Shown: in pieces, positions 1-64,000 of the stretch
How the letters are laid out: every line of letters begins with the position of its first letter
Numbering within the stretch: the stretch's first letter is position 1
Assembly: GCA_045586785.1 (NCBI GenBank)
Contig: JAZNBA010000072.1
Coordinates: 59,197 to 123,196 of the forward strand
Source: Eubacteriales bacterium
GTDB lineage: Bacteria > Bacillota > Clostridia > Oscillospirales > CAG-272
Length of the DNA stretch: 64,000 nt
Direction of reading: 5' to 3'
Program-made: the position numbers and the translations under genes
The notes under the pieces: generated by a model
The model's database searches: none
What the model was told of the DNA's origin: nothing
The model's input: the letters and a program-made list of their open reading frames with translations, nothing else

Positions 1-102
1 CATACGGACCGCCGCGGAGCAGTCGAGCCCGGCAGCTTCCCAGTCCTCTTTGTTGAGCGTGCAGTTCCATTGATTCTGACTCATAAGTCGTATCATACTC
101 AT
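1..102 (-). CDS. hypothetical protein, 5' fragment (continues past window start)
   Basis: Minus-strand ATG at 102 with AAGGAG 7 nt upstream. Frame is open to position 1 (MSMIRLMSQNQWNCTLNKEDWEAAGL...). No family recognised. Confidence 0.3.
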   Translation of the reverse strand, partial: MSMIRLMSQNQWNCTLNKEDWEAAGLDCSAAVRM

Positions 103-125
103 AGCTTTTCTCCTTTTTTACAGTT

Positions 126-149
126 AAGGGGCTGTAAAGACAGCCCCTT
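126..149. terminator. GC-rich hairpin between tyrS stop and next gene
   Basis: AAGGGGCTG-N6-CAGCCCCTT. A U-run is present only in the + orientation, so a role as the tyrS terminator is uncertain. Confidence 0.35.
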
Positions 150-158
150 GATTTTTAT

Positions 159-1382
159 TTATTCTGCAATGACCTTAATAAAGTTCTTTTTACCCTTGCG
201 CAGCATCTTACCCTCTGCAAGATCAGCGGGTGCAAAGGTTGTGCGAGGATCGGTGATCTTTTCGCCGTCCAGCGTTACGCCGCCCTGCTGAATAGCCTGA
301 CGCGCCTCGGACTTGGACTTAACAAAGCCTGCCTTGACCAGCATTGTGGGAACGTCGCAACGACCGTCCATATAGAAGTCGTCAGCGGTAAGTGCAAGTG
401 TGGGAACCTCGGCATCCGCGCCGCCGCCGAACAGAGCGCGTGCGCTTGCGCGTGCCTTTTCGGCTTCCTCGTCGCCGTGAACAAGCTTTGTGAGCTCGTA
501 TGCCAGAATGTCCTTTGCTTCGTTGAGCTTGGAGCCTTCCCAGCCGTCCATTGCGTTGATCTCCTCAATGGGCAGGAAGGTGAGCATTCTGATGCATTTG
601 AGAACGTCGGCGTCGTCAACGTTTCTCCAGTACTGATAGAAGTCGTAGGGAGTGGTCTTTTTGGGATCCAGCCAAACAGCACCCGACGCAGTTTTACCCA
701 TCTTTTTGCCCTCGGAGTTGAGCAGCAGGGTGATAGTCATAGCGTGAGCGTCCTTGCCCAGCTTGCGGCGGATAAGTTCGGTGCCGCCCAGCATATTGGA
801 CCACTGGTCGTTACCGCCGAACTGCATATTGCAGCCGTACTTTTGGTACAGATAGTAGAAGTCGTAGGACTGCATTATCATATAGTTGAATTCAAGGAAG
901 GACAGGCCCTTTTCCATTCTTTGCTTGTAGCACTCGGCTCTGAGCATATTGTTGACAGAGAAGCACGCACCGACTTCGCGGAGTACGTCAACGTAGTTGA
1001 GGTCAAGCAGCCAGTCAGCGTTGTTGACCATGATAGCCTTGCCCTCGCCGAAGTCAATGAAACGCTCCATCTGCTTCTTAAAGCAATCGCAGTTGTGCTG
1101 GATGGTCTCGCGAGTCATCATACTGCGCATATCGGTACGGCCCGAGGGGTCACCGATCATAGCTGTTCCGCCGCCGATAAGAACTACGGGCTTGTTACCT
1201 GCCATCTGCAGACGCTTCATAAGGCAAAGCGCCATAAAGTGACCTACGTGCAGGGAATCTGCCGTAGGGTCAAAGCCGATGTAGAAGGTAGCCTTGCCGT
1301 TATTGATCATTTCTTTTATCTCGTCTTCATTTGTAACCTGCGCGATAAGACCGCGGGCGACGAGCTCGTCATAAATATTCAT
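159..1382 (-). CDS. tyrS: tyrosine--tRNA ligase
   Basis: 407 aa. Class I HIGH motif (HVGH), KMSKS-like KMGKT, C-terminal S4-like tail. Full length. Confidence 0.95.
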   Translation of the reverse strand: MNIYDELVARGLIAQVTNEDEIKEMINNGKATFYIGFDPTADSLHVGHFMALCLMKRLQMAGNKPVVLIGGGTAMIGDPSGRTDMRSMMTRETIQHNCDCFKKQMERFIDFGEGKAIMVNNADWLLDLNYVDVLREVGACFSVNNMLRAECYKQRMEKGLSFLEFNYMIMQSYDFYYLYQKYGCNMQFGGNDQWSNMLGGTELIRRKLGKDAHAMTITLLLNSEGKKMGKTASGAVWLDPKKTTPYDFYQYWRNVDDADVLKCIRMLTFLPIEEINAMDGWEGSKLNEAKDILAYELTKLVHGDEEAEKARASARALFGGGADAEVPTLALTADDFYMDGRCDVPTMLVKAGFVKSKSEARQAIQQGGVTLDGEKITDPRTTFAPADLAEGKMLRKGKKNFIKVIAE

Positions 1383-1419
1383 AGATGTAAGTCTCCTTAA
1401 AAATATACCAATTCACATT

Positions 1420-1448
1420 ATTATAACACAATCTGCCGCTTTTTGCAA
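1420..1448 (-). promoter_or_regulatory. sigma-70-type promoter of tyrS
   Basis: Minus strand TTGCAA-17 nt-TATAAT, about 35 nt upstream of the ATG. Confidence 0.55.
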
Positions 1449-1465
1449 TACTATAGCGAAAAAAT

Positions 1466-1496
1466 ATGCCGCGCAGACTGTAAATCTGCGCGGCAT
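1466..1496 (-). terminator. rho-independent terminator of the 1513-3009 gene
   Basis: ATGCCGCGCAGA-N7-TCTGCGCGGCAT followed by a T-run on the minus strand. Confidence 0.8.
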
Positions 1497-1512
1497 AAGT
1501 ATAAATGAGATT

Positions 1513-3009
1513 TTATTTACTGAAAGTATCGTTGATATCACTAAGTACTCTGTTCATCTGCTTTTCAGCTGCTCTGTAAGCACTTGCCCAAGCATTGGGA
1601 GTGTTCTGAGAGCAACGATCACGGAATGTGGAGTAAGTGAAGTTCTTAAGCTCTGTGCAGAAGATACGTCCGATGTCGATGCTAACACCCTCGCGGATGA
1701 TGTCGTACATAGCGGAAGCCTCGTTATCGGAGGAATACTTCAACTTCATAGAGGTCTCAAACAGCATAGGAGTAACTTCTCTGTAACCCTCGGAGCCAAG
1801 GCACTCAAGTGTAGCCGCTGCAGCGTCAGAGTTGTGGGAAGCCACGGAGATTGCGTACATGGAGTAGGGGAAGCCAAGGCAGGTTATGTAATTTTCCTGA
1901 GCCTCGTCGAACTTGGGAACGGGAACTATACCGTATTCAAATGTGATATCATCCTTACGGTTGAGAGCCATGTAAGAACGGTCAAGTGTAAATATGGTGT
2001 TGCCTCTTGCGAATACGTCACCGGTAGAACCGTGGTAGCCGTCCTCGCTGTCCCACATGTAAGTACAAACGCCTTCAAGCAGGGCAATGGTCTTTTCAGA
2101 GTTGAAGCTGGGGGAAATGATCAGCTGGTCGTTGCTGTCCTTTTCGACAGTGTTAAGACCTGCGCCGGTAAAGAATGCGTCATAGTGGATGGATGCAGTG
2201 CAGAGACCGTAAGCATCGTCGGCATCACGAGTGCCGTCGCCGTTTTTGTCTGCATATACGTTGGAGCCCAGCTCGAACATCTTTTCGTATGTCCACTTGC
2301 CGCCGTCAACCAGCTCATAGGGGCTTTCAAGGCTATTGTCTACGATGAGCTGCTTGTTGAAGAATACAACGTACATCATGTGCAGCATGTTGGTGGATAT
2401 ATCGCCGGATGCGAAGTACAGCTTGTTGTTGATGGTAGCCTGGTCAACAAGGGAAGCGGGCCACCAGGGTTTATCAAAGTCGAGATACTCAAGGGCGTTC
2501 ATGTCCTGAACGTAGCCGTTTACCGCGAGAGTAGCGCCGGTCATACTGTAGCCTGAGAAAATATCGTACTCACCGCCCGAGCTGATGCTGTTGAGTGCGG
2601 TAGATACAAAATTTTTCTGATTGTTGAAGTTGCCGGGGGTACCGATAAAGTTGAGGTCAACCTTGATACGGGTCTCGGTGTTGAGGTTACGCATGTAAAT
2701 AGCGTCGTTAACAATGTCACCGGTCTGCTCGAGAACCTCGAATTCGGGCTTCTCAACGTCACTCCAGTAGAGAATGGAAACGGTTGCGTTGTTGAAGTTG
2801 AGTTCTTCGGGAATGTCGTCTTCGACGAATTCGGTGGTTACGTCTGCGGAAGCAGTGGTGTCAGCGGGGGTGTTGGTGTCGCCTGTGGGCGCAGTGGTGT
2901 CAACGGTTGCCGCGGTAGTGGTGTCAACAGAGTCGCCGGGTTGTGCGCAAGCGACGAGCGTAGCCGCCAGCATAAGCACTGCCAGAACTATAGCCAATGT
3001 TTTTTTCAT
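1513..3009 (-). CDS. extracellular solute-binding lipoprotein (ABC sugar-binding type), no adjacent permease genes
   Basis: 498 aa. Signal peptide with lipobox LVAC and a Thr/Asp-rich linker. Clear paralog of 18194-19714 (shared PWW..., DPY.L..N.W..., YGLCT blocks). Confidence 0.7.
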   Translation of the reverse strand: MKKTLAIVLAVLMLAATLVACAQPGDSVDTTTAATVDTTAPTGDTNTPADTTASADVTTEFVEDDIPEELNFNNATVSILYWSDVEKPEFEVLEQTGDIVNDAIYMRNLNTETRIKVDLNFIGTPGNFNNQKNFVSTALNSISSGGEYDIFSGYSMTGATLAVNGYVQDMNALEYLDFDKPWWPASLVDQATINNKLYFASGDISTNMLHMMYVVFFNKQLIVDNSLESPYELVDGGKWTYEKMFELGSNVYADKNGDGTRDADDAYGLCTASIHYDAFFTGAGLNTVEKDSNDQLIISPSFNSEKTIALLEGVCTYMWDSEDGYHGSTGDVFARGNTIFTLDRSYMALNRKDDITFEYGIVPVPKFDEAQENYITCLGFPYSMYAISVASHNSDAAAATLECLGSEGYREVTPMLFETSMKLKYSSDNEASAMYDIIREGVSIDIGRIFCTELKNFTYSTFRDRCSQNTPNAWASAYRAAEKQMNRVLSDINDTFSK

Positions 3010-3209
3010 GGGAAATCCTTTCTTTATAATAAATTTAACTAATTATACAACTTATACAATGGTTGGTCAATGGAAAATATTACAATTAGCCTGATATGGC
3101 AAAAAGTTAGCCAAAAACATAAATTTTAATTGACATAAAAGCCAAAATGTGATATAATATCAAATCATATGAATGTTTTTTAATAAAACACATAAAGGAG
3201 TTTACGCAT

Positions 3210-3962
3210 ATGCAGCTTCCGAAAATAGAATATGCTTTGCGCCGAACCCGCGCGGCGGGGGAGAACGTTACATTACATATGCACGACACCTGGGAGCTGG
3301 TAATGTATATCAGCGGTGAGGGCAGGTGCATTTGTAACGATCTGAGCTATGAATATTTGACAGGATCGATATGCTTGATACCGCCAAATACGCATCACAA
3401 AGAAATAAATCAAACCGAAACTGACCTGATATTTTGCTCATTTGTGCCCGGAGATGCAGATTGCCGAGATGGAATGTTTGAGGGAGATGCGGAGCTCTCG
3501 GAGGCGGCAGCTCATATGGTAACGGCAATGGCGGAGCGAAGCGCAGGGGCAGAGCAGATCGCGGCGATGTATCTATCTATAATATTGCTTCGTTTAAGAC
3601 TGCGCGACAGTGTGGACGGTGAGCGCGTGGAGGAAAAGAATCGGTCGCTTGACAGCGCGCTCCGCTACATTTTTGATTATTACAATACCGATATAAAGCC
3701 GCGGGAGCTTGCTGCCTCGGTCGGTTACAGCTATGACCGCTTCCGTCACATTTTTAAGGAGAAGTACGGCATCACGCCCAAGCAGATGATATTGTATAAG
3801 CGGCTTGACTCTGCTAAGCAGTTGCTGCGTCGTGACGGCAAAATAGAAAATATCGCGCGCTCCTGCGGCTTTGGCTCGGCAACGCAGTTCAATATTATTT
3901 TCAAAAAAACGCAGGGAATGACGCCGAGCGAATACCGCGCGAGAGAGAAAAGCTTGAAATAA
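3210..3962 (+). CDS. AraC family transcriptional regulator
   Basis: 250 aa. N-terminal cupin-like part and C-terminal AraC-type double HTH (...ARSCGFGSATQFNIIFKKTQGMTPSEYR). Confidence 0.85.
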   Translation: MQLPKIEYALRRTRAAGENVTLHMHDTWELVMYISGEGRCICNDLSYEYLTGSICLIPPNTHHKEINQTETDLIFCSFVPGDADCRDGMFEGDAELSEAAAHMVTAMAERSAGAEQIAAMYLSIILLRLRLRDSVDGERVEEKNRSLDSALRYIFDYYNTDIKPRELAASVGYSYDRFRHIFKEKYGITPKQMILYKRLDSAKQLLRRDGKIENIARSCGFGSATQFNIIFKKTQGMTPSEYRAREKSLK

Positions 3963-3965
3963 AAA

Positions 3966-3988
3966 ATGCCGCAATGCGGCGTTTTTTA
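3966..3988 (+). terminator. rho-independent terminator
   Basis: GCCGC-AAT-GCGGC followed by GTTTTTTATTTT, directly after the AraC stop. Confidence 0.6.
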
Positions 3989-4055
3989 TTTTAATGTATA
4001 ATTTCTCTCATTTACAGCCACAATTATTATAAGTTTACCTTGGGAGTGCTGTAAA

Positions 4056-4679
4056 ATGAAGCCTATTGACCGTGCGCGCAGAATATATTGCGGCGTGCCG
4101 AAAAGAATACTTGATATAATTTTTTCCGTGTCGGGACTGTTGCTTTTTTCGCTGCCAATGCTGCTGTGCGCGGCGGCGATAGCGGCGGAGGACGGATGCC
4201 CCGTGATATTCTGTCAGACGCGCATAGGCGCCGATCTCAAACCGTTTACTTGCTATAAATTCCGCACCATGCGCTGTGACGCCCCCCACGATTGCGCCAC
4301 GTCAGATCTGCGCGACGCGCATTTGTATATAACGCGCGTGGGCGCGTTTTTGCGCCGTACCAGCCTTGACGAGCTTCCGCAACTTTTTAACGTGCTGCGC
4401 GGCGACATGAGCCTGATCGGTCCGCGCCCCGTCATACCGCAGGAGCGCGAGCTTATTGCCTTGCGTGACAGCCTTGGCGTGTATTGCATACGTCCGGGGC
4501 TTACGGGACTGGCACAGGTGCGCGGTCGCGATTCGGTGAGCGTGCGCCGCAAGGCGGCGTACGACGCGCAGTACGTACAGCGAATGTCCTTTGCATACGA
4601 CGCAACGCTTATGGCGAAAACGTTTGTGAGCGTTATATGCTGTCGCGGAGTGCGTGAGGGAGAGAATCGTGGACAGTAA
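4056..4679 (+). CDS. sugar phosphotransferase (bacterial sugar transferase family, initiating enzyme type)
   Basis: 207 aa. N-terminal TM helix and hallmark [21 protein letters not shown] block. Confidence 0.85.
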
Positions 4680-6072
4680 GCGTCTGGTTCGCGCCGCCGC
4701 AGTGGCGTTTCTTTCCCAGGGCGTGACGGCGGCGGTCAACGCTCTGACTGTATTTATGCTTGCGGGCAAGCTCAGTGCCGCGGAATACGGACTATGGCAG
4801 TTTTTCGTGCTTTTGGGTTCGTATTCGGGGTTGTTTCACCTGGGACTTTGCGACGGTATTTATCTTAACAACGGCGGCATGGAGCTGAGCGAGCTTGACG
4901 CGCCAAAATTGGGAACGCTGTTCAGAAGGTCTTTTGCCATACAGTCCATCGCCGCGGCAGTTATTATTCCGATAATATTATCGCTTGGTGCTGCGGGTGA
5001 CCGCGTTTGGGCGATAGCGCTGGCGCTGGTCTATATGCCGATCTTCAACGCCGACGCGTATCTTGGACATGTATTGCAGGCGACAGGAAATACCGAGGCG
5101 TATTCCGTGTCCGTTATAATTGACCGCGTAAGCTTTTTCGCGTTTGCGGTGCTTTTCGCAGTAGGCGGCTTTTACGATTTCCGCGCGTATGCCGTGGCGG
5201 GTATTCTGGCTGAGAGCGTGTCGTTTGTGTACTGCGTGTATAAAACGCGTAGCATTGTGTTCGCGCCCCGCGCACATGGCGGCATAGCGGGCATGGCGCG
5301 GCGGGATATTTCGGTAGGCTCGCGGCTGATGATATCAAATCTGTCGGGTCAGCTGGCAGGCGGCGCGGCGCGTCTTGCGGTCATATGGCGATACGGTGAC
5401 GCGGAATTTGGACGAATATCATTTGTTATGACGCTTGCAAACGTATTTTTGCAGTTATTGTCTCAAATGAGCATGGTACTGTTTCCATCGCTGCGCCGTG
5501 AGGACGAGGCGGCACGCTTGCGATTTATGTCGGGAATGCGATCTGCTGTGGGACTGCTTTTGCCGGCTGTGTTTTTTGCGTATGTGCCGTTGCGACTTTT
5601 TGTAGCGACGTTTTTGCCGAATTTTGAGTCGGGAATGGAATACCTCGTTTTACTGTTGCCTATGTGCCTGCTGGATGGAAAAACAAATTTAGTGGCGACA
5701 ACGTATTTTAAGGTGCGCGGCAGGGCGGGAGAGTTGATGCTTCTGAATCTGTTTTCGGCGGCGCTGGGCGTTGCGCTTTGCTTTACGGTTGCCGGAGCGG
5801 ACGGCGGTGTCGGGGCAATACTTTCGGCGGCTGTAGTGGTGTCGGCGGTCAGATACGTTGCGTTTGAACTCAGGTGCCGCCGTCTTGAGCGGAGGGAGGA
5901 CAGGGAAGTGACGTTGCGGCTGTTCAGCGAGACGGCTTTGTGCGGCATATTTATTCTGGCAACCGTCTATCTGACGGATATTTACGCGGTGATCATTTAC
6001 GCGGGCGCGTATTTTGTTTATCTGTACGCACGGCGAGGAGAGCTCGTTCGGCTTATTCCGATACACAAATGA
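4654..6072 (+). CDS. polysaccharide flippase-like membrane protein (Wzx/MOP type)
   Basis: 472 aa polytopic membrane protein. 26-nt overlap with the sugar transferase gene. Confidence 0.6.
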
Positions 6073-6096
6073 CCCTCGTTATAGACGAGGGTCATT
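6069..6096. terminator. bidirectional terminator between convergent genes
   Basis: TGACCCTCGT-N5-ACGAGGGTCA between the flippase (+) and azlD (-). Confidence 0.6.
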
Positions 6097-6101
6097 TGAA
6101 T

Positions 6102-6401
6102 TTAAAATATAAATCCCGTGATAAACGCCGTCAGTGACGCGGCAAGAGAGACGACTATCAGCGGCTTGCCGAAATAAGCAAGCACCAATGCCACTGCAGT
6201 ACCCGCGATAGCGGTGGGGATACTGCCCGTTGAATAAAAGATAGCGGGCAGTGTCATTGCGCTCAGCACGGCGTAGGGAATGTATCCGAGAAAGCTACGG
6301 AAAAACCTTGAACGAATCTTTTTGCGGAACAGCGTAAAGGGCAGCATGCGTATGAGATACGTAACGCCCGCCATGACGGCAATATAAATGAAAATACTCA
6401 T
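6102..6401 (-). CDS. azlD: branched-chain amino acid transport protein AzlD
   Basis: 99-aa hydrophobic protein. 4-nt overlap with the upstream AzlC-like gene. Confidence 0.7.
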   Translation of the reverse strand: MSIFIYIAVMAGVTYLIRMLPFTLFRKKIRSRFFRSFLGYIPYAVLSAMTLPAIFYSTGSIPTAIAGTAVALVLAYFGKPLIVVSLAASLTAFITGFIF

Positions 6402-7111
6402 GCAGCGCCCTCCTTATCCGAGTCCTCAGCAGGAAGCGGGAAAAAGACCGCGCAAACGGTTGCCGCGATAACGGCGCTGATTATGACCGAAAATCCGCTT
6501 GATATAAAGGTAAAAACGTATTTGATGACGATACTGCACACAGCACCTATTATGACGGCGGCGAGTATGCCGCGGCTTTTGCGGGCAGGCGGTATTATTA
6601 TGGCGATAAACATACCGTAGACCAGTATTCCCATGGCGGCTGTCAGCGAGGCGGGGAGCACGTTGCCCGCTACAGCGCCCAGCAGTGTGCCCAGCACCCA
6701 GCCTGCTGCTGAAATTGATATCATGCCGTACATATATGACGGTGTTATGAGGTGAGGCTGTGAGTACGCTACTGCAAAATTTTCATCGGTTATGCCAAAT
6801 GACGTCACCATTCTGTGGAAAGTGTTAAATTTGCTGTCTAACTTTTGCGAGAGTGACAATCCCATGAGCGAGTATCGTATGTTGAGCACCAACTGCGTCA
6901 GTATCATTTCCACCAGTGTGCCGCCTGCCGCAATGATGCCGACACCTGCGACCTGTCCTGCTGATGTCAGATTTGTAGCGGATATGAGCACAGCTTCAAG
7001 CACCGATATGCCGAGGCTTGTGGCTAATATACCGAAGCCGAATGAAACCGAAAGGTAACCGAGAGCAGTTGGAATACCGTCGCGTATACCTTTGGTAAAT
7101 GAGTTTTTCAC
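6398..7111 (-). CDS. azlC: AzlC family branched-chain amino acid permease subunit
   Basis: 237 aa. N-terminal GIRDGIPTALGYLSVSFGFGILA and NIRYSLMG blocks typical of AzlC. Confidence 0.8.
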   Translation of the reverse strand: MKNSFTKGIRDGIPTALGYLSVSFGFGILATSLGISVLEAVLISATNLTSAGQVAGVGIIAAGGTLVEMILTQLVLNIRYSLMGLSLSQKLDSKFNTFHRMVTSFGITDENFAVAYSQPHLITPSYMYGMISISAAGWVLGTLLGAVAGNVLPASLTAAMGILVYGMFIAIIIPPARKSRGILAAVIIGAVCSIVIKYVFTFISSGFSVIISAVIAATVCAVFFPLPAEDSDKEGAA

Positions 7112-7130
7112 GGGTAATGTTCCTTATGGT

Positions 7131-8417
7131 TTAGTTGAAATAACGTATGGATATGGAAAGGTTTGCGGTATCCGCGTAGTTCTTGATGTAGGTGTCGATA
7201 TGACTTTGCTGTATTGAATTTCTCATATCCGCCTTTGGGACCTCGCCGTAGATGGAACGGTATATCATATGAGCACCCACATATCCTGCCAGCGGCTTGC
7301 TGTGGTCGTAGGTATCATCGACACAGAATATCCATCTGCTGAGATCGGTAGCAATGAGTGAATCGATCTCATTTTTCCAGTTGAGGCAAACGAGGTCGGG
7401 ATTGTTTTTCATTGCCGCGTTGATGACGGCTGTCGGTTCGTTGTGGGCGGGGAATATGACAAGCTGTGTATTTGATCTCTTGCAGATACCGCTCAGCGCT
7501 TGAAGCGGTGTGAGCTGATCACCGGAGTATAGACCGCAAATAAACACGGCATCATACGTTCCGTTAAGTATTGAGGTCATGAGCTCGGAGTCGGTAACGT
7601 ATGTGTCGACCTCGGCGTATCCTCGGGAAATAGCGTTAACTTTGCAACGGCGCTGATTGTTGGCAAACATTTCGCTAAGTATATTTCCAATGTCGGACGA
7701 ACCTATAAAGCTGTTGCCGAGAATGAGAATGGAGCCGTCTTTGACAGAGGACAGCGTATTGAACTGTGTTCTTGATGTGGTGTTGGTGAGGTCCGAACGG
7801 CCAAGCAGATGGTCGGCGGTCTGGGCGCATACCTGATCGTAGTCCGCAATCAGAGTGACAGTGCGTATCGTGTCGTTTTCGGTGAAAGAAAAGCTGTATC
7901 TGTAGCGGAACTTGAGTGTACTACCCGAGCCCGATCTTTCTATAAATTCGGTAACAGACAAGCCATTTCTTGCTTTTTCTCGTGTTGCAACCGATGTCCA
8001 AGACTCGGAGTCGGTTATCTCTCCCGATATAAGCTTGCCAAAAACGGTTGAGTCGCGTTCAAGTGTATAACCGTTCACACCCTCCGCAGGTCTTAATATC
8101 CATTCAGCGGGGAGATAGTAGCACATGGTGAAGTTGGAATTTTTATATGAAAAAAGCGTGTTGAGATATTTTTCGGATGTCTGACATACTATGTCTCGAT
8201 AAAGCTCATCCTCGGATACCGTGGTGACAGGCTCTGTCGTTTCAGGTGTCGGCTCAGTCGTCTCGGGGGACGGCGTGGTTTGAGGAGTTGCGGTGTCGGG
8301 GGTGGTTGTTGTGACATCGGCAGATGAAGTGTCACTTGGTATATTTGACCGATCGTTTTGACACCCGCATATCACTAAAACAAATATGATTGATAAAATA
8401 AGTATGGTTTTCTTCAC
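7131..8417 (-). CDS. secreted lipoprotein, unknown function (possible SGNH/DUF4886-like C-terminal part)
   Basis: 428 aa. Lipobox VICGC and a Thr/Pro-rich linker. ILILGNSFIGSSD block resembles the GNSF block of 27651-29429. Confidence 0.45.
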   Translation of the reverse strand: MKKTILILSIIFVLVICGCQNDRSNIPSDTSSADVTTTTPDTATPQTTPSPETTEPTPETTEPVTTVSEDELYRDIVCQTSEKYLNTLFSYKNSNFTMCYYLPAEWILRPAEGVNGYTLERDSTVFGKLISGEITDSESWTSVATREKARNGLSVTEFIERSGSGSTLKFRYRYSFSFTENDTIRTVTLIADYDQVCAQTADHLLGRSDLTNTTSRTQFNTLSSVKDGSILILGNSFIGSSDIGNILSEMFANNQRRCKVNAISRGYAEVDTYVTDSELMTSILNGTYDAVFICGLYSGDQLTPLQALSGICKRSNTQLVIFPAHNEPTAVINAAMKNNPDLVCLNWKNEIDSLIATDLSRWIFCVDDTYDHSKPLAGYVGAHMIYRSIYGEVPKADMRNSIQQSHIDTYIKNYADTANLSISIRYFN

Positions 8418-8429
8418 AATTGATCTCCT

Positions 8430-9404
8430 TTAGTCTATATCTTCGTATACAACCTCGGGCGGTACATTGAGCTGGGCGGGGTTTTCCGCCATTCGCTTGA
8501 AGAACTTAAAGGCGGAGGCGAAGTAGTAGCCATCGCATATGCGCTCGTCTGTCACTGCCTTGAGATCGATATATCGGCGCTTTAGCACATTGCCCTGGGC
8601 GTCAAGCTCATAGGCGGTGCGCTTGGCACCGTAGGAAAGAAATACGGGGAGGTTGCCGAAATCGTAAATGTGGTGGTAGATAGGCTTTATGCCCAGCGAG
8701 CCCATACTGGTTATTATCATGGAGCCATGGAAGGGACTGAGCTTTGTCAGCGCTTGAGGAAGCCATCCGAAATAGTCGAGGAAAAACAAAAACTTGACAG
8801 TCCAGCGCAAAAGCAGTCCGGGAATGAACAGCAGCGCTTTGTTGAGCTTGTCGAAAGCGTTTACCTCGCCCTCGACTGCGTTTTCTTCGACGGCTTTATT
8901 GAATTTTCTGTAGACGTCGTCCAGCGTGTCGGTGGGCTCGAAAACCACCTTTATAGTGGTGTCGGGGGAGTCGATAGCCATTTTGCGCTTGACTACCATA
9001 ACTACAGATATTTCGTTTCTCGCATATATTTTCTGACCGTTGACAAAGCGGTTTACGGCAGGGTATTGAGATATCGTTCTGACGTATGCGGCAAGCAGGA
9101 TGTGCAGCATACCGAAGCTGGTCATGCCTTGCTTGACCTTTTGACGGCACAGTATGTCAGCGCGGGATATATTGAGGCTGTCCGCAAAGGTATTGCAGGC
9201 GTCGGAACGGCGAGCCATTATATAGGGCATAAATTGGTTCATAGCCTGAAGTGTGCGCAACTTGCGACCGTCCTTGCGGTCACCCAGACGGCGACGGCGC
9301 TTTTTCTTTTTAACTTTCGGTGCGGAGGAGGTGGCTGTGCTTGGGGGCGTAACATCTTTGGTTATCGGCGCGATTTGCTGTACAGGCGCGGTTTTCTTGC
9401 TCAT
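8430..9404 (-). CDS. 2-oxoacid dehydrogenase E2-type acyltransferase catalytic-domain protein (stand-alone)
   Basis: Start moved to ATG 9404 (AAGGAG 6 nt upstream). C-terminal DERICDG matches the DHRxxDG catalytic motif. N-terminus has a polybasic tract KKKKRRRR and no lipoyl domain. Confidence 0.5.
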   Translation of the reverse strand: MSKKTAPVQQIAPITKDVTPPSTATSSAPKVKKKKRRRRLGDRKDGRKLRTLQAMNQFMPYIMARRSDACNTFADSLNISRADILCRQKVKQGMTSFGMLHILLAAYVRTISQYPAVNRFVNGQKIYARNEISVVMVVKRKMAIDSPDTTIKVVFEPTDTLDDVYRKFNKAVEENAVEGEVNAFDKLNKALLFIPGLLLRWTVKFLFFLDYFGWLPQALTKLSPFHGSMIITSMGSLGIKPIYHHIYDFGNLPVFLSYGAKRTAYELDAQGNVLKRRYIDLKAVTDERICDGYYFASAFKFFKRMAENPAQLNVPPEVVYEDID

Positions 9405-9494
9405 AGCAGACTCCTTTGGCGTCAAATAAATATTTCTATGCAATATTTTATCATATTAGCGGACAAAATTCAAGTGTATTTTGCAATATACTAC

Positions 9495-9520
9495 AAAAAC
9501 GGCACGGGAGTGCCGTTTTT
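9495..9520 (-). terminator. rho-independent terminator of the esterase gene
   Basis: AAAAACGGCAC-N4-GTGCCGTTTTT. Confidence 0.75.
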
Positions 9521-9524
9521 ATGT

Positions 9525-10343
9525 TTATTTGAAGTCCTTTATCCACTTGATAGCAAGGTCTATCCAGCCTTCGGTGTGGGGCATTATCAGGTTTGGCTTT
9601 TGTGACCAGGTCTCCTCGTTGGAGAGCGCCAGACCGTGAACACCTTCGGGATAAATGTGCAGCTCGAAGGGAATGTTGTTGTCCTTAAGCTTTTGCGCAA
9701 ATGTCAGTGCGTTCTGAACATCTACGGTCTTATCTGTGAAGGTGTGCCATATAAAAGCGGGCGGTGTGTCGGGGGACACGTGCTTTTCAAGCTCAAAGCG
9801 CGCCAACTGCTCGGGTGTAGGCTCTTTTGTGCCGCAAAGATTGTAGAAGGAATTTTTGTGCGAGAAAATGAGTACCGCATAGCACAGGATCATACCTGTG
9901 GGCTTGTTAATGCCAAGGGGCGCGTCGCCCAGCTCGGCAAGAACCTCCGGAATGTTCCACAGCGTTCCCGCGGACGCCGCAAGGTGACCGCCTGCGGAAA
10001 AACCGGTGATGAAAACGTAGTTGGGATCAATGTTGTATTTTTCTGCGTTCTCGCGGACGTGCTTTATGGCAAGTGATGCCTGAATGAGAGGGGCATAATT
10101 TGCCGCGCCCGGCCCTACGGTGTAGCGAAGCAGGAATACGTTAAGACCTGCTGCCAGATACATTTTTACAATAGGCTCTGCCTCACGGTCGGAAAGAAAA
10201 TGGTAGCCGCCGCCGGGGCATACGATTATGGCGCGTCTGGGAGGCATATTGAGCTCGGGCGGATCGTAGGATACGTACGTTGTAAGCGTTGCGCCCGGAT
10301 ATTTTTGGGAAAGCTGTATTGTTTCGTGAAGCATAGCTGACAC
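9525..10343 (-). CDS. alpha/beta hydrolase (esterase/lipase type)
   Basis: 272 aa. HGGG-like CPGGGY and nucleophile elbow GFSAGGH. Confidence 0.8.
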   Translation of the reverse strand: MSAMLHETIQLSQKYPGATLTTYVSYDPPELNMPPRRAIIVCPGGGYHFLSDREAEPIVKMYLAAGLNVFLLRYTVGPGAANYAPLIQASLAIKHVRENAEKYNIDPNYVFITGFSAGGHLAASAGTLWNIPEVLAELGDAPLGINKPTGMILCYAVLIFSHKNSFYNLCGTKEPTPEQLARFELEKHVSPDTPPAFIWHTFTDKTVDVQNALTFAQKLKDNNIPFELHIYPEGVHGLALSNEETWSQKPNLIMPHTEGWIDLAIKWIKDFK

Positions 10344-10502
10344 CTCATTTGTGTTTTTTCTTTATTTTAACACGCGGCGCTCAATTTGGCAAGAGAAATG
10401 TGAAAATATAGACCGAATTATTGACTTTTGACTTTAAATATGTTATCATTAAAAGGAATAATGATAAATTCCACTCTGAGTAGAGTTGCTGAAAGGATAA
10501 AT

Positions 10503-11180
10503 ATGGATAAAAAGATTAAAGGCATTTTGTTTGATTTTAACGGTACGATGATATTTGACACCGATATTCACCGTGCGGTGTGGCACAAATATATGCCGAG
10601 TCTTACGGGCAAGCCTATCAACGATTCTGAAATAGATAAATATATTATAGGTCGCGGAAATACATATATTTTTACCAGCTATATTCCCGGGATCTCAACC
10701 GAGCTCGTCGAGAAATACACTTACGAAAAGGAAGCGGCATATCGCGCTGAATGTCTTTGCCGGCCTGACAAATTCAAGCTGGTAGACGGACTTGTTGAGT
10801 TTCTTGATCTGCTAAAGCAAAAGGGAATACCCATGACCATCGCGACAGGATCCGAAATAAACAATATTACGTTTTATTTTGAACAGTTTGGTCTTGAGCG
10901 TTGGTTTGACTTTGACAAGGTCGTGTATGATGATTGCAGTTTCCCGGGCAAACCCGATCCCGAGGTGTATATACGCGCGGCGGCAAAGCTGGGCCTCACT
11001 CCTGCGGACTGTATCGTATTTGAAGATTCTTATTCGGGCGTTAAGGCGGCACGCGCAGCAGGTGCCGGACTTGTGCTGGCTGTCAGTGAAAAAAATTCCG
11101 ATGCCGACTATATAGAGGCAGGGGGAGTTGACGCGGCGGCTCACGATTTTGTAGGATACAAAACGCTCCTGATGCTGTAA
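10503..11180 (+). CDS. HAD family hydrolase (beta-phosphoglucomutase-like subfamily IA)
   Basis: Start at MDKKIKGILFDFNGT (DxD-type motif FDFNGT). C-terminal FEDSYSGVKAA motif. Confidence 0.8.
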   Translation: MDKKIKGILFDFNGTMIFDTDIHRAVWHKYMPSLTGKPINDSEIDKYIIGRGNTYIFTSYIPGISTELVEKYTYEKEAAYRAECLCRPDKFKLVDGLVEFLDLLKQKGIPMTIATGSEINNITFYFEQFGLERWFDFDKVVYDDCSFPGKPDPEVYIRAAAKLGLTPADCIVFEDSYSGVKAARAAGAGLVLAVSEKNSDADYIEAGGVDAAAHDFVGYKTLLML

Positions 11181-11195
11181 TACCCAAGAAAGGCA

Positions 11196-11924
11196 TTGCG
11201 ATTTATGTTGGAAAATGAATTGAAGCAAAACGTGGCGCGTAATATAACAGCTTTGCGCAAAAAGAACAATATGACGCAGGCAGATCTTGCTGAGCAGTTA
11301 AATTATTCGGATAAATCCATATCCAAATGGGAGCGCGGCGACGGATTGCCCGATATATTTGTTCTTACAAGAATAGCTGAGCTGTTCGGGGTTACGCTCA
11401 ACGATTTGGTATCTTCGGAACAGGCCGATGCGGAGCAGTCTGCGGAGGCGGCAAACAGCTTGGATGCGTTTTACCCGCGCCGAACGCTTATTACGGCGCT
11501 GTGCGTTGGACTTGTCTGGTTTATTGCTACGCTTGTGTTCTTTCTTTTGAATGTCTTTTTGCCGGACGCAAAAGGCCTGTGGCTTTCGTTTATATATGCG
11601 TTGCCCGTATCTTCGATAATATTGGTCGTGTTTACGCATATGTGGTGGAAGAACGTTGCAAGATGCCTGTCGGTCAGCTCGCTTGTGTGGATGCTGACGC
11701 TGTGTGTTCAGCTTACCGCTACGCTGATAAGTGACAATGTGCGCAATATGTGGCTGATATACTTTGCGGCGGCAGCATTTCAGGTTCTTGTTGTGCTGTG
11801 GTATCTTTACAGATACATACGCAAGAAAAACGGCGGTGCCGGCAAAGTGAAAGCAGATCAGATAGAAGAATTGAAATCTGATGACGCTGTGATCTCGGAT
11901 GATCAGGAGCCCGATGCTGATTGA
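11196..11924 (+). CDS. XRE family HTH regulator with C-terminal transmembrane domain
   Basis: LRKKNNMTQADLAEQLNYSDKSISKWERG HTH, followed by 4 hydrophobic helices. Confidence 0.75.
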   Translation: MRFMLENELKQNVARNITALRKKNNMTQADLAEQLNYSDKSISKWERGDGLPDIFVLTRIAELFGVTLNDLVSSEQADAEQSAEAANSLDAFYPRRTLITALCVGLVWFIATLVFFLLNVFLPDAKGLWLSFIYALPVSSIILVVFTHMWWKNVARCLSVSSLVWMLTLCVQLTATLISDNVRNMWLIYFAAAAFQVLVVLWYLYRYIRKKNGGAGKVKADQIEELKSDDAVISDDQEPDAD

Positions 11925-11954
11925 AAGTAATTGTTATTGAAAGGAAGAATATAT

Positions 11955-13403
11955 ATGAAAAAAATAGTTTTTTGGATGTCTACGGTACTGCTTGCTGCTA
12001 TGTTGCTTACTGCGTGCGGAGGTGTCGATACACCTGCCGCTGATACAACCACCGCGCAGAACGAGAACGCCGATACACCTGCAGATACAACAACAGATGC
12101 CGCCGTTACCACCGAAGACCCGAACGCTCCTCGCGTCATTTTTGACGGTCAGTCATGCGATTACATTATCTACCGTTCCGAATACTGCGGTGACCTGGTT
12201 ACGGACGCAAGCGTTGCTTTCAGAAACGCCCTTCGCGACAACGTCAGCGATACGGCAACAAGGCTGGTGTCTCTTAAGACCGACTTTGATAAGGAGGCAG
12301 GTCGCGACGGTATAATTGAAAACGACGAAAAGGAAATACTTATCGGTAAGACAAACCGCAAGGAATCACGCGATGTTCATGCCACTCTCAAGGAGCAGGA
12401 ATACGTTATCAAATGGGTTGGCAAAAAGCTGGTCATTGTTGGTTACGACGATTATGTTACCGCACAGGCGGTTGCTGTATTCATCAAAGAGTACGTAAGT
12501 ACAAAGCAGGATGTGTTCGCGCTGGCAGGCGATATTAATATGACAGGCACCGCAACCATCCAGAAGATATTGCTTACCGATGGCGCAGACCTTCGCGTTA
12601 TGACTTATAATGTTGCGGGTAGCACGAAGGGTTATGATGACCGCAAGGACAAAATGATACAGGTCATACTGGATTATCTTCCCGACGTTGTGGGCTTCCA
12701 GGAGTCAAATGCGAACACTCAAAGAGATGTGCTCAAAAGCGAGGAAATATCAGAGTATTATTCAATCAACAAAAGCACACATACCGGAAACTCTCCCGTA
12801 AACTATACGCCTATTCTTTATCTCAAATCCAAGTATAAGCAGCTTGAGGCGGGTGTTGAGTGGAACAACAGCCGTTACACAGGAACAAATACCAAGTCCA
12901 CATCCTGGACGGTGCTGGAATGCATTTCAGACGGCAAGCAGTTTATGGTAATCAACATTCACGGTTCGCTGTGGAGTGAGGATTATAAGCTTCCTTCCGG
13001 TGAAACTCACGCGACTATGAAAGAAAAGGCGGCGGTCGAATGGAAGGTAGACAATGCAAAGCAGATGCTTGCCAAGATAGAAGAGCTTAAGGCAAAATAT
13101 CCGGGCATATCTGTTTTCACCACCGGTGACTATAACTATAACAATACTCACGCCGCATATCAGGTGATGAAGTCGTCAGGTCTTGGCAGCGCACAGGATG
13201 ATGCTACTGTCAGCAAGACAACATCTCACGGCAGCTATCACAGCACCGTAGGAAATATGCCGGCGGCAAACGGCCTTGCTATCGACCATATCTTCTTCAG
13301 TCCCGAGACGGTTACCGTTCTCAAACACGGTATCGGTTACCGCGCGATAGATATTCAGTCCTCTGACCATTGCCCCGTATATGCCGATATAAAATTTAAT
13401 TAA
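11955..13403 (+). CDS. secreted lipoprotein with endonuclease/exonuclease/phosphatase (EEP) domain
   Basis: Start at MKKIVFWMS with lipobox LTACGG and a Thr-rich linker. EEP blocks LRVMTYNV, DVVGFQE, SDHCPVYADI. Confidence 0.7.
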   Translation: MKKIVFWMSTVLLAAMLLTACGGVDTPAADTTTAQNENADTPADTTTDAAVTTEDPNAPRVIFDGQSCDYIIYRSEYCGDLVTDASVAFRNALRDNVSDTATRLVSLKTDFDKEAGRDGIIENDEKEILIGKTNRKESRDVHATLKEQEYVIKWVGKKLVIVGYDDYVTAQAVAVFIKEYVSTKQDVFALAGDINMTGTATIQKILLTDGADLRVMTYNVAGSTKGYDDRKDKMIQVILDYLPDVVGFQESNANTQRDVLKSEEISEYYSINKSTHTGNSPVNYTPILYLKSKYKQLEAGVEWNNSRYTGTNTKSTSWTVLECISDGKQFMVINIHGSLWSEDYKLPSGETHATMKEKAAVEWKVDNAKQMLAKIEELKAKYPGISVFTTGDYNYNNTHAAYQVMKSSGLGSAQDDATVSKTTSHGSYHSTVGNMPAANGLAIDHIFFSPETVTVLKHGIGYRAIDIQSSDHCPVYADIKFN

Positions 13404-13428
13404 ATAATGATAAAATGCCCGTTCGCAC

Positions 13429-13457
13429 TTGACATTGAGTGCGGACGGGTGTATAAT
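13429..13457 (+). promoter_or_regulatory. consensus sigma-70 promoter of the folT-folC operon
   Basis: TTGACA-17 nt-TATAAT. Confidence 0.75.
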
Positions 13458-13467
13458 ATGTGCATCT

Positions 13468-13566
13468 TGAAGAGTAAGGGTCCGGGCGTGAAGTGTCGGG
13501 TGAACGGGGAGTTGTCAGCCGAACGAAGGGATATTTTCCGCGGTCAGGACTCTGCATCCCGCTTCA
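13468..13566 (+). promoter_or_regulatory. THF (tetrahydrofolate) riboswitch
   Basis: UGAAGAGUAAG...GGCGUGAAGUGU...GUGAACGGGGAGUUGUC...CGAACGAAGG...CCGCGGU...CUGCAUCCCGCUUCA matches the conserved THF-I core as I recall it. It sits upstream of a folate ECF S-component. Confidence 0.8.
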
Positions 13567-13591
13567 TACGGCAATAGCACGTGTCCATACG

Positions 13592-13634
13592 TCCTCCTTT
13601 TTGCCATATCAAGTGTGGGAAAAGGAGGTTTTTT
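13592..13634 (+). terminator. riboswitch expression platform (terminator / SD-sequestering hairpin)
   Basis: CCTCCTTTT pairs with AAAAGGAGG (the folT RBS) and is followed by TTTTTT. Confidence 0.65.
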
Positions 13635-13636
13635 AT

Positions 13637-14236
13637 ATGAAAGAAAAAAATTCTGACAGCCGCGGTAAGGCTTTGCGCGGCGATCTTGCGCTGTTTGGAA
13701 ACGTAAGAGTATTGGCGGCGGCGGCACTGCTTGCGGCCATGAGCCTGATACTCGGCAAGTTTTTGCAGATACCAAATCCGTTTTCAAACATTTTCCGAAT
13801 AAGCCTTGAAAACCTGCCTATCATATTGGCGGGAGTTTGCTTCGGTCCTGCCGTGGGCGGCGCAGTGGGCGTGGTGGCTGATATTGTCGGCTGCCTGCTT
13901 TACGGATATACGATAAATCCCATTGTTACGCTGGGAGCGGCGGTAGTCGGTATCGTGTCGGGAACTATGGCGCGCTACATTATCAGAAAGCCGAGGCTGC
14001 TGTCCGTGCTTGCCTCTACCATTTCGGCACATCTGCTGGGCTCGGTGCTGATCAAGTCCTTCGGGCTTGCGTCATGGTATTTGTCTGAGTATAGCATGGG
14101 ACTTACCGAGCTTATATTGTGGAGACTTGGACTTTACTGCGTTATTGGAACGGTTGAATGTATGCTGATATATTTTCTGACCACACGGCGCGCCGTCATG
14201 CGTCAGATCGAAAAAATGAGGACTCGAAGAAAATGA
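13637..14236 (+). CDS. folT: folate ECF transporter S component
   Basis: 199-aa membrane protein. Start at MKEKNS 8 nt after AAAGGAGG. THF riboswitch upstream and ATGA overlap with folC. Confidence 0.8.
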   Translation: MKEKNSDSRGKALRGDLALFGNVRVLAAAALLAAMSLILGKFLQIPNPFSNIFRISLENLPIILAGVCFGPAVGGAVGVVADIVGCLLYGYTINPIVTLGAAVVGIVSGTMARYIIRKPRLLSVLASTISAHLLGSVLIKSFGLASWYLSEYSMGLTELILWRLGLYCVIGTVECMLIYFLTTRRAVMRQIEKMRTRRK

Positions 14237-15510
14237 ATTACACAGAGGCACTTGAATATATTCATTCGGTTTGCTGGATGGGCAGCAGACCCGGGCTTGA
14301 GCGCATAAGCGAACTGTGTTCGTTGCTGGGCGACCCTCAAAAGGGCATAAAATTTATACACGTGGCGGGTACTAACGGCAAAGGCTCGTTTTGCTCCATG
14401 ACAGCGTCTATACTGCGGGAGGCAGGCTATCATACAGGACTTTATACCTCGCCCTACGTACGCCGCTTCAACGAGCGCATGAGCATCGACGGCGCCGATA
14501 TTGCGGATGACGAGCTGGCGGAGATAACATCGTACGTCAAGCCTTTTGCCGAGAGCATGCAGTCAAAGCCGACCGAGTTTGAGCTGATAACCGCTATCGC
14601 GTTTGAATATTTCAAGCGTCATAATTGCGACGTCGTAGTGCTGGAGACGGGCATGGGCGGCAGACTTGATGCTACCAATATAATTGAACAGCCGCTGATC
14701 TCGGTCATCACGGGCATCGCTCTTGACCATGTGGCGTTTTTGGGCGACACCGTTGAAAAGATCGCCGCGGAGAAGGCGGGAATTATAAAGCGCGGCGCGC
14801 CTGTCCACTGGGGCGGCAAGGATGAGGCGGCCGCACGTGTTATTGCCGAGAGGGCAAAGCAGATGGGAGCTGAATTTCATGCAGCAGATTACGGCAAGCT
14901 GAAAAATGTCAAGCCGACGGTGGAGGGAACTACCTTTGACTATGACGGATATGCCGACCTGAAGATACAGCTTCTCGGCCTTTATCAGCCCGAAAACGCC
15001 GCAAGTGTTGTCAGCGCGATACCGCTTTTGCGCGCCCGCGGACTTGATATCAGCGACGGGGCAGTGCGCCGCGGCCTTGAAAAAACGCGCTGGGCGGCAA
15101 GATTTGAACGTATGGCATCGGATCCCACGGTAATATACGATGGCTCGCACAATCCTCAGGGAATACAAGCGGCGGTGCGCAGTATACGCGGTATTTTCGG
15201 AGATAAACGCATAAATGTGCTGACAGGCGTGCTTCGCGATAAGGATTACAGATATATTACCGAAACGCTGTCGGGCGTTGCCGATAAGGTGTGGTGTGTC
15301 ACACCCGATAACGACCGTGCATTGCCCGCAACCGAATATGCGGCGCTTTTCCGCGAGTTCGGGCGGGAGGCAGTTGCGTGCGAGACGCTCTGCGAGGGCG
15401 TCGGCGCGGCATATGCCGACTCAAAGGCTCGCGGCGTGGCAATGATAGCTCTGGGATCGCTTTATATGTACGCTGAGTTTTGCGAGGCTTTTGAAAATAT
15501 TAAGAAATAA
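14233..15510 (+). CDS. folC: folylpolyglutamate synthase / dihydrofolate synthase
   Basis: Start at MNYTEALEYI. P-loop HVAGTNGKGS and Mur-ligase-type blocks. Confidence 0.9.
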   Translation: MNYTEALEYIHSVCWMGSRPGLERISELCSLLGDPQKGIKFIHVAGTNGKGSFCSMTASILREAGYHTGLYTSPYVRRFNERMSIDGADIADDELAEITSYVKPFAESMQSKPTEFELITAIAFEYFKRHNCDVVVLETGMGGRLDATNIIEQPLISVITGIALDHVAFLGDTVEKIAAEKAGIIKRGAPVHWGGKDEAAARVIAERAKQMGAEFHAADYGKLKNVKPTVEGTTFDYDGYADLKIQLLGLYQPENAASVVSAIPLLRARGLDISDGAVRRGLEKTRWAARFERMASDPTVIYDGSHNPQGIQAAVRSIRGIFGDKRINVLTGVLRDKDYRYITETLSGVADKVWCVTPDNDRALPATEYAALFREFGREAVACETLCEGVGAAYADSKARGVAMIALGSLYMYAEFCEAFENIKK

Positions 15511-15514
15511 AAAA

Positions 15515-15558
15515 CCGGTGAGTTCGTAACCATCCTCACCTAAATAAAAACTAAGGAG
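15515..15558 (+). promoter_or_regulatory. preQ1-I riboswitch
   Basis: GGUGAG-UUCGUAACCAUC-CUCACC-UAAAUAAAAACUAAGG. This is a short hairpin plus an A-rich tail whose end overlaps the SD (AAGGAG) of queT. Confidence 0.75.
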
Positions 15559-15566
15559 ACCCCTTT

Positions 15567-16061
15567 ATGAAAAGGAAAATACATCAAAGCACGATATATC
15601 TGTGTCGTTCCGCGGTAATTGCCGCACTTTACGTAGTGCTGACGCTGCTATCCGCTGCGCTGGGTATATCGTCGGGCGTAATACAGTTTCGGTTGTCTGA
15701 AGCACTGTGTGTACTGCCCGTGTTCACCTCTGCCGCTGTTCCCGGACTTACGGTAGGCTGTCTGATTGCAAATCTTGTCACGGGTGCCCCTGTGTGGGAT
15801 GTGGTGTTCGGCAGTCTTGCCACTCTGCTGGGAGCCCTCGGCGCGTATGCACTCAGACGCCGGAAATATCTTTCGTCACTGCCGACGGTATTGGCAAATG
15901 CGGCTATTATTCCACTCGTGCTCATATTCGCGTATGATGTGCCGGACGGCTGGCTGTTTCTTGTGGGAACGGTTAGTCTCGGAGAGCTTGTCTGTTGTAC
16001 GGGTATCGGAAGTGTGCTTGTTGCGGCGCTGGACAAACGCGCGGATAAAATATTCAAATAA
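15567..16061 (+). CDS. queT: queuosine precursor transporter QueT (ECF S-component-like)
   Basis: 164 aa with 5 TM helices. AALYVVLTLL and FRLSEALCVLP blocks, plus a preQ1 riboswitch upstream. Confidence 0.75.
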   Translation: MKRKIHQSTIYLCRSAVIAALYVVLTLLSAALGISSGVIQFRLSEALCVLPVFTSAAVPGLTVGCLIANLVTGAPVWDVVFGSLATLLGALGAYALRRRKYLSSLPTVLANAAIIPLVLIFAYDVPDGWLFLVGTVSLGELVCCTGIGSVLVAALDKRADKIFK

Positions 16062-16063
16062 AG

Positions 16064-16096
16064 AAAAATGCGAATGTCTTTACATTCGCATTTTTT
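16064..16096. terminator. bidirectional terminator (queT / DeoR gene)
   Basis: AAAAATGCGAATGT-N4-ACATTCGCATTTTT. Confidence 0.8.
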
Positions 16097-16928
16097 AAAT
16101 TGTGATCACGTTCACACCAATTCCGCGAAACCGTTCGCATACAGCACTGTCAAGACCGATGTCGGTCACGATGCAGTTTATCTCGGAGAAGGGAGCGTAG
16201 CAAACAACCGAGCTTTTGCCGTATTTTGATGAGTCTGCAAGCAGTATGCGGTATGCGGAGTTTTGTGCTACTGTCTGGTTTATACGAGCTGTGCCGAAAT
16301 CGGAGGCTAATATGCCCATATCCTCACTGTAGCCGTCAGCGCCCACAAAGCATTTTGTAAAGCGCAGATTTTTAATGGCTTCCTCGGTAAGGTAGCCGCA
16401 GAAGTCACGTCTGCCGTCGCGGTACTCACCGCCGATAAGATAGACCTTTATATGGTTTTTCAAAAGATTGAGATTGACCAAGGAGTGAGTGAAGACAGTT
16501 ACATTTTCGAGCATTTTTTTAAAGTCATGATATTGCTCATCGTCGGCGGAGGTAAATATGCGGTCGATCTCGTCGCACAGTGACATTACCGTAGTACCCG
16601 AGTCAAGATATATTATGTCGCCCGTTTGTATAAGCTGTGCCGCCGCCGCGCCTATGCGGCTTTTTTCTTGCTGACAGTAAAGCTGGGTGTGCTCGAATGA
16701 GTAATTCTCAGCACCCAGTACGGATTCGTTGAAGCATATTCCGCCGTAAGTGCGTATGACAAGACCCTCGTTTTCAAGCTGCGCAAAAAGCCTGCGCACG
16801 GTGGATTCCGATACGTCAAGTGTCCGCATAGCCTGCTCTATAGACAGCTTTTTAGATGTTCGTAATGCCTGAATTATTACCTGGCGCCGTGTGTCATTAT
16901 GCTTCATTTTTACAGCTTGCCCTTTCAT
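16095..16928 (-). CDS. DeoR family transcriptional regulator
   Basis: N-terminal HTH (LSIEQAMRTLDVSESTVRRLFAQLENEGLV) and a DeoR C-terminal sugar-phosphate-binding domain. An alternative start at 16907 is possible. Confidence 0.85.
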   Translation of the reverse strand: MKGQAVKMKHNDTRRQVIIQALRTSKKLSIEQAMRTLDVSESTVRRLFAQLENEGLVIRTYGGICFNESVLGAENYSFEHTQLYCQQEKSRIGAAAAQLIQTGDIIYLDSGTTVMSLCDEIDRIFTSADDEQYHDFKKMLENVTVFTHSLVNLNLLKNHIKVYLIGGEYRDGRRDFCGYLTEEAIKNLRFTKCFVGADGYSEDMGILASDFGTARINQTVAQNSAYRILLADSSKYGKSSVVCYAPFSEINCIVTDIGLDSAVCERFRGIGVNVITI

Positions 16929-17106
16929 ATTATAGAATGTGATCTTATTTTATCACAGCCGGGGGGATGAGTCAAGCAAAGTTGCAAAAAAAGTGAAAGA
17001 ATTTTTTATTTTTTGAACAGATTTGGTCAAAAAATGCGAGTATTTTTTCAAAAGTGAAATAAAAAGTCATTTTTGCGCATTTATGTGAAAAAATTATTCA
17101 AAATCA

Positions 17107-17135
17107 TTGACAATATAATTATATTAGTGTATAAT
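17107..17135 (+). promoter_or_regulatory. consensus sigma-70 promoter of the 17195 gene cluster
   Basis: TTGACA-17 nt-TATAAT. Confidence 0.7.
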
Positions 17136-17194
17136 TTAACTAAACTATTGGCAGTGTTTATGCCAAAATATTTTACTTATATCGGAGGTTCCCA

Positions 17195-18175
17195 ATGAAA
17201 AAAACTGTATCGGTGCTTATTTTGATCGGAATGATCATGCTTATGTTTGTTCCAACGGTATCGGCGGCTGAAGAAGCACGCGTCAATGTCATGAGCTCGG
17301 CGATAATTGGTATTACTCAGGGTATCGGCTCTAACAGCAAATATGTGCCCACCATTATGTGGGACGGCGTCAATATTTATAACGGCGACGTTGCAGGCTC
17401 TTATTGTGATTTCAAGCTGTCTGCCGGTAAATCTGCTATTCAAGACGGCACCGCAACAAAATACAATATTTACGGCGACGAGGGCGCTGAGGACAGTATA
17501 TATTACGCGACCTTCGAGGTTATTCTTGACGGTGTTTATATGGTGGATTCCTTTAAGTTCTACGGCGGCGTTTTCGGCGGCACTGCCAATATCGACGGCT
17601 TTGATATCTGGGTAAGTGAAACGGGCGAAGACAAGAGCTATAAAAAAGTTGTATCCGTTACAGAGCTTTTCTGCGGAAATAAGTATGAAAACCACACAGC
17701 AGAAGGTCTTGAGACAATGTTGTACTCAGCAGAGTTTGATCCCACTCCCGCGCAGTATGTAGTATTTGGCCTTTCCCAGACTCGCTGTCTGCACGCAGAG
17801 GAGCTTGCCAAGGTAGACCTGACACCTAACGCAAATCCTCATTATTTCCGTATAACCGAGCTGGAGCTTTACGGCGTTGCTACTGCAGCTGCCGACACGA
17901 CTACAGCAGCTCCCGTTGATACGACTACTGCGGCTCCCGTTGACACGACCACAGTTGCGGAGGATGTTACTACCGACGCGCCTGCTGATACAACAACAGC
18001 GGCACCTTCAGAGGATGTTCCGGCTGAAACCACCACAGCGGCGCCTACGACCCAGGCACCTGCCACCGAGAAGCCGAAGGATGAGGGCGGATGCGGAGCT
18101 GTTGCGATTTCTTTTGCGATAGTACCTGTAGTCGCACTGGCAGGCATTGCGCTTGTGACCAAGAAACGCAAATAA
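17195..18175 (+). CDS. secreted F5/8 type C (discoidin)-like domain protein with Thr-rich stalk and C-terminal membrane anchor
   Basis: Signal peptide present. The domain ends in the ...YFRITELELYG signature. A (D)TTTAAPV repeat stalk follows. C-terminus is GGCG + hydrophobic helix + KKRK. Confidence 0.55.
   Translation: MKKTVSVLILIGMIMLMFVPTVSAAEEARVNVMSSAIIGITQGIGSNSKYVPTIMWDGVNIYNGDVAGSYCDFKLSAGKSAIQDGTATKYNIYGDEGAEDSIYYATFEVILDGVYMVDSFKFYGGVFGGTANIDGFDIWVSETGEDKSYKKVVSVTELFCGNKYENHTAEGLETMLYSAEFDPTPAQYVVFGLSQTRCLHAEELAKVDLTPNANPHYFRITELELYGVATAAADTTTAAPVDTTTAAPVDTTTVAEDVTTDAPADTTTAAPSEDVPAETTTAAPTTQAPATEKPKDEGGCGAVAISFAIVPVVALAGIALVTKKRK
17894..17965 (+). repeat. 3 x 24-nt imperfect tandem repeat (coding, DTTTAAPV units)
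   Basis: GACACGACTACAGCAGCTCCCGTT / GATACGACTACTGCGGCTCCCGTT / GACACGACCACAGTTGCGGAGGAT. Confidence 0.8.
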
Positions 18176-18193
18176 ATATAGAGAGGTTTATTT

Positions 18194-19714
18194 ATGAAGA
18201 TAAGAATTATTGCAATATTGCTGGCGCTTCTTATGCTTTCGGCACTTGCTGTAGGCTGTGCCGACAATGGAGATAAGCCTGCAAATGATACCACGACGGC
18301 GGCTCCCATAGGCGGTGACGTCACAGATGCTCCCGGTGATGGCAGCGGTGATGCGGGCGATGTTACCACCGCAGAGCCTGTTCCCGAATTTGTCGAGGCA
18401 GACTACGGAAATGACGACTTTATAATTTTCCAGCGTAACTCTCAAGCGGCATCCTACCCCGGATTTTATATCGACAGCGACGAGCCTACCGATACCATGT
18501 CTGAGGCTACATATATGCGTAACCTTGCCGTGGAAGAGAAGTACAAGGTAGTTATCAGCTCCATGGAGGTTGGCGATCCGTATAAAGAGATACGTACATA
18601 TGTTTCATCAGGCGACGTCCCCTTTGATCTTGTGCTTGATCGCCGCAGCTATATGGGTGCACTTGCGCAAGAGGGCTACTTCTATGATTTCAACAATCTT
18701 GATCATGTGGATTTTACACAGCCTTGGTGGGACGCAAATTGTGCACGTGACTATGAGGTTGCGGGCAAGCTGTTCTTTATGGTAAACGACGTGAGCGTTT
18801 CCAACCTTGCGGGTGCGCGTTTCTTCTACTTCAACCGCAATCTTATTAATGAATATGACCTTGAGGATCCGTATAAACTGATTGAAAATAATCAGTGGAC
18901 ACTTGATAAATTCCTTGAGCTTGTAAGATCGGTATCGGTTGATAACGGCGACAATATCTGGGACGGAAATGATGTTTACGGACTTTGCACCGAGACCGGC
19001 GAAGGCAACGGTAATATCATGCATCTGCTTGTAGGATGCGGTATCAAGTTTATTGAAAAGGACAACAACGGCGAGCTTTTGACCAAGGCTTACAGCGAAA
19101 AGACACAGACTGTTATGACTCGCGTTGCCGAAACGCTTGTCGGTACAAATTATGTTTTGTCCTATGGCGACGCTGCCAAAGGCGCGGACACGTCCGACTA
19201 TGCAAATAACTATGATTACGGACGTTCACTGTTTGCAAACGACCACTTCCTGTTCATTCAGGGTAATATGGCGATATCCTCTCAGTTCAGAGATATGACC
19301 TCGGACTACGGCGTAGCGCCTAACCCCAAGTTCGATGCGGCACAGGAAGAATATTATCACAAGATGGATAAGTATTCGTTGATTTGGGCAGTTCCCAAGT
19401 GCGAGATGGACTATGACCGCCTGGGTGTTGTTTTTGAATATTGGGCATATGAGTCTTCAAAGACAGTTATGCCTGCATACTATGAGATCACTATAAAGAC
19501 CAAGCGTGTTCCCGACGAGATAGCTTCCGGTATGATAGATCTTGTCAAGGATTCTATACGTTACGACACCTCCGAGATATATAATGGCGAGGTTCTTACC
19601 GTTCTTTATAACGGATATACTACCGGCAATCTTTCTTCCACCTGGAAGTCCGGCGAGAGAGTAATTCAGCGAAAGCTCGACAATATTTACAAGACTATCA
19701 GTGAACTTGATTAA
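18194..19714 (+). CDS. extracellular solute-binding lipoprotein (paralog of 1513-3009)
   Basis: 506 aa. Lipobox AVGCA and an acidic/Thr linker. No permease or ATPase genes nearby. Confidence 0.7.
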   Translation: MKIRIIAILLALLMLSALAVGCADNGDKPANDTTTAAPIGGDVTDAPGDGSGDAGDVTTAEPVPEFVEADYGNDDFIIFQRNSQAASYPGFYIDSDEPTDTMSEATYMRNLAVEEKYKVVISSMEVGDPYKEIRTYVSSGDVPFDLVLDRRSYMGALAQEGYFYDFNNLDHVDFTQPWWDANCARDYEVAGKLFFMVNDVSVSNLAGARFFYFNRNLINEYDLEDPYKLIENNQWTLDKFLELVRSVSVDNGDNIWDGNDVYGLCTETGEGNGNIMHLLVGCGIKFIEKDNNGELLTKAYSEKTQTVMTRVAETLVGTNYVLSYGDAAKGADTSDYANNYDYGRSLFANDHFLFIQGNMAISSQFRDMTSDYGVAPNPKFDAAQEEYYHKMDKYSLIWAVPKCEMDYDRLGVVFEYWAYESSKTVMPAYYEITIKTKRVPDEIASGMIDLVKDSIRYDTSEIYNGEVLTVLYNGYTTGNLSSTWKSGERVIQRKLDNIYKTISELD

Positions 19715-19812
19715 TGCTTATGGGGCGCGGCGGCACAATGCGGTCTGCGCCCCGCAATATTAACTTTGAAAATAATTTATGCCGCGCTATGCGGCGGAAC
19801 GGAGATATAATT

Positions 19813-21009
19813 ATGGAAAAGCAACTCAGAATAGGTGTTTTCGGTACATGGAGAGGCAATGCATATATAAAGGCATCCAAATTCGTGGACGGTGCTATTA
19901 TTACGGCAATTTGCGATAAAAATCCCGAGAGAATAGAGTCGGCAAAAAAGAATTGCCCCGAGGACGTGGCGATATTTGATAACTTTGATGAATTTATAAA
20001 TTCGGGTCTGTTTGAAGCTGTGTTCCTCTGCAACTATTTCCACGAGCATGCGGAATATGCTATCCGTGCTATGGAAAAAGGAATACACGTTTTCAGTGAG
20101 ACTATGGCGGCGTCCACAATGGCGCAGTGCGTGGCGCTTTGCCGCGCGGTTGAAAAGACGGGCTGTGTTTATATGCTGGCAGAGAACTATCCCTTTACTC
20201 GCGGCTGTCTTGAAATGAAGCGTCTTTATGAGACGGGCAAGCTGGGCAAGGCAATGTTTGAGGAGGGTGAGTACGTTCACCCCATGAGTCCCAAGGAAAG
20301 CTGGAAATATAACGATCCCGCAATCCACGGAGATTTCCACTGGCGCAGATATCTGCCTGTAACCTATTATTGCTCACATGCGCTGGCACCCATTATGCAT
20401 ATCACAAATACAGTTCCCAAGTCCGTTGTGGCTATGGCGGCACCCGATACCGATGAGCACATCGCGGAATACAAGCATTCCCGTACCGACTGCGTAGGCG
20501 TAATGCTGCTGAGCATGAGCGACGGCGCGGTTTGCCGTATCAACGGATCTTCTTATATCGCGCCTCACGGCAACTGGTATCGTGTTGGCTGTCTTAACGG
20601 CGGTGCTGAAACCATTCGTGGTGACGAGAAGAAGATTCGCGTAGCATATAACTCCTGGTGCATTCCCGAGGGCGATCACCGCGAGTGCGTATACGAAGCG
20701 CAGTGGCAGGCTGACGCCGATAAGGCAAACGCCAACGGTCACGGTGGCGGCGACTACTGGGTAGTCAAGCACTTTGTTGACGCAATACTTGAAGGCAAGC
20801 AGCCCTTCTTTGACGTTTACCGTTCCACCGCTATCGCGGCAGTTTCCATTCTTGGCTGGCGAAGCGTGCTGAATAAGTCCAAGAGATACGATATTCCCGA
20901 TTTCCGCCGTGAGCGAGATAAGAAAAAATGGGAAAATGACGAGCTGACTCCGTTCCCCAAGGCAGGCGCCCCCAACACACTGCCGTTTAACAGCAGAGAC
21001 AAGATCTGA
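19813..21009 (+). CDS. Gfo/Idh/MocA family oxidoreductase
   Basis: Start at MEKQLRIGVFGTWRG (GGAG upstream). Rossmann N-terminus and EHAEYAIRAMEKGIHVFSE block. Confidence 0.8.
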   Translation: MEKQLRIGVFGTWRGNAYIKASKFVDGAIITAICDKNPERIESAKKNCPEDVAIFDNFDEFINSGLFEAVFLCNYFHEHAEYAIRAMEKGIHVFSETMAASTMAQCVALCRAVEKTGCVYMLAENYPFTRGCLEMKRLYETGKLGKAMFEEGEYVHPMSPKESWKYNDPAIHGDFHWRRYLPVTYYCSHALAPIMHITNTVPKSVVAMAAPDTDEHIAEYKHSRTDCVGVMLLSMSDGAVCRINGSSYIAPHGNWYRVGCLNGGAETIRGDEKKIRVAYNSWCIPEGDHRECVYEAQWQADADKANANGHGGGDYWVVKHFVDAILEGKQPFFDVYRSTAIAAVSILGWRSVLNKSKRYDIPDFRRERDKKKWENDELTPFPKAGAPNTLPFNSRDKI

Positions 21010-21026
21010 GTCACGGAGAGATAAAA

Positions 21027-22166
21027 ATGTCAAATAAAACTGTAAGATTTGCCATTATAGGATGTGGTCTGATGGGGCGGGAGTTCGCGTCAGCCGCAGC
21101 CAGATGGTGTCATATAACTGCGGACGTTGCTCGGCCTGTGATCGTGGGTGTTTGCGACGTTTCCGCCGACGCACGAGCTTGGTTTGAAAAGAATTTTGAC
21201 AGCGTTATTTACAGCACCGATAATTATCACGAGCTGCTCCAAAAAGACGATATTGATGCTGTTTATTGCGCAGTGCCTCACAATCTGCACGCAGATTTTT
21301 ACGTTGATATAATCAACGCAGGTAAACATCTGTTGGGCGAGAAGCCGTTTGGCATTGATAAGGCGGCGAATGACCGCATTATGGCGGCTATCGCGGCGCA
21401 CCCCGAGGTGACGGTGCGTTGCTCCAGCGAGTTTCCGTACTATCCTGCTTGCCAGGAGCTTATCCGTTGGATAAAAGAGGATCGCTTTGGCAAGATCATT
21501 GAGGTGCGTTCGGCATTTTGTCACTCCAGCGATATGGACGTGAACAAGCCTATCAACTGGAAACGTCGTGTCGAGATAAACGGCGAGTACGGATGTATGG
21601 GCGATCTTGGTCTGCACACCCAGCACGTACCCTTCAGAATGGGCTGGAAGCCGATAAACGTATATGCTAATCTTTCAAATATAGTCACCAAGCGTCCCGA
21701 CGGCAAGGGCGGTGTGGTTCCGTGCCTGACCTGGGATAACGCAATACTTAACTGCGAGGTACAGGATAAGGACGGAAGCGTGTTTCCCATGATATGCGAA
21801 ACCAAGCGACTTTCCCCGGGCTCTACCAATGAGTGGAAGCTGGAGGTCTACGGTATGAAGGCATCAGCGCGCTTTTCCACCAATGATCCCGGCGCGTTTT
21901 GCTTTACAGAGGCATGGGGCAGAGAGCAGGCGTGGTGCCGCATAGACGTAGGCAATAAGCCGGCTATCCCCACTATTACGGGCAGTATATTTGAGTTCGG
22001 CTTTGCGGACGCAATACTGCAGATGTGGGCGACCTTCATGCAGGAACTGAGCGGTGAGGAGGTTGCGTTCGGTTGCATCCGTCCCGAGGAAACAGCGCTG
22101 TCTCACAAGGTATTTACCGCGGCGCTCGATTCTTATCGCCAAAAGCGAGCTATTGAGATAGACTGA
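21027..22166 (+). CDS. Gfo/Idh/MocA family oxidoreductase
   Basis: VRFAIIGCGLMGREF Rossmann motif and GKHLLGEKP block. Confidence 0.85.
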   Translation: MSNKTVRFAIIGCGLMGREFASAAARWCHITADVARPVIVGVCDVSADARAWFEKNFDSVIYSTDNYHELLQKDDIDAVYCAVPHNLHADFYVDIINAGKHLLGEKPFGIDKAANDRIMAAIAAHPEVTVRCSSEFPYYPACQELIRWIKEDRFGKIIEVRSAFCHSSDMDVNKPINWKRRVEINGEYGCMGDLGLHTQHVPFRMGWKPINVYANLSNIVTKRPDGKGGVVPCLTWDNAILNCEVQDKDGSVFPMICETKRLSPGSTNEWKLEVYGMKASARFSTNDPGAFCFTEAWGREQAWCRIDVGNKPAIPTITGSIFEFGFADAILQMWATFMQELSGEEVAFGCIRPEETALSHKVFTAALDSYRQKRAIEID

Positions 22167-22186
22167 TACGAAAGGAAACTTTTTAA

Positions 22187-23725
22187 ATGTTCAAAAATAT
22201 AAAAATGTCGCTGGCGGATATTTGCGGCGCGGACTATGCCAAAGCTTTGGCAACCGCGTCTGCCGCTGTCGGCAATATGAAATATGGGGAGGCGGAGGCG
22301 CTTGCTTGTGAAAAAGTAGACTTTTTCTCTGAGCAGGATATGGCGCGTTCCGACGCGTTGCTTGACAGCGTTGGCAAACAGCTGGCGAACCCCTTTGAAA
22401 ACAGCATCGACGGCGCGCCTACCGATTCATTCCGTCACGCGGAAAACAAAAGCGCGGCACCGTTGGTGGGATTCAGCAGCTTCAGATTGGGTGAGGATGG
22501 CAAGCTTTACCTCATCGGTAAAAGCGAGCATTACCACGCATCCCTTGGTCACAGTTTCGGCGGTTACCGCCTTATAGACAAGGCAAGACGGCTTGGAATA
22601 CCCAACGCAACGCATAACAACACACGTGGTTATATAACCAGACTTTGCGAGCGCAGACTTATTCAGACCGCCAACGGCATCGATTGGGATGACGATGCGG
22701 CAACAGAGCAGGTGCTTGCCTCTAAAGAGTCACACGTGCTCAACAGAGTCATAAATCTTGAAACAGGCTCGCTGGCAGTTGAAGCAGGCGTTAAAATGAT
22801 GCTGGCGCGGTTTTATAAGCTGTCGCCCGAGCTGGATGAGCCTAAGTACGCAGGTAAAACTCCCGTATTCTTTGTAATGGCAGACCGCGCGAGTGAGAAC
22901 ACCGGTAACTATCACGGTACCACCGTGCTGACGCAGACCTTCCGAGGTCTGTGGGGCGGCCTTTACGATGCAATGGAGCGCGCGGGACTCTACAAGGTCG
23001 TGCCCGTTGACATCAACGATATTGACGGCTTTGCTCAAAAAATAAAGACGTACAACAGCGGCAACTACAAGACCGCAGGCTTCATGCACGAGATCATTAT
23101 GATGAACTACGGCGGTATTCGCCTGCACCGTGAGTTCTTGCAGGAGGCGTACCGCCTGTGCGCCGAGACCGACACGCCTACACTTGTGGACGAGATACAG
23201 ACTTGCATGTGGTATGACGGAATGTTCCTGTTCCGCAAATACGGTCTGAAGCCCGATTTTGCATCGGTTGGAAAAGGATTCCCCGGCGGTGAATATCCCG
23301 CAAGTAAGATACTGACTACCGCAGAGTACGATAACCTTAATCAGTTCGGCGCTTTGGTCACCAACGGCCAGGAGGAGCTGGCATCACTTGCATACCTTGT
23401 TACAATGCATTATTCCCGTGCCAACGGCGACGAGATACAGCGTGTGGGCGATTTGTTCGAAAACGGTATGAGAGCGCTTGCGGAGAAGTATCCCGAGCGA
23501 ATAGTCGCGGTAGAGGGAATAGGTCACCTGACAGCACTTCACTTCGGCACGGTCAAGGAAGCGGCAGATTTCACGCACGCTCTGCACGACGCGTGTGTTG
23601 ATGCCAGCGCACAGCTTTATAAGGCCAACTGCGTGCCTGCCGTGCTGTTCAAGCCTCCGCTTAACATCAGCGAGGCGGCTGTGAATAAAATGATGCAAAT
23701 ACTTGATGGTATTTTGAGTAAATAA
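22187..23725 (+). CDS. class-III (PLP-dependent) aminotransferase-like protein
   Basis: 512 aa. Blocks equivalent to SGSEA (TGSLAVEAG), DEIQTC (DEVxTG) and SVGKGFPGG (PLP Lys). Long atypical N-terminus. Confidence 0.6.
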   Translation: MFKNIKMSLADICGADYAKALATASAAVGNMKYGEAEALACEKVDFFSEQDMARSDALLDSVGKQLANPFENSIDGAPTDSFRHAENKSAAPLVGFSSFRLGEDGKLYLIGKSEHYHASLGHSFGGYRLIDKARRLGIPNATHNNTRGYITRLCERRLIQTANGIDWDDDAATEQVLASKESHVLNRVINLETGSLAVEAGVKMMLARFYKLSPELDEPKYAGKTPVFFVMADRASENTGNYHGTTVLTQTFRGLWGGLYDAMERAGLYKVVPVDINDIDGFAQKIKTYNSGNYKTAGFMHEIIMMNYGGIRLHREFLQEAYRLCAETDTPTLVDEIQTCMWYDGMFLFRKYGLKPDFASVGKGFPGGEYPASKILTTAEYDNLNQFGALVTNGQEELASLAYLVTMHYSRANGDEIQRVGDLFENGMRALAEKYPERIVAVEGIGHLTALHFGTVKEAADFTHALHDACVDASAQLYKANCVPAVLFKPPLNISEAAVNKMMQILDGILSK

Positions 23726-23727
23726 TT

Positions 23728-25182
23728 ATGATATTTATTGGACTTGATATAGGAAGCACCGCTGTGAAGGCTATGGCGCTTGATGAAAACGGTCAGGTGC
23801 TTGCCCGCGGCAAGTGCGCGTATCCAACGGCAACGGACGGTGCGCGCTCCACTCAAAAGGCGGAGGACTGGTGGCAGTCCTCGGTCAGCGCGGTGCGGCA
23901 GGTCGCCGTGGCGCTGGGAGCTCGGGCAAGTGAAGTCACAGCGATCTCCACATCTTCTCAGGGCGGAAGTATGCTGGCGCTTGATGAAAATTACGTGCCG
24001 CTGACCGACGCACTGACCTGGATGGACCGCCGCGCGCAAGGCGAAGCCGACGAAATGTCCGAGCACTTTGGAACGCGCATATACCGCAAATGCGGTTGGC
24101 GAAGCGCGGCGTCGGATTGCGCAGCAAAGCTTGTGTGGTTGAGAAAAAACGAGCCCCAAATATTTGCGCGTTCGGCGCATTTTATGACTACCGAGGAATA
24201 TATAAATTATCGTCTTTGCGGTGAAAACGTTACCGATCCCACGGGTGCGGGTATAATGCGGCTTTACAATATCAATGATGGCACGTGGGATGCCGAAATG
24301 CTTGAATATACAGGCATAAAAGAGAGCCAATTGCCTCGCGTTGTGAGTTGCGGTGAGCTTATTGGAACGCTTACACGTGAAGCAGCTGACGCAATGGGGC
24401 TTGGCTCACATGTCCGCGTATATTGCGGTGCTCACGACCAATACTGCGCATCTCTTGGTAGCGGCGCGGTGAATCCCGGCGATATTTTGCTGGCTACGGG
24501 TACGGCGTGGGTGATCTTCGGCGTGACCGACACACTGTGCTTCAATGACCGTTTCATTGCTCCCGGCATACACCCCATAGACGGTCGCTTCGGCGCTATG
24601 GCAACGCTTTCGGGCGTCGGCGCGGCAGTAGACAATCACGCGCGCGCTATTGGCGTGGAACTGCGCGAGGTGGATAAGATCGCGGCGACTCGACGTAACA
24701 ACGCCAAGCATTTGCTTTGCTGTCCGTGTCCTCCCGGCAGAACGTTTCTGGAGCACAGGAGTGGATGCTGTGAAAATACCCACGGACGCCTTGACAGTCA
24801 CGATAAATATGACGTGGCACTGGCTATGATGGAGGGGGCGGCGTTTGAGGTCAGTCTGGTGATTGGAAGCTTCCGCGCGGCGGGCATGGTAGGACAGGGA
24901 AGTCTTATTATGTCGGGCGGTGCGGCAAGAAGTGAGCTGTGGAGAAGCATTGTTGAGGCGGTTGTGGGAGCTAAGCTTTTACTGCCTTCAGAGGCAGATA
25001 CCCCCGCCCTCGGCGCGGCTATGATAGCAGCGGTATCTTGCGGCGCGTTCGACAGCTTTGCCGACTGCGCGGCGAAATTCGTAAAATATTTGCCAAGCGA
25101 CAACGCCGATATTGACAGCGCAGAGCGTGAATTTTATGCGCAAAAGCTGCAAAGCTACCGCGAGTGGTGCATTATAGAATAA
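23728..25182 (+). CDS. FGGY family carbohydrate kinase
   Basis: MIFIGLDIGSTAVKA N-terminus and C-terminal SGGAARSELW block. Confidence 0.85.
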   Translation: MIFIGLDIGSTAVKAMALDENGQVLARGKCAYPTATDGARSTQKAEDWWQSSVSAVRQVAVALGARASEVTAISTSSQGGSMLALDENYVPLTDALTWMDRRAQGEADEMSEHFGTRIYRKCGWRSAASDCAAKLVWLRKNEPQIFARSAHFMTTEEYINYRLCGENVTDPTGAGIMRLYNINDGTWDAEMLEYTGIKESQLPRVVSCGELIGTLTREAADAMGLGSHVRVYCGAHDQYCASLGSGAVNPGDILLATGTAWVIFGVTDTLCFNDRFIAPGIHPIDGRFGAMATLSGVGAAVDNHARAIGVELREVDKIAATRRNNAKHLLCCPCPPGRTFLEHRSGCCENTHGRLDSHDKYDVALAMMEGAAFEVSLVIGSFRAAGMVGQGSLIMSGGAARSELWRSIVEAVVGAKLLLPSEADTPALGAAMIAAVSCGAFDSFADCAAKFVKYLPSDNADIDSAEREFYAQKLQSYREWCIIE

Positions 25183-25204
25183 ATTGAAAAAGGTGGTTTT
25201 TGAT

Positions 25205-26221
25205 ATGTTCGGAGTAAATCTTACCGATTATGATAAAAAAGTATACGAGGAACAGTTAAAGGATTTTCTTCCCGATAAGTTCATCGATGCTCACGTTCAT
25301 TTATGGGAAGAAGGAACGCGCGTGAGCGGTCTTAAGGGCTGTGTTACCTGGACGCAGATAGTTGCGCCCTCGCAGACATATGAAGATATGGCTGAGTCCT
25401 ACAGACAGCTTTTTCCAGACAAAAAGGTGACTCAGGTCGTTATGGGTTCGCCCTCCTGCAATCTCAGCGTGGTAAACAAATACGTTCGTGAATGCTGTGA
25501 TAAGCATGGAAACACATCGCTGTACTGTACTAACTGGGATACCACTCCCGCGGAAATAGAGCGGGCGATGAAGGCAGGCTTTGTGGGTATAAAACCGTAT
25601 CAGAACAATTCTCCCGACTATATTCCCGCCGCGGAGGTCAGAATATTCGATTTTCTGACCCACGAACAGCTTGAATATATGAACAGCGTCGGCGGTATAG
25701 TTATTCTGCATATTCCGCGCAAGCTGCGTTTACGTGACCCCATAAACATTGCGCAGATGATGGAGATAGACGAAAAGTACCCCAATGCCAAGGTGGTTAT
25801 CGCCCACGTTGGTCGTGCTTACGTTGAGCAGGACCTTGGTGACGCGTTTGAAACACTTAAGCATTCAAAGAATCTTATGTTCGATTTCTCCGCAAACACC
25901 TACGATTACGCTATGCAACAGTGCATTGAGGCGGTAGGTGTAAAGAGAGTAATGTTCGGCTCGGATATGCCGTTCACCAAGATGCGTATGTACCGTATAA
26001 ACGACAACGGAATATATGTAAACGTAGTGCCGAGAGGTCTTTACGGTGATGTTTCGGGTGACAAGAATATGCGTGAGACGGACGAGACGGATATTACGCT
26101 GTTTATGTACGAGGAGCTGTTGGCGTTCAAGCGCACGGCAGAAAAGCTGAACCTCAGTCGCGCCGATATTGAGGATATCATGTATAACAACGCCTCAAAA
26201 TTCTTCGGCATTACACTCTGA
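25205..26221 (+). CDS. amidohydrolase-2 family metal-dependent hydrolase (lactonase/decarboxylase type)
   Basis: FIDAHVHLW metal motif. ATG 25205 with GGTGG 8 nt upstream is preferred over TTG 25184. Confidence 0.65.
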   Translation: MFGVNLTDYDKKVYEEQLKDFLPDKFIDAHVHLWEEGTRVSGLKGCVTWTQIVAPSQTYEDMAESYRQLFPDKKVTQVVMGSPSCNLSVVNKYVRECCDKHGNTSLYCTNWDTTPAEIERAMKAGFVGIKPYQNNSPDYIPAAEVRIFDFLTHEQLEYMNSVGGIVILHIPRKLRLRDPINIAQMMEIDEKYPNAKVVIAHVGRAYVEQDLGDAFETLKHSKNLMFDFSANTYDYAMQQCIEAVGVKRVMFGSDMPFTKMRMYRINDNGIYVNVVPRGLYGDVSGDKNMRETDETDITLFMYEELLAFKRTAEKLNLSRADIEDIMYNNASKFFGITL

Positions 26222-26238
26222 TATGGAGGACTTGAAAA

Positions 26239-27642
26239 ATGAAAAAGATAAAAATAGGATTTCTTCCGCTTTATATAAAGCTTTATGACGATACCGGAAA
26301 CGGCGCGTCCGAGCGCCCCGTTATGATGGACTTTTATCTCGGTATCGCAAAGCAGTTCGAGCAAATGGGCTTTGACGTGCTGACAAGCGAATTTTGCCGC
26401 ATTGAGCCCGAATTCCGTGAAACTGTAGGAAGATTTGAGCGCGAGGGGGCGGACTGCATCGTTACCTGGCACGCCGCGTATTCTCCCTCCCTTGAAAGCA
26501 TCAAGGTGCTGACCGAGACCAAGCTGCCTATAGTTGTACTTGATACCACCGATACATATGATTTTTCACCTTCACAGGCGCCCTCAAATATAAGCCGTTG
26601 CCACGGCATACACGGTGTTATGGATATGTGCAGTATGCTTCGCCGCTACGGCAAGAAGTACGCTATTGCGGCAGGACATTACGCTGAATCGAGCGTGGTT
26701 GAAAGAGTTGCGGGATTTGTTCGCGCGGCGTATGCGGCAACCTCTCTTGAAGGTAGCCGCACAGCAAGCATTGGCGGCAGCTTTGATGGCATGGGCGACT
26801 TTTTGGTTCCCGATGAGCAAATGAAGGAACGCTTCGGTGTTGAGATAGTTTATCCCTCAAGAGATGAGCTTGTTGCCGAGCTGGAGGCGGTCAGCGATGC
26901 GGATGCCGAGGCTGAAATGGCTATTGACAGAGAGAATTGCTATGAGATACTGCCCGTTGACAAGGCAGTACACATGAGGACCGCCAAGAACTGTCTTGCG
27001 GTTCGTCGCTGGCTGGATAAAAACAACATTGATGCGTTTACCGCCAACTTCCGCGAAGTAACATATGAAGGTTCGGGACTTGAGATCATGCCCTTTATGG
27101 AAGCGTGCAAGTCTATGGCTCGCGGCATCGGTTATGCGGGCGAGGGCGATGTGTTGACCGCATCACTGGTCGGCGCTCTTATGAAGGGATTTACCGATAA
27201 GGCGGCGTTTGTCGAGATTTTCTGCCCCGACTGGAAGGGAAATACTTTGCTTCTCAGTCATATGGGCGAATACAATCCCAAGCTGATACGCGGTAAGGCC
27301 GGAATGAAGGAAATAAACTTTATTTTCGGCGACTCCGAAAATCCCATAGTTTCATATGGATGTTATCGCGGAGGAAGTGCTGTGTTTGTAAATCTGTATC
27401 AGGCGGCAGAGGGCTTCAGACTTCTCATCTCGCCCGTTGAGATGCAGGATGTTAAGGCAGAGGAAGATAATTTTGACGGACGTGTTCGCGGTTGGATGAA
27501 GCCGCACATTTCCGTAGCTGATTTCCTTGAGGCAATAAGCCGCGCAGGTGCTACGCACCACAGCGCGCTGATATACGACGCAACTCCCGAACAGCTTGCG
27601 TTCTTTGCGGAGCTTTGCGGACTTGGCTACGAGATAGTATGA
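26239..27642 (+). CDS. L-arabinose/L-fucose isomerase family-like protein
   Basis: 467 aa. N-terminal KIGFLPLYIKLYD and general layout resemble the sugar isomerase family. Weak by-eye call. Confidence 0.45.
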   Translation: MKKIKIGFLPLYIKLYDDTGNGASERPVMMDFYLGIAKQFEQMGFDVLTSEFCRIEPEFRETVGRFEREGADCIVTWHAAYSPSLESIKVLTETKLPIVVLDTTDTYDFSPSQAPSNISRCHGIHGVMDMCSMLRRYGKKYAIAAGHYAESSVVERVAGFVRAAYAATSLEGSRTASIGGSFDGMGDFLVPDEQMKERFGVEIVYPSRDELVAELEAVSDADAEAEMAIDRENCYEILPVDKAVHMRTAKNCLAVRRWLDKNNIDAFTANFREVTYEGSGLEIMPFMEACKSMARGIGYAGEGDVLTASLVGALMKGFTDKAAFVEIFCPDWKGNTLLLSHMGEYNPKLIRGKAGMKEINFIFGDSENPIVSYGCYRGGSAVFVNLYQAAEGFRLLISPVEMQDVKAEEDNFDGRVRGWMKPHISVADFLEAISRAGATHHSALIYDATPEQLAFFAELCGLGYEIV

Positions 27643-27650
27643 GGTGAGAT

Positions 27651-29429
27651 ATGTTAAAGAAGCTTTTATTTGCTATGCTTGCTTTAACACTTGCCATAGC
27701 ACTTGTTGGCTGTGGTGGAGACGGTACTGGTGATGATACTTCTGCTTTTGATACCACCACCGAGATAGTTGCTGACACACAAGCCCCCGACACATCAGTG
27801 TCGATAAAATTGACAGGTGACGTTAAGTACACCATAATTCGTTCCGAGGATGCGGATAAAGATGTTATAAGTGTGGCGTCGGATATGTGGAAGGATCTGC
27901 GAGTGCTTCTCTATTCATCCAACGTAACGATAACCGATGACTTTGTGAAAAGACAAGAGGATGCCGATAACGATAATTATGAAATACTGCTGGGCATGAC
28001 AAACCGTCCCGAGTCTGCAGAGGCGCTGGCGGCACTTCCCACGTATCTCGATTATTCCGTAAGCGTTGTTGGAAACAAAATTGTCATTGCGGCAAACACA
28101 ACAGAGCGGCTCAAGCAGGCAGCTGAATGCTTTATGAGCCATGTTGCCTGTGTTGACGGTGTGCTGATATATACAGCAGATAATTCGACAATTGTGGATT
28201 CGTATGGAGATTACAAAATCAAAAATATGACCGTGGGTGGCAAGAATATTTCTGATTATGTGATCATAATACCTAAAGAAGACAATGAGTCCGAGCTTGA
28301 TTTTGCGGCAGAGCTTGTTGCATGGTTAGGCAAGAATTGCGGATATGCTCCGTCGGTGGTTGATGACAGCACCGCGCCTGCATCTTGTGAGATCGTGCTT
28401 GGTAAAACATCAAGAGCGGCAAGCGCGGGTATGTATGATACCACGCTGGGGCGTACCGGTTGTAAGATAAAGACACTTGACGGCGCGCTTATTATTGCCG
28501 CCGAAACGCTGGGAGGATATAAGGTCAGTATGGCAAAACTACAGGAGCTTATGGGTGACGGCAGCGCGCTTGCGTCCGGTATAGATCAGCTTTACGTGGG
28601 CGACGATTCCAGCCTTGACGGTGCAAACGTAATGTTTATCGGTAACAGCTTTACATATTACGGTCACTGCTGCGGCTCAAAAGAGAATAACCCTTGGGGC
28701 GGAAGTGATAAGGGGTATTTTTATAAGGTCGCACAGTCATTTGGCGATAATGTAAAGGTTGTAAACTTCACCTGGGGCGGTGCCAGCTTGTGGCATAAAA
28801 AGAGCGGAGTGGCAGAAAAGGCGCTTTACGTAAAAATGCTTCAGACACATCCCAATTATTATAATAATCCGCAGGGCAAGCCTATGGATAAGATATATGA
28901 ACAGGATTATGTCATACTTCAGCAGTCGGGCGATAATATAAGCGAAACATACTCAGATGCAAAGGCTATCATGGCGCTTTTCCCACCCGAAACGAAGTTC
29001 TACTTTTATATAACCACACACGACCTGAGCAGTAATCACACGCCCACCACCTCGGCTGCGGCAAAGCTGGAGAAAGAGGGAAGTGCAGGCTATATTCCGC
29101 TTGGACATATGGTATATAAGGTGTGGTCGGGCTCTGAGCGCGTGCCCAATTCTACCATCAAGTATAATAAATACTCGTTCGTTGTAAATCAGAGCTCGTC
29201 GGACGGATATCACCCCAACCATTTGACAGGCTACCTGACAGCGCTTATGACGTATTGTACCATTACGGGTAAGAGCGCTCAGGGGGCGGATTATTCGTTT
29301 GTAGTTAAGGACGGTAAGACGTATTATACAAACGGAACCACCAATTATCCTGATGTTCTTGAATCCGCAAATGATATGGCAGAATGGCAAAAGCTGATAG
29401 ATAAGTATATTGCACAATATAATAAGTAA
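27651..29429 (+). CDS. secreted lipoprotein with duplicated N-terminal module and SGNH/DUF4886-like C-terminal part
   Basis: 592 aa. Lipobox LVGCGG. Two repeats of the module also seen in 11955-13403 (..Y.II...E...ILLG.TNR..). VMFIGNSFTYYG block. Confidence 0.45.
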   Translation: MLKKLLFAMLALTLAIALVGCGGDGTGDDTSAFDTTTEIVADTQAPDTSVSIKLTGDVKYTIIRSEDADKDVISVASDMWKDLRVLLYSSNVTITDDFVKRQEDADNDNYEILLGMTNRPESAEALAALPTYLDYSVSVVGNKIVIAANTTERLKQAAECFMSHVACVDGVLIYTADNSTIVDSYGDYKIKNMTVGGKNISDYVIIIPKEDNESELDFAAELVAWLGKNCGYAPSVVDDSTAPASCEIVLGKTSRAASAGMYDTTLGRTGCKIKTLDGALIIAAETLGGYKVSMAKLQELMGDGSALASGIDQLYVGDDSSLDGANVMFIGNSFTYYGHCCGSKENNPWGGSDKGYFYKVAQSFGDNVKVVNFTWGGASLWHKKSGVAEKALYVKMLQTHPNYYNNPQGKPMDKIYEQDYVILQQSGDNISETYSDAKAIMALFPPETKFYFYITTHDLSSNHTPTTSAAAKLEKEGSAGYIPLGHMVYKVWSGSERVPNSTIKYNKYSFVVNQSSSDGYHPNHLTGYLTALMTYCTITGKSAQGADYSFVVKDGKTYYTNGTTNYPDVLESANDMAEWQKLIDKYIAQYNK

Positions 29430-29435
29430 GGTTTT

Positions 29436-29476
29436 CCCGACAAGGTAAATAAATAGCCTTGTCGGGTCTCTTTTGT
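29436..29476 (+). terminator. rho-independent terminator
   Basis: CCCGACAAGG-N11-CCTTGTCGGG followed by TCTCTTTT. Confidence 0.8.
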
Positions 29477-29534
29477 AGTATAGAAGATGCTCAAAAAATA
29501 TATGAAAATAAATAAAATTTTTGCAAAAAAAGTG

Positions 29535-29563
29535 TTGACAAATGTAAAGTGTTGTGATATAAT
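29535..29563 (+). promoter_or_regulatory. consensus promoter of the tRNA pair
   Basis: TTGACA-17 nt-TATAAT with extended -10 TG. Confidence 0.75.
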
Positions 29564-29599
29564 AATCAAGCGCTGTGAAAATCACAGTGTAAAAAACGT

Positions 29600-29676
29600 G
29601 GCGGAATAGCTCAGCTGGCTAGAGCATCCGGTTCATACCCGGCAGGTCGTTGGTTCAAATCCGACTTCCGCTACCA
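29600..29676 (+). tRNA. tRNA-Met (anticodon CAT, elongator-like)
   Basis: Cloverleaf readable: GGCGGAA acceptor, GCTC/GAGC D-stem, loop TTCATAC, T-arm GTTGG-TTCAAAT-CCGAC, encoded CCA. A lysidine tRNA-Ile2 is not excluded. Confidence 0.85.
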
Positions 29677-29751
29677 GGCCCGTTGGTCAAGCGGTTAAGA
29701 CACCGCCCTTTCACGGCGGTAACATGGGTTCGATTCCCGTACGGGTCACCA
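29677..29751 (+). tRNA. tRNA-Glu (anticodon TTC)
   Basis: GGCCCGTTGGTCAAGCGGTTAAGACACCGCCCTTTCACGGCGG...GGGTTCGATTCCCGTACGGGTCACCA. Starts directly after the CCA of tRNA-Met. Confidence 0.95.
29712..29751 (+). repeat. attL-side repeat (3' half of tRNA-Glu)
   Basis: CACGGCGGTAACATGGGTTCGATTCCCGTACGGGTCACCA. A degenerate copy lies at 55255-55283. Confidence 0.75.
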
Positions 29752-29755
29752 ATAG

Positions 29756-29808
29756 AAACAAATCCGAACTATTTCGTAACAAACGATGTGTTCGGATTTG
29801 TTTTTTAT
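29756..29808 (+). terminator. rho-independent terminator after the tRNA pair
   Basis: AAACAAATCCGAAC-N20-GTTCGGATTTGTTT followed by TTTT. Confidence 0.8.
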
Positions 29809-29845
29809 TTCAGTTATCCATATTAAAAGTTTAAGGGTGCAGGCA

Positions 29846-30097
29846 TCACGCCTGCACCCTCAGTTCTTTTTGTTGTTTTCGCTTGGCTTTCCACTCTTCA
29901 AAGTCCTTTACGTTTTCTTCTTTACTGAAATATTCAAGAATATACGGCAAGAAACTTCGAGCAAGAACCTCATATTCATAATCGGGAACCTTTGTAGGAA
30001 GATCAACGATTAAATCTTCACCTCCGGACAAGGCGAGCTTGTTACTAAGCAACCACAAACCCACATAATATAATTTTTTAAATAAGCTCAATAGCAT
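29846..30097 (-). CDS. small hypothetical protein of the mobilisation module
   Basis: 83 aa. 1-nt overlap with the upstream ParB-like gene. No motif recognised. Confidence 0.5.
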   Translation of the reverse strand: MLLSLFKKLYYVGLWLLSNKLALSGGEDLIVDLPTKVPDYEYEVLARSFLPYILEYFSKEENVKDFEEWKAKRKQQKELRVQA

Positions 30098-30996
30098 TAC
30101 CTCCCGTCTCTATCCCAACTGCTACGGCTCTGCACTTTGCTCTGTTCTTTCTTTTTCCACTCGGTTAAGATTCGCAGAATTGCGCTCTCTATATCCTTTG
30201 GTGTAGAATCGGGAAAGAATGTTCGAAGAGATTCCAAATCAAGCCTCAGCGTTTCTTTTTGATTAGGTTTTGGGCGGCTCATAACCTCGAACATCATATC
30301 CGCATCAAGCAACTGCATTGCACTCATTTCTTTTAGTTTTACCGCCTGCGAGAGCGACGGAGTTGCCTCGTAATCTTGAATCAGTTCGGCAAGAGCTTGC
30401 TGTTCTTCCTCCTTGAGATAAGATAATTTCTCGGCGGGAGTTAAAGCGATCTTGCCTTCATCCACTAAATCAAGTAGCGGCTTGATAAGCTTTGTCAGAC
30501 GGATATACCGCTTGATCGTGTCCTTGCTCGTGTTCTCTTGTTCCGCGATAATCTCGGTAGATAACTTCGGCGCAACTTGCTCCGAAGTTAAATCACTCCT
30601 TGCTCCCTGCCGTTTGAGTGCATCAAACTTCATTTTGTACGCGAAGGCTTTTTCCGACGGTAGCAACTGCTCTCTGTGAAGGTTGGAATCTACCATTGCA
30701 AGGATTGCCTCATCGTCATCCAAATTGCGAACGATTACGGGAATGTCCTCTATACCAAGACGCTTGCAGGCTTCATATCTGCGGTGTCCCGAAACGATCT
30801 CATACTTCGCTCCACCATCAATTGGATTGGGACGCACAAGGATCGGCACGATCACGCCGTACTCTTTGATGCTCTCCATAAGCTGCTGCATATCGCTGTC
30901 ATCTCGAACTTGAAACGGATGGTTGCGCATCGGTATAAACATATCTAAATTGTAATTAACGGTTGTTTCGATTCTTTTGTTAGAATTTGTTATCAT
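30097..30996 (-). CDS. ParB/Srx-like nuclease domain protein
   Basis: 299 aa. VPILVRP...YEIVSGHRRYEACKRLG ParB N-terminal box. Confidence 0.8.
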   Translation of the reverse strand: MITNSNKRIETTVNYNLDMFIPMRNHPFQVRDDSDMQQLMESIKEYGVIVPILVRPNPIDGGAKYEIVSGHRRYEACKRLGIEDIPVIVRNLDDDEAILAMVDSNLHREQLLPSEKAFAYKMKFDALKRQGARSDLTSEQVAPKLSTEIIAEQENTSKDTIKRYIRLTKLIKPLLDLVDEGKIALTPAEKLSYLKEEEQQALAELIQDYEATPSLSQAVKLKEMSAMQLLDADMMFEVMSRPKPNQKETLRLDLESLRTFFPDSTPKDIESAILRILTEWKKKEQSKVQSRSSWDRDGR

Positions 30997-32381
30997 CTTT
31001 GTTTGTCCTCATTTCTTTTAGTTTTAGATTGGATCTTCGCTCCCGTTTCTCTCGGGAACATTTCTTGTTCTTGCTCCATTTCAATGCGGAGCTTTTCTTT
31101 TAGGTTTTCGATCATCGGGAATACACCCTTAGCCAAGTTGATATCGTGGCGAAGCGCCTTGAGTTCTCTTGAGATCGCTTTACGTTTGCGGGAACATTCT
31201 TCTTTTTCGGCATCCGTGGTTGCTCTGCGGCGGCGGTTGTCGATCTTGTTACGTGCTGACAGTAACATAGCCATATCTGCTTCTTTCTCATCAATAAAGG
31301 TTTGAACCTTATCGACAGTACCGAGATCGTTACGATTGATGAGATTGACCGTTTCCATATAACGTTCTAAATAGATCTGCTCTTGACGCATTGCAGGCGA
31401 AAGCGGCTCTTGATAGTTTTCCATCTTCATTAGGTTGCCGCTTGTATCGATGCCAAAGAGTTCAAGCACAATCATAAAGATAAGTTCAATCGTGTTGTGC
31501 TGATCATAGCTCTTGCGACGTTGCCAAATCTCATAAAGCGGTGGGTGACTCGGATAGTACGGTGTTCGGTATTCTCGCCTTGACAAGATGCGCTTTTCAA
31601 TCGCTTCGGGGGTATAGCGCTCTCCGAGGTTGTCGATACGGATAGGGCGTTTCCATCCCTTTGCTATTACACAAGGATGCTTATAATCCTTTCCGCGAAG
31701 ATAGGTGTAACCACGCCTTGACAAAGCGAATTGAAAGTGCTGCGGCAAAATGCAATCAGCGATAGCATCGTCAATGTCCATCTTCAATAGCATTCTGTGC
31801 GACGGCTTACCTTTCTTCTCCGCCATATACGCGACGTATGGCGCGCGTTTCCGCTGTGGGTTCTGAATGATCGACAGACCGTGTTCTCGGCAAAGCTTGT
31901 CCGATTCGGGAGCCATCACCGTATCGTGATAGTACGGCGGGCAATGGAACTTTTCTCCGTCCTTGAAGCTCACGCTATTCAGAATAAAGTGGTTGTGCAG
32001 ATGCTCGTGATCTCGATGGCTCGTTACGAGAACTTCATATTTGTCACCCCATAATCGCTTGGCAAGCTCCACACCGAGCGCGTGGCATTGCTCGGGGGTA
32101 ACCTCACCGGGTTTGAAACTTTGGTATCCGTGGTAGGCGACGATGCCGCCGTACTTGCCGTACCGTCGCTTGGTCTCCATCATCCGCTCATAGGCAAGCT
32201 CCGGCAGGCAGTTGACACCACTAATCAGATACCGCTGTTCCGTCTTATCGGGGTTCTCCGCATAATCCATAAGACGCTTGAGATCTTCCTCATTGGGATT
32301 TGATGTCTTATCCGGATTAGCGGCATAATCAAGCGCATCCTTGATAGAGCGATGCACAGCCCATATTGACGTTACTGCCAT
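30993..32381 (-). CDS. relaxase / mobilisation nuclease (MobA/VirD2-type)
   Basis: 462 aa. Histidine triad HRDHEHLHNHFILNSV and N-terminal AVHRSIKDALDYAANPDKT. Confidence 0.85.
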   Translation of the reverse strand: MAVTSIWAVHRSIKDALDYAANPDKTSNPNEEDLKRLMDYAENPDKTEQRYLISGVNCLPELAYERMMETKRRYGKYGGIVAYHGYQSFKPGEVTPEQCHALGVELAKRLWGDKYEVLVTSHRDHEHLHNHFILNSVSFKDGEKFHCPPYYHDTVMAPESDKLCREHGLSIIQNPQRKRAPYVAYMAEKKGKPSHRMLLKMDIDDAIADCILPQHFQFALSRRGYTYLRGKDYKHPCVIAKGWKRPIRIDNLGERYTPEAIEKRILSRREYRTPYYPSHPPLYEIWQRRKSYDQHNTIELIFMIVLELFGIDTSGNLMKMENYQEPLSPAMRQEQIYLERYMETVNLINRNDLGTVDKVQTFIDEKEADMAMLLSARNKIDNRRRRATTDAEKEECSRKRKAISRELKALRHDINLAKGVFPMIENLKEKLRIEMEQEQEMFPRETGAKIQSKTKRNEDKQR

Positions 32382-32740
32382 TACGCGCCTCCCTTATAGA
32401 GATCGCGGATGAGATTTACGAGCTCGGCTCTCGTTTCGCCATCCGCTCCCGCGCAGATATTTTCGAGCCTTGCGATGGTCGGATACCAATCCATAGGTCT
32501 CTCTCGGCTCATCCTTGTGTTAACCGATTGACGAAGGTACTCGGATACCGTAATTCCTCGCTTTTCGGCCGCGCGTTCGATTTTTGCTTTATGATCCGTT
32601 GTAGTTTTGAAACGAATCACTTCTTCTTTTTTCTTGTTGTCGATAATGTTTTCCTCCATTCCTTTTGGTTTTGTTCGTTCATCCGAGGGTATTAGGGACA
32701 CCTCCCTAAAGTGTCTTTGCGCTGAGGCAAAGACGGGCAA
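32381..32740 (-). CDS. MobC-like relaxosome accessory protein (ribbon-helix-helix)
   Basis: IRFKTTTDHKAKIERAAEKRGITVSEYLRQSV. The true start may be the internal ATG at 32659. Confidence 0.65.
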   Translation of the reverse strand: MPVFASAQRHFREVSLIPSDERTKPKGMEENIIDNKKKEEVIRFKTTTDHKAKIERAAEKRGITVSEYLRQSVNTRMSRERPMDWYPTIARLENICAGADGETRAELVNLIRDLYKGGA

Positions 32741-32924
32741 GCTGGCGTAGCCACGTTTGCTATGCTTGTTACAGTATAGGACAGAGCCCTATACCGTAAG
32801 GTGGTCTATTACCCTCGTTCTTTCCCTTGAGCGTACCGCAGACTATGTTGAGCCTCCTTCCGTGAAGATTTACGGCGTGGTCTTGGGCGGTGTGCATAAG
32901 CACTATGTATGGAGGATTTTCGTT

Positions 32925-32953
32925 GTGGTATGGGTCAATTTGACCCATACCAC
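32925..32953. repeat. 29-nt perfect palindrome, candidate oriT inverted repeat
   Basis: GTGGTATGGGTCAA-T-TTGACCCATACCAC in the 247-nt non-coding gap upstream of mobC and the relaxase gene. Confidence 0.5.
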
Positions 32954-32987
32954 TCTCTATTTTGCTTCGTGCCATCTTGGCACAAGG

Positions 32988-33878
32988 TTATGATTCTTGT
33001 TCCGATTGAGGCTTGTCCGTATTAAGCGCGTCCAAAAGATCTTTTTCCACCTCATTCAAGTAATCACGGACTGCTTCAATTACAGATAATGTGCGAGGAA
33101 TGTACGCAGGATCAAGCCGTAGCTTGGGAAATCTTGAAAGGAAATTGTTCATACTGCTAATAAACATATTGGCATTTCCAACCATACTCACATTGGCAAC
33201 ACTTTCTTCAATGGGATGCGTTTCTTTCTCGTCTTCCTTTTTCTTTATCCCGCGTAGCTCGTCAATCATATCGGGAAGATCTTCTTTGTCCGCTTTCAGC
33301 AAAGCGATTACATCCTTATTTGTGGTATTGATAAAGCCACTTAAAATGTCTTTTTTTATACCGGGACAAACGCTATCCACAAAATCAAGAGCCTGCGCAT
33401 ATTGCTCGGCGCGTCTTACGTGTTTCTCACTCTTGCCGATTTCCTTGGCTATGCGCTCACTCGTTTTGAGCCTATCCTCCGGGTGGTCATTTTGTCCACC
33501 TGGGGCAAACCTGCCATTTTCATCGCGTTGCTTTTCAATTTGCTTCTCGACGGAATAGCGTTTGCCAAGCAAATATGCCTTCTGCTCGTCGCTCAAATTA
33601 CGCCTGCCAAGCTGATTCTTGCAGATCCAAGCAATAGCTTCGTAACGATTTTCAAAGTCAAGCTGCGTTGTCGTGAACGGAATATCTCCGTACTCACGGG
33701 CGATGCGGTAGCGGTTGTGTCCGTCCACAATGATGTCACCCCACACTGCAATAGGCATCATAATCCTGCCATCTTCCAAAATGTTTTCCTTAAGCTGCTG
33801 ATACTCGTCCTTGGTCAGCGGTGGAATAACCTTTTCAAATTCGGGTTCGATCTTCAATTGTTCAAGCATTTCGTTCAT
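32988..33878 (-). CDS. ParB N-terminal domain protein
   Basis: Start at MNEMLEQLKIEPEF (AAGGAG 9 nt upstream). MMPIAVWGDIIVDGHNRYRIA box. Confidence 0.7.
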   Translation of the reverse strand: MNEMLEQLKIEPEFEKVIPPLTKDEYQQLKENILEDGRIMMPIAVWGDIIVDGHNRYRIAREYGDIPFTTTQLDFENRYEAIAWICKNQLGRRNLSDEQKAYLLGKRYSVEKQIEKQRDENGRFAPGGQNDHPEDRLKTSERIAKEIGKSEKHVRRAEQYAQALDFVDSVCPGIKKDILSGFINTTNKDVIALLKADKEDLPDMIDELRGIKKKEDEKETHPIEESVANVSMVGNANMFISSMNNFLSRFPKLRLDPAYIPRTLSVIEAVRDYLNEVEKDLLDALNTDKPQSEQES

Positions 33879-34055
33879 TCTGTTTTTCTCCTTCAAAATT
33901 TGTTTTTTCAACTTCGGTGCAAATTGCACCGAAGTCCTCTCACTAATATACCGTATCGAAAATGCGAAATTTGTCCTGAATCTCAAAAAATTTTTTCAGC
34001 CCTCACTTCAGCGCAACTTGCTCCGAAGTTTTTTGGAGGAAAAAGAAAAAAGCCA

Positions 34056-34094
34056 TTTCGCACATTTGCCGACAATTGGCAAAAATGGTAAAAT
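34056..34094 (+). promoter_or_regulatory. promoter of tnpV-like gene with conserved upstream motif
   Basis: TTTCGCACATTTGC motif overlapping -35 TTGCCG, then 17 nt, then TAAAAT. The same architecture occurs at 53401-53439. Confidence 0.55.
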
Positions 34095-34132
34095 GACTTT
34101 GTAAAAAATATTTGATTGGAGGAGATTTGATT

Positions 34133-34483
34133 ATGGAACTCACCCACACCGAAAGAAACGGCATTATGTATCCCGACTTGGCACTCCCCGAGCAGACCAA
34201 TTACCCCATCGGCAAGTACGGCAGAATGCGCCTCAACTATCTCAAAAAGCATCGCCGCGGCACCTACACCACGCTTCTCACCTCGTGCACGCTCAATCAG
34301 CATCTCTATGAAACCGAGCAGGAGGTACAGCGGCAGATCGACCTCACCCTATCACGGTTGGTAAAAGAGCTCGGCATCACCGAAGAACTTAAAGTTTCTA
34401 ACCTTCTTCAGTGGGTACAAGAAATGAACAACGCGAAACAAAGCGCGGAGGAAATCGTGCTGAATGAAATAATCTGCAAATAA
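34133..34483 (+). CDS. TnpV-like transposon-encoded protein
   Basis: MELTHTERNGIMYPDLALPEQTNYPIGKYGRMRLNYLKKHRRGTYTTLL is typical of the TnpV family as I recall it from Tn4451-type elements. Confidence 0.7.
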   Translation: MELTHTERNGIMYPDLALPEQTNYPIGKYGRMRLNYLKKHRRGTYTTLLTSCTLNQHLYETEQEVQRQIDLTLSRLVKELGITEELKVSNLLQWVQEMNNAKQSAEEIVLNEIICK

Positions 34484-34496
34484 CTATCTAATCAAT

Positions 34497-34528
34497 CGCC
34501 GCTAAAAGTTTTTAGACTTTTGGCGGCG
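34497..34528 (+). terminator. terminator-like hairpin after tnpV
   Basis: CGCCGCTAAAAGT-N6-ACTTTTGGCGGCG (13 bp). Weak T-run. Confidence 0.5.
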
Positions 34529-34634
34529 GTTGGCTTATTATATCCGTAACTCTCCCGAAAACTTTCTGAGATATAATATTTAGCGGAACGCGCATTGCGC
34601 TGACCGCTATTTTCATTTTGGGAGGAAATGTAAA

Positions 34635-35549
34635 ATGCTTTATAAGGAATGGCTATCAAATTGGCTTGAAAATTACGTTAAAACCTCGGTAAAGGAGCGA
34701 ACGTATGTAAAATATGCAGATATCGTAAGAATCAGATTGTTCCCCGCACTTGGCGATTATGAATTGAATGATCTAACCCCCTTCAACGTTCAACGGTACA
34801 TAACAGAACTGTTGCATCACGGTAACTTGAAAAACGGCGAAGGATTGTCTGCAAACACGGTGAATTTGATTATTGCCGTCATACAAAGCTCAATGGAAAC
34901 GGCGCATTCCATCGGACTTACGGATGAATACAAGATGAATAAAATAAAACGCCCGAGGGTGCAGGAAAAACAAATCTCTTGTTTTTCTCCCTCGGAGCAA
35001 AAAATGATAGAGCAAGCGGTACTCGCTGACAAGCGCAGCAAGATGATCGGCATTTTGATATGCCTGTACACCGGCTTGCGCGTGGGAGAACTGCTTGCTC
35101 TTGAATGGACGGACATTGATTTTAGTAAAAACGAGCTTTCGGTAAACAAAACTTGTCACGACAAAGGGAAATCAAGAGTTACGACCACTCCAAAAACAAT
35201 ATCCTCGGTTCGGATCATCCCTATTCCAAAACAACTCGTTCCACATTTAAAGCCACTTAAAAAGCGAAGTAAAAGCCAATACGTTATATCCGAAAACGGC
35301 ACGTATATTTCGGTTCGATCATATCAGCGGAGCTTTGAACTGCTGTTAAAACGGCTTGGAATCGCTCATCAAGGCTTTCATTCTCTGCGACACACCTTTG
35401 CAACAAGGGCATTGGAGTGCGGAATGGATGTCAAAACGCTCTCGGAGATCCTCGGACATAAAAACGCGACGGTCACACTCAATCGCTATGCCCATTCACT
35501 GATGGATCACAAACGAGAGATGATGAACCGCCTTGGAAAACTGATGTAA
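34635..35549 (+). CDS. tyrosine-type site-specific recombinase/integrase
   Basis: 304 aa. SAM-like N-domain. Catalytic region ...GLRVGELLAL...HSLRHTFATRAL...LGHKNATVTLNRYAHS (R, HxxR, Y). Confidence 0.9.
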   Translation: MLYKEWLSNWLENYVKTSVKERTYVKYADIVRIRLFPALGDYELNDLTPFNVQRYITELLHHGNLKNGEGLSANTVNLIIAVIQSSMETAHSIGLTDEYKMNKIKRPRVQEKQISCFSPSEQKMIEQAVLADKRSKMIGILICLYTGLRVGELLALEWTDIDFSKNELSVNKTCHDKGKSRVTTTPKTISSVRIIPIPKQLVPHLKPLKKRSKSQYVISENGTYISVRSYQRSFELLLKRLGIAHQGFHSLRHTFATRALECGMDVKTLSEILGHKNATVTLNRYAHSLMDHKREMMNRLGKLM

Positions 35550-35556
35550 AAAAATA

Positions 35557-35584
35557 CACCTAACAATCTATTAGGTGAACAAAA
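35557..35584 (+). repeat. inverted repeat, left copy (IR-L)
   Basis: CACCTAACAATCTATTAGGTGAACAAAA. Its reverse complement matches 35689-35716 at 27/28 positions. Confidence 0.9.
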
Positions 35585-35604
35585 CAATATACTAACCCAT
35601 TATT

Positions 35605-35633
35605 ATTCTACCACAATACTCGCTTTTTTTCAA
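35605..35633 (-). promoter_or_regulatory. promoter inside the IR-flanked segment, currently facing the integrase 3' end
   Basis: Minus strand TTGAAA-17 nt-TAGAAT with TG extended -10. Confidence 0.5.
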
Positions 35634-35688
35634 TACATAGGAAGAAAAATTTACATATTTCTCCTCTATAGATGAACATCTCACGGAT

Positions 35689-35716
35689 TTTTGTTCACCT
35701 AATAGATTGTTACGTG
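35689..35716 (-). repeat. inverted repeat, right copy (IR-R)
   Basis: TTTTGTTCACCTAATAGATTGTTACGTG. Also part of a local 14-bp hairpin, 35684-35727. Confidence 0.9.
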
Positions 35717-35788
35717 AACAAAATCCGACTTGAAAATTCATCTATACCATTGACCAAATCAATGAAATAATAACAAGGAGAAACGAAA

Positions 35789-37759
35789 ATGTGTAAGTAT
35801 GAAGTGCCCAGTTCAGAATTAATGCGGAATATCAATTCGATGATTAAACCCTACGGAGTGAAGTATTTTGTCTCTGAAGAAAAATTCAATAATAACGAAA
35901 GCTGCTTTCCAACATTTGCTCGGAAGCCTGCTTCTGATGAGGACATTGCTAAATATGTGACCCATTACGGTTTGAGTCGCTATACAAAAGCCAACCAAAA
36001 AGCATTATTGGAATATTTTTGGGACGATTATCGTACTTTTTTCGGACGAGAACACGACAGAATAATTTGCACCAACTCTTTCCGTCGCTTGCAATATAAA
36101 ACGCAAGTTATGGTTAACTCTGCATCCGACGAGCAAAGAACAAGACTGTTGCATTCCTCGGAGGTTCAGAGAATCGCTAAAAAGATAGCCATTGGTGTTG
36201 GAGCCAATGCGGAATTGTCAGAAAATATAGCAATTGCTCACGATATTGGTCATGCTCCTTTTGGTCATAGTGGCGAGGAAGCAATTAGTGACTACATACT
36301 CGATATGTTCGAAAAAATCCCATCGCATTCAATTAAGAGTGGAACCACTTGTTTCTTACATGCAATGCAAAGCACCAAAGTGTTAGATTATATTGCTACC
36401 CATCCTACACTTCAGGAGAATGGTATAAATGGCTTGGGACTTTCAGATTATGTTTTAGAAGGAGTTTTGAAGCATGATTCTGATGTGTTTGCGGAGGAAA
36501 TCATAGCTGCACCCTTAAAAAAGCAGTACGATCCGGAAAGGCTGTGCGGTATTGTAGGCATCGGATCATACGAGGAAGTTAAGCGTAAGTTGCAGACATA
36601 CAATATAAAAAATAATGTCTTCATAGATACATATCCCCAAACATTTATCGGTAGCATTGAATCTCAAATTGTTGCTTGGGCTGATAAGATTGCATACCTT
36701 GGACACGATTGGGAAGAATTTTTGGATAATAAACTTCTTGAAAAATTAATGTCGAGAATCAATGATATGATTCACAAGATGTTTGAAGTTTCTTCGAAAA
36801 TTGCAGACACAAACGAAAAATTCTACATTGATACTATTTGTTTCAGACTTAAAGAGATTGAAGCCATATATTCAACTCTTGATGATACTGAAAAGGCAAA
36901 TAAAACTTTTGGTTGGAAAAAGGTTTATCAAGAATTATTGCGCATCATCGAGATTATTGAAAAAATTGAATCCGAGAACAAATTCGACCATTTCTCATCA
37001 AAAGAATATAGAGCTTTGAAAGACTATTTTGTTATGGTAATTAGTTGGACAAAGTTGCTGGACAAATATCCCTCCCCCCAAGCACTTAAATATGATCCCA
37101 TTTATATTTTCTATTTGTATTTGTCTGAGGTCAGAACAACAAATATAACAAAAAATGTTACAGAGAAAATTATCTCTGGATCCAACAGTATCCTTTCATC
37201 ACACAATTTCAACACAAGAGAAGAGTATTTATTGCACTGTAATCAAAAATGGGTTGAAGTTTTTAATAAAATCTTGTCTAACACAAGTCTTGATGAAAAA
37301 TCCAAGAAAAAGCAATTGAAAGACAGTATTCGCACTTGTTTTTTAGTTCAATTTGGTTCAGAGCAAACAAAAAACAACATCGTTAACATTGATTATAATC
37401 CTGATGTAATAAAGAAATCCAATACAGGATATTATTCTTTCGATGATACATACTGTTGCTTATTAAACATCATAGGTTGCATTTTTAGTCAATATATTAA
37501 AAGTACCCGTGTTAATTTTATGACTCAGAAGGCGAAAAGAATTGTTGCGGGATTGATGGAATATTACGTTAACCATCCCGAAATGCTCCCGTATTCTCAA
37601 CGAAGAAAGAATAACTTAAGCGATACCGATGAAGAACTTATTTATTTTATTGCAGATTATGTTGGTGGTATGACCGATCGTATGGCTAAGAAAAAATATG
37701 ATGAAATTATGTCATCGGATACCAAGTGGAGTAATGAATACAGTAGCGGCTTGAATTAA
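35789..37759 (+). CDS. dGTPase-like HD-domain (dNTP triphosphohydrolase family) protein with long C-terminal extension
   Basis: 656 aa. REHDRIICTNSFRRLQYKTQV, RTRLLHSSEVQRIAKKIA and AHDIGHAPFGHSGEE blocks. About 28 % GC on a sampled line. Confidence 0.8.
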   Translation: MCKYEVPSSELMRNINSMIKPYGVKYFVSEEKFNNNESCFPTFARKPASDEDIAKYVTHYGLSRYTKANQKALLEYFWDDYRTFFGREHDRIICTNSFRRLQYKTQVMVNSASDEQRTRLLHSSEVQRIAKKIAIGVGANAELSENIAIAHDIGHAPFGHSGEEAISDYILDMFEKIPSHSIKSGTTCFLHAMQSTKVLDYIATHPTLQENGINGLGLSDYVLEGVLKHDSDVFAEEIIAAPLKKQYDPERLCGIVGIGSYEEVKRKLQTYNIKNNVFIDTYPQTFIGSIESQIVAWADKIAYLGHDWEEFLDNKLLEKLMSRINDMIHKMFEVSSKIADTNEKFYIDTICFRLKEIEAIYSTLDDTEKANKTFGWKKVYQELLRIIEIIEKIESENKFDHFSSKEYRALKDYFVMVISWTKLLDKYPSPQALKYDPIYIFYLYLSEVRTTNITKNVTEKIISGSNSILSSHNFNTREEYLLHCNQKWVEVFNKILSNTSLDEKSKKKQLKDSIRTCFLVQFGSEQTKNNIVNIDYNPDVIKKSNTGYYSFDDTYCCLLNIIGCIFSQYIKSTRVNFMTQKAKRIVAGLMEYYVNHPEMLPYSQRRKNNLSDTDEELIYFIADYVGGMTDRMAKKKYDEIMSSDTKWSNEYSSGLN

Positions 37760-37780
37760 TCGCTATTTCAAGAATATTAT

Positions 37781-39388
37781 ATGAGAAATAAACCTTTCCC
37801 ACACTACAAGCACCCCATTTACGAAACCTTTGAACAGCTTCTCACTATTGTCAAATCAAAACACGGCGACAAGGTACTGTTCCGCACCCGACGTCACAAG
37901 AGCGAGGTAACTGTTACATACAATCAGTTTTACGATGATGTGCAAAAGCTCGCATCGCATTTCAGCAAGACCTACGGCGCGCACAACAAGATTGCCGTGA
38001 TCGGTGAAAACAGCTACGAATGGATTTTGACCTATTTCGCTGTCGTTTGCAGCAACAACATCATCGTTCCCATCGATAAGGAACTCTCCGCTCCCGACAT
38101 TGCCGAGCTACTGAAGGAGTGCGAGTATCGCACCTTGATCTATTCCAAAGACTACGATGACATTGCCGACGATATTGGTGGCATCATCCCCGATTTTGAA
38201 GCAATCGCCATGCCCAAACTGCGTAGGTTTATCGAAGCAGTTGAGGCAGCAGAGTGGATCGAAACCGACAAAAATGCGCTTGCATCGATCATTTACACTT
38301 CCGGCACGACAGGAAAGAGCAAGGGTGTTATGCTCTCGCAGAAGAATATTTGCGAGGACACCCGTGCGGCGTGCGGTTTCATCGAGCTGTACGGCAGAAG
38401 CCTTGCACTCTTGCCGTTCCATCACACGTTTGCGTTTACGGTCAGCGGTCTTGCCAATATCTATTACGGCGTTGATACCCTCATCGTTCCTTCTCTCAAA
38501 AACGTGATGGAGCTGATCAACGATTTCAAGCCGACCTACCTTGCCGTTGTTCCCATGATCGTCGAAAAGGTGGACAAGGGTATCCTTCAAAAGATTGAAA
38601 AGAGCGGCAAGAAGAAACTGCTCGGCGTGCTTGATAAGGTCTGCAAGCCTTTCGATGCGCTCGGTATCGGTCTGCGAAACAAGTGCTTTTCCGCCATCAG
38701 GGGCGGTCTCGGCGGCGAGCTTGACTTCATCATTTCGGGCGGCGCGCCCATCGATCAGCAGATCATTGACCGCTTTGATTCCTATGGCATCAGAATTATG
38801 AATGGCTATGGCATTTCCGAATGCTCACCCGTTGTCAGCGTCAACCGCCGTTATCACTACCGCGCGGGTAGTATCGGTCAGGCTCTCCCCGAGGTCAAGG
38901 TCATGATCGATAATCCCGACGAGAATGACGAGGGAGAGATCTGTGTGCAGGGCGATATCGTCATGCTCGGCTACTACAATATGCCCGAAGAGACCGAAAA
39001 GGCAATCGTTGACGGCTGGTTCCACACGGGCGACCTCGGCAAGCTCGACAAGGACGGCTTCATCTACATCACGGGGCGCATTAAGAATCTGATCATCTTG
39101 TCTAACGGTAAAAACGTTTCGCCCGAAGAGCTTGAAACGCTGATCGGTCGCATCCCCGGCGTTGTCGAATGCCTCGTCTCCGAGGAAGATAATAAGCTCG
39201 TTGCCGAGATCTATCCCAATGAAGAATTCCGCGCAACGCAGAATGACATTCAAGCATATTTCGACGAGCAGATCGGCCAGCTCAACGATACACTCCCGCC
39301 CTATAAGGCGATTGCAAAGGTCGCTATCCGTGACACCGAATTTGTAAAAACTACCACCAAGAAAATTAAGAGAACATACAAAAAGTGA
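37781..39388 (+). CDS. acyl-AMP/CoA ligase (fatty-acid activating adenylate-forming enzyme)
   Basis: 535 aa. IIYTSGTTGKSKGV, GYGISE, HTGDLG, ITGRIKNLIILSNGKNVSPEELE. Confidence 0.85.
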   Translation: MRNKPFPHYKHPIYETFEQLLTIVKSKHGDKVLFRTRRHKSEVTVTYNQFYDDVQKLASHFSKTYGAHNKIAVIGENSYEWILTYFAVVCSNNIIVPIDKELSAPDIAELLKECEYRTLIYSKDYDDIADDIGGIIPDFEAIAMPKLRRFIEAVEAAEWIETDKNALASIIYTSGTTGKSKGVMLSQKNICEDTRAACGFIELYGRSLALLPFHHTFAFTVSGLANIYYGVDTLIVPSLKNVMELINDFKPTYLAVVPMIVEKVDKGILQKIEKSGKKKLLGVLDKVCKPFDALGIGLRNKCFSAIRGGLGGELDFIISGGAPIDQQIIDRFDSYGIRIMNGYGISECSPVVSVNRRYHYRAGSIGQALPEVKVMIDNPDENDEGEICVQGDIVMLGYYNMPEETEKAIVDGWFHTGDLGKLDKDGFIYITGRIKNLIILSNGKNVSPEELETLIGRIPGVVECLVSEEDNKLVAEIYPNEEFRATQNDIQAYFDEQIGQLNDTLPPYKAIAKVAIRDTEFVKTTTKKIKRTYKK

Positions 39389-39398
39389 GGACAAAACC

Positions 39399-39626
39399 AT
39401 GTTAGATAAAGTAATTTCCATCATCAGCGAATATCAGGACATCCCTGCAGACACCATTCACGCCGATAGCCACCTCGTCAATGACCTCGGCTTCACCTCC
39501 TACGACGTGGTCAGCCTCGTCGGAAAATTTGAGGACGAGTTTGACATCGAAGTCCCCGACAGAAAGATCAAGCTCATGAAAACCGTGGACGATATCGTAA
39601 AATTCATCGAGGCAGCAATAGAATAA
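39399..39626 (+). CDS. acyl carrier protein
   Basis: 75 aa. LVNDLGFTSYDVVSL phosphopantetheine-site block. Confidence 0.85.
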   Translation: MLDKVISIISEYQDIPADTIHADSHLVNDLGFTSYDVVSLVGKFEDEFDIEVPDRKIKLMKTVDDIVKFIEAAIE

Positions 39627-39698
39627 TTATTGGTTCTATAAACACTAACCATACAAACACACATAACATTCATATAAAAAGAAATAGGAGAATGAACA

Positions 39699-40244
39699 AT
39701 GAGTCAGTACATCAAAATCCCCAGAGGACGTATCCCTAATCGCATTAATGATGAAATATTTAGAAAAATTGTATGTATGATTGGAAAAACTGAAAAAAGC
39801 AATTTTGTTACAGCAAAATTGTCAGACTATGCTCGTGGCAAAATTTATTTACGAAACAAGTATGGAATATGTGGATGCACATTGAAGAAAATGCATACAA
39901 TAAAAGTAACTACACACGGATTTGAAAATTTTGGCGATAACTATTCGAATTATGTGTCCCTTCATGAGGGAAAAGCAAAAATAATTTTTATGGTCATCAA
40001 AGACTATATAAAGAAAGACCCTAATAGAATAGCAGAATTACGTCATATATGTGAGGAGTTTTATACTACAAATCCTAATATTACTCCTACATACGCAAAT
40101 TCGTTGTTAAATGAAACGTTCAATTGGATTTTCGATTGTGGGTTGGAAACAGCACCTTTTTGTCAATTTAACAAACGGGACAATGCATGGGATATAGCGA
40201 ATGATATAAAATGTTCCATAGAAGAAATTGACGAAAACTTCTGA
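39699..40244 (+). CDS. hypothetical protein
   Basis: 181 aa with RBS AGGAG. About 30-32 % GC. No motif recognised. Confidence 0.5.
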   Translation: MSQYIKIPRGRIPNRINDEIFRKIVCMIGKTEKSNFVTAKLSDYARGKIYLRNKYGICGCTLKKMHTIKVTTHGFENFGDNYSNYVSLHEGKAKIIFMVIKDYIKKDPNRIAELRHICEEFYTTNPNITPTYANSLLNETFNWIFDCGLETAPFCQFNKRDNAWDIANDIKCSIEEIDENF

Positions 40245-40258
40245 AGGGAGGATATTAT

Positions 40259-40969
40259 ATGCGTCATACTGTGAATGAGTGGCAAGATTTAAGCCTGAAA
40301 AAAGATGTTGAAAATGTGGCAAGAGAAATCAAGAGAAAAGGCAAAAGAGAGAGTATTTTAACACTCGATTTGTTACTTGCCATATTAGCTATTATGTTTG
40401 ATCATTTATTCTCGGAAAATGAGTGCGAAAGGATAATAGTTTTAAGTGTAATTGCTGGATTGGCGGTAATAATTACTGCTATATATTTTTTACTAAAATT
40501 TTTGGATTGGCGTAAAGCGAGAAGAAAAATAAAAAGCGGGATCATAAAAATAAAGCCTTATGTTGATTTGTTTGATAATAATATTTGTTATTATGCCATG
40601 ACAGCAAATACGTTTAGAGAAAATTTCCAAAACGAATCTCATGATTCGTCAATAAAGAACTTCTACTTTATTGAATCGAATTACTATGTGAATAAGTGCA
40701 TAACTGAACTAAATAATATGAAAAATCTCATAGGAGAAATCTTCACAAATGATGAAAATGAAGCTGTTTCAAAAGCGAAAATTCACACTTCAAGATTAGA
40801 GAATATTATTTTGCTTTTATGTGACGCAAGAGTTAATCCAACCTCTGTATCTTCCTCAATAGAAGATACTATACGAATCTCAAAAATATATGATGCACGG
40901 ATGATAAAATTTGTTGAAACTTATAATAAGCAATTTGAAAAAACTATAGAATGGACTTCTTTTCAATAA
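40259..40969 (+). CDS. hypothetical membrane protein
   Basis: 236 aa with RBS GGGAGG. Two predicted TM helices (aa ~33-85), then a soluble domain. About 30 % GC. Confidence 0.5.
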   Translation: MRHTVNEWQDLSLKKDVENVAREIKRKGKRESILTLDLLLAILAIMFDHLFSENECERIIVLSVIAGLAVIITAIYFLLKFLDWRKARRKIKSGIIKIKPYVDLFDNNICYYAMTANTFRENFQNESHDSSIKNFYFIESNYYVNKCITELNNMKNLIGEIFTNDENEAVSKAKIHTSRLENIILLLCDARVNPTSVSSSIEDTIRISKIYDARMIKFVETYNKQFEKTIEWTSFQ

Positions 40970-41041
40970 ACGCTTTCACGTTGAATGTAGTGAAATCAAT
41001 TGAATTTCTACGAGGATTAATCAAAAAATAGATAGGTAAAT

Positions 41042-44000
41042 ATGAAAACATACGCTTTATCCAATGCACAATTAAATATATTAGATACAGAGCTATTTTA
41101 TCGAGGCTCTGCTATCAATATCGTAGGAGGAGTCTGCCTACTTAACGAGCCAATTGAGGAAGAACAGTTGTCATCGGCATTGAACAAACTAATTGCCAAC
41201 AACGATTGGCTCCGCACCAGAATTAGAGGTAACAGATCTTCACTGTATCGTTATGTTTCTGAATATACTGATGCATCTTTTGCAACTTTGGATTTTACCA
41301 ATGTTTCGGAAGCTGAAATGTGGTCTGCATTGGAGGAAGCAAACAAGGCTCCTTTTGATATTTGGGATTCACAACTCTACGATGTAAAATTGGTACGTAC
41401 TCCGAACAATAAAATCGGATATTGGTTCAGAGCGCACCATATTGTTTGTGATGCCGCCAATATGTATCGTATCGTTGCCGAGGTATCGAGCCTTATTTTT
41501 GGCAATGACAATCCGTTGCCGAGTAATGCACGGGTTCGGGATATTACTGCCCGTATGAAAGAAAAGGCGCTTACATATTGGCGTGATAATGAGATCACAG
41601 GACTTGAAAGCCATCGTCCTACGGGAACTGTAGTAGCAGACCGAATGACATTCAAACTGTCGGGCGATATCATGAAAAAGCTGAGTGCGTTTGCTGAATC
41701 CAAACAGATCGCGTGTTCAACCATCGTTGAGGGCGCGTATTATTTGGCTTTGTCTGCTTTGTTTGATAAAGACAGATTTTCAGTCGGTCTTATGTATCTG
41801 GATGACAACAGTGCTTGCGTGGACGGACTTGCCGGACCCCGCGCTTCTGTTGTGCCGACAATTTCAAAACTTGATCCCTCTCTTACCTTTGCGGAATACT
41901 GTGAGGAAATTCTGGATCAGCACATGACGGCATATCGCTATTCATGTTTGCCTTACAGAGATATCCTTTCGGCAGTCAAGCATGATAGCGAAAACAAAAA
42001 TTCCTCGTTTTATGATTTCGTATATTCCTGCCACGCACTCGACACCTCTATTTTGGGGGATTGTGAGATCAAATGGCTTTTCAACGGTTGCTCGGAAGTT
42101 CCGCTGAAATTGAGTGTTATGCCCGAAAAGGATACGCTCAATCTAATGATCGATTGTCGTAAAGGTGTTTACATTGGCGGCTTTACAGAAAAGCTCTATC
42201 AATGTATTCTTTCTGCGCTTAACCACATCTTCGACGCTCCCGATGCACATCTTGGTACATTGGTTAATGCCATCCATGCCGATATCCATCAAACCGGGCA
42301 TATAAGCAAAGAACGTGTTTGTATCGCGGCATCTTTTACTGCTGATCCGATTGACGAATACCTGTATTATTGGGCGCACAGAGATAACGTTATTTTGAAT
42401 TTGTCCTTTGCACCGTATAATCAGATTCAGCAAATGCTTCTCGATCCGAACAGCATATTCCGAAACAATAAAAATGGCACTAACATCATTCTAATGCGTT
42501 TTGAGGATGCGATTCGTCATACGGATGATTCTGCTGAAGCGCGTATTGCGGTCATGCAGCATATGCAAAAGGAATTTACAACCGCCCTGTGTAGCTATCC
42601 TACAGATGCTCCTCGATGCCTTGTAGTGTGTTTGCCTTTTGACGGCAATATTGCGGGTGTGTCTGCCGAGATCGTAGCAAATATGAATGAGCAGATCAAA
42701 GCGGTTTGCTCCAAGATTCCCAATATTCATTATGTCGATACCGACGATCTCTGTGAGAGATACGTTGTTCACGATACCCTTGATACCGTTGCCGATGACG
42801 AAGGTCATATCCCTTATACCACCACATTCTTCGCCGCATTGGGCACTCACGTTTGGCGACAGCTTTGCGCAGCAAAACGAGTGAAAAAACATAAGGTTTT
42901 GGTCGTGGATTGCGATAATACCTTATGGCAAGGTGTTTGCGGTGAAATTGGTGCGACCAATGTAACCGTTGATGGCGGTTACGCATGGTTTCAAAAATTT
43001 CTACTTGCGAAGCGCGAAGAAGGATACCTTCTGGCGATTGCAAGTAAGAACAATCCCGAGGACGTTAAGCGTGTATTTGCCGAAAACAAGCAAATGCTCT
43101 TAAAAGAAAGCGATATTTCCGCTTGGCGCGTATCTTGGAATCCGAAAGCTGAAGAGATCAGATCTATTGCCGAAGAGTTAAATCTTGGGCTTAACAGCTT
43201 TGTCTTTTTCGATGACAATCCCGTTGAATGCGATGCGATGATCGAAGAAAATCCCGAGGTTTTGACAGTACGTATGCCCTTGGATTCTACACAGATTGCT
43301 CCGCTTGTCGGCAACATTTGGGCACTTGACAGCGTATATACCACGGACGAAGATCGCAACCGTGCCGATATGTACCGAGCAGAAAAAGAGCGCGAGCAAG
43401 CGAGAACCGAGGAAAAATCTCTGCACGCATATCTTAAAAAGCTGAACATCCAAATGTATATGTATCCCACCACGCCCGATGAAATTGATCGCGTGGCACA
43501 GCTTACACAGCGCACCAATCAGTTTAACATGAACGGTGTGAGATACCTCAAGGAGGATGTTACCGAATGGCTGCAGAGCGATCACTACGGATGCTATAGT
43601 GTATATGTGAAGGACGCATACGGAGATTACGGTCTTGTCGGCGCGCTCGTCCTTTCTTATACTGACGGCAAGTGTAATTTACAGACCTTTGTCCTTAGTT
43701 GCCGCGTACTCGGACGAGAGATCGAAATTGCTATTTTGAATGAAATTGCCAATATTGCAAGATCACGCGGTGCTTTTGCATTCAGCGCCTCAGTCAAGCG
43801 CACACAGAAAAATGAACCCTTTATGCGCTTCTGGCAGGCGTATGTTGAGGACAATGAAAATATTGTATGTGCGAATTTCAATACGCCTTCGCATATTACG
43901 GTTATCCAAGAAAAATATATTAAGCCTACCTCTCAAAAGGCAAATACAACAGCAGCTGTTAAATCTGTTGCTCATACAGGAACTTGCGCGCTGACGACCG

Positions 44001-47000
44001 TGCCGTCGGATATTCAAACGAATGATGCGGAATTAAAAGAATTCATTCCGTTGTGTGCATCCGAAGCAATTGCTCAAGCACTCGGCAAATTCATTCCCGG
44101 ACAAGCTCAGGGCGAGATCGTGGATAAAGTAAAATCGGTGTGGGAGAGTGTGCTCGGACTTACGATTGACCGTGATGATGCAAGCTACTTTGAACTTGGC
44201 GGTGATAGTCTTAAAGCTGTTCATCTCATTTCTATACTGGATAAAGAATTTGGTGCTCGCATTTCAGTGTCGGACATTTATCGCTATGCCACTATTTCGG
44301 ATATGGCAAAGTATATTGCCACTCTGATACCCGAAGAAGCAGCTGAATTTGAACACATCAGCACGACCGAGCCGTATCCACTCTCGTCAGCACAGCAAAG
44401 AATGTTTGTACTTCAATCCATGAATCGTGACTCTGTTCAGTATAACGAATCGCAAGCAATGGAGATGATCGGTCAGGTCAACATTGAGCGGATACAAAAT
44501 GCTGTGTACGAAATCATCAATCGTCACGATATTCTCCGTACTGCTTTTACGCTTGAACAAGGAGTTCCTGTTCAAACGGTGTTGCCTTGTGTCGATATCA
44601 AGGTTGAGACGATTTCTTGCACCGAAGATTCATGGCAAAAAGAGGCTATCGCATTTAGAAAACCTTTTGATTTGTCGAATCCTCCGTTGATGCGCTTCGC
44701 CGTGCTTCATACCACCGATACCAACCGCAACTTTATGCTGTTCGATGCTCACCATATGGTCATTGACGGCACATCCTTTGCGGTATTTGCAGAGGAATTT
44801 GTCCGTTTGTATAACGGCGAAGTGCTTCCCGAAAACAAGTATCAATACATAGATTACGTTAATTGGGAGAATAAACGTAAGGATACGCCCGAATACGAAA
44901 GCGATATGGCATATTGGGTATCGCAGTTTGATCCTATGCCTGCACCGCTTGCGTGGATCGACGATAGCAAACGCGCCAATAGCATCGGTAGAGGAAATAC
45001 CTTGTTCTATGCTACAGATAGTGAACTCAAACAATCGTTGGAGAACTATGCAAGTAAGAATCAGGTAACCCTATTTTCCGTACTGCTCTCTGCGTATGCA
45101 ATGACGATTTCTTCGCTTGCCAATGCAGACGAGTTTGTTGTAGGTGTCCCTGCTTCTAACAGATTACATCATCACACACTCTCGATGATGGGCAATTTCG
45201 TCAACAGTATGCCGATCCGCATTGCCACCACCGCAGAAAGCAAAATCAGTGCTCTGGTGAAATCGGTATTTGACACAACGACCGAAGCACTCAACCACCA
45301 AAGCTGTCCTTATGAGAATATCGTAAAAGCATTGCAATGCGACCGTCAGAACAATCGCAACCCGCTATTCGACGTGATGTTCTCGCTTCAAAACTTTGTT
45401 TCGCCCATCATTGAAACCAAGGATATGAAGCTTGTACAAATGCCTATGCAAGTCGGAACAGCAAAAAATGATATCCGTTTGTTTGCTGCATTGCACGATG
45501 ACCATATATCTTTTGAAATGGAATACGACATAGACCTCTTTGATACTTACTTTATGGAGTCGTTCCGTGAAAAATATTTGTCTGTATTGGAGTTGATGGT
45601 TACAGACGAGGCAATGACAGCCGGCGATATTGCGACTGAATTGCAACACAAACAGAAAGAAGCAGACCGTTTGTTCCTTGAAAAGTATAACGATACGGCA
45701 AGACCCGGTTACTACGATCACCTCGTTCACGACATGATCCGTGAACAGGTAGAGAAAATTCCGGATGCAATTGCACTTATTTGTGGCGGTGAGAAGCTGA
45801 CCTACCGTGAACTTGATGATCGTTCCTCGGCTTTGGCAAACATTCTGCGTCAAAAAGGTGTTCGTGCAAGAGATAAAGTCGGCATTGTATTGCCTCGTTC
45901 TCCCGAGCTGATCGTCGGACTGTTGGCGATCATGAAAGCGGGAGCAGTCTATGTGCCTGCCGATCCGATATATCCTACCGAGCGTATCGATTATATGTTC
46001 GGTAATAGCGAGATCGTTTGTATGATTTCGCAGAACGATATGGAACTGCCGAGCGAATACATTCGTTACGATATTCATGAATTGGAGAAAGAAGAAACTG
46101 TCGAACAGACCATTGAGGACGAGACGCTTACTCCCGATGATCTCATTTATATTCTTTACACCTCCGGATCAACAGGCAAGCCTAAAGGAGTTATGATCAA
46201 GCATGGCGCGGTAAGCAACTTTATTAATTCGCTCCGTGAGTTGATTCCATACGAAGAACAAAGCGCAATTTTGGCGACAACTACGGTTTGCTTTGATATG
46301 TCAATTATTGAATTGTGGAGAACGCTATCGTTTGGAGGAACGATGATTTTTGCAACCGATAACGAACGACATGATATCGACGCTCATCGGGAAATGATAA
46401 AAAAACATGGCATTTCTGAACTGAATATTACTCCCTCGCAAATGTCTGTGTTTTTACTTGATACAAATCCAAGCATTTGGAAGAGTATTCAAACTATTAT
46501 GATTGGTGCAGAACCTGTTCCACCATCGTTAGTTGAAAAAATAAAACATATCATACCGCAAGCTCGAATTTTTGATTTGTATGGCCCTACGGAAACAACT
46601 GTATATTCTTCAATTATGGAGCTGACAAACGAAACAGAGGTCACTATCGGGCATCCAATTGCAAACACAAAACTTTTCGTTGTTGACTCCGAAAAGAAAA
46701 TTCTCCCTATCGGTATGACGGGCGAATTGTGTATCGGTGGTTTAGGCTTGTCTGCGGGATATATGAATCGTCCCGATCTGACCGAGAGACAATTTGTGAC
46801 CCTTGCCGAAAATAATGAATTTGTTTATCGGACGGGAGATCTTGCAACACTTCGCGCCGATGGGAAGATGCTGTGCCATGGTCGAATCGATAACCAAATC
46901 AAAATCCGCGGTTATCGTGTGGAGTTAGAGGAAATCGAGCAAAGTATTATGAAGAGCGGCTTGTGCAGAGAATGTACTGTATTCTTGTTGGATAATGATC

Positions 47001-48559
47001 ATCTTGGAGCAATTTATACTGCTGTTGGAGATTACGAATCGATTGATATTATCGACTATATATCAGGTGTGCTACCACGTTATATGGTTCCGTCAAAGTT
47101 TGTCAAGGTGGACAGTATTCCGCTCAATGTCAACGGTAAAGCAGATAGAAAGAAAGCACGTGAAATTGCTAATCAAATCGAAGACGATGCTGTAGAGGTT
47201 GCGACTTCGGGATATACCGAAGATGTGCTTCTTGCTATTTTCAGAAGAATCACACGCAATAATCGTATCGGAGTTAATGATTCTTTCTTCGAGGCAGGTG
47301 GATCTTCGCTTGGAATCTTCCAAGTTCTGTCCGAGATCGAATCTGTATTTGGCATTAAACTGCAGTATGCCGATGTGTATAAAAACATGACAGTAGCAGG
47401 AATTGCTTCGATGATTGAGGTAGCAACCAGTGCTACATTGCCCAATGTATCCTCTGTCGGAAATGTTACCAAACAAGATATAGAAGAAGTTCTTGATGTA
47501 TCTAAACTACATATCAATAACTCCAGGAATTCCCTCGCAAAAGGTGTTTTGCTTACGGGTGCAAATGGTTTCCTTGGGAATCACTTGCTATATGAGTTGT
47601 TAGTAGAAACAGATTTTGATATATATTGCTTGGTTCGAAAAAAGCGTCGCTTAATAGATGCGATTCAATATTATTGGGGAAACGGCTTTTATCACAGATA
47701 TCAAGCAAGAATTCATTGTATTGAGGGCAATATAGGCATTCCTGGTTTAGGTGTTTCAGCAGAAATGAAAAAGAATATAAGCGTGATTTACCATGCTGCC
47801 GCAAGCACAAAACACTACGGGGAATTTGCCGATAGTTTCCTATCCAACACATTGGGTACACGATATGTTGTTGATTTGTGTGCAGAAATAGGTGCTGAAT
47901 TACATCATATTTCTACTACGGCTGTGTCGGGATTGAATGTTGTAACTGTAGACTACAATGAACAATCAAAACCTCATTTTACAGAAAATGATCTTGAGAT
48001 CGGTCAACACTACGAGGATAATATTTATATTCACAGCAAATTGTTAGCAGAAAAGATCGTATTGTCTGCTATCGAAAAAGGGATGGATGCTTATATTTAT
48101 CGTGTTGGAAACTTGACCGAACGATTCAGCGACGGAGTTTATCAGATGAACAATGAAAATAATGCATTTATGATTAGAGAAAGAGCTATCCGTAAGCTCG
48201 ATGCAATCTCTCCTGCATTCCACTCGTTCATCTTTGAAAAAACACCTATTGACCTTTGCGCAAAAGCAATCTTGGCACTCACAAAACGTAAACATCAAGA
48301 TCATGTATTCCATGTATTCAGTCCGAATGCTTTGAACGGATACGACTACTACAGAGGCATTTTCCCCGACCTTAAAGAAGTAACTGATGAGGAATGGTTT
48401 GCTTTGCTCGATAAGGAGGCAGAAAAGGATACTTCGTGCGCGGTTATGAGGGCATACGTTAAAAATCTGTTAGCCGTTTCAGTTCCAATAGAAACAAAAT
48501 GTGATGTTACATTGAAAGCACTTGAAAAATGTGGCTTCCAATGGCAAGAAAAGGAGTAA
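41042..48559 (+). CDS. hybrid NRPS-like megasynthetase, domain order C - FkbH-like (HAD-IIIC + GNAT-like) - T - C - A - T - R
   Basis: 2505 aa. C1 HHIVCDA (nt ~41435). HAD motif LVVDCDNTLW (~42905). T1 LGGDSL (~44198). C2 HHMVIDG (~44750). A-domain YTSGSTGKPKG / YGPTETT / YRTGDLA / GRIDNQIKIRGYRVE / NGKADRK. T2 AGGSSLG (~47296). R domain LLTGANGFLGNHL and YIHSK (~47550-48050). Confidence 0.9.
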   Translation: MKTYALSNAQLNILDTELFYRGSAINIVGGVCLLNEPIEEEQLSSALNKLIANNDWLRTRIRGNRSSLYRYVSEYTDASFATLDFTNVSEAEMWSALEEANKAPFDIWDSQLYDVKLVRTPNNKIGYWFRAHHIVCDAANMYRIVAEVSSLIFGNDNPLPSNARVRDITARMKEKALTYWRDNEITGLESHRPTGTVVADRMTFKLSGDIMKKLSAFAESKQIACSTIVEGAYYLALSALFDKDRFSVGLMYLDDNSACVDGLAGPRASVVPTISKLDPSLTFAEYCEEILDQHMTAYRYSCLPYRDILSAVKHDSENKNSSFYDFVYSCHALDTSILGDCEIKWLFNGCSEVPLKLSVMPEKDTLNLMIDCRKGVYIGGFTEKLYQCILSALNHIFDAPDAHLGTLVNAIHADIHQTGHISKERVCIAASFTADPIDEYLYYWAHRDNVILNLSFAPYNQIQQMLLDPNSIFRNNKNGTNIILMRFEDAIRHTDDSAEARIAVMQHMQKEFTTALCSYPTDAPRCLVVCLPFDGNIAGVSAEIVANMNEQIKAVCSKIPNIHYVDTDDLCERYVVHDTLDTVADDEGHIPYTTTFFAALGTHVWRQLCAAKRVKKHKVLVVDCDNTLWQGVCGEIGATNVTVDGGYAWFQKFLLAKREEGYLLAIASKNNPEDVKRVFAENKQMLLKESDISAWRVSWNPKAEEIRSIAEELNLGLNSFVFFDDNPVECDAMIEENPEVLTVRMPLDSTQIAPLVGNIWALDSVYTTDEDRNRADMYRAEKEREQARTEEKSLHAYLKKLNIQMYMYPTTPDEIDRVAQLTQRTNQFNMNGVRYLKEDVTEWLQSDHYGCYSVYVKDAYGDYGLVGALVLSYTDGKCNLQTFVLSCRVLGREIEIAILNEIANIARSRGAFAFSASVKRTQKNEPFMRFWQAYVEDNENIVCANFNTPSHITVIQEKYIKPTSQKANTTAAVKSVAHTGTCALTTVPSDIQTNDAELKEFIPLCASEAIAQALGKFIPGQAQGEIVDKVKSVWESVLGLTIDRDDASYFELGGDSLKAVHLISILDKEFGARISVSDIYRYATISDMAKYIATLIPEEAAEFEHISTTEPYPLSSAQQRMFVLQSMNRDSVQYNESQAMEMIGQVNIERIQNAVYEIINRHDILRTAFTLEQGVPVQTVLPCVDIKVETISCTEDSWQKEAIAFRKPFDLSNPPLMRFAVLHTTDTNRNFMLFDAHHMVIDGTSFAVFAEEFVRLYNGEVLPENKYQYIDYVNWENKRKDTPEYESDMAYWVSQFDPMPAPLAWIDDSKRANSIGRGNTLFYATDSELKQSLENYASKNQVTLFSVLLSAYAMTISSLANADEFVVGVPASNRLHHHTLSMMGNFVNSMPIRIATTAESKISALVKSVFDTTTEALNHQSCPYENIVKALQCDRQNNRNPLFDVMFSLQNFVSPIIETKDMKLVQMPMQVGTAKNDIRLFAALHDDHISFEMEYDIDLFDTYFMESFREKYLSVLELMVTDEAMTAGDIATELQHKQKEADRLFLEKYNDTARPGYYDHLVHDMIREQVEKIPDAIALICGGEKLTYRELDDRSSALANILRQKGVRARDKVGIVLPRSPELIVGLLAIMKAGAVYVPADPIYPTERIDYMFGNSEIVCMISQNDMELPSEYIRYDIHELEKEETVEQTIEDETLTPDDLIYILYTSGSTGKPKGVMIKHGAVSNFINSLRELIPYEEQSAILATTTVCFDMSIIELWRTLSFGGTMIFATDNERHDIDAHREMIKKHGISELNITPSQMSVFLLDTNPSIWKSIQTIMIGAEPVPPSLVEKIKHIIPQARIFDLYGPTETTVYSSIMELTNETEVTIGHPIANTKLFVVDSEKKILPIGMTGELCIGGLGLSAGYMNRPDLTERQFVTLAENNEFVYRTGDLATLRADGKMLCHGRIDNQIKIRGYRVELEEIEQSIMKSGLCRECTVFLLDNDHLGAIYTAVGDYESIDIIDYISGVLPRYMVPSKFVKVDSIPLNVNGKADRKKAREIANQIEDDAVEVATSGYTEDVLLAIFRRITRNNRIGVNDSFFEAGGSSLGIFQVLSEIESVFGIKLQYADVYKNMTVAGIASMIEVATSATLPNVSSVGNVTKQDIEEVLDVSKLHINNSRNSLAKGVLLTGANGFLGNHLLYELLVETDFDIYCLVRKKRRLIDAIQYYWGNGFYHRYQARIHCIEGNIGIPGLGVSAEMKKNISVIYHAAASTKHYGEFADSFLSNTLGTRYVVDLCAEIGAELHHISTTAVSGLNVVTVDYNEQSKPHFTENDLEIGQHYEDNIYIHSKLLAEKIVLSAIEKGMDAYIYRVGNLTERFSDGVYQMNNENNAFMIRERAIRKLDAISPAFHSFIFEKTPIDLCAKAILALTKRKHQDHVFHVFSPNALNGYDYYRGIFPDLKEVTDEEWFALLDKEAEKDTSCAVMRAYVKNLLAVSVPIETKCDVTLKALEKCGFQWQEKE

Positions 48560-48563
48560 TGCT

Positions 48564-49331
48564 ATGAAAACAGCAATTATTACTGGCGCATCTTCCGGCG
48601 TTGGCACGGAATTTTTGAAAGTGCTTGTTCATGATAACAGCATCGAAGAATTTTGGATCATCGCAAGAAACGAAAAACGCCTTGAAGAATTAAAAGCACA
48701 ATATTCCAATAAAAGTATCGTTTGCATACCTCTTGATTTGACAAACGAAGAATCAATGCAGGTATATGAAAATCACCTCCGTGCAAAAAAGCCGGAGGTG
48801 GTGACCCTTGTTAATAATGCGGGATTTGGTATTTTAGGAGAGGTATATGGTTCGGATTATGTAGAGCAAGCGAAAATGGTAGATTTGAATTGTCGCGCTC
48901 TCACAACCATTACAACAATAACCTTGCCGTACATGACTGAAAATTCGGGAATCATCAATATGGCTTCTATTGCTGCATACTGCCCAAATCCGAATTTTAC
49001 GGTTTATTGTTCTGCCAAAGCATACGTATTGAGCTATTCTCGTTCATTGCGTTATGAACTGAGAATGAAAAAACGCAAGATCAATTCTCTTGCCGTTTGT
49101 CCCGGACCTATGAACACAAACTTTTGCGCTACTGCAGGAATCACAACACAGTTTGATGCCTTGCCGTTCACTGATCCTGCCAAAGTTGCTAAAACCGCTG
49201 TCAAGAAACTTCGTGAAGGAAAAGCCGTCTATACGCCCGGTGTATTCTTTAAATTTTATCGTTGTATTGCTAAATTACTTCCACACTCGCTTGTGATGGG
49301 ATTTAGCCAAACGATTAAAGATGGAAAATAA
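48564..49331 (+). CDS. short-chain dehydrogenase/reductase (SDR)
   Basis: Start at MKTAIITGASSGVGTEF (AAGGAG upstream). NNAG and YCSAKAY motifs. Confidence 0.85.
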   Translation: MKTAIITGASSGVGTEFLKVLVHDNSIEEFWIIARNEKRLEELKAQYSNKSIVCIPLDLTNEESMQVYENHLRAKKPEVVTLVNNAGFGILGEVYGSDYVEQAKMVDLNCRALTTITTITLPYMTENSGIINMASIAAYCPNPNFTVYCSAKAYVLSYSRSLRYELRMKKRKINSLAVCPGPMNTNFCATAGITTQFDALPFTDPAKVAKTAVKKLREGKAVYTPGVFFKFYRCIAKLLPHSLVMGFSQTIKDGK

Positions 49332-50481
49332 TGAATATATAGATACGAACAGAGCATGGGCTGAAATCGACATAACTAAAGCAAAGGAAAATTATTTTTC
49401 CATAAAGAAATGTCTTAAGCCCCAAACCCAAATATGCTGTGTAGTGAAAGCCAACGCCTACGGTCACGGCTCTGTTCGTATGGCTCAGTTATATGAGTCA
49501 CTTGGTGCAAATTACTTGGCTGTTGCTACGATTGAAGAAGCTCTGCAACTTCGTCAAGCCCCAATAAAGCTACCGATACTAATATTGGGATATACCGCAC
49601 CGCAATATGCAGATGTTCTATCCGATAACGATATTACACAGTGCGTATATTCATTAGACTACGGTCGAGCTTTGTCAAGTTGCGCTACAGAAAAAGGCAA
49701 ACCCGTAAAAGTACATATTAAAATTGATACGGGAATGGGTCGCATTGGATTTCGATACGTTGGCGGCGATGAGCAAGAATTAACAGATGCGCAAACTGTA
49801 TGCCGAATGCAAGGGTTGACTGTAGAAGGTATTTTTACTCACTTTTCGTCTGCTGATGATGAAATAGGTTCTGATGAAACAACAGAGCGACAGTATCAAT
49901 ACTTCTTAGAAGCAATTTCATATTTGGAAAAGCGAGGCATTCAATTTTCTATTCGCCACTGTTCCAATAGTGCTGCAATCCTTAAATATCCCCATACGCA
50001 GCTCGATATGGTACGTGCTGGTATTTCCTTGTATGGATTGGATGCTGATAATTTATTTTCATGTCAAACAAATCTGCATCAGATACTCCAACTAAAAACA
50101 ATAGTTAGCCATATAAAGCTAATCCATAAAGGAGATACTATTGGATACGGTCGGTAATATGTTGCAGAAAAGGACACAATTATCGCAACTCTTCCAATTG
50201 GATATGCGGATGGTCTGTGGAGAGCCAATTCGCGTCACGGAATGCTTGTGAATATTAACGGTGAGTACGCACCCATTATTGGACGAATTTGTATGGATCA
50301 ATGTATGATTGATGTCACAGCGTTGAAAGAAGTAAATGTCGGCGATATTGTTACGGTATATGGTGATAGTGAAATCAACTCAATAGATAAAATTGCAGCA
50401 ATAAACAAAACTATCAGCTATGAGATTGTTTGTAGTGTTAGCGAAAGAGTACCAAAATTTTATGTTAATAACGATTTGTGA
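49321..50481 (+). pseudogene. alr: alanine racemase interrupted by one in-frame TAA (50155-50157)
   Basis: VVKANAYGHG PLP-Lys motif. ...[33 protein letters not shown]... continues in the same frame (50242 minus 49321 is a multiple of 3). Confidence 0.8.
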
Positions 50482-51085
50482 TTTATCCTCGTATTCAGAT
50501 GAGCAATATCAAAATGACCTAACCACAATTCCAGTATGGCGAAGAGAAAAGGCATTGCAATACAAAAAGCTCGATGACCGCAAGCGTTCGGTCTTGGCTT
50601 TCGTGCTATTGCAGCGCGCTCTGCGTGATGAATATGGTATTACCGAGATTCCCGAATTTGTATATAACGAGTTCGGGAAACCCTCGTTGCTGAATCTGCC
50701 CATCCATTTCAGCTTGAGCCATTGTAAAGATGCCGTTGCTTGTGCCGTATCTGATCACAATATCGGTATCGACGTGGAAAGCATCGTGCCGTATAATCCC
50801 GATGTCGCTCGGAGAGTTTGCACGGCAGCAGAGCTTGAAATGCTTGAACAGAGTGATGACAAGGACGTGGAGTTCATCAAGCTTTGGACGGTTAAAGAAG
50901 CAATCTCAAAGTATGAGGGAATGGGATTGTCGTTGCCGTTTGCAGAGATTGATACGATGAATTACTTACTCTGCTCAAACGTAAGTGTTAATAGCAGATA
51001 TGTACTAAGTATTTGCTATGGAAAACGAACCGACACCCTTGCCCTTCCGCGCATCAAAATGCTATCCGCAACTGATTTAATATGA
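50462..51085 (+). CDS. Sfp-type 4'-phosphopantetheinyl transferase
   Basis: FSLSHCKDAVACAV..IGIDVE and KLWTVKEAISKYEG motifs. The start is uncertain (50420 or 50462) and overlaps the alr 3' end. Confidence 0.8.
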   Translation: MLITICDLSSYSDEQYQNDLTTIPVWRREKALQYKKLDDRKRSVLAFVLLQRALRDEYGITEIPEFVYNEFGKPSLLNLPIHFSLSHCKDAVACAVSDHNIGIDVESIVPYNPDVARRVCTAAELEMLEQSDDKDVEFIKLWTVKEAISKYEGMGLSLPFAEIDTMNYLLCSNVSVNSRYVLSICYGKRTDTLALPRIKMLSATDLI

Positions 51086-51090
51086 ATTTG

Positions 51091-51122
51091 AAAAGTTCGT
51101 GTAACAACGAACTTTTCTTTTT
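51091..51122 (+). terminator. rho-independent terminator of the cargo operon
   Basis: AAAAGTTCG-N8-CGAACTTTT followed by CTTTTT. Confidence 0.75.
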
Positions 51123-51156
51123 CGCAAATTAGTGAAACAAATATTTTCATTATATA

Positions 51157-51185
51157 TTGACAAATGCTTTCTTTTATGATATAAT
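51157..51185 (+). promoter_or_regulatory. consensus promoter of the LexA-like gene
   Basis: TTGACA-17 nt-TATAAT with extended -10 TG. Flanked by GAAAC-N5-(G/T)TTTC palindromes at 51134-51148 and 51199-51213. Confidence 0.7.
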
Positions 51186-51224
51186 TCCAATACATACTGA
51201 AACATTATGTTTCTTGGAGGGTTT

Positions 51225-51839
51225 ATGAGAAGAAAAGACGAATCAAAAAAGAGTGTGATACTTGATTTCATCGACGAGTATTACAACGAATATAACGAGA
51301 TCCCTGCCGTAAGAACAATCGCAGAGGGCACGGGAATTGCTTTAGCAACCGTGCATCGTTATCTGCTGTCGCTCAAAGAAAGCGGCGAACTTGAATACAA
51401 CGGTCGCAAGTCGATCTCCACCAAGCGCATTGATTTGGAATCGCGTCACGCTTCTGCTCCCGTTCTCGGTTACGTCCGCTGCGGCGAAGGCGAAGAAGAA
51501 ACAGAGGAAGTCATCGAGTATATCCGTCTCCCCGAAAGCTTAGTTGGCACGGGAGAATTCTTTGTACTGATAGCAAAGGGTGATTCTATGGTGGATGCAG
51601 GCGTTAATGAGGGTGACTATGTCGTTATCCGAAAGCAGAATACCGCTAATGAAGGAGATTATGTTGTTGCACTATATGAGGGACTTAACAATCTGAAAGA
51701 GCTTGCACGTGGTGATAACGGCAGATACATTCTCCGATCTTGTAATGAGGATAAGGCGACCTATCCCGATATCTACCCAAACGATTTGAGAATACAAGGG
51801 GTAGCCGTTTGTGTAATGCATAAATTATTAAGGAGGTAA
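51225..51839 (+). CDS. LexA-like S24 peptidase repressor
   Basis: Winged-HTH N-terminus (RTIAEGTGIALATVHRYLLSLKESGELE). The GDSM serine and a Lys 37 residues later match the E. coli LexA S119/K156 spacing. Confidence 0.85.
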   Translation: MRRKDESKKSVILDFIDEYYNEYNEIPAVRTIAEGTGIALATVHRYLLSLKESGELEYNGRKSISTKRIDLESRHASAPVLGYVRCGEGEEETEEVIEYIRLPESLVGTGEFFVLIAKGDSMVDAGVNEGDYVVIRKQNTANEGDYVVALYEGLNNLKELARGDNGRYILRSCNEDKATYPDIYPNDLRIQGVAVCVMHKLLRR

Positions 51840-51845
51840 AAACTA

Positions 51846-52718
51846 TTGGCTGAAGAAAGAACTATTCAACAAAATGCGGATGAATTGGTCACCGCACTTG
51901 TAAATACAATCGGTAACGGATCTGTGCAGGAAGTAGTTGATAAGAATCGCGACGATGCGCTCGATATATCAAACATTGCGGTCAACCTTCCTCTCAAAGA
52001 AATGCCACCCGAAGTGGTAAAATATCTCAAAGACCTCGTACAAACCGTTAAAGGAACAAGTATGGATACACGCCACGATTTGAGCTTGGCATTCCCTCCC
52101 TCTCATTTTTCGGGCGAAGATAATCCGCTGATGCTTTTCTACAAAGCGTTTTACGACACCGTTACTTATTATACTACACTTATTCAAAGTGTTCCCGAGG
52201 TTCGCGACGCGCTGATAAGGGCAATGGCAGATAAGGGGTATAACGAGGATAATATCGATGAGTTTCTAAAGCGGGAGTGGGACATCAACGCCTATTTGAT
52301 GAACTTGCCTCAGATTGCGGAGATTTTCAAAGAGTTACCAGACTATTCCGATTACAACCACGGAAAGCCTAATAATTATTCTCTACAAAATGCGAAACGT
52401 AAAATTGAACATATGAGTGGCGGTCAACTTGTTGAGAAAGTATCAATTGAGCGTGGCGGTCCTAAGGATGCAAGCGGACAGTATACGCCCTATCCTTTGG
52501 ACGACGAAACCGACGTTACTACGGAAGTCATCGACAAAATATATCTTGAACAATGTCTTGCTCTGCTTTCACCCGAAGACCGTGAGCTCTTGGTACGTCA
52601 CGCCAACGGCGAAACTTATACCGCGCTTGCCAAAGACTACGGATATGCCAATGCAAGCGGTGTCAGAAAACGTATTGAGAGAATTAAAAAACAGATAACT
52701 AATGCATTTGCTGAATAG
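51846..52718 (+). CDS. sigma-70 region-4 / LuxR-type HTH domain protein with unknown N-terminal domain
   Basis: TTG start 9 nt after AAGGAGG. C-terminal LSPEDRELLVRHANGETYTALAKDYGYANASGVRKRIERIKKQI. No region 2 recognised. Confidence 0.55.
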   Translation: MAEERTIQQNADELVTALVNTIGNGSVQEVVDKNRDDALDISNIAVNLPLKEMPPEVVKYLKDLVQTVKGTSMDTRHDLSLAFPPSHFSGEDNPLMLFYKAFYDTVTYYTTLIQSVPEVRDALIRAMADKGYNEDNIDEFLKREWDINAYLMNLPQIAEIFKELPDYSDYNHGKPNNYSLQNAKRKIEHMSGGQLVEKVSIERGGPKDASGQYTPYPLDDETDVTTEVIDKIYLEQCLALLSPEDRELLVRHANGETYTALAKDYGYANASGVRKRIERIKKQITNAFAE

Positions 52719-52727
52719 GAGATAGAC

Positions 52728-53399
52728 ATGACAATTAATAGTATTAGTAGTGATGTAAAATTCCCGGATATGGAATTTTATAATATGAGCACCCCCGGTG
52801 AGATGGCATTATACCTTGCTCACTGTGATTTTTATCCATTCCAAAGCGTTTTGAGAAACAATCAACTTGCGTTAGATGCACTATCTCAAGGATATCGAGA
52901 AATGCTACAAAAGGCACAAGCCAGCGATGATTTTTACACAGAATCTTTTGCTATGACAAGTGGTACATTACACAATTCTCGTGTCAGTTTGCTAACTTAT
53001 TATTCGTTAGTTTTGACTATGGTGTCCATCTTGGAAGAATCAGTAAATACATTGTGTAGAGTATACTACAATATGCTAACGCTGAAAAAACAGCTTAGTG
53101 ATATAAAGGGGCGAGGATTAGAGCGTGCAGCAGAATACTTAAAAAAAGAAGTAGGCATTGAAGGTTTTACCTCAGACCCCCAATGGGAATATATTACAAC
53201 TATTCGTGATGCAAGAAATATGATTGTTCATAACGGCGGACGAGTAATCAAAGATTTTGATAAATTTGATAAATTCAAAATTGGATATAGAGAAGAAGAC
53301 CACCAATTATATTTTGAATACAGCGATATTGAAAAAATGTATAATGCCATTCTTGAATATATTGATAGAGCTTTTAGACTTGTTCCTACAAAAAAATAA
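52728..53399 (+). CDS. hypothetical protein, possible HEPN-type domain
   Basis: 223 aa with RBS AGGAG. Helical. ITTIRDARNMIVHNGG contains an R-x4-H motif in HEPN-like context. Confidence 0.4.
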   Translation: MTINSISSDVKFPDMEFYNMSTPGEMALYLAHCDFYPFQSVLRNNQLALDALSQGYREMLQKAQASDDFYTESFAMTSGTLHNSRVSLLTYYSLVLTMVSILEESVNTLCRVYYNMLTLKKQLSDIKGRGLERAAEYLKKEVGIEGFTSDPQWEYITTIRDARNMIVHNGGRVIKDFDKFDKFKIGYREEDHQLYFEYSDIEKMYNAILEYIDRAFRLVPTKK

Positions 53400-53400
53400 T

Positions 53401-53439
53401 TTTCGCACATTTGCGAGATTTTCATCACTGTGTTAAAAT
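53401..53439 (+). promoter_or_regulatory. promoter of the serine recombinase gene with conserved upstream motif
   Basis: TTTCGCACATTTGC overlapping -35 TTGCGA, then 17 nt, then TAAAAT (TG extended). Confidence 0.55.
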
Positions 53440-53460
53440 GAGAGCGAAAGGGGTGATTCT

Positions 53461-55350
53461 ATGACAGGCGTTATTTATGCACGATATTCCTCGGACAACC
53501 AACGCGAAGAATCGATAGAAGGTCAGCTTCGTGAATGCACGGCGTTTGCACAAAAGAACGATATAACGATCATTGAGCATTATATAGACAGAGCATATTC
53601 TGCCAAGACAGACAACCGTCCCGAGTTTCAAAGAATGATACGCGAGAGCGCGCGGAAAGCATATGATGTGGTAATCGTATGGAAACTTGACAGATTTTCG
53701 AGAAACCGTTTCGACTCTGCAAAATACAAAGCTGCATTGAAAAAGAACAAGATTCGCGTTATTTCCGCCACAGAAGCGATCTCCGATGGAGCAGAAGGTA
53801 TTATTCTTGAATCCGTGTTGGAAGGCATGGCAGAATACTATTCAGCAGATCTTTCGGAAAAGGTTACAAGAGGTCATACTGAAAACGCCCTCAAATGTCA
53901 GTTCAACGGCAGTGTTGTTCCTTACGGATACGTTATCGACAAGGAGAAGCATTATCAACTTGATCCCGAGAAAGCACCTATCGTTCTTGAAATCTTCAAA
54001 CGATACACAAGCGGCGAAACGATTACCGCTATTACAAAAGATCTTAATGCAAGGGGACTAAGAACAGCTAAAGGAAATGAATTCAACAAGAACAGCCTTC
54101 ACCATATGTTGAAAAATCGTAATTATATCGGTGAATATCGCTACAAGGATTTCGTTACACCCGGTGGAGTGCCTGCTATAGTTCCCGAGGATATCTTCAA
54201 TCGCGCGGTTTCCCTTATGGAAAGCAACAAACACGCGCCTGCGCGTAAGAAAGCCAAAGAGGATTACCTGCTAACAACCAAGCTTTTCTGCGGGAATTGC
54301 CTTGCTATGATGATTGGCGAAAGTGGTCAGAAAAGCAACGGGAATATTTATCGTTATTACAAATGCGCGGGTGCCAAGAAGCACGTTTGCGATAAGAAAA
54401 CCGTTCGCAAAGAATGGATAGAGGATATCGCGTTACAGTTAACGATGAAGATATTGATGAGCGATGAGGACCTTCAAAAGATCGCTGATAGAATTATGGA
54501 GCTTCAAAAGACAGAAAACATGATGATACCTGTGTTGGAACGTCAATTAGAGGCTGTCCGCGCTTCTATCGATAATATTCTTAAAGCCATTGAGATGGGT
54601 GTTTGCACTCGTTCAACCAAAACGCGCCTCGAAGAACTTGAGACGGAGGAAGAACGGATTAAGGGCGATATTTGCCGTGAGCAGTTGGATTCCCGACTTG
54701 TCACCGAAGATCAGATTTGGTATATCTTTGATAAATTCCGCCAAATGGATTTATCAATGCCCAAGCAACGCCAACGTCTGCTTGACAGTTTTCTGCAATC
54801 AATCGTTCTTTTTGATGATAAACTTATTATCTCGTTTAATTATCGTAGTCAACCCGTTACCATTATGCTCGATCAGTTGGTCGATTTTATTAACGGAAGC
54901 GGTTCGGATTTGGTAAGCGCTGCTTCACCAAAACAAAACAGGAGCACTTTGTGCTCCTGTTTTGTTTTGGTGACCCATGTTCGTCAAGACAAGCCCGCAA
55001 AATGCGCAGCATTTTGCAAATTGGCGCTTTGCGCCAATTTTTTCGATAGCCGCAATAGCGGCGTCCCGTACGGGCAGGAGCACAAAGTGCTCCTGTTTTG
55101 TTTTGATAACCCAGTCACCGAAGAAGAACCACACGTTGCCCGCCGAAGCGGTCAACTTACCGAGTTTTGCTTCGCAAAACATCGCCTCAATTTGCGAAGC
55201 AATTTCACAGCGTGTGCGCAGGGAAGAAGAACGCGTGCAGAGAATAATGGCGCACACGGCGGTTCAGATTCCCGTACGTGTCAGATCTGTGTCACTGTCA
55301 CAATCCAAAGATACCGCCGAAAGAGACCAAACGGTCACTCTCGGCGGTAA
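53461..55350 (+). CDS. large serine recombinase (3' end uncertain)
   Basis: VIYARYSSDNQREESIEGQ catalytic Ser region, DRFSRN, recombinase domain, Cys-rich zinc ribbon (CGNC...CAGAKKHVC), coiled coil. Recognisable similarity ends near nt 54915. The remaining ~140 codons run through palindromes and the att remnant. Confidence 0.8.
   Translation: MTGVIYARYSSDNQREESIEGQLRECTAFAQKNDITIIEHYIDRAYSAKTDNRPEFQRMIRESARKAYDVVIVWKLDRFSRNRFDSAKYKAALKKNKIRVISATEAISDGAEGIILESVLEGMAEYYSADLSEKVTRGHTENALKCQFNGSVVPYGYVIDKEKHYQLDPEKAPIVLEIFKRYTSGETITAITKDLNARGLRTAKGNEFNKNSLHHMLKNRNYIGEYRYKDFVTPGGVPAIVPEDIFNRAVSLMESNKHAPARKKAKEDYLLTTKLFCGNCLAMMIGESGQKSNGNIYRYYKCAGAKKHVCDKKTVRKEWIEDIALQLTMKILMSDEDLQKIADRIMELQKTENMMIPVLERQLEAVRASIDNILKAIEMGVCTRSTKTRLEELETEEERIKGDICREQLDSRLVTEDQIWYIFDKFRQMDLSMPKQRQRLLDSFLQSIVLFDDKLIISFNYRSQPVTIMLDQLVDFINGSGSDLVSAASPKQNRSTLCSCFVLVTHVRQDKPAKCAAFCKLALCANFFDSRNSGVPYGQEHKVLLFCFDNPVTEEEPHVARRSGQLTEFCFAKHRLNLRSNFTACAQGRRTRAENNGAHGGSDSRTCQICVTVTIQRYRRKRPNGHSRR
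54926..54972. repeat. perfect 22-bp-stem hairpin (47 nt)
   Basis: CACCAAAACAAAACAGGAGCAC-TTT-GTGCTCCTGTTTTGTTTTGGTG. Confidence 0.95.
54939..54977 (+). repeat. 39-nt direct repeat, copy 1
   Basis: CAGGAGCAC-TTT-GTGCTCCTGTTTTGTTTTGGTGACCCA. Confidence 0.85.
55075..55113 (+). repeat. 39-nt direct repeat, copy 2
   Basis: CAGGAGCAC-AAA-GTGCTCCTGTTTTGTTTTGATAACCCA. The loop is inverted and there are 2 mismatches. Confidence 0.85.
55255..55283 (+). repeat. attR-side remnant of the tRNA-Glu 3' half
   Basis: CACGGCGGTTCAGATTCCCGTACGTGTCA. The ungapped core GATTCCCGTACG(G/T)GTCA matches tRNA-Glu at 16/17. With a 9-nt gap, 27 of 29 nt align. Confidence 0.75.
55313..55348 (-). terminator. terminator of the ECF sigma operon
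   Basis: ACCGCCGA...TCGGCGGT stem with a T-run on the minus strand. Confidence 0.55.
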
Positions 55351-55356
55351 AACTGT

Positions 55357-56202
55357 TTATTCATAATCGCCCGGGTTTTCAGCGAATTTTTCCGCATCCT
55401 GTGCGTAATAATAGTCGTTTGCTGCCTCATTTGATGCATTGACTCTCTCTACCAATCCTTCTTCGTAGATGTCGGAATAAAGAAAATCCATTACTTCAAC
55501 TCGCCCGTATTTATAAAGACTTCCCTCGGTTTGGGGATATTCGAGAACGCAATCAATGGCGTAGAATCCAACTCCCGCACTGTCAAAGCATTTGCGTACT
55601 TCAAGAAGCATCTTTGCTAAACGATCTGCCGATACGGTATTATCGGCTATATACACGGTTAATTTTCCTGATTTTGATCCAAGCTCGTTTACATTGTAAT
55701 AGGCATCAAGTGTCAGCTCATCAGTTATGAGGGCATATTCCGGATAGTCTAATGCATCCTTGAACTCCATGGGAACAAATATAAGCTCACCGTATCCGAT
55801 ATGCGCGTTATATGGAAAAGCATTACTGTCAAATATGGTATCAACCGCTTTGCGATAATCTGCGCCGAGTCTGTCTGCGGTATTCCAGCCGTTTGTTACG
55901 CTGTTGTCATAATCATCATCCTGCAGCTTGCCAAATCCATTGATCAAAAGTGTAAAATGGGTGTCAATGCTGCTCGGAGATGATATATAAGCGTGATAAT
56001 AACAGTCTTTAAAGCTGTAGGTTACTCGTTCAAGCTCATAGTCTTTGTCGCCATACGTTTCTTTGATATATTTTTCGGCGGTATTTTGTGCCAATGCTTT
56101 GGATATAGGATTGCCGATAAGCGAGTTGGCAAACATACATACGCCTACGATCAGAGCAGCTGCTAAAATAAAGGCAGCTATTTTTAATATTTTTTTCTTC
56201 AT
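55357..56202 (-). CDS. membrane-anchored hypothetical protein (third gene of the ECF sigma operon)
   Basis: Start at MKKKILKIAAFILAAALIV. ATGA overlap with the anti-sigma stop. Confidence 0.6.
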   Translation of the reverse strand: MKKKILKIAAFILAAALIVGVCMFANSLIGNPISKALAQNTAEKYIKETYGDKDYELERVTYSFKDCYYHAYISSPSSIDTHFTLLINGFGKLQDDDYDNSVTNGWNTADRLGADYRKAVDTIFDSNAFPYNAHIGYGELIFVPMEFKDALDYPEYALITDELTLDAYYNVNELGSKSGKLTVYIADNTVSADRLAKMLLEVRKCFDSAGVGFYAIDCVLEYPQTEGSLYKYGRVEVMDFLYSDIYEEGLVERVNASNEAANDYYYAQDAEKFAENPGDYE

Positions 56203-56753
56203 TTGTTGTTCTCCTTTCTGAATGCAAAATGCAAAAGAAATGCGATTGCAATGCCTACAAGTACAAATATGCTGTAGATCAATGTCCACATAAGGGCAGA
56301 GTAAAAATCAAGCTCAACTAACTTGAACAGGCAAATAAACATATCAATAATCAAAAGAAGTATGGGCATCTTGTATATTGCTTTCCATCGGAATACGTAA
56401 TATCCGAATATGCCGACAACAGGCATAATCAAGCTGTTATACATCAGATTTTCTCCGCCCGTCCATCCAAATCCAAGAAAGATCAAAAATATTAGAGCTG
56501 AATAGGCGATCGAATAAAATTGTCTGTTCATTCGCTTCATCATTTTCTTGAAAGGCTTTGCGCTATCAGCGCTCGGCGCAGGGGTGTTTTCAATTGCCGT
56601 AAGACCTGCGCCATCTTTCAAATTTGTAAGTTCGACTTGACATTCGGAACAGTTTTCCAAATGCTTGCTTATATAATGTGCCGTTTGCTCGCTCACCATA
56701 TTCTCAACGTAAAGCGGAAGCAGGTCTCTGACAATGCTGCAATCATTTTTCAC
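56199..56753 (-). CDS. anti-sigma factor (zf-HC2 type) with transmembrane C-terminus
   Basis: GTG start at 56753. ...HLENCSECQ H-x3-C-x2-C zinc motif and 4 TM helices. 11-nt overlap with the sigma gene. Confidence 0.7.
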   Translation of the reverse strand: MKNDCSIVRDLLPLYVENMVSEQTAHYISKHLENCSECQVELTNLKDGAGLTAIENTPAPSADSAKPFKKMMKRMNRQFYSIAYSALIFLIFLGFGWTGGENLMYNSLIMPVVGIFGYYVFRWKAIYKMPILLLIIDMFICLFKLVELDFYSALMWTLIYSIFVLVGIAIAFLLHFAFRKENNK

Positions 56754-57246
56754 GGTTTTCTTCCTCCAATCTTTGTTTAATAATTTTTCGCGCTCGATGA
56801 TAGGTGACACAAGCCCAATTTTCGGTCTTGCCGAAGATATCGGCGATCTGCTTGAATGAGAGCTCTGCATATACTCGCCACATAAAAACTTCCTTGTACG
56901 GCTCGCTCACATCGTGCAGTATTTTTTGTATGCGCTCTATCTCATCTCGCTTAGCATATTCGTCAGCCACGCCCGGGGACCGATCGGGTATCTCCAGCAT
57001 TTCGGCTTTGTCAATGTGTTCCGTTCTGTTGCTTTTTTTTATGTATGAATAATAGCAGTTTTTGGCTATTTGACACAGCCAGACGCGCACGTCGCAATCA
57101 CCGCGAAAGCTATCGATGGACTTCATAGCTTTGAAAAAGGTATCGCTTGTTATTTCTTCGGCAATATGCTCGTTGCCCGAAAGCCGCAGAATATACAAAT
57201 AAACATCGTTGAAATATGTGGTGTACAGTTGCTCAAAATCCGTCAC
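56743..57246 (-). CDS. ECF-type RNA polymerase sigma factor
   Basis: 167 aa. GTG start after GGAGGTG. Region 2 (DVYLYILRLSGNEHIAEEITSDTFFKA) and region 4 (EVFMWRVYAELSFKQIADIFGKTENWACVTYHRARKII). Confidence 0.85.
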   Translation of the reverse strand: MTDFEQLYTTYFNDVYLYILRLSGNEHIAEEITSDTFFKAMKSIDSFRGDCDVRVWLCQIAKNCYYSYIKKSNRTEHIDKAEMLEIPDRSPGVADEYAKRDEIERIQKILHDVSEPYKEVFMWRVYAELSFKQIADIFGKTENWACVTYHRARKIIKQRLEEENREK

Positions 57247-57344
57247 TCTATCACCTCCTTCACCTATAAGACTCCGAAGAAAAGAAAATCTTACAAACTT
57301 TTTTATAATTATATCATATTTTTTTTAAAATTGCGTGAAAACAC

Positions 57345-57376
57345 GAAAAAAGGTGCCGCATAACGCAACACCTTTG
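57345..57376 (-). terminator. terminator of the radical SAM operon
   Basis: AAGGTG..GCG..CACCTT hairpin followed by a T-run on the minus strand. Confidence 0.6.
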
Positions 57377-57392
57377 GCTGATTGAGGTTGTA

Positions 57393-58457
57393 TTACAGTA
57401 ATCCGCACTCAAAAAAAGCATTTTTAGTATCCGGTGCCTTGTAAGCTTGTTCGCTCCAGGGAAACCTTATTTCGTACAGCTTTGTTTCAAAGCTGATGCT
57501 GGGCAGCTTGTCAAGCATTGGCGCGGCAAAGTGATCCCGCGGCAGACCTATAACAAACATACCGTATCTTTTGGCGATCTCGCGCTTGATCTCGTTGAGA
57601 AAAACGCGGTAATAATATTCGCTGTCGTCTTGGCATATGAAAAACGCAAGCATCGGGAACTCAAGCGGTTTATTTTGCTTTGGAAGCTTGATATAGCCAA
57701 GCGCGGACAGCAAGGGATTGAAAACACGCGCGAGCTTCATGATGCTTCCGTACCTTTTTACAATATACTGCTTATAATCTGTTTGGTTCCAGAGAGCGGC
57801 GGCGGCGACGATGCTTGCGCCGTCTTTGAGCAGATAAAAGTCTTGTGTCTTGAGGCCATGAAACTGCTCGATAGAACGGACAACAGGGAACATATCTCTT
57901 TTTTTGCCCTCGGCATTCAAAAAATCGATAAGTTCTACGGTGTCGTCTTGCGTTGCCCGGCGGAACGTAAGGCTGTTCTTGGGTGTTTTTATTTTGACAG
58001 CAGGATTTATGATATATGTTTTGTATCCGGATATAGGGGTCATGGAGATCACTCGGCGGCTGCTTTCAAACATTTTCTGTGCGTCAACATTGTCGGACAC
58101 AACAGAGCAGTAATAAAAGTCAACTCCGTCCTGCTGCAGGTCGCGTATAAAGCCGGCGCCAAATCCAACGCCGCCCTCATATGCCGCATCCTTTTTAAGA
58201 CCGCATACGTATGCCGCGCGGCACGCTTCGCCGCCGATATATACCTCTCGCACAATCTTAGCGCAGGTGCCTACAGTCCTGCCTTGCTTTTTTGAAACAA
58301 AGACCGTAGTCTGTCCGTCCTCTTTCATATAAGATTCATACGCATCGGGGCGGCGTGTGTATATCAGCTCTATTTGCCCTTTGGCGGCAGAGCTTTCGAG
58401 TATGCGCAGTATTTCTGCACCGTCCTCTTGTGTGGCGTGATATTTTGACGTGATCAT
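57393..58457 (-). CDS. two-lobed GNAT-fold-like acyltransferase candidate (function unknown)
   Basis: 354 aa. Size and alternating beta/alpha pattern suggest a tandem GNAT. ATGA overlap with the upstream radical SAM gene. Weak call. Confidence 0.35.
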   Translation of the reverse strand: MITSKYHATQEDGAEILRILESSAAKGQIELIYTRRPDAYESYMKEDGQTTVFVSKKQGRTVGTCAKIVREVYIGGEACRAAYVCGLKKDAAYEGGVGFGAGFIRDLQQDGVDFYYCSVVSDNVDAQKMFESSRRVISMTPISGYKTYIINPAVKIKTPKNSLTFRRATQDDTVELIDFLNAEGKKRDMFPVVRSIEQFHGLKTQDFYLLKDGASIVAAAALWNQTDYKQYIVKRYGSIMKLARVFNPLLSALGYIKLPKQNKPLEFPMLAFFICQDDSEYYYRVFLNEIKREIAKRYGMFVIGLPRDHFAAPMLDKLPSISFETKLYEIRFPWSEQAYKAPDTKNAFFECGLL

Positions 58458-59794
58458 TTTTTGTTTTCTTCGAGGTTTTCGCCTATGGGTATGCCGGCAC
58501 GTTTGTCAACTTCAAAGTGAAAAAGGATGTTTATGAACCAATATGCCAGATTTATCATAAAACGGCGGGAGCGCTTAAACATAGTTCTTCCGCGCTTGAA
58601 GATAGAACCGAAACGGAAAAATTCTTTTTTGTATTGCTTACAGAAGATACGCAGCGATTCAGGGGTCAACTGTTTGGGCGTGAAGGTGATGGTACCGAAG
58701 GTGTAGCCGCTCTCAAGCCACCAGTTTTCCGAAATAAGGCGTTCGTCTGCCTTGAAGGCGTCATATGTCTTGGTGTTAGGGAAGATCAGAAGGTGGTTGA
58801 ACGCTACGACAAAGAATTGATGCTTTTGGCAAAATTCAAGTGTTGCCTTGAAGGTGTCCTCGTTGTCAGAGTCAAAACCGAAAACAAAACTTGCGTAAAT
58901 GCCGATACCTGCGTCATGTATCTTGCTGATAAGTGCGTCTCGCTCGCCGAGGCGTTCCGTCCAGCCCTTGTTCATCTGTTTCAGGTTGTCACTCTCAATA
59001 GATTCAAAGCCGATGAGCACCATTTCACAGCCGCTTTCTTTCATAAGACGCAGCATTTCTTCATCTCTGGCGATGTCAAGCGTGATCTGGGTCGTCCATA
59101 TGATGTTGATCTTTTTCAGCTCCCGGAAAAGCTCACGCGCAAATGCCTTGTCCGAGAATATGCTGTCGTCCACAAAGAAAAATATCTTGTGGTTACAAGC
59201 CTTGATCTCGGCGATAATGTCCGAAACCTCGCGGTGTATGTAGTGCTGATGATAATAGCCCGCAATGGAGCAAAACTCGCAGTTGTGATAACAGCCGCGC
59301 CCCGTTTCCACAAGAGATACGGGAAGATACTTTTTTATTTTATCGGCGTAAATGCTTCTGTCCGGCATTTTGTAAGCAATGCAAGCACCGCCGTCATAAC
59401 GCTTTTTTAAAGTGTCTGACTCAAGGTCGGCAAGCACTGAGGCGATGAGGCGATCGGCATTGCCCACCATAATGGAGTCGGCATGTTCCATTGCTTCTTC
59501 GGGACAGAGCGTGACGTGATAGCCGCCCATAATGACTTTTTTACCGCGCTTCTGAAATTCCGACGCGATAAAATAAGCTCGCTTGGCGGTGTATGTTTCC
59601 ACTGTTATAAAAACAATATCTGTTTCAGTGTCATAATTGATGCGTTCGATTCTGTCGTCATAAAACTCTCGCTCAAACTTATCGGGGATCATGGAGTTGA
59701 GTACAGCGATGGTGAGCGGCTCCATAAGCCAGCTTCGCAGGTATTTTTGTCCCGCCTTTTTGCCGATCGCGGGAAGTATAAAGGTTATTTTCAT
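58454..59794 (-). CDS. B12-binding domain radical SAM protein (paralog 1)
   Basis: 446 aa. N-terminal Rossmann-like B12 domain (VIMGGYHVTLCPEE), GCYHNCEFC cluster motif, C-terminal helical (DUF4070-like) tail. Confidence 0.8.
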   Translation of the reverse strand: MKITFILPAIGKKAGQKYLRSWLMEPLTIAVLNSMIPDKFEREFYDDRIERINYDTETDIVFITVETYTAKRAYFIASEFQKRGKKVIMGGYHVTLCPEEAMEHADSIMVGNADRLIASVLADLESDTLKKRYDGGACIAYKMPDRSIYADKIKKYLPVSLVETGRGCYHNCEFCSIAGYYHQHYIHREVSDIIAEIKACNHKIFFFVDDSIFSDKAFARELFRELKKINIIWTTQITLDIARDEEMLRLMKESGCEMVLIGFESIESDNLKQMNKGWTERLGERDALISKIHDAGIGIYASFVFGFDSDNEDTFKATLEFCQKHQFFVVAFNHLLIFPNTKTYDAFKADERLISENWWLESGYTFGTITFTPKQLTPESLRIFCKQYKKEFFRFGSIFKRGRTMFKRSRRFMINLAYWFINILFHFEVDKRAGIPIGENLEENKK

Positions 59795-61149
59795 TCAATT
59801 TCTCCTTCGTCCTTTTCCCGACAGCCGAAGGTCATTCCTTGTTTTTCGAACACCTCTCTGCGGAATACGGGATTGTAGATTATATATGTGAAAAAACGAA
59901 TCGGATTGCGTAAATTGGTTCGTGGCTCAAACAGTCGATATATTACCGACGAGATGCTGTTAAAATGTTTTCTGCAGTAATATGCCGCTTCGGTAAGCTG
60001 GGGGGCGGTCATGTTGGACGGCACGAATGCGGCGTAATTGAAGCGGTATTCGGGATGCAACCACCATTTTCCGTCGTAAAGCAAACGTCCCTCTGCCGCC
60101 AGTTGATCATAGAGCGCCGTTCCGGGGTAGGGCATCAGAATGTTGTATGCCGAGAAACAGAATTTGTTTTTCAGCGCAAACTTATAGGTTGCTTTGATGC
60201 TTTCGGGTGTATCGGTGTCATGTCCTACGGTGAATGCAGCCCATGTTTGCAGTCCGTATTTTCTCAGCTTTTTTATGGCGTCCTTATACTGATCCTGCAC
60301 AAATTTTTTGTTTACGCCCTTGCCCATGGTATTTATGCTGTCCGCTCTGATAGATTCAAATCCTATGACATGTCCCAAGCATCCGCTTTTGACCATAAGT
60401 TTCATTAGTTCATCGTCTTCCAGCATATCGATACTGCCTTGACTTACCCATTTTATTTTTAGCGGTATCAGTCTTTTAAACAGCTCTTTGGCCTTTTGCT
60501 TGTTTCCGACAATATTGTCATCAACAAAAAATATCAGCTTTCTTTTCTGGCTGCGTATTTCGCTGATCACCTCGTCTATATCACGGCAAAAATGCTTTTG
60601 CTTGAAATAAACACTTGAGGCGCAGTATTTGCAGCTGTAACGGCAGCCGCGGCTGAACTGCATGAGTGTTATCGGCATATATTTTTTGCCTTCAAATATA
60701 TCTCGGCGTGTTATTACGCCTTTTTGCGGAATCAAGACAGGATCGCAATGATATTCCGATTTCAGCTTGCCTTGGCGGACATCCTCGATCATCTCGCCCC
60801 ATTTATCCTCGGCATCACCTATCATGATGCTGTCGCAGTGTTGCTTTACTTCCTCGGGAATAAGCGTAACATGCATTCCGCCCATTATGACCTGTCTGCC
60901 GCGCTTTCTGTATTCTTCGCTTATTTCATACGCGCGTCGAGCTGTAAAAGTCTCTACCGTGATGGCAACAAGATCGGTCGGTTCGTCGTAGGGGATAGAC
61001 TCCAATCTGTCATCATACATTACGACGTCTACATCGGACGGCGTGAGTGCGGCAAGTATTCCAAGCTGTAACGGCTCCATGCTGGCATTGTCAACATAAA
61101 GACTGTGCTCACGTCTTCCTATATTTGGCTTTATCAGTGTTATCTTCAT
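59791..61149 (-). CDS. B12-binding domain radical SAM protein (paralog 2)
   Basis: Start at MKITLIKPNIG (ATGA overlap with paralog 3 stop). VIMGGMHVTLIPEE and GCRYSCKYC. Confidence 0.8.
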   Translation of the reverse strand: MKITLIKPNIGRREHSLYVDNASMEPLQLGILAALTPSDVDVVMYDDRLESIPYDEPTDLVAITVETFTARRAYEISEEYRKRGRQVIMGGMHVTLIPEEVKQHCDSIMIGDAEDKWGEMIEDVRQGKLKSEYHCDPVLIPQKGVITRRDIFEGKKYMPITLMQFSRGCRYSCKYCASSVYFKQKHFCRDIDEVISEIRSQKRKLIFFVDDNIVGNKQKAKELFKRLIPLKIKWVSQGSIDMLEDDELMKLMVKSGCLGHVIGFESIRADSINTMGKGVNKKFVQDQYKDAIKKLRKYGLQTWAAFTVGHDTDTPESIKATYKFALKNKFCFSAYNILMPYPGTALYDQLAAEGRLLYDGKWWLHPEYRFNYAAFVPSNMTAPQLTEAAYYCRKHFNSISSVIYRLFEPRTNLRNPIRFFTYIIYNPVFRREVFEKQGMTFGCREKDEGEIE

Positions 61150-62486
61150 GATGTGGCTCCCGTGCATTTTTGATCGTTGTGATCTTCACCGCCAAGCACC
61201 TTGTCCTGCTTGCGATGAATCTCTTTTCTTGAAATAAGATTAAGTGCTAAAAACATAATGGCGTTAAATGGGGACAGATGAATTCGGTTGCCAAAAAGAC
61301 GCTTGAAAATATTTTTATACGAATTAAAGCTGAAGCGCGCGTTTTTGCATCCTCCATAAAGATCGCGGGGTGTCATATTTTCGGGATAAAACACCGTGTC
61401 TCCGTATCTGTAGCCCGGCTCCAGCCACCATTTTTCATAGATGAGCTTGTTTTGCGCTTTAAGCCTTTCGTATAGCGCAGTGTCGGGAAAGGGAATAAGA
61501 GGATTGAAGTTTGCCACCGCAAAATTATGCTTCAATGCGAATTCCAGCGTTTCGTCTATTGAGCGGCGCGTGTCGTGATCATAGCCAAGCACAAAGGTGG
61601 CGTAGATCATAAGACCGTGACGGTATATATTTTGTATCGCTTTTTCATATGTCTCAATGCGCAAATTGGCGCGTTTGTTCATAAGCTTGAGATTATCGGG
61701 ATCTAAGGATTCAAAGCCTATCAGAACAAGAACACAGCCGCTTTTTTTCATAGCTGTCAGAAGGGTATCGTTCATCGCTACGTCCATGCTTATCTGACAC
61801 GCCCACTTCTTTTTGAGCGGTCTTATGGCATCAAACAAAGCAAGCGCCGAGGCTTCATTCAAAAAAATGTTGTCGTCAATGAAAAACAGTATTTTTTCTT
61901 TTATTCCGCGTATTTCTTCAACGACGGTCTGTATGTCCTTTTGACGCACACCGCATTTGTAAAATTGACTTATCGAGCAAAAATCACAGTGAAATTTGCA
62001 TCCTCTTGAAAACTGAACAAGTCCGATGGCGTTATATTTTTTGCCGCGGAAGGCGGGGCTGTTAAAATCAAGACGCAGAAGAGACTGCTTGTGCGACGAC
62101 ATGTATTTTCGTTTTGGAGCAGATTGCTTCAAGTCCGCGAGATACTCGGGCCACGTATCCTCGGCGTCGCCGATCAGCACGGTATCGCAGTGCTCCAACG
62201 CTTCCTCAGGCAATGCCGTTGGGTGAAATCCGCCCATTACAATTTGGTTGTTGGGAGTCTTATACTTCTTCGCCAGGTCATATGCGTGCTTGGCGGCAAA
62301 TGTTTCGACTGACAGCGCGATCACGTCCGAGTCAATGATATCGGGCAGTGTCTCAATGCGCTCGTCAAAGTATTCTACGGTTACATCCGAGGGGGTGACA
62401 GCATGAAATACCGCAAAGATCAGCGGTTTCATTGCGTCACTTCCTTTGCCCTCGAGCATACTGACTTTAATTAACGTAACTTTCAT
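61146..62486 (-). CDS. B12-binding domain radical SAM protein (paralog 3)
   Basis: 446 aa. IVMGGFHPTALPEE and GCKFHCDFC. Confidence 0.8.
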   Translation of the reverse strand: MKVTLIKVSMLEGKGSDAMKPLIFAVFHAVTPSDVTVEYFDERIETLPDIIDSDVIALSVETFAAKHAYDLAKKYKTPNNQIVMGGFHPTALPEEALEHCDTVLIGDAEDTWPEYLADLKQSAPKRKYMSSHKQSLLRLDFNSPAFRGKKYNAIGLVQFSRGCKFHCDFCSISQFYKCGVRQKDIQTVVEEIRGIKEKILFFIDDNIFLNEASALALFDAIRPLKKKWACQISMDVAMNDTLLTAMKKSGCVLVLIGFESLDPDNLKLMNKRANLRIETYEKAIQNIYRHGLMIYATFVLGYDHDTRRSIDETLEFALKHNFAVANFNPLIPFPDTALYERLKAQNKLIYEKWWLEPGYRYGDTVFYPENMTPRDLYGGCKNARFSFNSYKNIFKRLFGNRIHLSPFNAIMFLALNLISRKEIHRKQDKVLGGEDHNDQKCTGATS

Positions 62487-62487
62487 T

Positions 62488-63777
62488 TTATTCTACCCCA
62501 AGGTATTTAAAGCCCAGGTTTGCGCCCAGACATATGAATTTCTCGCGGAGACTTTGGTTGGGTGTGTTTTTGACGCGCTTGAATATGTTTTTAAAGGAAT
62601 ACGTTTGCTTCCAGACGGTCCTGTATATCTGATCAAGGCGCTGAGGCGGCATGTTTTGCGGCATAAACACTGTTTCGTGTTGGTTATATTTTGACCAATC
62701 CCGTGTTATGATGCGCCCCTCGTCCTCCAGACGTCGGAATAGCGGTGAGTTGGGCACAGGCGTAAGAATGGCAAATCTTGCAAGATTCAAGTTAAGATAA
62801 TTGATCTGTTCGGGCAAAGATAACAGCTCCTGCTCGGTATCACCGTCCATCCCGAGAATAAAGCAGCCGTTTACGCTTATGCCGTAGCTTTGCATTATGG
62901 CAATGGCTTGCTTGTAGTTGCTTGGATCGTTGAAGCCTTTGTTTGATGTATCAAGTGTATTTCGATTCATTGATTCAAGACCGACCAGCAGTCCCGCACA
63001 ACCGCTTTGCTGTGCGGCGCGCATCAATTCTTGGTCAAATGCCGAGGCTATCGTGGCAGACCCTACCCACCGTATATTCAGCTTGGCAAGCTGCTTCATA
63101 AGAGCTATGGAATATTCGCGGTCACCGAAAAAGTTAGGGTCAAAAAAGACCAGCATACGAGTATTCAGAGCTTTGATCTCATTTATAACGTTTTCAACAG
63201 GACGGGCACTGCAAGTTCTCCACATTTTGCTTATAGCGCAAAATTCGCAATTATTCGGACAGCCTCGATTTGCGATAACGGCAGGATATTTCAGATATTT
63301 TTTGCGAGGTATGGCGCGTCTGTCGGGCGGTACTATATCAGCGCCGTTTACGTGCTGTCGGTCGTAAAGCGGCTTTGGACAGCCGGCGGCGAAATCCTTC
63401 AAAAACTGCGGCCATGAGTACTCTGCCGCGCCCACTATCACGGTGTCAGCATGCTGCGCTGCTTCCTCGGGCATATGAGTGGGATGGTATCCGCCCATGA
63501 CAATATACGAACCCTGCTGCCTGAAATGTTGTGCTATTTTGTATGCTCTCGGCGCGTTTGATGTCAACACGCTGAGCGCGACGATGTCGTATTTCTGATG
63601 TTTCAGCGGATAATTACCCTGTATTTCGTCGTATGTATCAACACTTGCGTCGATTTCTTGCGGAATCAACGCAAGCAGTGTAGCCAACGTCAGCGGAGCA
63701 TATGTTATAAGACCCGATAGCCGCGCGCGATAGCTTTTGTCATCGGCGTGCCACGGCTGTAATAATAAAATCTTCAT
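62488..63777 (-). CDS. B12-binding domain radical SAM protein (paralog 4)
   Basis: Start at MKILLLQPWHADD (GGAG upstream). IVMGGYHPTHMPEE and GCPNNCEFC. Confidence 0.8.
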   Translation of the reverse strand: MKILLLQPWHADDKSYRARLSGLITYAPLTLATLLALIPQEIDASVDTYDEIQGNYPLKHQKYDIVALSVLTSNAPRAYKIAQHFRQQGSYIVMGGYHPTHMPEEAAQHADTVIVGAAEYSWPQFLKDFAAGCPKPLYDRQHVNGADIVPPDRRAIPRKKYLKYPAVIANRGCPNNCEFCAISKMWRTCSARPVENVINEIKALNTRMLVFFDPNFFGDREYSIALMKQLAKLNIRWVGSATIASAFDQELMRAAQQSGCAGLLVGLESMNRNTLDTSNKGFNDPSNYKQAIAIMQSYGISVNGCFILGMDGDTEQELLSLPEQINYLNLNLARFAILTPVPNSPLFRRLEDEGRIITRDWSKYNQHETVFMPQNMPPQRLDQIYRTVWKQTYSFKNIFKRVKNTPNQSLREKFICLGANLGFKYLGVE

Positions 63778-63796
63778 AATAGCGACTCCGGATGTG

Positions 63797-64000
63797 TTAT
63801 ACTGTAGGGATATCCGAATTGTCCGACATAACGTCGGCGCCGAATATCTCAAATTCCTTTGCGTATTTCCTGTAACCAATATTAACTAACATATAGATGC
63901 TTTTGACGGTCTTTGGCTTGGTAAGGTCAAGACGCTTCCAAATGTTTTTCCACGAATAGGTTTGCTTCCATGCCCACGCAATTCCTGCTTCAAGCTGTTC
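63797..64000 (-). CDS. B12-binding radical SAM protein (paralog 5), 3' fragment entering from beyond the window
   Basis: My translation of the minus strand gives ...WAWKQTYSWKNIWKRLDLTKPKTVKSIYMLVNIGYRKYAKEF...PTV-stop. This aligns with the C-terminus of paralog 4 (VWKQTYSFKNIFKRVKNTP...). Confidence 0.65.
   Translation of the reverse strand, partial: EQLEAGIAWAWKQTYSWKNIWKRLDLTKPKTVKSIYMLVNIGYRKYAKEFEIFGADVMSDNSDIPTV

What the first reader, a model, noticed from the sequence alone, without database searches (positions are those of the whole stretch)
35789..37759. dGTPase-like HD protein heads the biosynthetic operon
The first gene downstream of the candidate switch is a 656-aa member of the dGTP triphosphohydrolase family (FRRLQYKTQV, RTRLLHSSEV, HDIGHAPFGHSGEE). 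It is only 21 nt upstream of the acyl-ligase gene. Its C-terminal extension of roughly 250 aa has no motif I recognise.

Its GC (about 28 % on a sampled line) is far below that of the next two genes (about 55 %). It was therefore probably recruited separately.

dNTP-depleting dGTPase homologs are an established anti-phage defence class. A triphosphohydrolase cotranscribed with an NRPS-like pathway is not an arrangement I know. It could be defence cargo, a self-protection function, or a real biosynthetic step.
Basis: partly seen in the sequence, partly recalled or inferred. Interest (0 to 1): 0.6.

Follow-up and report, generated by a model that had tools for sequence, protein, structure and literature searches.

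The report
Accessory long dNTPase in NRPS operon
The gene is a real, intact member of the dGTPase/SAMHD1 family of dNTP-destroying enzymes, in an unusual long form that occurs both in phage-defence islands and in a variable slot of a mobile, switch-controlled peptide-synthesis operon, so it is most likely hitch-hiking defence-type cargo and not a biosynthetic step.

Summary
ORF 35789-37759 (+, 656 aa) is real. It passes the dGTP triphosphohydrolase model TIGR01353 and keeps every metal and catalytic residue. The extra ~280 residues are not a C-terminal extension: the C-terminus is the canonical HD_assoc domain. The surplus is an N-terminal extension plus two internal inserts, which are the fast-evolving parts of the protein.

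The genome has a separate housekeeping Dgt. The long form was not found in 400 other genomes of the same taxonomic family.

Four loci place it directly 5' of the same 535-aa acyl ligase with 21-29 nt spacers and no terminator. Close ligase-ACP-PPTase clusters lack it and carry unrelated AT-rich membrane ORFs in that slot.

Its closest full-length relatives of known context include stand-alone copies with their own terminators, between Thoeris and PARIS, or next to Thoeris plus Qat.

Best reading (about 0.5): a defence-type dNTPase captured into a variable cargo slot of a mobilisable, inverton-controlled NRPS operon, and co-transcribed with it by geometry. It fails the curated anti-phage dGTPase model, so this is a new variant and not a member.

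GC is 35% against 50% (ligase), not 28% against 55%.

The parts
35789..37759 (+). Long-form dGTPase/dNTPase-family HD protein, 656 aa (P0001)
   Evidence: ORF and translation. Pfam HD plus HD_assoc. TIGR01353 180.3 bits against 152.35. AF2 model pLDDT 86, pTM 0.89. Foldseek top hit 2dqb, E 2.5e-11.
35775..35780 (+). Shine-Dalgarno AAGGAG, 8 nt before the ATG
   Evidence: Read directly.
35789..36028 (+). N-terminal extension (aa 1-80), family-specific and fast-evolving
   Evidence: Lies outside the TIGR01353/2dqb match. Mean pairwise identity is 38% among 12 close homologues.
36029..36493 (+). HD catalytic core A (aa 81-235) with H122, H151, D152
   Evidence: These residues are invariant in 33 homologues. 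Aligned to 2dqb residues 38-171. Mean pairwise identity 83%.
36494..36652 (+). Small insert (aa 236-288)
   Evidence: Profile positions 238-290 of the family alignment span only residues 171-185 of 2dqb. 41% identity among close homologues.
36653..36793 (+). HD core B (aa 289-335), helix carrying D299-K300-x2-Y303-x3-D307
   Evidence: D299, K300, Y303 and D307 are invariant. Aligned to 2dqb residues 185-214. 83% identity.
36794..37468 (+). Large all-helical insert with a beta-hairpin (aa 336-560); no recognisable fold relative
   Evidence: Helices and hairpin in the model, with block-mean pLDDT mostly 84-97. Insert-only model pLDDT 78, best PDB Foldseek hit E 0.28. A search with the insert alone finds only the same long HD family. 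47% identity; lowest GC of the gene, 30%.
37469..37723 (+). Canonical HD_assoc domain (aa 561-645) with the DYVGGMTDRMA motif
   Evidence: PF13286 E 3.4e-12 over aa 565-638. Aligned to 2dqb residues 301-371. 73% identity.
37760..37780 (+). 21-nt HD-ligase spacer with no hairpin and no clear Shine-Dalgarno; resembles the L010/L060 spacers by eye (GCTATTT / GTTATTT)
   Evidence: MFE only -8.1 kcal/mol, against -24 to -27 for the terminators behind stand-alone copies. The spacer resemblance is read by eye, without statistics.
37781..39388 (+). Acyl-AMP/CoA ligase, 535 aa; start of the conserved ligase-ACP core shared with HD-less clusters
   Evidence: Pfam AMP-binding. 82-85% nt identity to L051 and L053 begins at 37781, and to L054 at 37859.
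35557..35716 (.). Invertible promoter: 28-nt IRs flank 104 nt. TTGAAA-17-TAGAAT lies on the minus strand (35633..35605), so the switch is OFF for the HD operon in this assembly.
34635..35549 (+). Tyrosine recombinase next to the switch
   Evidence: Pfam Phage_integrase plus SAM-like N-terminal domain.

Best explanation
The gene encodes an intact long-form dNTP triphosphohydrolase of the Dgt/TT1383/SAMHD1 superfamily. It is an accessory, horizontally moving gene and not the cell's housekeeping Dgt.

Its ancestral state was most likely a stand-alone cistron with its own terminator, as still seen in defence islands. It was then captured into the variable, AT-rich slot immediately 5' of the acyl-ligase gene of a mobile NRPS operon family, and lost its terminator.

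In this window it has become the first cistron behind a recombinase-controlled invertible promoter. It would therefore be transcribed together with ligase, ACP and NRPS only in switch-ON cells.

Its most likely job is dNTP depletion that restricts phages or other invading DNA. The conserved HD core would do the chemistry, and the three fast-evolving family-specific regions (N-terminal extension, small insert, large helical insert) would serve for regulation, oligomerisation or sensing. It is not needed for the chemistry of the NRPS product.

Shown: family, fold, intact catalytic residues, insert topology, facultative presence, recurrent slot, defence-island relatives, absence of a terminator.

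Inferred: dNTPase activity, the defence role, cotranscription, the role of the inserts, and the direction of capture.
For: 1. Enzyme:
- TIGR01353 scores above its cut-off. Pfam finds HD plus HD_assoc.
- H122, H151, D152, D299, K300, Y303 and D307 are invariant in 33 homologues.
- The profile aligns to T. thermophilus dNTPase 2dqb at E 3.9e-49.
- The AF2 model has pLDDT 86, and its top 50 PDB fold matches are all dNTPases/dGTPases, including the Shewanella anti-phage dGTPase 9p8w.

2. Accessory status:
- The genome has a 338-aa Dgt that passes the equivalog NF002327 (491 against 393), plus a third paralogue.
- No homologue at E<=1e-40 was found in 400 other genomes of the same family, covering 97 genera.
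- The island carries ParB, a relaxase, NikA and a large serine recombinase.

3. Facultative in the operon:
- HD-less clusters L051, L053 and L054 share ligase, ACP and PPTase at 82-85% nt. Homology starts at the ligase ATG for L051 and L053, and 78 nt into the gene for L054.
- Their slot holds unrelated membrane ORFs of 29-33% GC.
- On the ligase tree, linkage to HD needs at least 2 changes.

4. Capture:
- HD followed by the ligase occurs in the window, L010, L059 and L060, with 21-29 nt spacers and no hairpin.
- Stand-alone copies L008 and L056 carry hairpins of -27 and -24 kcal/mol.

5. Defence association:
- P0008 (61% identity, sister of the window protein at 90/88 support) lies between ThsA/ThsB and PARIS AriA at 254 bits.
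- P0023 lies beside Thoeris plus QatABCD plus IS66.
- P0015 is frameshifted and lies beside an AAA_15 ATPase, the Lit-type Peptidase_U49 and a Roc-COR protein.

6. Conservation pattern: the core is 83% identical among close homologues, while the N-terminal extension and the inserts are 38-47%.
Against: - It fails the curated anti-phage dGTPase models: NF041026 128.6 against 400, NF003701 109.5 against 383.
- The PADLOC dGTPase hit (187 bits) is weaker than that of the housekeeping paralogue (258 bits), so it is not diagnostic.
- Tal et al. (bioRxiv 10.1101/2021.04.26.441389) found that homologues below 45% identity to Sp-dGTPase are only rarely (10%) next to defence genes.
- More remote long-family members sit in mixed contexts that include glycolysis and transport genes.
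- Four of the eight close homologues with known context are ligase-linked, with tight spacers. That could reflect selection for co-expression with the pathway.
- No phage-challenge, activity or transcript data exist.
- No family member was found on sequenced phages, plasmids or IMG/VR contigs.
Confidence: 0.5

Rival explanations
1. The dNTPase is a functional partner of the ligase/NRPS pathway, selected for co-expression. It might arrest DNA replication in the switch-ON producer subpopulation (division of labour), protect the producer, or process a nucleotide-like by-product or substrate.
For: - Four different operon architectures keep HD immediately 5' of the same ligase with 21-29 nt spacers and no terminator: Tyr-recombinase switch then HD; Ser-invertase switch then NRPS relic then HD; NRPS-TE then HD; reductase then HD.
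- Catalytic residues are kept in all of them.
- The window's ligase has no clear Shine-Dalgarno, so its translation may depend on HD.
- In L010 the NRPS gene upstream was deleted while HD and the ligase were retained.
Against: - The three context-checked ligase clusters (80-88% ligase identity) lack HD. The scarcity of HD homologues compared with ligase homologues suggests this is general.
- The same 96/95-supported HD clade contains stand-alone copies with their own terminators and no ligase nearby, in defence islands.
- FAAL-ACP-NRPS chemistry has no step for a dNTP triphosphohydrolase (established enzymology; inference).
- L010 and L060 have ligases 94% identical but HD proteins only 64% identical, so HD alleles are exchanged independently of the ligase.
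Confidence: 0.2
2. It serves the mobile element and not the host's immunity. It would be a dNTP-pool modulator that controls the island's own excision, replication or transfer, or that excludes competing elements. The link to the NRPS operon would be incidental.
For: - It lies on a mobilisable island with relaxase, NikA, ParB and two recombinases.
- Relatives sit beside sigma/DUF4367 modules, TnpV, Mob_Pre and integrases.
- Its distribution is sporadic.
Against: - No known precedent for such a role in this enzyme family (own knowledge).
- In practice it overlaps heavily with the defence reading, since excluding competing elements is itself a form of defence.
- It was not found on sequenced plasmids, phages or IMG/VR contigs.
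Confidence: 0.15
3. It is a second housekeeping-type dNTPase (pool sanitation or mutation avoidance) with no special role, or a decaying passenger.
For: - Its closest solved relative is the general dNTPase TT1383.
- Remote long-family members occur next to housekeeping genes.
- One close relative (P0015) is frameshifted.
Against: - It fails all Dgt equivalog cut-offs, while another gene in the genome passes one.
- It was not found in 400 related genomes.
- The frame is intact and all family-invariant residues are present.
- It is AT-rich, island-borne and switch-controlled.
Confidence: 0.1

Closest known systems
TT1383, the dNTP triphosphohydrolase of Thermus thermophilus (PDB 2dqb), and the short Firmicutes-type Dgt (NF002327)
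   Same: HD core plus HD_assoc domain, the same metal and catalytic motifs, and the best sequence and fold match (profile E 3.9e-49; Foldseek E 2.5e-11, TM 0.69-0.71 on the target).
   Different: This protein is about 280 residues longer, through an N-terminal extension and two internal inserts. It fails all Dgt equivalog cut-offs. It is accessory and island-borne, whereas the genome's own 338-aa gene is the equivalog.
Anti-phage dGTPase (Sp-dGTPase of Shewanella, PDB 9p8w; NCBIfam NF041026; Tal et al., bioRxiv 10.1101/2021.04.26.441389)
   Same: Same superfamily and fold. Single-gene unit. Close relatives of the window protein sit in defence islands. Predicted mode of action is dNTP depletion.
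   Different: NF041026 scores 128.6 against 400. Identity in the structural alignment is about 16%. It carries large family-specific inserts, is found in Clostridia and not Proteobacteria, and here is embedded in a biosynthetic operon behind an invertible promoter.
Human SAMHD1
   Same: The motif set (Q-x-K/L in FRRLQYK, R..H, HD..H....H, D-K-x2-Y-x3-D) matches by eye, from my own knowledge of SAMHD1, and is invariant in the family. SAMHD1 is an antiviral dNTP depleter regulated through non-catalytic elements.
   Different: No SAM domain. The allosteric-site residues were not examined. The inserts have no counterpart.
Octameric Vibrio dGTPase Vdg and the domain-fused immune dGTPases (Shi et al. 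2026, PMC13519002); CloA of the Clover system (PDB 9p8s-9p8v)
   Same: These show that dGTPase cores are reused as immune effectors with varied accessory parts and oligomeric states. CloA is among the fold matches.
   Different: Those fusions involve TIR, NLR, SIR2 or SAM modules. Here the additions are novel helical inserts with no fold relative. No partner signal-synthase gene is adjacent.
Invertible-promoter (inverton) controlled operons of gut bacteria, such as the Bacteroides capsule loci that alter phage susceptibility (PMC13139388)
   Same: A recombinase gene sits next to short inverted repeats that flank a promoter. This gives ON/OFF subpopulations, and phase variation affects phage susceptibility.
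   Different: Here the switched unit is a dNTPase gene plus an NRPS pathway on a mobilisable island in Clostridia. I found no description of that combination.

Membership tests
dGTP/dNTP triphosphohydrolase family (TIGR01353; Pfam HD + HD_assoc) | Scores above the curated TIGR01353 cut-off | tested here: met
   180.3 bits against 152.35, E 8e-53; 181.1 bits in the genome search.
dGTP/dNTP triphosphohydrolase family (TIGR01353; Pfam HD + HD_assoc) | HD domain followed by a C-terminal HD_assoc domain | tested here: met
   PF01966 at aa 121-184, 40.1 bits against 22. PF13286 at aa 565-638, 47.2 bits against 22.2.
dGTP/dNTP triphosphohydrolase family (TIGR01353; Pfam HD + HD_assoc) | H...HD...D metal ligands and the D-K-x2-Y-x3-D catalytic helix are present | tested here: met
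   H122, H151, D152, D299, K300, Y303 and D307 are present and invariant in 33 homologues. They align to the corresponding motifs of 2dqb.
dGTP/dNTP triphosphohydrolase family (TIGR01353; Pfam HD + HD_assoc) | Fold of solved dNTPases | tested here: met
   Model pLDDT 86, pTM 0.89. The 50 best PDB matches are all dNTPases/dGTPases; top hit 2dqb, E 2.5e-11.
dGTP/dNTP triphosphohydrolase family (TIGR01353; Pfam HD + HD_assoc) | Hydrolyses dNTP to deoxynucleoside plus triphosphate | not testable with these tools
   Needs purified protein.
Housekeeping Dgt (NCBIfam equivalogs NF002326-NF002330, NF002829, NF002205, NF003429) | Scores above an equivalog cut-off | tested here: not met
   Best score is 172.4 against 390. 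The genome's 338-aa gene on contig C116 scores 491.5 against 393 on NF002327.
Housekeeping Dgt (NCBIfam equivalogs NF002326-NF002330, NF002829, NF002205, NF003429) | Conserved presence in related genomes | tested here: not met
   0 of 400 other genomes of the same family have a match at E<=1e-40.
Anti-phage dGTPase (NF041026 / NF003701; Sp-dGTPase family of Tal et al.) | Scores above the curated model cut-off, or at least 45% identity to Sp-dGTPase | tested here: not met
   128.6 against 400 and 109.5 against 383. About 16% identity to 9p8w in the structural alignment. The 45% criterion is quoted.
Anti-phage dGTPase (NF041026 / NF003701; Sp-dGTPase family of Tal et al.) | Located in defence islands | tested here: inconclusive
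   - In the window itself there is no known defence gene beside it.
- Three relatives (41-61% identity) lie beside Thoeris, PARIS, Qat or Lit.
- Remote relatives are in mixed contexts.
- No background rate was computed.
Anti-phage dGTPase (NF041026 / NF003701; Sp-dGTPase family of Tal et al.) | Protects against phage by depleting dNTPs | not testable with these tools
   Needs a phage challenge and dNTP measurement.
Core gene of the ligase-ACP-NRPS biosynthetic cluster | Present in related clusters that share the ligase, ACP and PPTase | tested here: not met
   - It is absent from L051, L053, L054 and L055, whose ligases are 80-88% identical to the window's.
- There are 46 ligase clusters at 55% identity or more (P0122-P0167), against 15 HD clusters in the top group of 53-78% identity.
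- HD linkage needs at least 2 changes on the ligase tree.
Core gene of the ligase-ACP-NRPS biosynthetic cluster | Cotranscribed with the pathway genes | tested here: inconclusive
   The geometry fits: a 21-nt spacer, no hairpin, and no usable promoter in between.

The most novel reading that the evidence does not exclude
The repeated fusion of this dNTPase to the first position or the ligase-proximal slot of a phase-variable NRPS operon is adaptive. In switch-ON cells the enzyme would lower dNTP pools, so that the metabolite-producing subpopulation stops replicating and becomes refractory to phage. This would be a built-in coupling of division of labour, growth arrest and immunity, set by one invertible promoter. 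The hypervariable inserts would then tune or gate that activity.
Probability: 0.12. Interest if true: 0.75.

Novelty: new variant of a known kind. Interest (0 to 1): 0.45.

Why it matters
It defines an unannotated long-form branch of the dGTPase/SAMHD1 superfamily in gut- and rumen-type Clostridia. The branch has a highly conserved catalytic core and three fast-evolving add-ons, one of them a roughly 225-residue helical domain with no fold relative. Such add-ons are candidates for the regulatory or sensing surfaces that are poorly understood in nucleotide-depletion immunity.

It also shows that a defence-type gene can be absorbed into a biosynthetic operon and placed under an invertible promoter. 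Two practical points follow:
- Genome miners should not read every gene inside an NRPS cluster as biosynthetic.
- Defence-system finders should note that PADLOC's dGTPase model does not separate housekeeping from accessory copies.

If the coupling to the operon proves functional, it would be a new way of linking phase variation, metabolite production and dNTP control.

Tried and rejected
- PADLOC as a test for a defence role: rejected. The housekeeping paralogue scores higher (258 against 187 bits).
- A biosynthetic precedent: literature searches for dGTPase or triphosphohydrolase in NRPS clusters found nothing relevant.
- The sequence between the L010 switch and HD as a condensation-domain relic: Pfam did not recognise it. 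Nucleotide comparison did, at 90% to the 5' end of the L054 NRPS gene and 69% to the 3' end of the L059 NRPS gene.
- The same test on the window's 72 nt upstream of HD gave no similarity above shuffled controls, so the origin of the window's left junction stays open.
- Fold of the large insert alone: no PDB match better than E 0.28, only weak 14-3-3-like helical noise. A sequence search with the insert finds only the same family.
- Carriage on phages, plasmids or viral contigs: only short canonical dGTPases at under 43% identity, none of the long form.
- GTDB sampling: neither HD (400 genomes of the family) nor the ligase (399 of the class) was found outside the window's genome. No denominator could be obtained that way.
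- The AT-rich slot ORFs of HD-less clusters, and the window's own AT-rich ORFs (hyp181, hyp236) and L010 o182: no Pfam or PADLOC family, and no mutual similarity except hyp277 to hyp400.
Full report
**1. Observation**

The window has an ATG ORF at 35789-37759 on the + strand, 656 aa. An AAGGAG ribosome-binding site lies 8 nt upstream.

The gene is the first one after a pair of 28-nt inverted repeats, 35557-35584 and 35689-35716, 96% complementary. These flank 104 nt that carry a TG-extended TTGAAA-17-TAGAAT promoter-like site on the minus strand, so the switch is OFF for this gene in the assembly. A tyrosine recombinase gene lies just upstream at 34635-35549. The ORF stops 21 nt before a 535-aa AMP-binding ligase gene.

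Gene GC is 35.2% (GC3 34%; 30% in the large insert). The ligase has 50.2% (GC3 65%), the ACP 45.9%, and the window as a whole 45.9%.

**2. What the protein is**

- Pfam finds an HD domain (aa 121-184) and the phosphohydrolase-associated HD_assoc domain (aa 565-638).
- NCBIfam TIGR01353 (dGTP triphosphohydrolase) scores 180.3 bits against a cut-off of 152.35.
- A profile of 33 homologues hits T. thermophilus dNTPase 2dqb at E 3.9e-49, and then other solved dGTPases.
- An AlphaFold2 model built on that alignment is confident: pLDDT 86.3, pTM 0.89. Its 50 best PDB fold matches are all dNTPases or dGTPases: 2dqb, V. cholerae VC1979, E. coli Dgt, L. blandensis dGTPase, CloA, and the Shewanella anti-phage dGTPase 9p8w.
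- The metal ligands H122, H151, D152 and D299, and the K300-Y303-D307 helix, are invariant across the family alignment.

From established knowledge of Dgt and SAMHD1 this is the complete catalytic set, so dNTP triphosphohydrolase activity is the expected chemistry. That is an inference and was not measured.

**3. Topology**

The C-terminus is the canonical HD_assoc domain with the DYVGGMTDRMA motif. Relative to 2dqb and TIGR01353 the surplus is:
- an N-terminal extension, aa 1-80;
- a small insert, about aa 236-288;
- a large all-helical insert ending in a beta-hairpin, about aa 336-560.

Modelled alone, the large insert (pLDDT 78) has no PDB fold relative; the best hit is E 0.28. A sequence search with the insert alone returns only members of the same long HD family.

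Among 12 close homologues the catalytic core is 83% identical and HD_assoc 73%. The N-terminal extension, small insert and large insert are only 38%, 41% and 47% identical. The pattern is a conserved engine with fast-changing family-specific parts.

**4. Accessory, not housekeeping**

The genome is a MAG of 2.67 Mb and 116 contigs, and it has three dGTPase-family genes.
- The 338-aa gene on contig C116 passes the Dgt equivalog NF002327 at 491.5 against 393.
- The window's gene fails every equivalog, with a best score of 172 against 390.
- No homologue at E<=1e-40 was found in 400 other genomes of the same taxonomic family, covering 97 genera.

Long-form relatives (about 640-1100 aa) come from uncultured Ruminococcus, Acutalibacteraceae, Oscillospiraceae and Lachnospiraceae MAGs and from gut-type metagenomes. 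The best full-length homologue is only 62% identical.

The gene sits on a mobilisable island. ParB, a MobA/VirD2 relaxase and NikA lie on the left, and a LexA-like protein and a large serine recombinase on the right.

**5. Relation to the operon**

The ligase has many homologues at 80-93% identity. Three of their contexts, L051/L052, L053 and L054/L055, show the layout NRPS(C-A-T-TE), then a reductase in one case, then an unknown ORF, ligase, PCP and PPTase. None has an HD gene.

Nucleotide homology between the window and L051 and L053 starts at the ligase ATG (37781), and with L054 at 37859. It runs through ligase plus ACP to 39630 and resumes in the PPTase at 50531-50928. The HD gene is therefore outside the shared core.

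In the HD-less clusters, the position directly 5' of the ligase holds AT-rich (29-33% GC) membrane ORFs with no Pfam or PADLOC family. These are hyp360, which is unrelated to the others, and hyp277 and hyp400, which are 39% identical to each other. This position behaves as a variable, compositionally foreign slot.

HD occupies that slot in four loci:
- the window (21-nt spacer);
- L010, protein P0003 (23 nt);
- L059, protein P0007: NRPS A-T-TE, 21 nt, HD, 29 nt, ligase;
- L060, protein P0004: reductase, 6 nt, HD, 23 nt, ligase.

The HD-ligase spacers of the window, L010 and L060 resemble each other by eye, and the HD C-terminal tail is identical.

L010 is a deletion derivative. Its first 1675 nt match L054 at 90%, through the HTH gene, the resolvase, the switch and the first ~240 nt of the NRPS gene. 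The 128 nt before HD match the 3' end of the L059 NRPS gene at 69%, with a score of 48 against a shuffled maximum of 29.

On the ligase tree the HD-linked ligases need at least two changes. L010 and L060 share a 98/98 clade with the HD-less L054, and the window lies outside it. L010 and L060 have ligases 94% identical but HD proteins only 64% identical. HD alleles therefore turn over independently of the ligase.

**6. Relatives outside the operon**

On the HD tree, the four ligase-linked proteins fall in one 96/95-supported clade of eight. That clade also contains copies with no ligase nearby.
- The window's sister group, at 90/88 support, is P0008 plus P0012.
- P0008 (61% identity) lies between Thoeris genes (ThsA_Macro, ThsB_TIR) and a PARIS AriA ATPase at 254 bits over the full profile.
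- P0015 (58%) is frameshifted and lies beside an AAA_15 ATPase, a Lit-type Peptidase_U49 and a Roc-COR protein.
- P0023 (41%) follows Thoeris and QatABCD and precedes IS66.
- P0006 (61-65%, depending on the alignment) follows a sigma/DUF4367 module.

The stand-alone copies L008 and L056 are followed by strong hairpins, -27.1 and -23.9 kcal/mol, with T-rich tails. The ligase-linked copies have none, at about -8 kcal/mol.

Neighbours of more remote long-family members are mixed. They include TnpV, Mob_Pre, integrases, sigma/DUF4367, a SIR2-HerA pair and a HaeII-type R-M pair. They also include glycolysis genes, ABC transporters and GNATs.

**7. Interpretation**

The best-supported account is that a self-contained accessory dNTPase cistron, of a type that also lives in defence islands, was captured into the variable slot 5' of the ligase of a mobile NRPS operon family. 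It lost its terminator in the process. Through later rearrangement it came to stand first behind an invertible promoter, here a tyrosine-recombinase switch and in L010 a serine-invertase switch.

By geometry it is co-transcribed with the pathway. There is no hairpin, no usable promoter in the spacer, and no clear Shine-Dalgarno for the ligase.

I take its likely role to be nucleotide-depletion defence against phages or other invading DNA, at about 0.5. Phase-variable expression would limit the cost. The direction of capture and the defence role are inferences.

Points against this reading:
- It fails the curated anti-phage dGTPase models (128.6 against 400).
- The PADLOC hit is not diagnostic, because the housekeeping paralogue scores higher.
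- Tal et al. found that distant homologues of Sp-dGTPase are only rarely near defence genes.
- The fourfold retention next to the ligase leaves room for a selected functional coupling (rival, about 0.2).

**8. Comparison with the literature**

Searches found no description of a dGTPase-family gene in an NRPS cluster or behind an inverton. The 2026 survey of dGTPase architectures reports fusions to TIR, NLR, SIR2 and SAM modules and octameric stand-alone forms. It does not report this insert-bearing long form. Phase-variable loci that alter phage susceptibility are known in gut Bacteroides.

I class the finding as a new variant of a known kind.

**9. Limits**

- Contexts are known for only eight close homologues.
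- No background rate was computed for defence-gene adjacency.
- The context of the closest partial relative (P0009, 78%) could not be read.
- The assembly is a MAG with 7% estimated contamination.

Earlier notes of this scan on the same window describe the switch and the NRPS operon. I re-checked the parts I use. The scan has not reported this protein on other DNA.

Noticed in passing
L010:1234-1388 against L054:4600-4754 and L055:730-884: A second, unrelated switch is seen in both orientations. It has a 207-aa resolvase/invertase gene and 24-nt inverted repeats that flank 107 nt with a near-perfect TTGACA-17-TATAAT. The 107-nt core of L010 matches L054 and L055 at 96% only as its reverse complement (48% forward). 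It points at HD-ligase-NRPS in L010 (ON) and away from the NRPS gene in L054 and L055 (OFF).
   Followed up: yes
L051:8917-9999, L053:5071-5904, L054:8802-10004: In the HD-less relatives of the cluster, the slot directly 5' of the ligase holds AT-rich (29-33% GC) multi-TM ORFs with no Pfam or PADLOC family. hyp277 and hyp400 are 39% identical; hyp360 is unrelated. They may be immunity or export proteins, or other cargo.
   Followed up: partly
L010:1437-1854: This is a relic of an NRPS gene. The 5' ~240 nt are 90% identical to the L054 C-A-T-TE gene, and the 3' ~130 nt are 69% identical to the end of the L059 NRPS gene. Between its ligase and PCP genes L010 also carries a different C-A-T-R NRPS that L054 lacks; no test showed it was gained after the deletion. 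Module shuffling in this operon family is extensive.
   Followed up: yes
window 37760-37783: The window's ligase gene has no recognisable Shine-Dalgarno (TAAtcgctatttcaagaatattatATG). L010 and L060 have AGGAG in the corresponding spacer, and the HD-less clusters overlap the upstream stop. Ligase translation here may be weak, or coupled to HD.
   Followed up: no
G000 contig C56:10156-11169 (L003:991-2319, minus strand): A third dGTPase-family paralogue of 442 aa. It scores below the TIGR01353 cut-off (125.8 against 152.35) and below all equivalogs. Its context was not examined.
   Followed up: no
L015:1486-3430: The close HD homologue in the PARIS-like/Lit/Roc-COR island is split into 175-aa and 485-aa ORFs that overlap. 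This looks like a frameshifted copy, consistent with turnover of the gene.
   Followed up: no
L008:8248-9986, L015:4735-6442, L024:4482-6262, L025:12922-14693: A sigma70_r4 / DUF4367 / small-ORF module recurs next to long HD genes in several unrelated loci. It may mark a common type of mobile element that carries them. In L008 and L015 the module is annotated by Pfam; in L024 and L025 it is inferred from matching ORF sizes and the tallies.
   Followed up: partly
L025:882-8408: A 2508-aa ORF lies upstream of a remote long HD homologue in an Acutalibacteraceae MAG. It is not an NRPS: tblastn with the window NRPS gave no hit. It remains unidentified.
   Followed up: no
window 39699-40969: The two AT-rich ORFs inside the operon (hyp181 at 32% GC, hyp236 at 30% GC) have no family and no similarity to the slot ORFs of related clusters or to L010 o182. 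PADLOC gives only a weak CARF-like hit for hyp236 (E 0.0044).
   Followed up: partly

Follow-up and report, generated by a model that had tools for sequence, protein, structure and literature searches.

A candidate lipo-glycerate nonribosomal peptide synthetase operon carried on a mobilisable island in an uncultured Oscillospiraceae-like bacterium of the Clostridia

Linear gramicidin synthesis, in which an R domain is paired with a separate reductase, ends on a terminal Gly-type A-T-R unit (LgrD) and an NAD(P)H reductase with its own gene, the aldo-keto reductase LgrE, which together give a C-terminal ethanolamine on a chain of 15 residues. Small synthetases with a T-R end and an adjoining Sfp-type 4'-phosphopantetheinyl transferase (PPTase) are known from Firmicute hosts, namely the reductase NRPSs of gut Clostridia and AusA of Staphylococcus, which use two A domains and yield dipeptide aldehydes and pyrazinones; it is an aldehyde that the AusA pathway releases. 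At the loading end, FkbH enzymes of the tetronate and methoxymalonyl-ACP pathways combine a HAD-IIIC domain with a characterised glyceryl-carrier chemistry, acting as stand-alone proteins on a stand-alone ACP ahead of FabH-like or FkbK/I/G partners (PMC7489565). In the myxobacterial vioprolide and corramycin starters, a glycerate-loading FkbH(HAD)-T unit is immediately preceded by a C domain which, served by an acyl-activating ligase (FAAL) and an ACP, makes an acyl-glycerate ester before NRPS amide formation; this glycerate esterification has been established for vioprolide and is a proposal for corramycin (PMC8949500, PMC10099666). An uncharacterised Ralstonia solanacearum megaplasmid cluster likewise pairs genes for an AMP-binding protein and an ACP with one for a C-FkbH-T protein of 1179 aa, and continues with a PKS and a hydrolase.

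Within the 64,000-nucleotide stretch of DNA analysed here (the window, to which all positions refer), the segment 37781-51085 was confirmed to be a same-strand operon encoding an acyl ligase, an ACP, a C-FkbH-T-C-A-T-R synthetase, a short-chain dehydrogenase/reductase (SDR), an alanine racemase and a PPTase:

37781..39388, + strand: ANL-superfamily acyl ligase, 535 aa (Pfam AMP-binding, E=3e-61)
39399..39626, + strand: stand-alone acyl carrier protein, 75 aa (Pfam PP-binding, E=9e-11)
39699..40969, + strand: two non-conserved ORFs, of 181 aa (39699-40244) and 236 aa (40259-40969)
41042-48559, + strand: megasynthetase, 2505 aa, a single intact ORF
48564..49331, + strand: classical SDR, 255 aa (adh_short, E=2e-31; TGASSGVG, NNAG, YCSAK)
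49321..50481, + strand: alanine racemase gene, interrupted (TIGR00492, 245 bits, for the N-terminal part; Ala_racemase_C for the remainder)
50462..51085, + strand: Sfp-type 4'-phosphopantetheinyl transferase (ACPS, E=1e-13; AusB/AcpT-type NCBIfam matches)
51090..51117, + strand: terminator-like hairpin closing the operon (11-bp stem, then TTTTT)

The genes are tightly spaced, and the hairpin directly 3' of the PPTase gene is followed by a perfect promoter consensus at 51157-51185, so that the 3' limit at 51085 is sound. All genes and domains that an earlier note had read from this DNA were recovered, the domains by HMM at the coordinates listed here and below, although the two inserted ORFs and an in-frame stop codon in the racemase had gone unmentioned in it.

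The locus differs from the vioprolide and corramycin clusters in that its ligase, of CoA-ligase rather than FAAL type, and its ACP are separate proteins, in having one amino acid module instead of 8 to 12, in its reductive release, and in residing on a mobile island of an anaerobic Firmicute. Compared with linear gramicidin, a single residue (predicted to be Gly) replaces 15, and the second reductase is an SDR. Relative to AusA and the gut-Clostridia enzymes, FkbH occupies the position of the first A domain, synthesis would start from an acyl-ACP, and there is an additional SDR; in NCBIfam, C2-A-T-R scores best with AusA, at 808 bits (far under the 2500-bit equivalog cut-off), and the PPTase with AusB. 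The partners of the tetronate and methoxymalonyl-ACP enzymes are missing. The Ralstonia C-FkbH-T protein shows 27% identity over 99% of the window synthetase's first 1100 residues, but it leads into a PKS rather than C-A-T-R and belongs to a proteobacterial host. In the literature searched, no paper ties the full domain string to a product, as the earlier note had supposed, nor was the minimal combination found characterised in an Oscillospiraceae-like host. The loading logic, in contrast, is not uncharacterised, being already described for vioprolide and corramycin. What is new is thus the way in which known enzyme modules are combined, the kind of machinery itself being known.

Our main reading, to which we assign a probability of roughly 60%, is that of a compact lipo-glycerate NRPS hybrid operon that travels as cargo of an integrative, mobilisable island in an uncultured, gut-type Clostridia bacterium resembling Oscillospiraceae, and that works by the following proposed pathway. 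The PPTase would prime three carrier sites. The ligase would adenylate its carboxylic acid substrate (probably a fatty acid) and, judging from gene adjacency and from the relatives, probably load it onto the adjoining ACP. FkbH, by the chemistry of its characterised counterparts, would take a glyceryl unit from 1,3-bisphosphoglycerate or 3-phosphoglycerate, dephosphorylate it and load T1, whereupon C1 would transfer the acyl group to a glycerate hydroxyl as an ester. The A domain would charge T2 with a small amino acid, most likely Gly and possibly Ala, C2 would form the amide, R would free the thioester as an aldehyde with NAD(P)H, and the co-inherited SDR would turn this aldehyde into an alcohol. 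The racemase, seemingly inactivated in this copy, and the two small ORFs would be accessory insertions. The assembly line would most likely yield an O-acyl-glyceroyl-Gly/Ala aldehyde and, once the SDR has reduced it, an N-(O-acyl-glyceroyl) amino alcohol, an ethanolamide if Gly is used; alleles of relatives ending in a thioesterase (TE) would give the corresponding acid. The product class envisaged in the earlier note, an acyl-glycerate-amino aldehyde or alcohol, thereby holds as the most reasonable reading of the domains.

The best NCBIfam and PDB matches of the ligase are fatty-acyl, 4-coumarate and malonyl-CoA ligase types (for instance FadD13), placing it nearer CoA ligases than bona fide FAALs, so acyl-CoA formation is possible. 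It is 93% identical to the ligases of two related loci, L001 and L033, with an omega of 0.06-0.07. The ACP scores 61-64 bits with NCBIfam acyl carrier protein models and is 96-99% identical to those of L001 and L003. The synthetase that follows comprises:

41042..42286, + strand: C1 condensation domain, aa 1-415 (Condensation, E=1.6e-32, full length when scanned alone)
42287..43843, + strand: FkbH unit, with an N-terminal extension (aa 416-616) and a HAD-IIIC phosphatase/acyltransferase (aa 617-934)
44123..44317, + strand: T1 carrier domain (PP-binding, aa 1028-1092; GGDSL, Ser at about aa 1056)
44372..45634, + strand: C2, canonical condensation domain (best Condensation stretch aa 1111-1531; HHMVIDG)
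45740..47191, + strand: A domain (TIGR01733, 391 bits, aa 1567-1980)
47219..47427, + strand: T2 carrier domain (GGSSL at aa 2086; second Ser at about aa 2089)
47546..48559, + strand: R, terminal thioester reductase domain (NAD_binding_4, E=2.4e-36, aa 2169-2472; GANGFLG, YIHSK)

The FkbH assignment was borne out by a TIGR01686 score of 296 bits over aa 617-934 (cut-off 147) and by the presence and conservation of the motifs DCDNT, ASKNN, FFDDNP and LSCRVLG; the HAD core resembles PDB 3slr (E=1.7e-24), and the N-terminal extension (NEX) matches the description in PMC12304814. The catalytic motif of C1, in contrast, is not the HHxxxDG expected in the earlier note but HHxxxDA (HHIVCDA at aa 132), a Gly-to-Ala change common to five of five relatives in a domain under purifying selection (omega 0.20). 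C1 is divergent, reaching only 35 bits against solved C domains; its nearest relatives outside the family are the N-terminal C domains of proteins P0120 and P0057, and among the C domains sampled it did not group with the others that precede FkbH, so that it may differ in C subtype from those of vioprolide and corramycin. Ester formation by C1 is accordingly a matter of chemical logic alone: the acceptor carries no amine, and vioprolide offers a precedent. That precedent also suggests another role for the acyl chain, as a transient pro-drug or export handle whose removal would leave a small glyceroyl-amino alcohol or aldehyde, since hydrolysis of an inactive acylated precursor yields active vioprolide, and corramycin is suspected of maturing likewise (PMC10099666). 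We consider this very improbable, for neither the operon nor the conserved core of its relatives holds a hydrolase, esterase or exporter gene.

As the earlier note had stated, the A domain retains Asp235 (FDMSIIE). The Stachelhaus code, anchored on GrsA numbering, reads DMINMGLVYK (DIINMGM[VI]YK in relatives) and appears Gly-like, predicting a small residue. It resembles DIANLCIIYK, the code that we derived for module 2 of LgrA, whose product is Val/Ile-Gly; this module is the first and DltA (D-Ala) the second solved match of the pocket segment, a clearer lead than over the whole A domain, where LgrA module 2 scores 348.6 bits against 346.6 for McyA. A companion C-A-T-TE NRPS of the relatives has a Gly-like code too (DITQIGIVWK). 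Activation of alanine, possibly of D-Ala supplied by the clustered racemase, is to be weighed against this reading. In its favour, Asn at code position 278 and Tyr at 331 are those of the Ala code DL[YF]NNALTYK, DltA ranks second for the pocket, and the racemase insertion falls precisely at the junction of the SDR and PPTase genes. Survey text ascribes Asn278 to Ala-type domains (PMC12283262). In the same source, the Gly consensus DILQ[LM]G[LM][IV]WK resembles the window code, with which it agrees at 6-7 of 10 positions when allowed variants are counted (PMC12283262); no exact match to DMINMGLVYK was found among characterised codes, the searchable text of a 2051-domain survey included, its code tables lying outside the search. 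The racemase, moreover, is cut by a TAA and is absent from loci L002, L031 and L032, which weakens the hint of D-Ala that the earlier note had drawn from it. We therefore regard alanine as an unlikely substrate and retain Gly as the preferred one. The C2 domain, with an omega of 0.09-0.11, would join this residue to the glycerate, and A-domain identity to L003 falls to 70-84% from about position 46100.

The R domain is borne out by its NAD_binding_4 match and its GANGFLG and YIHSK motifs, scores 141 bits with the thioester-reductase model TIGR01746 (below the 213-bit cut-off), and shows an omega of 0.15 against L032. The earlier note had it present but overlooked that R and SDR form a swapped-in cassette in place of a TE in alleles otherwise about 90% identical. 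The closest alleles (88-91% DNA identity to the window) are thioesterase-terminated, P0001 and L003 both ending in such a domain, and in blastn comparisons with L001 and L003 homology halts at 47427, the end of T2, and restarts at 50531/50536, delimiting the following feature:

47428..50530, + strand: recombinant tract (R, SDR, racemase and 5' end of the PPTase gene; blastn break points)

This tract, with a GC content of 38-40% against 44% for the remaining synthetase gene, takes the place of the 0.78-kb thioesterase segment of the closest alleles, making the locus a mosaic.

The SDR, whose true start is likely 48564 (MKTAIITGASSGVG), evolves under an omega of 0.08. Its best NCBIfam matches are generic ketoreductase types (e.g. 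mycolate reductase, FabG-like), and its substrate is hence deduced from its co-occurrence with R. These matches would also suit a different outcome, in which the aldehyde would itself serve as the functional end product, or would cyclise spontaneously with a free glycerate hydroxyl to a six-membered hemiacetal (morpholinone-type ring), and would act as an electrophilic warhead like the peptide aldehydes of gut Clostridia, with the SDR working on another group, such as a glycerate hydroxyl or an acyl-chain keto group. In line with it, the best solved matches of R include the AusA R domain, beside an NRPS PCP-R (6vtj) and MxaA. The SDR, however, accompanies R in four of four loci (the window, L002, L031 and L032) and a TE in none of three (L001, L003 and L036), a distribution that fits an aldehyde reductase and not acyl or glycerate tailoring, because those parts are common to the TE alleles. 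With linear gramicidin as a precedent for R plus a separate reductase, we hold an aldehyde end product to be doubtful; a two-step reduction to the amino alcohol would best fit the co-occurrence of R and SDR.

The core of ligase, ACP, C-FkbH-T-C-A-T-(R/TE) and PPTase is repeated in the independent contigs L001, L002 and L036/GCA_016648615.1, whose synthetases share 46-90% protein identity with that of the window; the more closely related L003 lies on a contig that begins within the ACP, so that no ligase is visible. All synthetase domains are under purifying selection (omega 0.00-0.21). The PPTase likely starts at 50462 and is 76-78% identical to those of L001 and L003 from residue 21 of the long ORF. 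Several features might nonetheless indicate a cluster that is decaying and silent here, a recombination mosaic rather than a working pathway. The racemase gene, specific to the window among the loci compared (in L032 the SDR directly adjoins the PPTase), carries the in-frame TAA at 50155-50157 (GYGR*YVAEKD), and its frame stays open beyond, pointing either to a sequencing error or to a nonsense mutation of recent origin. The two ORFs between ACP and synthetase had no family match in Pfam or NCBIfam, the 181-aa ORF had none in PADLOC, and the 236-aa ORF, which has a hydrophobic stretch resembling one TM helix, gave a marginal one only (CARF, E=0.0044); with a GC content of 30.7%, and with 25 bp in L001 and unrelated ORFs in L003 at the same position, 39699-40969 is an inserted low-GC segment outside the conserved pathway. 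Such a nonsense-mutated racemase and a foreign 1.4-kb, 31%-GC insert leave it uncertain whether the genes further downstream are expressed in this strain, and contig L031, a related one, retains only a 5'-truncated R and the SDR beside the tRNA-Glu flank, showing loss of the gene cluster in some lineages. Yet neither the 7.5-kb synthetase ORF nor any other core gene is disrupted, the catalytic motifs are all retained, omega is low, and the broken racemase lies outside the conserved core, so decay appears distinctly improbable and a working pathway remains our preferred reading.

The mobilisable-island setting proposed in the earlier note was corroborated by genes for a relaxase, NikA-like and ParB-like proteins, and tyrosine and serine recombinases, by a tRNA-Glu at the flank, and by a GC content of 42% against 49% in the left flank. 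The gene at 35789-37759, ending 21 nt upstream of the ligase, is a dGTPase-type defence gene.

The analysis confirms the operon read at 37781-51085 in the earlier note, together with its limits; a terminator-like hairpin closes it, and a promoter consensus (51157-51185) lies downstream. Its genes, all on the forward strand, and adjoining elements are the following:

37781-39388, +, ANL acyl ligase
39399-39626, +, stand-alone ACP, 75 aa
39699-40969, two ORFs of 181 and 236 aa, between the ACP and synthetase genes
41042-48559, +, synthetase, single ORF, 2505 aa
48564-49331 (start corrected), +, SDR
49321-50481, +, alanine racemase, with an in-frame TAA inside
probably 50462-51085, +, Sfp-type PPTase
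51090-51117, terminator-like hairpin 3' of the PPTase gene

No significant family match was obtained for either of the two ORFs at 39699-40969 (GC content 30.7%), the larger of which, encoding 236 aa, has a hydrophobic stretch resembling a TM helix. They were considered as members of the pathway and rejected because they are absent or replaced in all relatives and have a GC content of 31%; in the related locus L001 the gap between ACP and synthetase is 25 bp. At the same position L003, a contig of a Eubacteriales MAG, carries two unrelated ORFs of 179 and 101 aa, with hydrophobic stretches in the 179-aa ORF. The dGTPase-type defence gene 21 nt 5' of the ligase gene (35789-37759; PADLOC E=1.8e-55) is not biosynthetic. 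The position directly 5' of the acyl ligase holds this dGTPase gene in the window, a gene for an FRG-domain protein in L033 (8656-9951), a contig of a sister island, and one for a DUF2971 protein in L001 (5019-6065). These defence-like genes differ from relative to relative, and the slot seems to take variable cargo within the island.

The domains of the synthetase are arranged in the order C1, a stretch of ~200 aa without Pfam match, FkbH, T1, C2, A, T2 and a thioester-reductase domain (R), with C1 and C2 denoting the first and second condensation domains and T1 and T2 the carrier domains. FkbH domains were recognized by a family HMM score above cut-off, by the HAD motifs (DxDxT, S/T, K and DD) and by the conserved Cys of the C-terminal subdomain, a residue with a catalytic role. 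At aa 617-934, the FkbH domain scored 296.2 bits against TIGR01686 (curated cut-off 146.65), and its motifs DCDNT (aa 623), ASKNN (aa 667), FFDDNP (aa 722) and LSCRVLG (aa 885) are invariant in five relatives; a carrier domain with the motif GGDSL follows ~95 aa downstream. The R domain displays GANGFLG (GxxGxxG, aa 2173) and YIHSK (YxxxK, aa 2329) and matched NAD_binding_4 with E=2.4e-36 and TIGR01746 with 141 bits, the latter under its 213-bit cut-off. HMM analysis thus recovered both the FkbH/HAD-IIIC and the R domain first read by eye. The expectation that the catalytic residues would be intact held for all motifs of the synthetase except that of C1, which reads HHIVCDA, that is, HHxxxDA in place of HHxxxDG. 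Yet the HHxxCDA form is kept in five of five relatives, and C1, divergent yet full-length (aa 1-415; E=1.6e-32 when scanned alone), is under purifying selection with an omega (dN/dS) of 0.20. The Pfam-less stretch between C1 and FkbH corresponds to the N-terminal extension described for FkbH proteins (PMC12304814). The top NCBIfam match of C2-A-T-R was the AusA type, far below its equivalog cut-off. The acyl ligase, a member of the ANL superfamily, best matched CoA-ligase types (FadD13, 4CL, MatB), and no FAAL-named match was found among solved structures at E<=1e-30.

C1 was compared with 331 C domains from 121 large proteins, 23 of which directly precede an FkbH domain. Its best matches outside the family were the N-terminal C domains of a Paenibacillus protein (P0120, 101 bits) and of an R-terminated NRPS (P0057, 76 bits), neither followed by FkbH; the other FkbH-preceding C domains reached 49 bits or less. 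These matches are in keeping with the label "starter-type" originally attached to C1. A single clade uniting the FkbH-preceding C domains with C1 was unsupported in this sample. Since C1 is nearest to the N-terminal C domains of P0120 and P0057, the comparison suggests that the synthetase may have arisen from a lipo-dipeptide enzyme of the C-A-T-C-A-T-R/TE type (TE, thioesterase), with FkbH substituting for the first A domain.

The ten Stachelhaus positions of the A domain were placed by GrsA numbering through the ungapped motif blocks SIQT…PSLV, YGPTETT and GKxDRK, yielding the code DMINMGLVYK in the window and DIINMGM(V/I)YK in its relatives. From the Gly consensus DILQ(L/M)G(L/M)(I/V)WK (PMC12283262), the family code departs at three positions only, with I in place of L at 239, N in place of Q at 278 and Y in place of W at 331. 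The window code is likewise Gly-like and identical to no known Gly code; it had no match in the searchable text and supplement of the A-domain code survey. When the pocket segment was compared with solved structures, LgrA module 2 came first and DltA (D-Ala) second. The code of LgrA module 2 taken from the HMMER alignment, DIANLCIIYK, has D, N, Y and K in common with the window and six positions in common with the family code, and this module activates Gly, in line with the Val/Ile-Gly order given in the survey's supplement. The very high LgrA score (657 bits) was considered as the mark of a close relative, a reading that was rejected because the score sums two A-domain matches. The substrate predicted from the code is a small residue, most likely Gly and possibly Ala. 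The earlier note took the clustered racemase as a hint of D-Ala, an argument that is weak because the gene is disrupted here and none of the other three R/SDR loci has it. An in-frame TAA interrupts the racemase gene at codon 279 (50155-50157; …IGYGR*YVAEKD…), after which the frame runs undisturbed to a normal C-terminus; HMM matches are good on either side, and the reading frame is not intact through both domains. The TAA either arose very recently by nonsense mutation or reflects an error in sequencing. Among the loci compared, the racemase gene was found in the window only.

Few relatives of the synthetase were found in the protein database. P0001 is 90% identical over the first 85% of the synthetase and P0002 is 54% identical, both ending in a thioesterase; P0003 is 46% identical over the full length and ends in R. 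A scan of species-representative genomes added L003, of the TE type, with 95% identity over the first 1100 residues. A metagenome scan with a C-FkbH-T alignment yielded one further close relative (L036, the contig of P0002) and another of 36% identity, so that members of the family are rare in the metagenome collection scanned. The phage collection returned two partial HAD matches only, and among plasmids full-length C-FkbH-T was found in Niallia and Ralstonia only, the matches on Clostridium perfringens plasmids being confined to the HAD core. At 26-29% identity, C-FkbH-T with ligase and ACP occurs in Ralstonia megaplasmids, Niallia, Paenibacillus, Pedobacter, Flavobacterium and Chitinophagales. 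A core set of ligase, ACP, synthetase and PPTase is conserved in the following related loci, listed by gene order:

L001: ligase, ACP, synthetase (TE), PPTase
L002: synthetase (R), SDR, ligase, ACP, PPTase
L036 (GCA_016648615.1): synthetase (TE), ligase, ACP, further genes, PPTase

The near-identical alleles differ only in carrying TE or R plus SDR; the junction coincides with the end of T2, and divergence sets in inside the A domain. Window DNA is 88-91% identical to L001 and L003 over 37780-39631 and 41041-47427; the match ends exactly at the end of T2 (47427) and restarts at 50531, within the PPTase gene. Therefore, 47428-50530 (R, SDR and racemase) substitutes for a TE segment of 0.78 kb. 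In a sliding comparison with L003, identity stays at 92-100% as far as ~46100 and falls to 70-84% over the remainder up to 47427, and dS, otherwise 0.03-0.26, reaches 0.88-0.99 in A and T2; because of this fall in identity and jump in dS, the exchanged tract probably begins inside the A domain and takes in the specificity pocket. The SDR gene, which starts 5 nt past the synthetase stop, accompanies R in all four R loci and TE in none of three. Two short metagenome contigs belong to the R lineage of the window. On one of them, L032, R and SDR (89% DNA identity) are directly followed by the PPTase gene, without racemase. On the other, L031 (ENA ERZ28654211, 1-1938), a 5'-truncated R without GxxGxxG and an SDR gene, 96% identical to window 47589-49102, are joined directly to the tRNA-Glu flank (87% to window 29644-30000); L031 is either left over from a deletion in this island or the product of chimeric assembly. 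The sister island (L033-L035) pairs a ligase 93% identical to that of the window, an ACP (85%) and a PPTase with a C-A-T-TE NRPS of Gly-like code (DITQIGIVWK), lacks the FkbH synthetase, and is predicted to make a product of the N-acyl-glycine type.

The operon lies within a 25.6-kb segment of 42% GC that begins right after tRNA-Met and tRNA-Glu genes (29600-29751), the left flank having 49% GC. Its landmarks are:

29677-29751, tRNA-Glu
30097-30996, -, ParB-like
30993-32381, -, MobA/VirD2 relaxase
32381-32740, -, NikA-like
34635-35549, tyrosine recombinase, 304 aa
51207-51839, LexA/S24-type repressor
53461-55350, large serine recombinase, 629 aa (unusually long)

With a relaxase, an accessory Mob protein, recombinases and a tRNA-adjacent insertion all present, "mobilisable island" is a fair description of the segment as judged from its gene content, in agreement with the first reading. 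Besides the dGTPase gene, the operon and the repressor gene, the segment encodes two ORFs of unassigned family; no conjugation machinery was seen in the 25.6 kb, these two ORFs being without family match. About 25.5 kb past the tRNA gene, the last part of the serine recombinase ORF contains an imperfect repeat of the tRNA-Glu 3' end, which spans 17 nt including one mismatch (55267-55283; blastn-short E=0.23), or ~24 nt (~55261-55284) if one indel is allowed, and may be the right att site. Ahead of the LexA/S24-type repressor gene, the promoter at 51157-51185 has a 12/12 sigma-70 consensus (TTGACA-17-TATAAT with an upstream TG) and together with the repressor probably constitutes an SOS-type switch of the island. 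Two inverted repeats may be sites of recombination or terminators: one of 28 nt (35557-35716, 96% complementary) directly behind the tyrosine recombinase gene, and one of 40 nt (54920-55114) towards the 3' end of, and within, the serine recombinase ORF.

From the established chemistry of these enzymes (PMC7489565, PMC8949500), the FkbH domain would load a glyceryl unit, drawn from 1,3-bisphosphoglycerate or 3-phosphoglycerate, onto T1. C1 would then join the acyl donor to the glyceryl unit as an ester, because this acceptor offers hydroxyl nucleophiles only; an ester-forming C domain in a FAAL-ACP-C-FkbH-T arrangement has been demonstrated for vioprolide and proposed for corramycin (PMC8949500, PMC10099666). 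C2 would next make an amide with the aminoacyl-T2, and R would free the product as an aldehyde, which the SDR, inherited only together with R, would most simply take to the alcohol. In linear gramicidin synthesis, the R domain of LgrD and LgrE divide such a reduction between them, turning a C-terminal glycine into ethanolamine. We put at roughly one in four the probability of the broader reading, in which Clostridia of the gut and rumen would trade minimal assembly lines for glycerate-bridged lipoamino compounds on mobilisable islands: the R/SDR form would yield N-(O-acyl-glyceroyl)ethanolamine, the TE form N-(O-acyl-glyceroyl)glycine, and the FkbH-less sister (ligase-ACP with C-A(Gly-like)-T-TE) N-acyl-glycine, mimics of N-acyl-ethanolamine and N-acyl-amino-acid signalling lipids reached by a route unrelated to the known N-acyl synthases. 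If so, natural release-domain swaps would decide whether the head group is an acid or an alcohol.

Each building block has characterised precedent, namely the lipo-glycerate starter (vioprolide, corramycin), small R-terminated NRPSs of Firmicutes, and R with a separate reductase (linear gramicidin). As in the vioprolide and corramycin starters, an ACP is followed by a C domain directly upstream of FkbH-T; in contrast to them, the window ACP and ligase are free-standing and unfused. A terminal R with GxxGxxG and YxxxK is common to the window synthetase and the dipeptide-aldehyde NRPSs of gut Clostridia and the AusA type, whereas these have A-T-C-A-T before R and the window enzyme has one A domain, FkbH taking the place of the first. 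A separate NAD(P)H reductase is coupled to R as in linear gramicidin release, although here it is an SDR and not an aldo-keto reductase. In the open-access literature searched, we found no paper on an FkbH NRPS from Clostridia of the gut or rumen and none tying the window's domain string to a product. If the predicted pathway is true, the product would belong to an undescribed class of small lipids, an acyl-glycerate joined to a reduced small amino acid, from anaerobic gut-type Clostridia, and its producer would be the shortest FkbH-containing NRPS found in this analysis, spreading by a mobilisable island. No new biochemical principle is involved; the operon is of interest as one that may make a small glycerate-bridged lipid and for the natural release-domain swap, the near-identical alleles being a natural experiment useful for NRPS engineering. 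In an annotated locus of Ralstonia solanacearum (CP047139.1, 1568852-1584224), the gene products are an AMP-binding protein, an acyl-CoA dehydrogenase, an ACP, a hypothetical protein of 955 aa, a C-FkbH-T protein of 1179 aa that bears the annotation HAD-IIIC family phosphatase, a PKS and a hydrolase. To our knowledge, this cluster is uncharacterised.

Outside the island, four tandem genes for B12-binding radical SAM proteins lie on the - strand (58454-59794, 59791-61167, 61146-62486 and 62488-63879), adjoined by a 354-aa ORF without Pfam match and with a zf-HC2 anti-sigma-like gene (56199-56870) nearby. The region 57393-63879 (-) appears to be a RiPP or tailoring cluster of its own, just past the edge of the island. 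At the other end of the window, the host TyrRS (159-1382, -) shares 83-84% identity with proteins from Ruminococcaceae/Oscillospiraceae and Clostridia MAGs.

Follow-up and report, generated by a model that had tools for sequence, protein, structure and literature searches.

Self-cleaving repressors of the S24 type include SetR of the SXT-R391 ICEs, part of the SetR/SetCD system, and cI of lambda; in SXT, DNA damage acts through a regulator to switch on the genes for excision and transfer. Self-cleavage is not universal among LexA-like paralogues. Damage-sensitive repressors also head the PBSX Xre/Xpf and pyocin PrtR/PrtN cascades, where a small sigma-like or activator protein is placed between the repressor and the genes that are switched on next. 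The recombinase genes of SCCmec, ccrAB/ccrC1, are under repression by host LexA, which binds to an SOS box in their promoter (PMC5397144). The conjugative and mobilisable transposons of Clostridioides difficile encode sigma-like proteins that possess region 4 (r4) only, for instance beside the serine recombinases of Tn6105 (PMC3158075). The mobilisable islands of gut Clostridia carry antibiotic-resistance, defence and biosynthetic genes, and the control of their excision is essentially unstudied; of the literature on gut island families, the papers on IME_Rho_tet and on Faecalibacterium do not describe the circuit considered here.

In this work we have analyzed the segment between 51.1 and 55.0 kb of a window, i.e. 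the whole stretch of 64,000 nucleotides under study, from a gut Clostridia bacterium. The segment is the regulation and recombination end of an integrative mobilisable element of about 25 kb. The module as a whole is an ordinary kind of switch with one new candidate regulator and a candidate DNA target for it.

Layout of the island and its cargo slot

Read from left to right, the element encodes ParB, a relaxase and NikA, followed by TnpV, the cargo and the regulatory module. Matches were obtained for the relaxase (PF03432), a NikA-like protein, ParB and TnpV, and a serine recombinase gene lies at the element end, so that the combination defining an integrative mobilisable element (relaxase, accessory Mob protein and recombinase at the element end) is present. 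Searches of plasmid and phage collections returned no near-identical DNA. The cargo, a 17-kb NRPS (PPTase/NRPS operon), lies upstream of the regulatory module and ends in an intrinsic terminator, which makes the module a separate transcription unit. The resemblance to related repressor loci begins at about 51112-51133, just 3' of this terminator. The features discussed below, all on the forward strand of the window, are as follows.

34059..34094, +, tnpV box promoter, TTTCGCACATTTGC; TAAAAT 20 nt after the CACATTTG core
34112-34483, +, tnpV; box promoter directly ahead
51090..51117, +, intrinsic terminator at the end of the PPTase/NRPS cargo operon; 11-bp stem, then TTTTT
51133..51149, +, putative operator site 1, TGAAACAAATATTTTCA; 8 nt upstream of the -35 hexamer
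51157..51185, +, promoter, TTGACA-17-TATAAT with a TG extended -10; 12 of 12 consensus matches
51198..51214, +, putative operator site 2, CTGAAACATTATGTTTCT; about +7 to +23 of the transcript
51225..51839, +, island-borne LexA/UmuD-type S24 repressor, 204 aa; winged HTH, Cys86-Gly87, Ser121/Lys158
51846..52718, +, 290-aa backbone protein, candidate regulator of the box promoters; TTG start, r4-type HTH at about 226-289
52728..53399, +, 223-aa HEPN-like protein, passenger gene; R163-N-x3-H168, between the regulator gene and the recombinase promoter
53404..53439, +, recombinase box promoter, CGCACATTTGC; 20 nt after the CACATTTG core, TAAAAT with upstream TG
53461..54915, +, large serine recombinase; Resolvase, Recombinase and Zn_ribbon_recom domains

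The three domains of the recombinase were matched in Pfam with E values of 4e-29, 3e-17 and 7e-9, respectively. Its open frame continues to 55350, beyond the end of homology, and the protein is 87% identical to the recombinase of locus L038.

As judged from gene order across loci, the arrangement that is conserved comprises the repressor, the 290-aa protein and the large serine recombinase. All three genes follow one another in L038, L043-L050, L069 and L097, and the last two are found together in L002, L006-8, L060 and L096. The 290-aa proteins are of two types, I and II, which are 35% identical and share invariant HTH residues. The recombinases of L060 and L044 are 98% identical, and they are accompanied by a type II and a type I protein, respectively. 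The module itself is a mosaic whose three pieces have been exchanged independently, and to which a HEPN-like gene has been added by insertion. Of the three outputs that the first-pass annotation had suggested for the module, i.e. island excision, the cargo operon or an abortive-infection RNase, excision fits best with this recurring arrangement, while control of the NRPS operon has no support: a strong terminator intervenes (51090-51117), and the island contains no further operator.

The HEPN hallmark is an Rx4-6H motif in which the Arg is followed by a polar residue and which is located at the end of helix 3 (PMC3710099). The 223-aa protein carries such a motif, R163-N164-M-I-V-H168, and 28 homologues all share R163, H168, N169 and G171. 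Its score against Pfam HEPN_RiboL-PSP (PF18735) is 17.9 bits at a gathering score of 28.4; this is the only family matched, by 12 of the 28 homologues (best E 1.8e-5), and PADLOC RTasHEPN was hit with an E value of 8e-4. The AlphaFold2 (AF2) model (pLDDT 93) is all-helical and places R-N-x3-H in the last residues of helix 153-169, ahead of a loop, a position which fits the published description (PMC3710099). The description of the protein as helical with an R-x4-H motif therefore stands, whereas the fold search gave no HEPN structure: Foldseek against the PDB yielded no match with E below 0.4, a sequence-profile search of the PDB yielded nothing, and a viral structure library yielded one uncharacterised phage protein (TM 0.64). 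The HEPN assignment is thus based on sequence motifs, and the protein is probably a defence or toxin-type RNase.

It had also been proposed that the LexA-like, sigma-r4 and HEPN-like proteins make up one sensing-effector system, in which damage or phage infection would act through the sigma-like factor on an abortive-infection RNase. The three genes are co-oriented, translationally coupled and served by one promoter, which puts the HEPN-like gene under repressor control in this island, and the invariance of its R-N-x3-H motif counts in favour as well. The trio does not, however, recur: no related repressor-regulator-recombinase locus contains the HEPN-like gene, and similarity to L038, L044 and L050 stops at 52700 and restarts at 53431, on either side of it. 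Its homologues occur alone among unrelated cargo or defence genes, sometimes with a promoter of their own, and the same operon slots in the relatives hold other cargo (SIR2_2, DUF2971, YhcG-PDDEXK, HD_3 and DUF3795 genes). A dedicated three-gene system is for these reasons very improbable, and the HEPN-like gene is better described, from the comparison of loci, as a passenger in a variable cargo slot. Shared cassette boundaries around the gene were also considered; only its coding sequence is common between loci.

The repressor, its promoter and the operator pair

The repressor gene starts with ATG at 51225, preceded by GGAGG. Its product is built to the length of a LexA and matches Pfam Peptidase_S24 (PF00717) over the entire profile (1-116 of 116; E 1.4e-20, 73.6 bits at a cut-off of 23.3). 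Against the LexA equivalog model TIGR00498 it scores 96.2 bits (95.5 in the genome search), which is under the cut-off of 110.95 bits; in the same genome the host LexA, encoded on contig C10, reaches 204 bits and a second protein, on contig C41, 124 bits. The possibility that the repressor is the host LexA was discarded, given the sub-threshold score, the host LexA encoded elsewhere and the different operator. The protein is accordingly classified by its sequence features as an island-borne LexA paralogue; it is a third S24 regulator, distinct from the bona fide host LexA, and five S24-type regulators are present genome-wide.

The Ser/Lys dyad had been predicted at the 37-residue spacing, and Ser121 and Lys158 are indeed so placed. 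A Cys86-Gly87 cleavage site is present as well; G87, S121 and K158 are invariant across clades (13 diverse homologues), and a Cys precedes the cleavage-site Gly in all element-borne homologues. Because the catalytic dyad and the cleavage site are intact, RecA-stimulated self-cleavage is plausible, as had been anticipated, and recA is present in the genome. An S24 repressor that does not respond to RecA and DNA damage, and serves constitutive immunity or another signal instead, would be compatible with the score below the LexA equivalog threshold and with the five S24-type regulators, which suggest diversified inputs. The invariance of the cleavage Gly and of the catalytic Ser and Lys in all clades would be unexpected if cleavage were dispensable, and we regard such a repressor as unlikely.

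The promoter ahead of the repressor gene consists of TTGACA (51157-51162), a 17-nt spacer and TATAAT (51180-51185), with TG of the extended -10 at 51177-78. Perfect 29-nt promoters of this form occur five times in the window (0.01 expected). The hexamers are conserved among relatives and the spacer varies. The promoter is bracketed by two palindromes, GAAAC-AAATA-TTTTC (site 1, 51134-51148) and the perfect GAAAC-ATTAT-GTTTC (site 2, 51199-51213), whose centres are 65 bp apart; promoter and palindromes alike lie where the first-pass annotation had put them. Site 1 is unchanged in all seven aligned loci and was found in 16 of the 19 related loci scanned, where the sequence upstream of it is unrelated from locus to locus. 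Site 2 is unchanged in all related loci save for the central base. Across about 20 related loci, with repressors of 92-97% identity, the pair stays invariant against a background of varying flanks and spacer and a 1-nt indel. Each of six other repressor clades (35-69% identity) has its own palindrome at the same position, just after the -10.

Judged by numbers alone the palindromes do not stand out from chance: the window has five matches to GAAAC-N5-GTTTC at one mismatch or fewer, with 2.8 expected. The scan for additional sites that had been recommended brought up, in the window, only sites with one mismatch that lie in coding regions and are no more frequent than expected by chance, and no additional operator in the island, and neither the window nor the genome contains a second operator pair. 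The operators are thus considered real on the strength of their conservation, and we infer that the repressor binds them, which agrees with the earlier suggestion of an autoregulating repressor. They are also distinct from the SOS box, as had been pointed out: the box upstream of host lexA on C10 is GAAC-AAAT-GTTT, i.e. GAAC-N4-GTTT, and the sites upstream of the repressor gene are TGAAAC-N5-(G/T)TTTC.

The 290-aa protein and the box promoters

The ribosome binding site for the TTG start of the 290-aa gene at 51846 is formed by the last repressor codons AGG AGG and the TAA stop. This arrangement is kept in homologues and bears out the translational link that had been noticed between the two genes. 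The protein comprises a unique helical N-terminal part of about 200 aa and a C-terminal sigma-70 region-4-type HTH, and profile searches matched residues of about 226-289 only, and weakly, in agreement with the initial statement that the HTH is its sole recognisable part. It scores 14.1 bits against Pfam Sigma70_r4_2, below the cut-off of 25.7, and gave E values of 1.7e-4 with TIGR02937, 0.004-0.006 with the region 4 of SigL in the PDB and 0.0026 with NCBIfam NF005385 ('positive control sigma-like factor'). With an HMM of the 24 sigma factors encoded in the genome the match is confined to residues 227-289 (E 2e-4), and hhalign against the genome's own ECF sigma alignment reports a probability of 94.8%. 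The AF2 model is poor overall (pLDDT 55) and confident for four helices at 225-289. The N-terminal 200 aa had no matches in the searches, and distant relatives likewise show r4 only. A search for sigma region 2 in residues 1-205 gave 0.2% in hhalign, no better than 20 column-shuffled controls. Alignment to the ECF sigma of the window was tried and rejected as a way to locate region 2: it is colinear at 0.6% probability, and the N-terminus alone stays at the level of shuffled controls.

The recombinase gene and tnpV are each preceded by an extended -10 promoter with a common box at the -35 position. The box (CGCACATTTGC) and its co-occurrence with the 290-aa protein are new here. The window contains exactly two matches to it, ahead of these two genes, and the pattern of box plus -10 has three matches in the 2.67-Mb genome and 0 for a control pattern. 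Every locus with a 290-aa protein (about 20 loci) has the box ahead of the recombinase gene, also where the 290-aa gene is 7.4 kb off (L003-5) or cargo is inserted between the two (the window, L047 and L069). It was found in 0 of 86 recombinase loci that lack the protein (78, 7 of group A and the genome's own C64 element). A variant, CACATTCG, is located upstream of tnpV in related elements, and no box was found ahead of tnpV in elements without the 290-aa protein. The invariant HTH residues of the protein match the invariant box core; the G/A position of the box does not covary consistently with the type of regulator. These observations make the 290-aa protein a candidate DNA-binding regulator of the box promoters. 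Simple co-inheritance could account for some of the co-occurrence, since the box lies directly 3' of the 290-aa gene in most loci. Binding could also repress instead of activate, because TTGCGA, a reasonable -35 beside the extended -10, overlaps with the box.

The position of the 290-aa gene immediately 5' of the recombinase gene in most loci would suit a recombination directionality factor, which would contact the serine recombinase for excision and have no role in transcription; to our knowledge the known directionality factors of serine integrases are unrelated to one another in sequence. Such a function is hard to reconcile with the reassortment of protein and recombinase types between L060 and L044 and with the 7.4 kb that separate the two genes in L003-5, and a box at a fixed distance from the -10 ahead of two different genes is a transcriptional signature. 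We consider it improbable. We find it equally improbable that the protein is a genuine but highly divergent alternative sigma factor of the TcdR/UviA kind that recruits core RNA polymerase. The matches of the HTH to ECF sigma factors (SigL, TIGR02937 and the hhalign result) and the location of the box at the -35 would be accounted for, and r4-only sigma-like proteins are common on clostridial transposons, TcdR being of that kind (PMC3158075). Residues 1-205, however, resemble region 2 no better than shuffled sequences do, the 24-sigma HMM stops short of them, and the -10 elements of the box promoters look like housekeeping extended -10s. A DNA-binding regulator of the box promoters is therefore the reading retained below.

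The proposed circuit and its relation to known systems

In the proposed model the repressor would bind the two 17-bp operators on either side of its own consensus promoter and so keep silent the operon of S24 gene, 290-aa gene and HEPN-like gene. Upon DNA damage, signalled by RecA*, Ser121/Lys158 would cut the repressor at Cys86-Gly87 and the operon would be derepressed, a step suggested by the intact catalytic and cleavage residues. The 290-aa protein would then act on the box in the -35 region of the extended -10 promoters of the recombinase gene and tnpV and, provided that it binds there and activates rather than represses, switch on the excision genes. The HEPN-like protein would be co-expressed only once the repressor has been removed. 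We give somewhat better than even credence to this model in full, from removal of the repressor by damage through action of the regulator on the box promoters to island excision. More speculative, and on balance doubtful, is the wider proposal that a new family of -35-box regulators couples an island-private SOS-type repressor to recombinase and TnpV, with the two operon junctions serving as a landing pad for defence genes.

If true, this wider proposal would place a damage-inducible excision switch in many mobilisable islands of gut Clostridia. The slot genes (HEPN, SIR2, DUF2971, PDDEXK) would be expressed only on destruction of the repressor, e.g. during prophage induction or DNA damage. 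The circuit of the model, if it holds, would also be an example of defence-type cargo wired into the induction circuit of its carrier island. The module offers a testable circuit made of a private repressor with its operators, a new regulator family with a candidate box, and two target promoters.

The slot gene of this island resembles the RiboL-PSP-HEPN / AbiD-AbiF clade (PMC3710099) in its R-N-x3-H at a helix end followed by a loop, its all-helical model and its residence on a ParB-bearing mobile element. It differs in the score under the Pfam threshold, in the absence of an L-PSP fusion and of a structural match to a solved HEPN, and in being solo, with no constant partner or antitoxin.

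With regard to gene content the island is like Tn4451/Tn4453 (TnpX, TnpV, TnpW, Mob) in that it combines TnpV and a relaxase with a large serine recombinase encoded at the end of the element, and the closest relatives of the repressor (92-97% identity) head small elements with TnpW and a TnpX-like recombinase. Unlike in Tn4451/Tn4453-type elements, the recombinase is only 20-25% identical to theirs, the 290-aa protein replaces TnpW and the cargo is a 17-kb NRPS. The 290-aa protein can be likened, by domain content, to the r4-only proteins of C. difficile, which also have a -35-binding HTH only and reside on Clostridia elements with TnpV, Mob and serine recombinase; a conserved N-terminal domain of about 200 aa and a candidate DNA box set it apart from them.

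The proposed sequence of repressor and positive factor parallels PBSX Xre/Xpf and PrtR/PrtN, whose targets are lysis or bacteriocin genes in defective phages, whereas here they would be recombination genes of a mobilisable island. In SetR/SetCD, as in the present module when read from its sequence, an element-encoded S24 repressor governs an operon with a regulator as its first product. The repressor described here has a LexA-type winged HTH, unlike SetR and cI with their cI-type domain, and the island further differs from SXT-R391 in a regulator without relation to SetCD, in a recombinase of the large serine type and in being mobilisable, not conjugative. With SCCmec the island would share the gating of a large serine recombinase, and hence of island excision, by a LexA-type repressor in a Gram-positive bacterium; it differs from SCCmec in having its own LexA paralogue, a private operator (GAAAC-N5-GTTTC versus the host GAAC-N4-GTTT) and an intermediate regulator between repressor and recombinase. 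If the model is correct, DNA-damaging drugs would be expected to mobilise all islands of this class; for SXT and SCCmec such an effect is already known.

Organization of the operon and its operators

The regulatory module is located in a 25-kb mobilisable island, the left part of which encodes ParB, a MobA/VirD2 relaxase and NikA (minus strand, 30-33 kb), followed by TnpV (34.1 kb), a tyrosine recombinase, NRPS cargo, the module itself and a large serine recombinase. Two tRNA genes abut the left edge, driven by a perfect consensus promoter (29535-29760), with an 83-aa ORF and the start of ParB beside them (about 29846-30097, minus strand). The first-pass annotation had proposed a LexA-like repressor, a protein with a sigma-70 region-4 helix-turn-helix (HTH) and a HEPN-like protein as one sensing module, and reading of positions 50900-53700 recovered every sequence element that it had listed:

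51090-51117, strong terminator closing the upstream PPTase/NRPS operon
51133-51149, site 1, TGAAACAAATATTTTCA
51157-51162, TTGACA, separated by 17 nt from TG-n-TATAAT at 51177-51185 (promoter)
51198-51214, site 2, CTGAAACATTATGTTTCT, followed by GGAGG and the repressor ATG at 51225
51225-51839, repressor gene (204 aa)
51846-52718, gene of the 290-aa protein, TTG start
52728-53399, gene of the 223-aa HEPN-like protein
53461, start of the large serine recombinase gene

The repressor, 290-aa and 223-aa genes follow one another nearly unspaced. As annotated, the ribosome binding site of the second gene lies within the end of the repressor gene, being built from its final two Arg codons and stop, and this TTG-plus-RBS arrangement is kept in homologues. 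The window contains five perfect 29-nt promoters of the TTGACA-17-TATAAT form, where shuffling predicts 0.01, and such perfect consensus promoters are real signals in the source organism.

The repressor contains a full S24 domain (E 1.4e-20) and aligns end-to-end with the LexA model at 96 bits, below the 111-bit cut-off. The predicted Ser/Lys dyad is present as Ser121 and Lys158 with a spacing of 37, and the cleavage site, Cys86-Gly87, is UmuD-like. In an alignment with 12 homologues (28-94% identity) G87, S121 and K158 are invariant; all element-borne homologues aligned have Cys-Gly, and host LexA has Ala-Gly. The source genome assembly (2.67 Mb, 116 contigs) also contains recA, several further S24 regulators and, on another contig, a bona fide host LexA (204 bits). 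Because this LexA is encoded elsewhere and its gene is preceded by GAAC-AAAT-GTTT, the repressor is classified as an extra, island-borne LexA paralogue with a different predicted operator, in keeping with the annotated departure of its palindromes from the SOS box.

The number of palindromes in the window is unremarkable (five matches with at most one mismatch, 2.8 expected), and the question of the operator pair was settled by comparison of 57 loci from a scan of species-representative genomes. About 20 of them encode this repressor, 92-97% identical as protein and only 84-87% as DNA. We judge the predicted operators to be real because both sites are invariant in these loci, save the central base of site 2, while the loci have unrelated sequence on the far side of site 1, about half of the bases in the -35/-10 spacer differ from those of the window, and the gap between site 1 and the -35 varies by one base. 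In other repressor clades (35-69% identity) this place, immediately downstream of the -10, is taken by a different palindrome in each clade: GAAAC-N5-GTTCC, TGAATATATTTTCA, CCCGAAC-N5-GTTCGGG, TGAAAC-N4-GTTTCA, GGTAC-ATTT-GTACC and GGAAC-N5-GTTC. Such clade-specific palindromes at one position form the pattern expected of cognate repressor/operator pairs. Since the scan for further GAAAC-N5-GTTTC sites that had been proposed yielded no second operator pair in the window or in the genome, the direct regulon of the repressor is predicted to be its own promoter alone. A lone TGAAACAAACATTTTC, one base off site 1, is found on a contig without an S24 gene match (C106:19307-19322) and may be due to chance. 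In one related locus (L025, 3160-3300), which has lost site 1 and the promoter, a hairpin resembling a terminator is joined directly to site 2 and the repressor gene.

Mosaic structure and the HEPN-like passenger

Judged by its matches to other elements, the regulatory module is a mosaic:

51112-51820, repressor cassette, matching that of small Tn4451-like elements
51831-52700, 290-aa gene, matching those of loci L038, L044 and L050
52700-53430, without a match in L038, L044 and L050
53431-54933, matches the recombinase of L038

In the small Tn4451-like elements the repressor is followed, in this order, by a Zn-ribbon protein, a ParB-like protein, NikA, relaxase, TnpW and a TnpX-like recombinase. 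Given that L038, L044 and many other loci run from repressor to 290-aa protein to recombinase (gaps of 5 nt and 63-132 nt), with a repressor only 40% identical to that of the window, the conserved unit consists of these three genes, the repressor "immunity types" being swapped between elements.

The 223-aa gene, placed within the trio by the first-pass annotation, is an insertion in the module, a passenger with unrelated neighbours elsewhere. The protein has about 190 homologues in public data, typically 55-72% identical, found in unrelated neighbourhoods of similar islands: one follows DUF6414 and an AAA ATPase, another precedes Fic and nSTAND3 and has its own promoter, and between loci only the coding sequence is common. 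The annotated R-x4-H motif (R-N-x3-H) holds up, R163, H168, N169 and G171 being invariant in the family. Pfam HEPN_RiboL-PSP is the sole family match, in 12 of 28 members (best E 1.8e-5) and below threshold for the 223-aa protein itself, which a HEPN model of a defence database matches weakly. The AF2 model (pLDDT 93) is all-helical; in it the motif closes helix 153-169 and a loop follows, in agreement with the position described in a survey of HEPN proteins (PMC3710099). The HEPN fold stays putative, because Foldseek with this model returned no solved HEPN structure and, from the viral library, a single uncharacterised phage protein.

The two junctions of the operon are occupied in relatives by a 966-aa SIR2 protein, DUF2971, a YhcG PDDEXK nuclease, an HD nucleotidase, DUF3795 and an unknown protein. 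We read the 223-aa protein as probable cargo of a defence or toxin type that occupies such a variable slot and, in this island, is co-transcribed with the regulator. The variable slots are the repressor/regulator and regulator/recombinase junctions (L043/L045, 5666-8566; L047, 7880-8809; L069, 6628-7203 and 8158-9147; L049/L050; L046), and their contents, among them SIR2_2 (966 aa), an HD_3 nucleotidase and the unknown protein of 327 aa, are mostly defence-type domains.

At least two further islands built on this general plan are present in the source genome (contigs C33, C3 and C64). A type-II element is broken at contig ends, C33 (22737-24242) and C3 (3131-3357), with the box described below, a DUF2971 gene and a recombinase. 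In the C64 island (35436-47392), which encodes TnpV, the repressor is 43% identical and has the operator GGTAC-ATTT-GTACC, a SWIM-zinc-finger protein replaces the 290-aa protein, and the recombinase gene is not preceded by the box. Two distinct S24 repressors, each having a separate operator, are encoded in locus L003 (3375-8873 and 15577-16873). One heads an operon encoding a 348-aa protein, NikA, the relaxase and the 290-aa protein, and the other directly precedes the box and recombinase, with a defence-like AAA_15/DUF3226/SEC-C block in between.

The 290-aa protein and its candidate binding site

The 290-aa protein has about 110 close homologues and 280 relatives in a profile search of 1.8 billion proteins, the distant ones sharing the C-terminal region-4-type HTH and nothing else recognisable. 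Among PDB sequences it is closest to region 4 of SigL, an ECF sigma factor (E 0.004-0.006), and its AF2 model is confident only at residues 110-150 and in four helices at 225-289. Against an alignment built from 24 sigma factors of the source genome only residues 227-289 match, as the annotation of this HTH as the sole recognisable part had implied, and in the N-terminal 205 residues sigma region 2 scores no better than shuffled columns. On these two results it is not a demonstrable sigma factor, and they point to a region-4-type DNA-binding protein with a novel N-terminal domain. The types of the protein and of the recombinase combine freely: between L060 and L044 the recombinases are 98% identical and the 290-aa proteins only 35%, which is evidence against a recombination directionality factor that co-evolves tightly. 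A version with the N-terminal ~80 residues replaced precedes a box-bearing recombinase without a repressor gene upstream (L006-L008, 8001-8951); it is present on 54 contigs and may be an element that has decayed or become fixed in a single species.

The loci with the 290-aa protein share a C-G/A-CACATTTG box, which is conserved upstream of the recombinase gene and followed at 20 nt by an extended -10, the sequence between the two differing among loci; the "terminator-like hairpin" behind the 223-aa gene is identical with this box. The window contains exactly two copies, both TTTCGCACATTTGC, in which TAAAATGA starts 20 nt after the CACATTTG core:

34059-34069, box before tnpV (box promoter 34059-34094)
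53404-53414, box before the serine recombinase gene (box promoter 53404-53439)

The composite of box and -10 occurs three times in the 2.67-Mb genome against none for a control pattern, and the third copy is part of a second element of the family, which lies at the end of a contig. The distribution of the box among loci follows the 290-aa protein and not the recombinase clade. In every locus with the protein the recombinase gene is preceded by the box, and among 80 homologous recombinases from a metagenome scan (51-65% identity) the protein is encoded upstream of only two, exactly those with the box. Both are absent from seven Tn4451-like loci and from the C64 element (repressor, SWIM-finger protein, recombinase), and the box precedes tnpV only in elements of the 290-aa-protein family. 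Co-inheritance explains part of this association, because the box adjoins the 290-aa gene; the box is kept in L003-5 though the gene is 7.4 kb away, and in the window, L047 and L069 despite cargo inserted after it. Since the HTH residues are invariant across both types and the box core likewise, we propose the box as the candidate binding site of the 290-aa protein, where binding at -35 could repress rather than activate. TnpV has been suggested to be Xis-like (PMC3158075), so the box may mark the two recombination genes of the island.

Comparison with known switches

Sigma-like proteins with region 4 only, beside serine recombinases on Clostridioides difficile transposons, were noted in 2011, with no function assayed there (PMC3158075). 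A literature search found no description of the repressor/290-aa/recombinase circuit. The finding is real and belongs overall to an ordinary class of mobile-element switch; its new and testable element is the candidate regulator-box pair, and the reading is corrected in that the HEPN-like gene is a passenger outside any trio. The proposed circuit, in which a repressor would stand over the regulator of the next tier, works alike to SetR/SetCD of SXT, Xre/Xpf of PBSX and PrtR/PrtN. LexA-type control of recombinases is likewise known from SCCmec, where the SOS control is exerted by host LexA (PMC5397144). The island circuit differs from all these systems in its private LexA paralogue, in the uncharacterised regulator family to which the 290-aa protein belongs and in the cargo slots inside the controlled operon.
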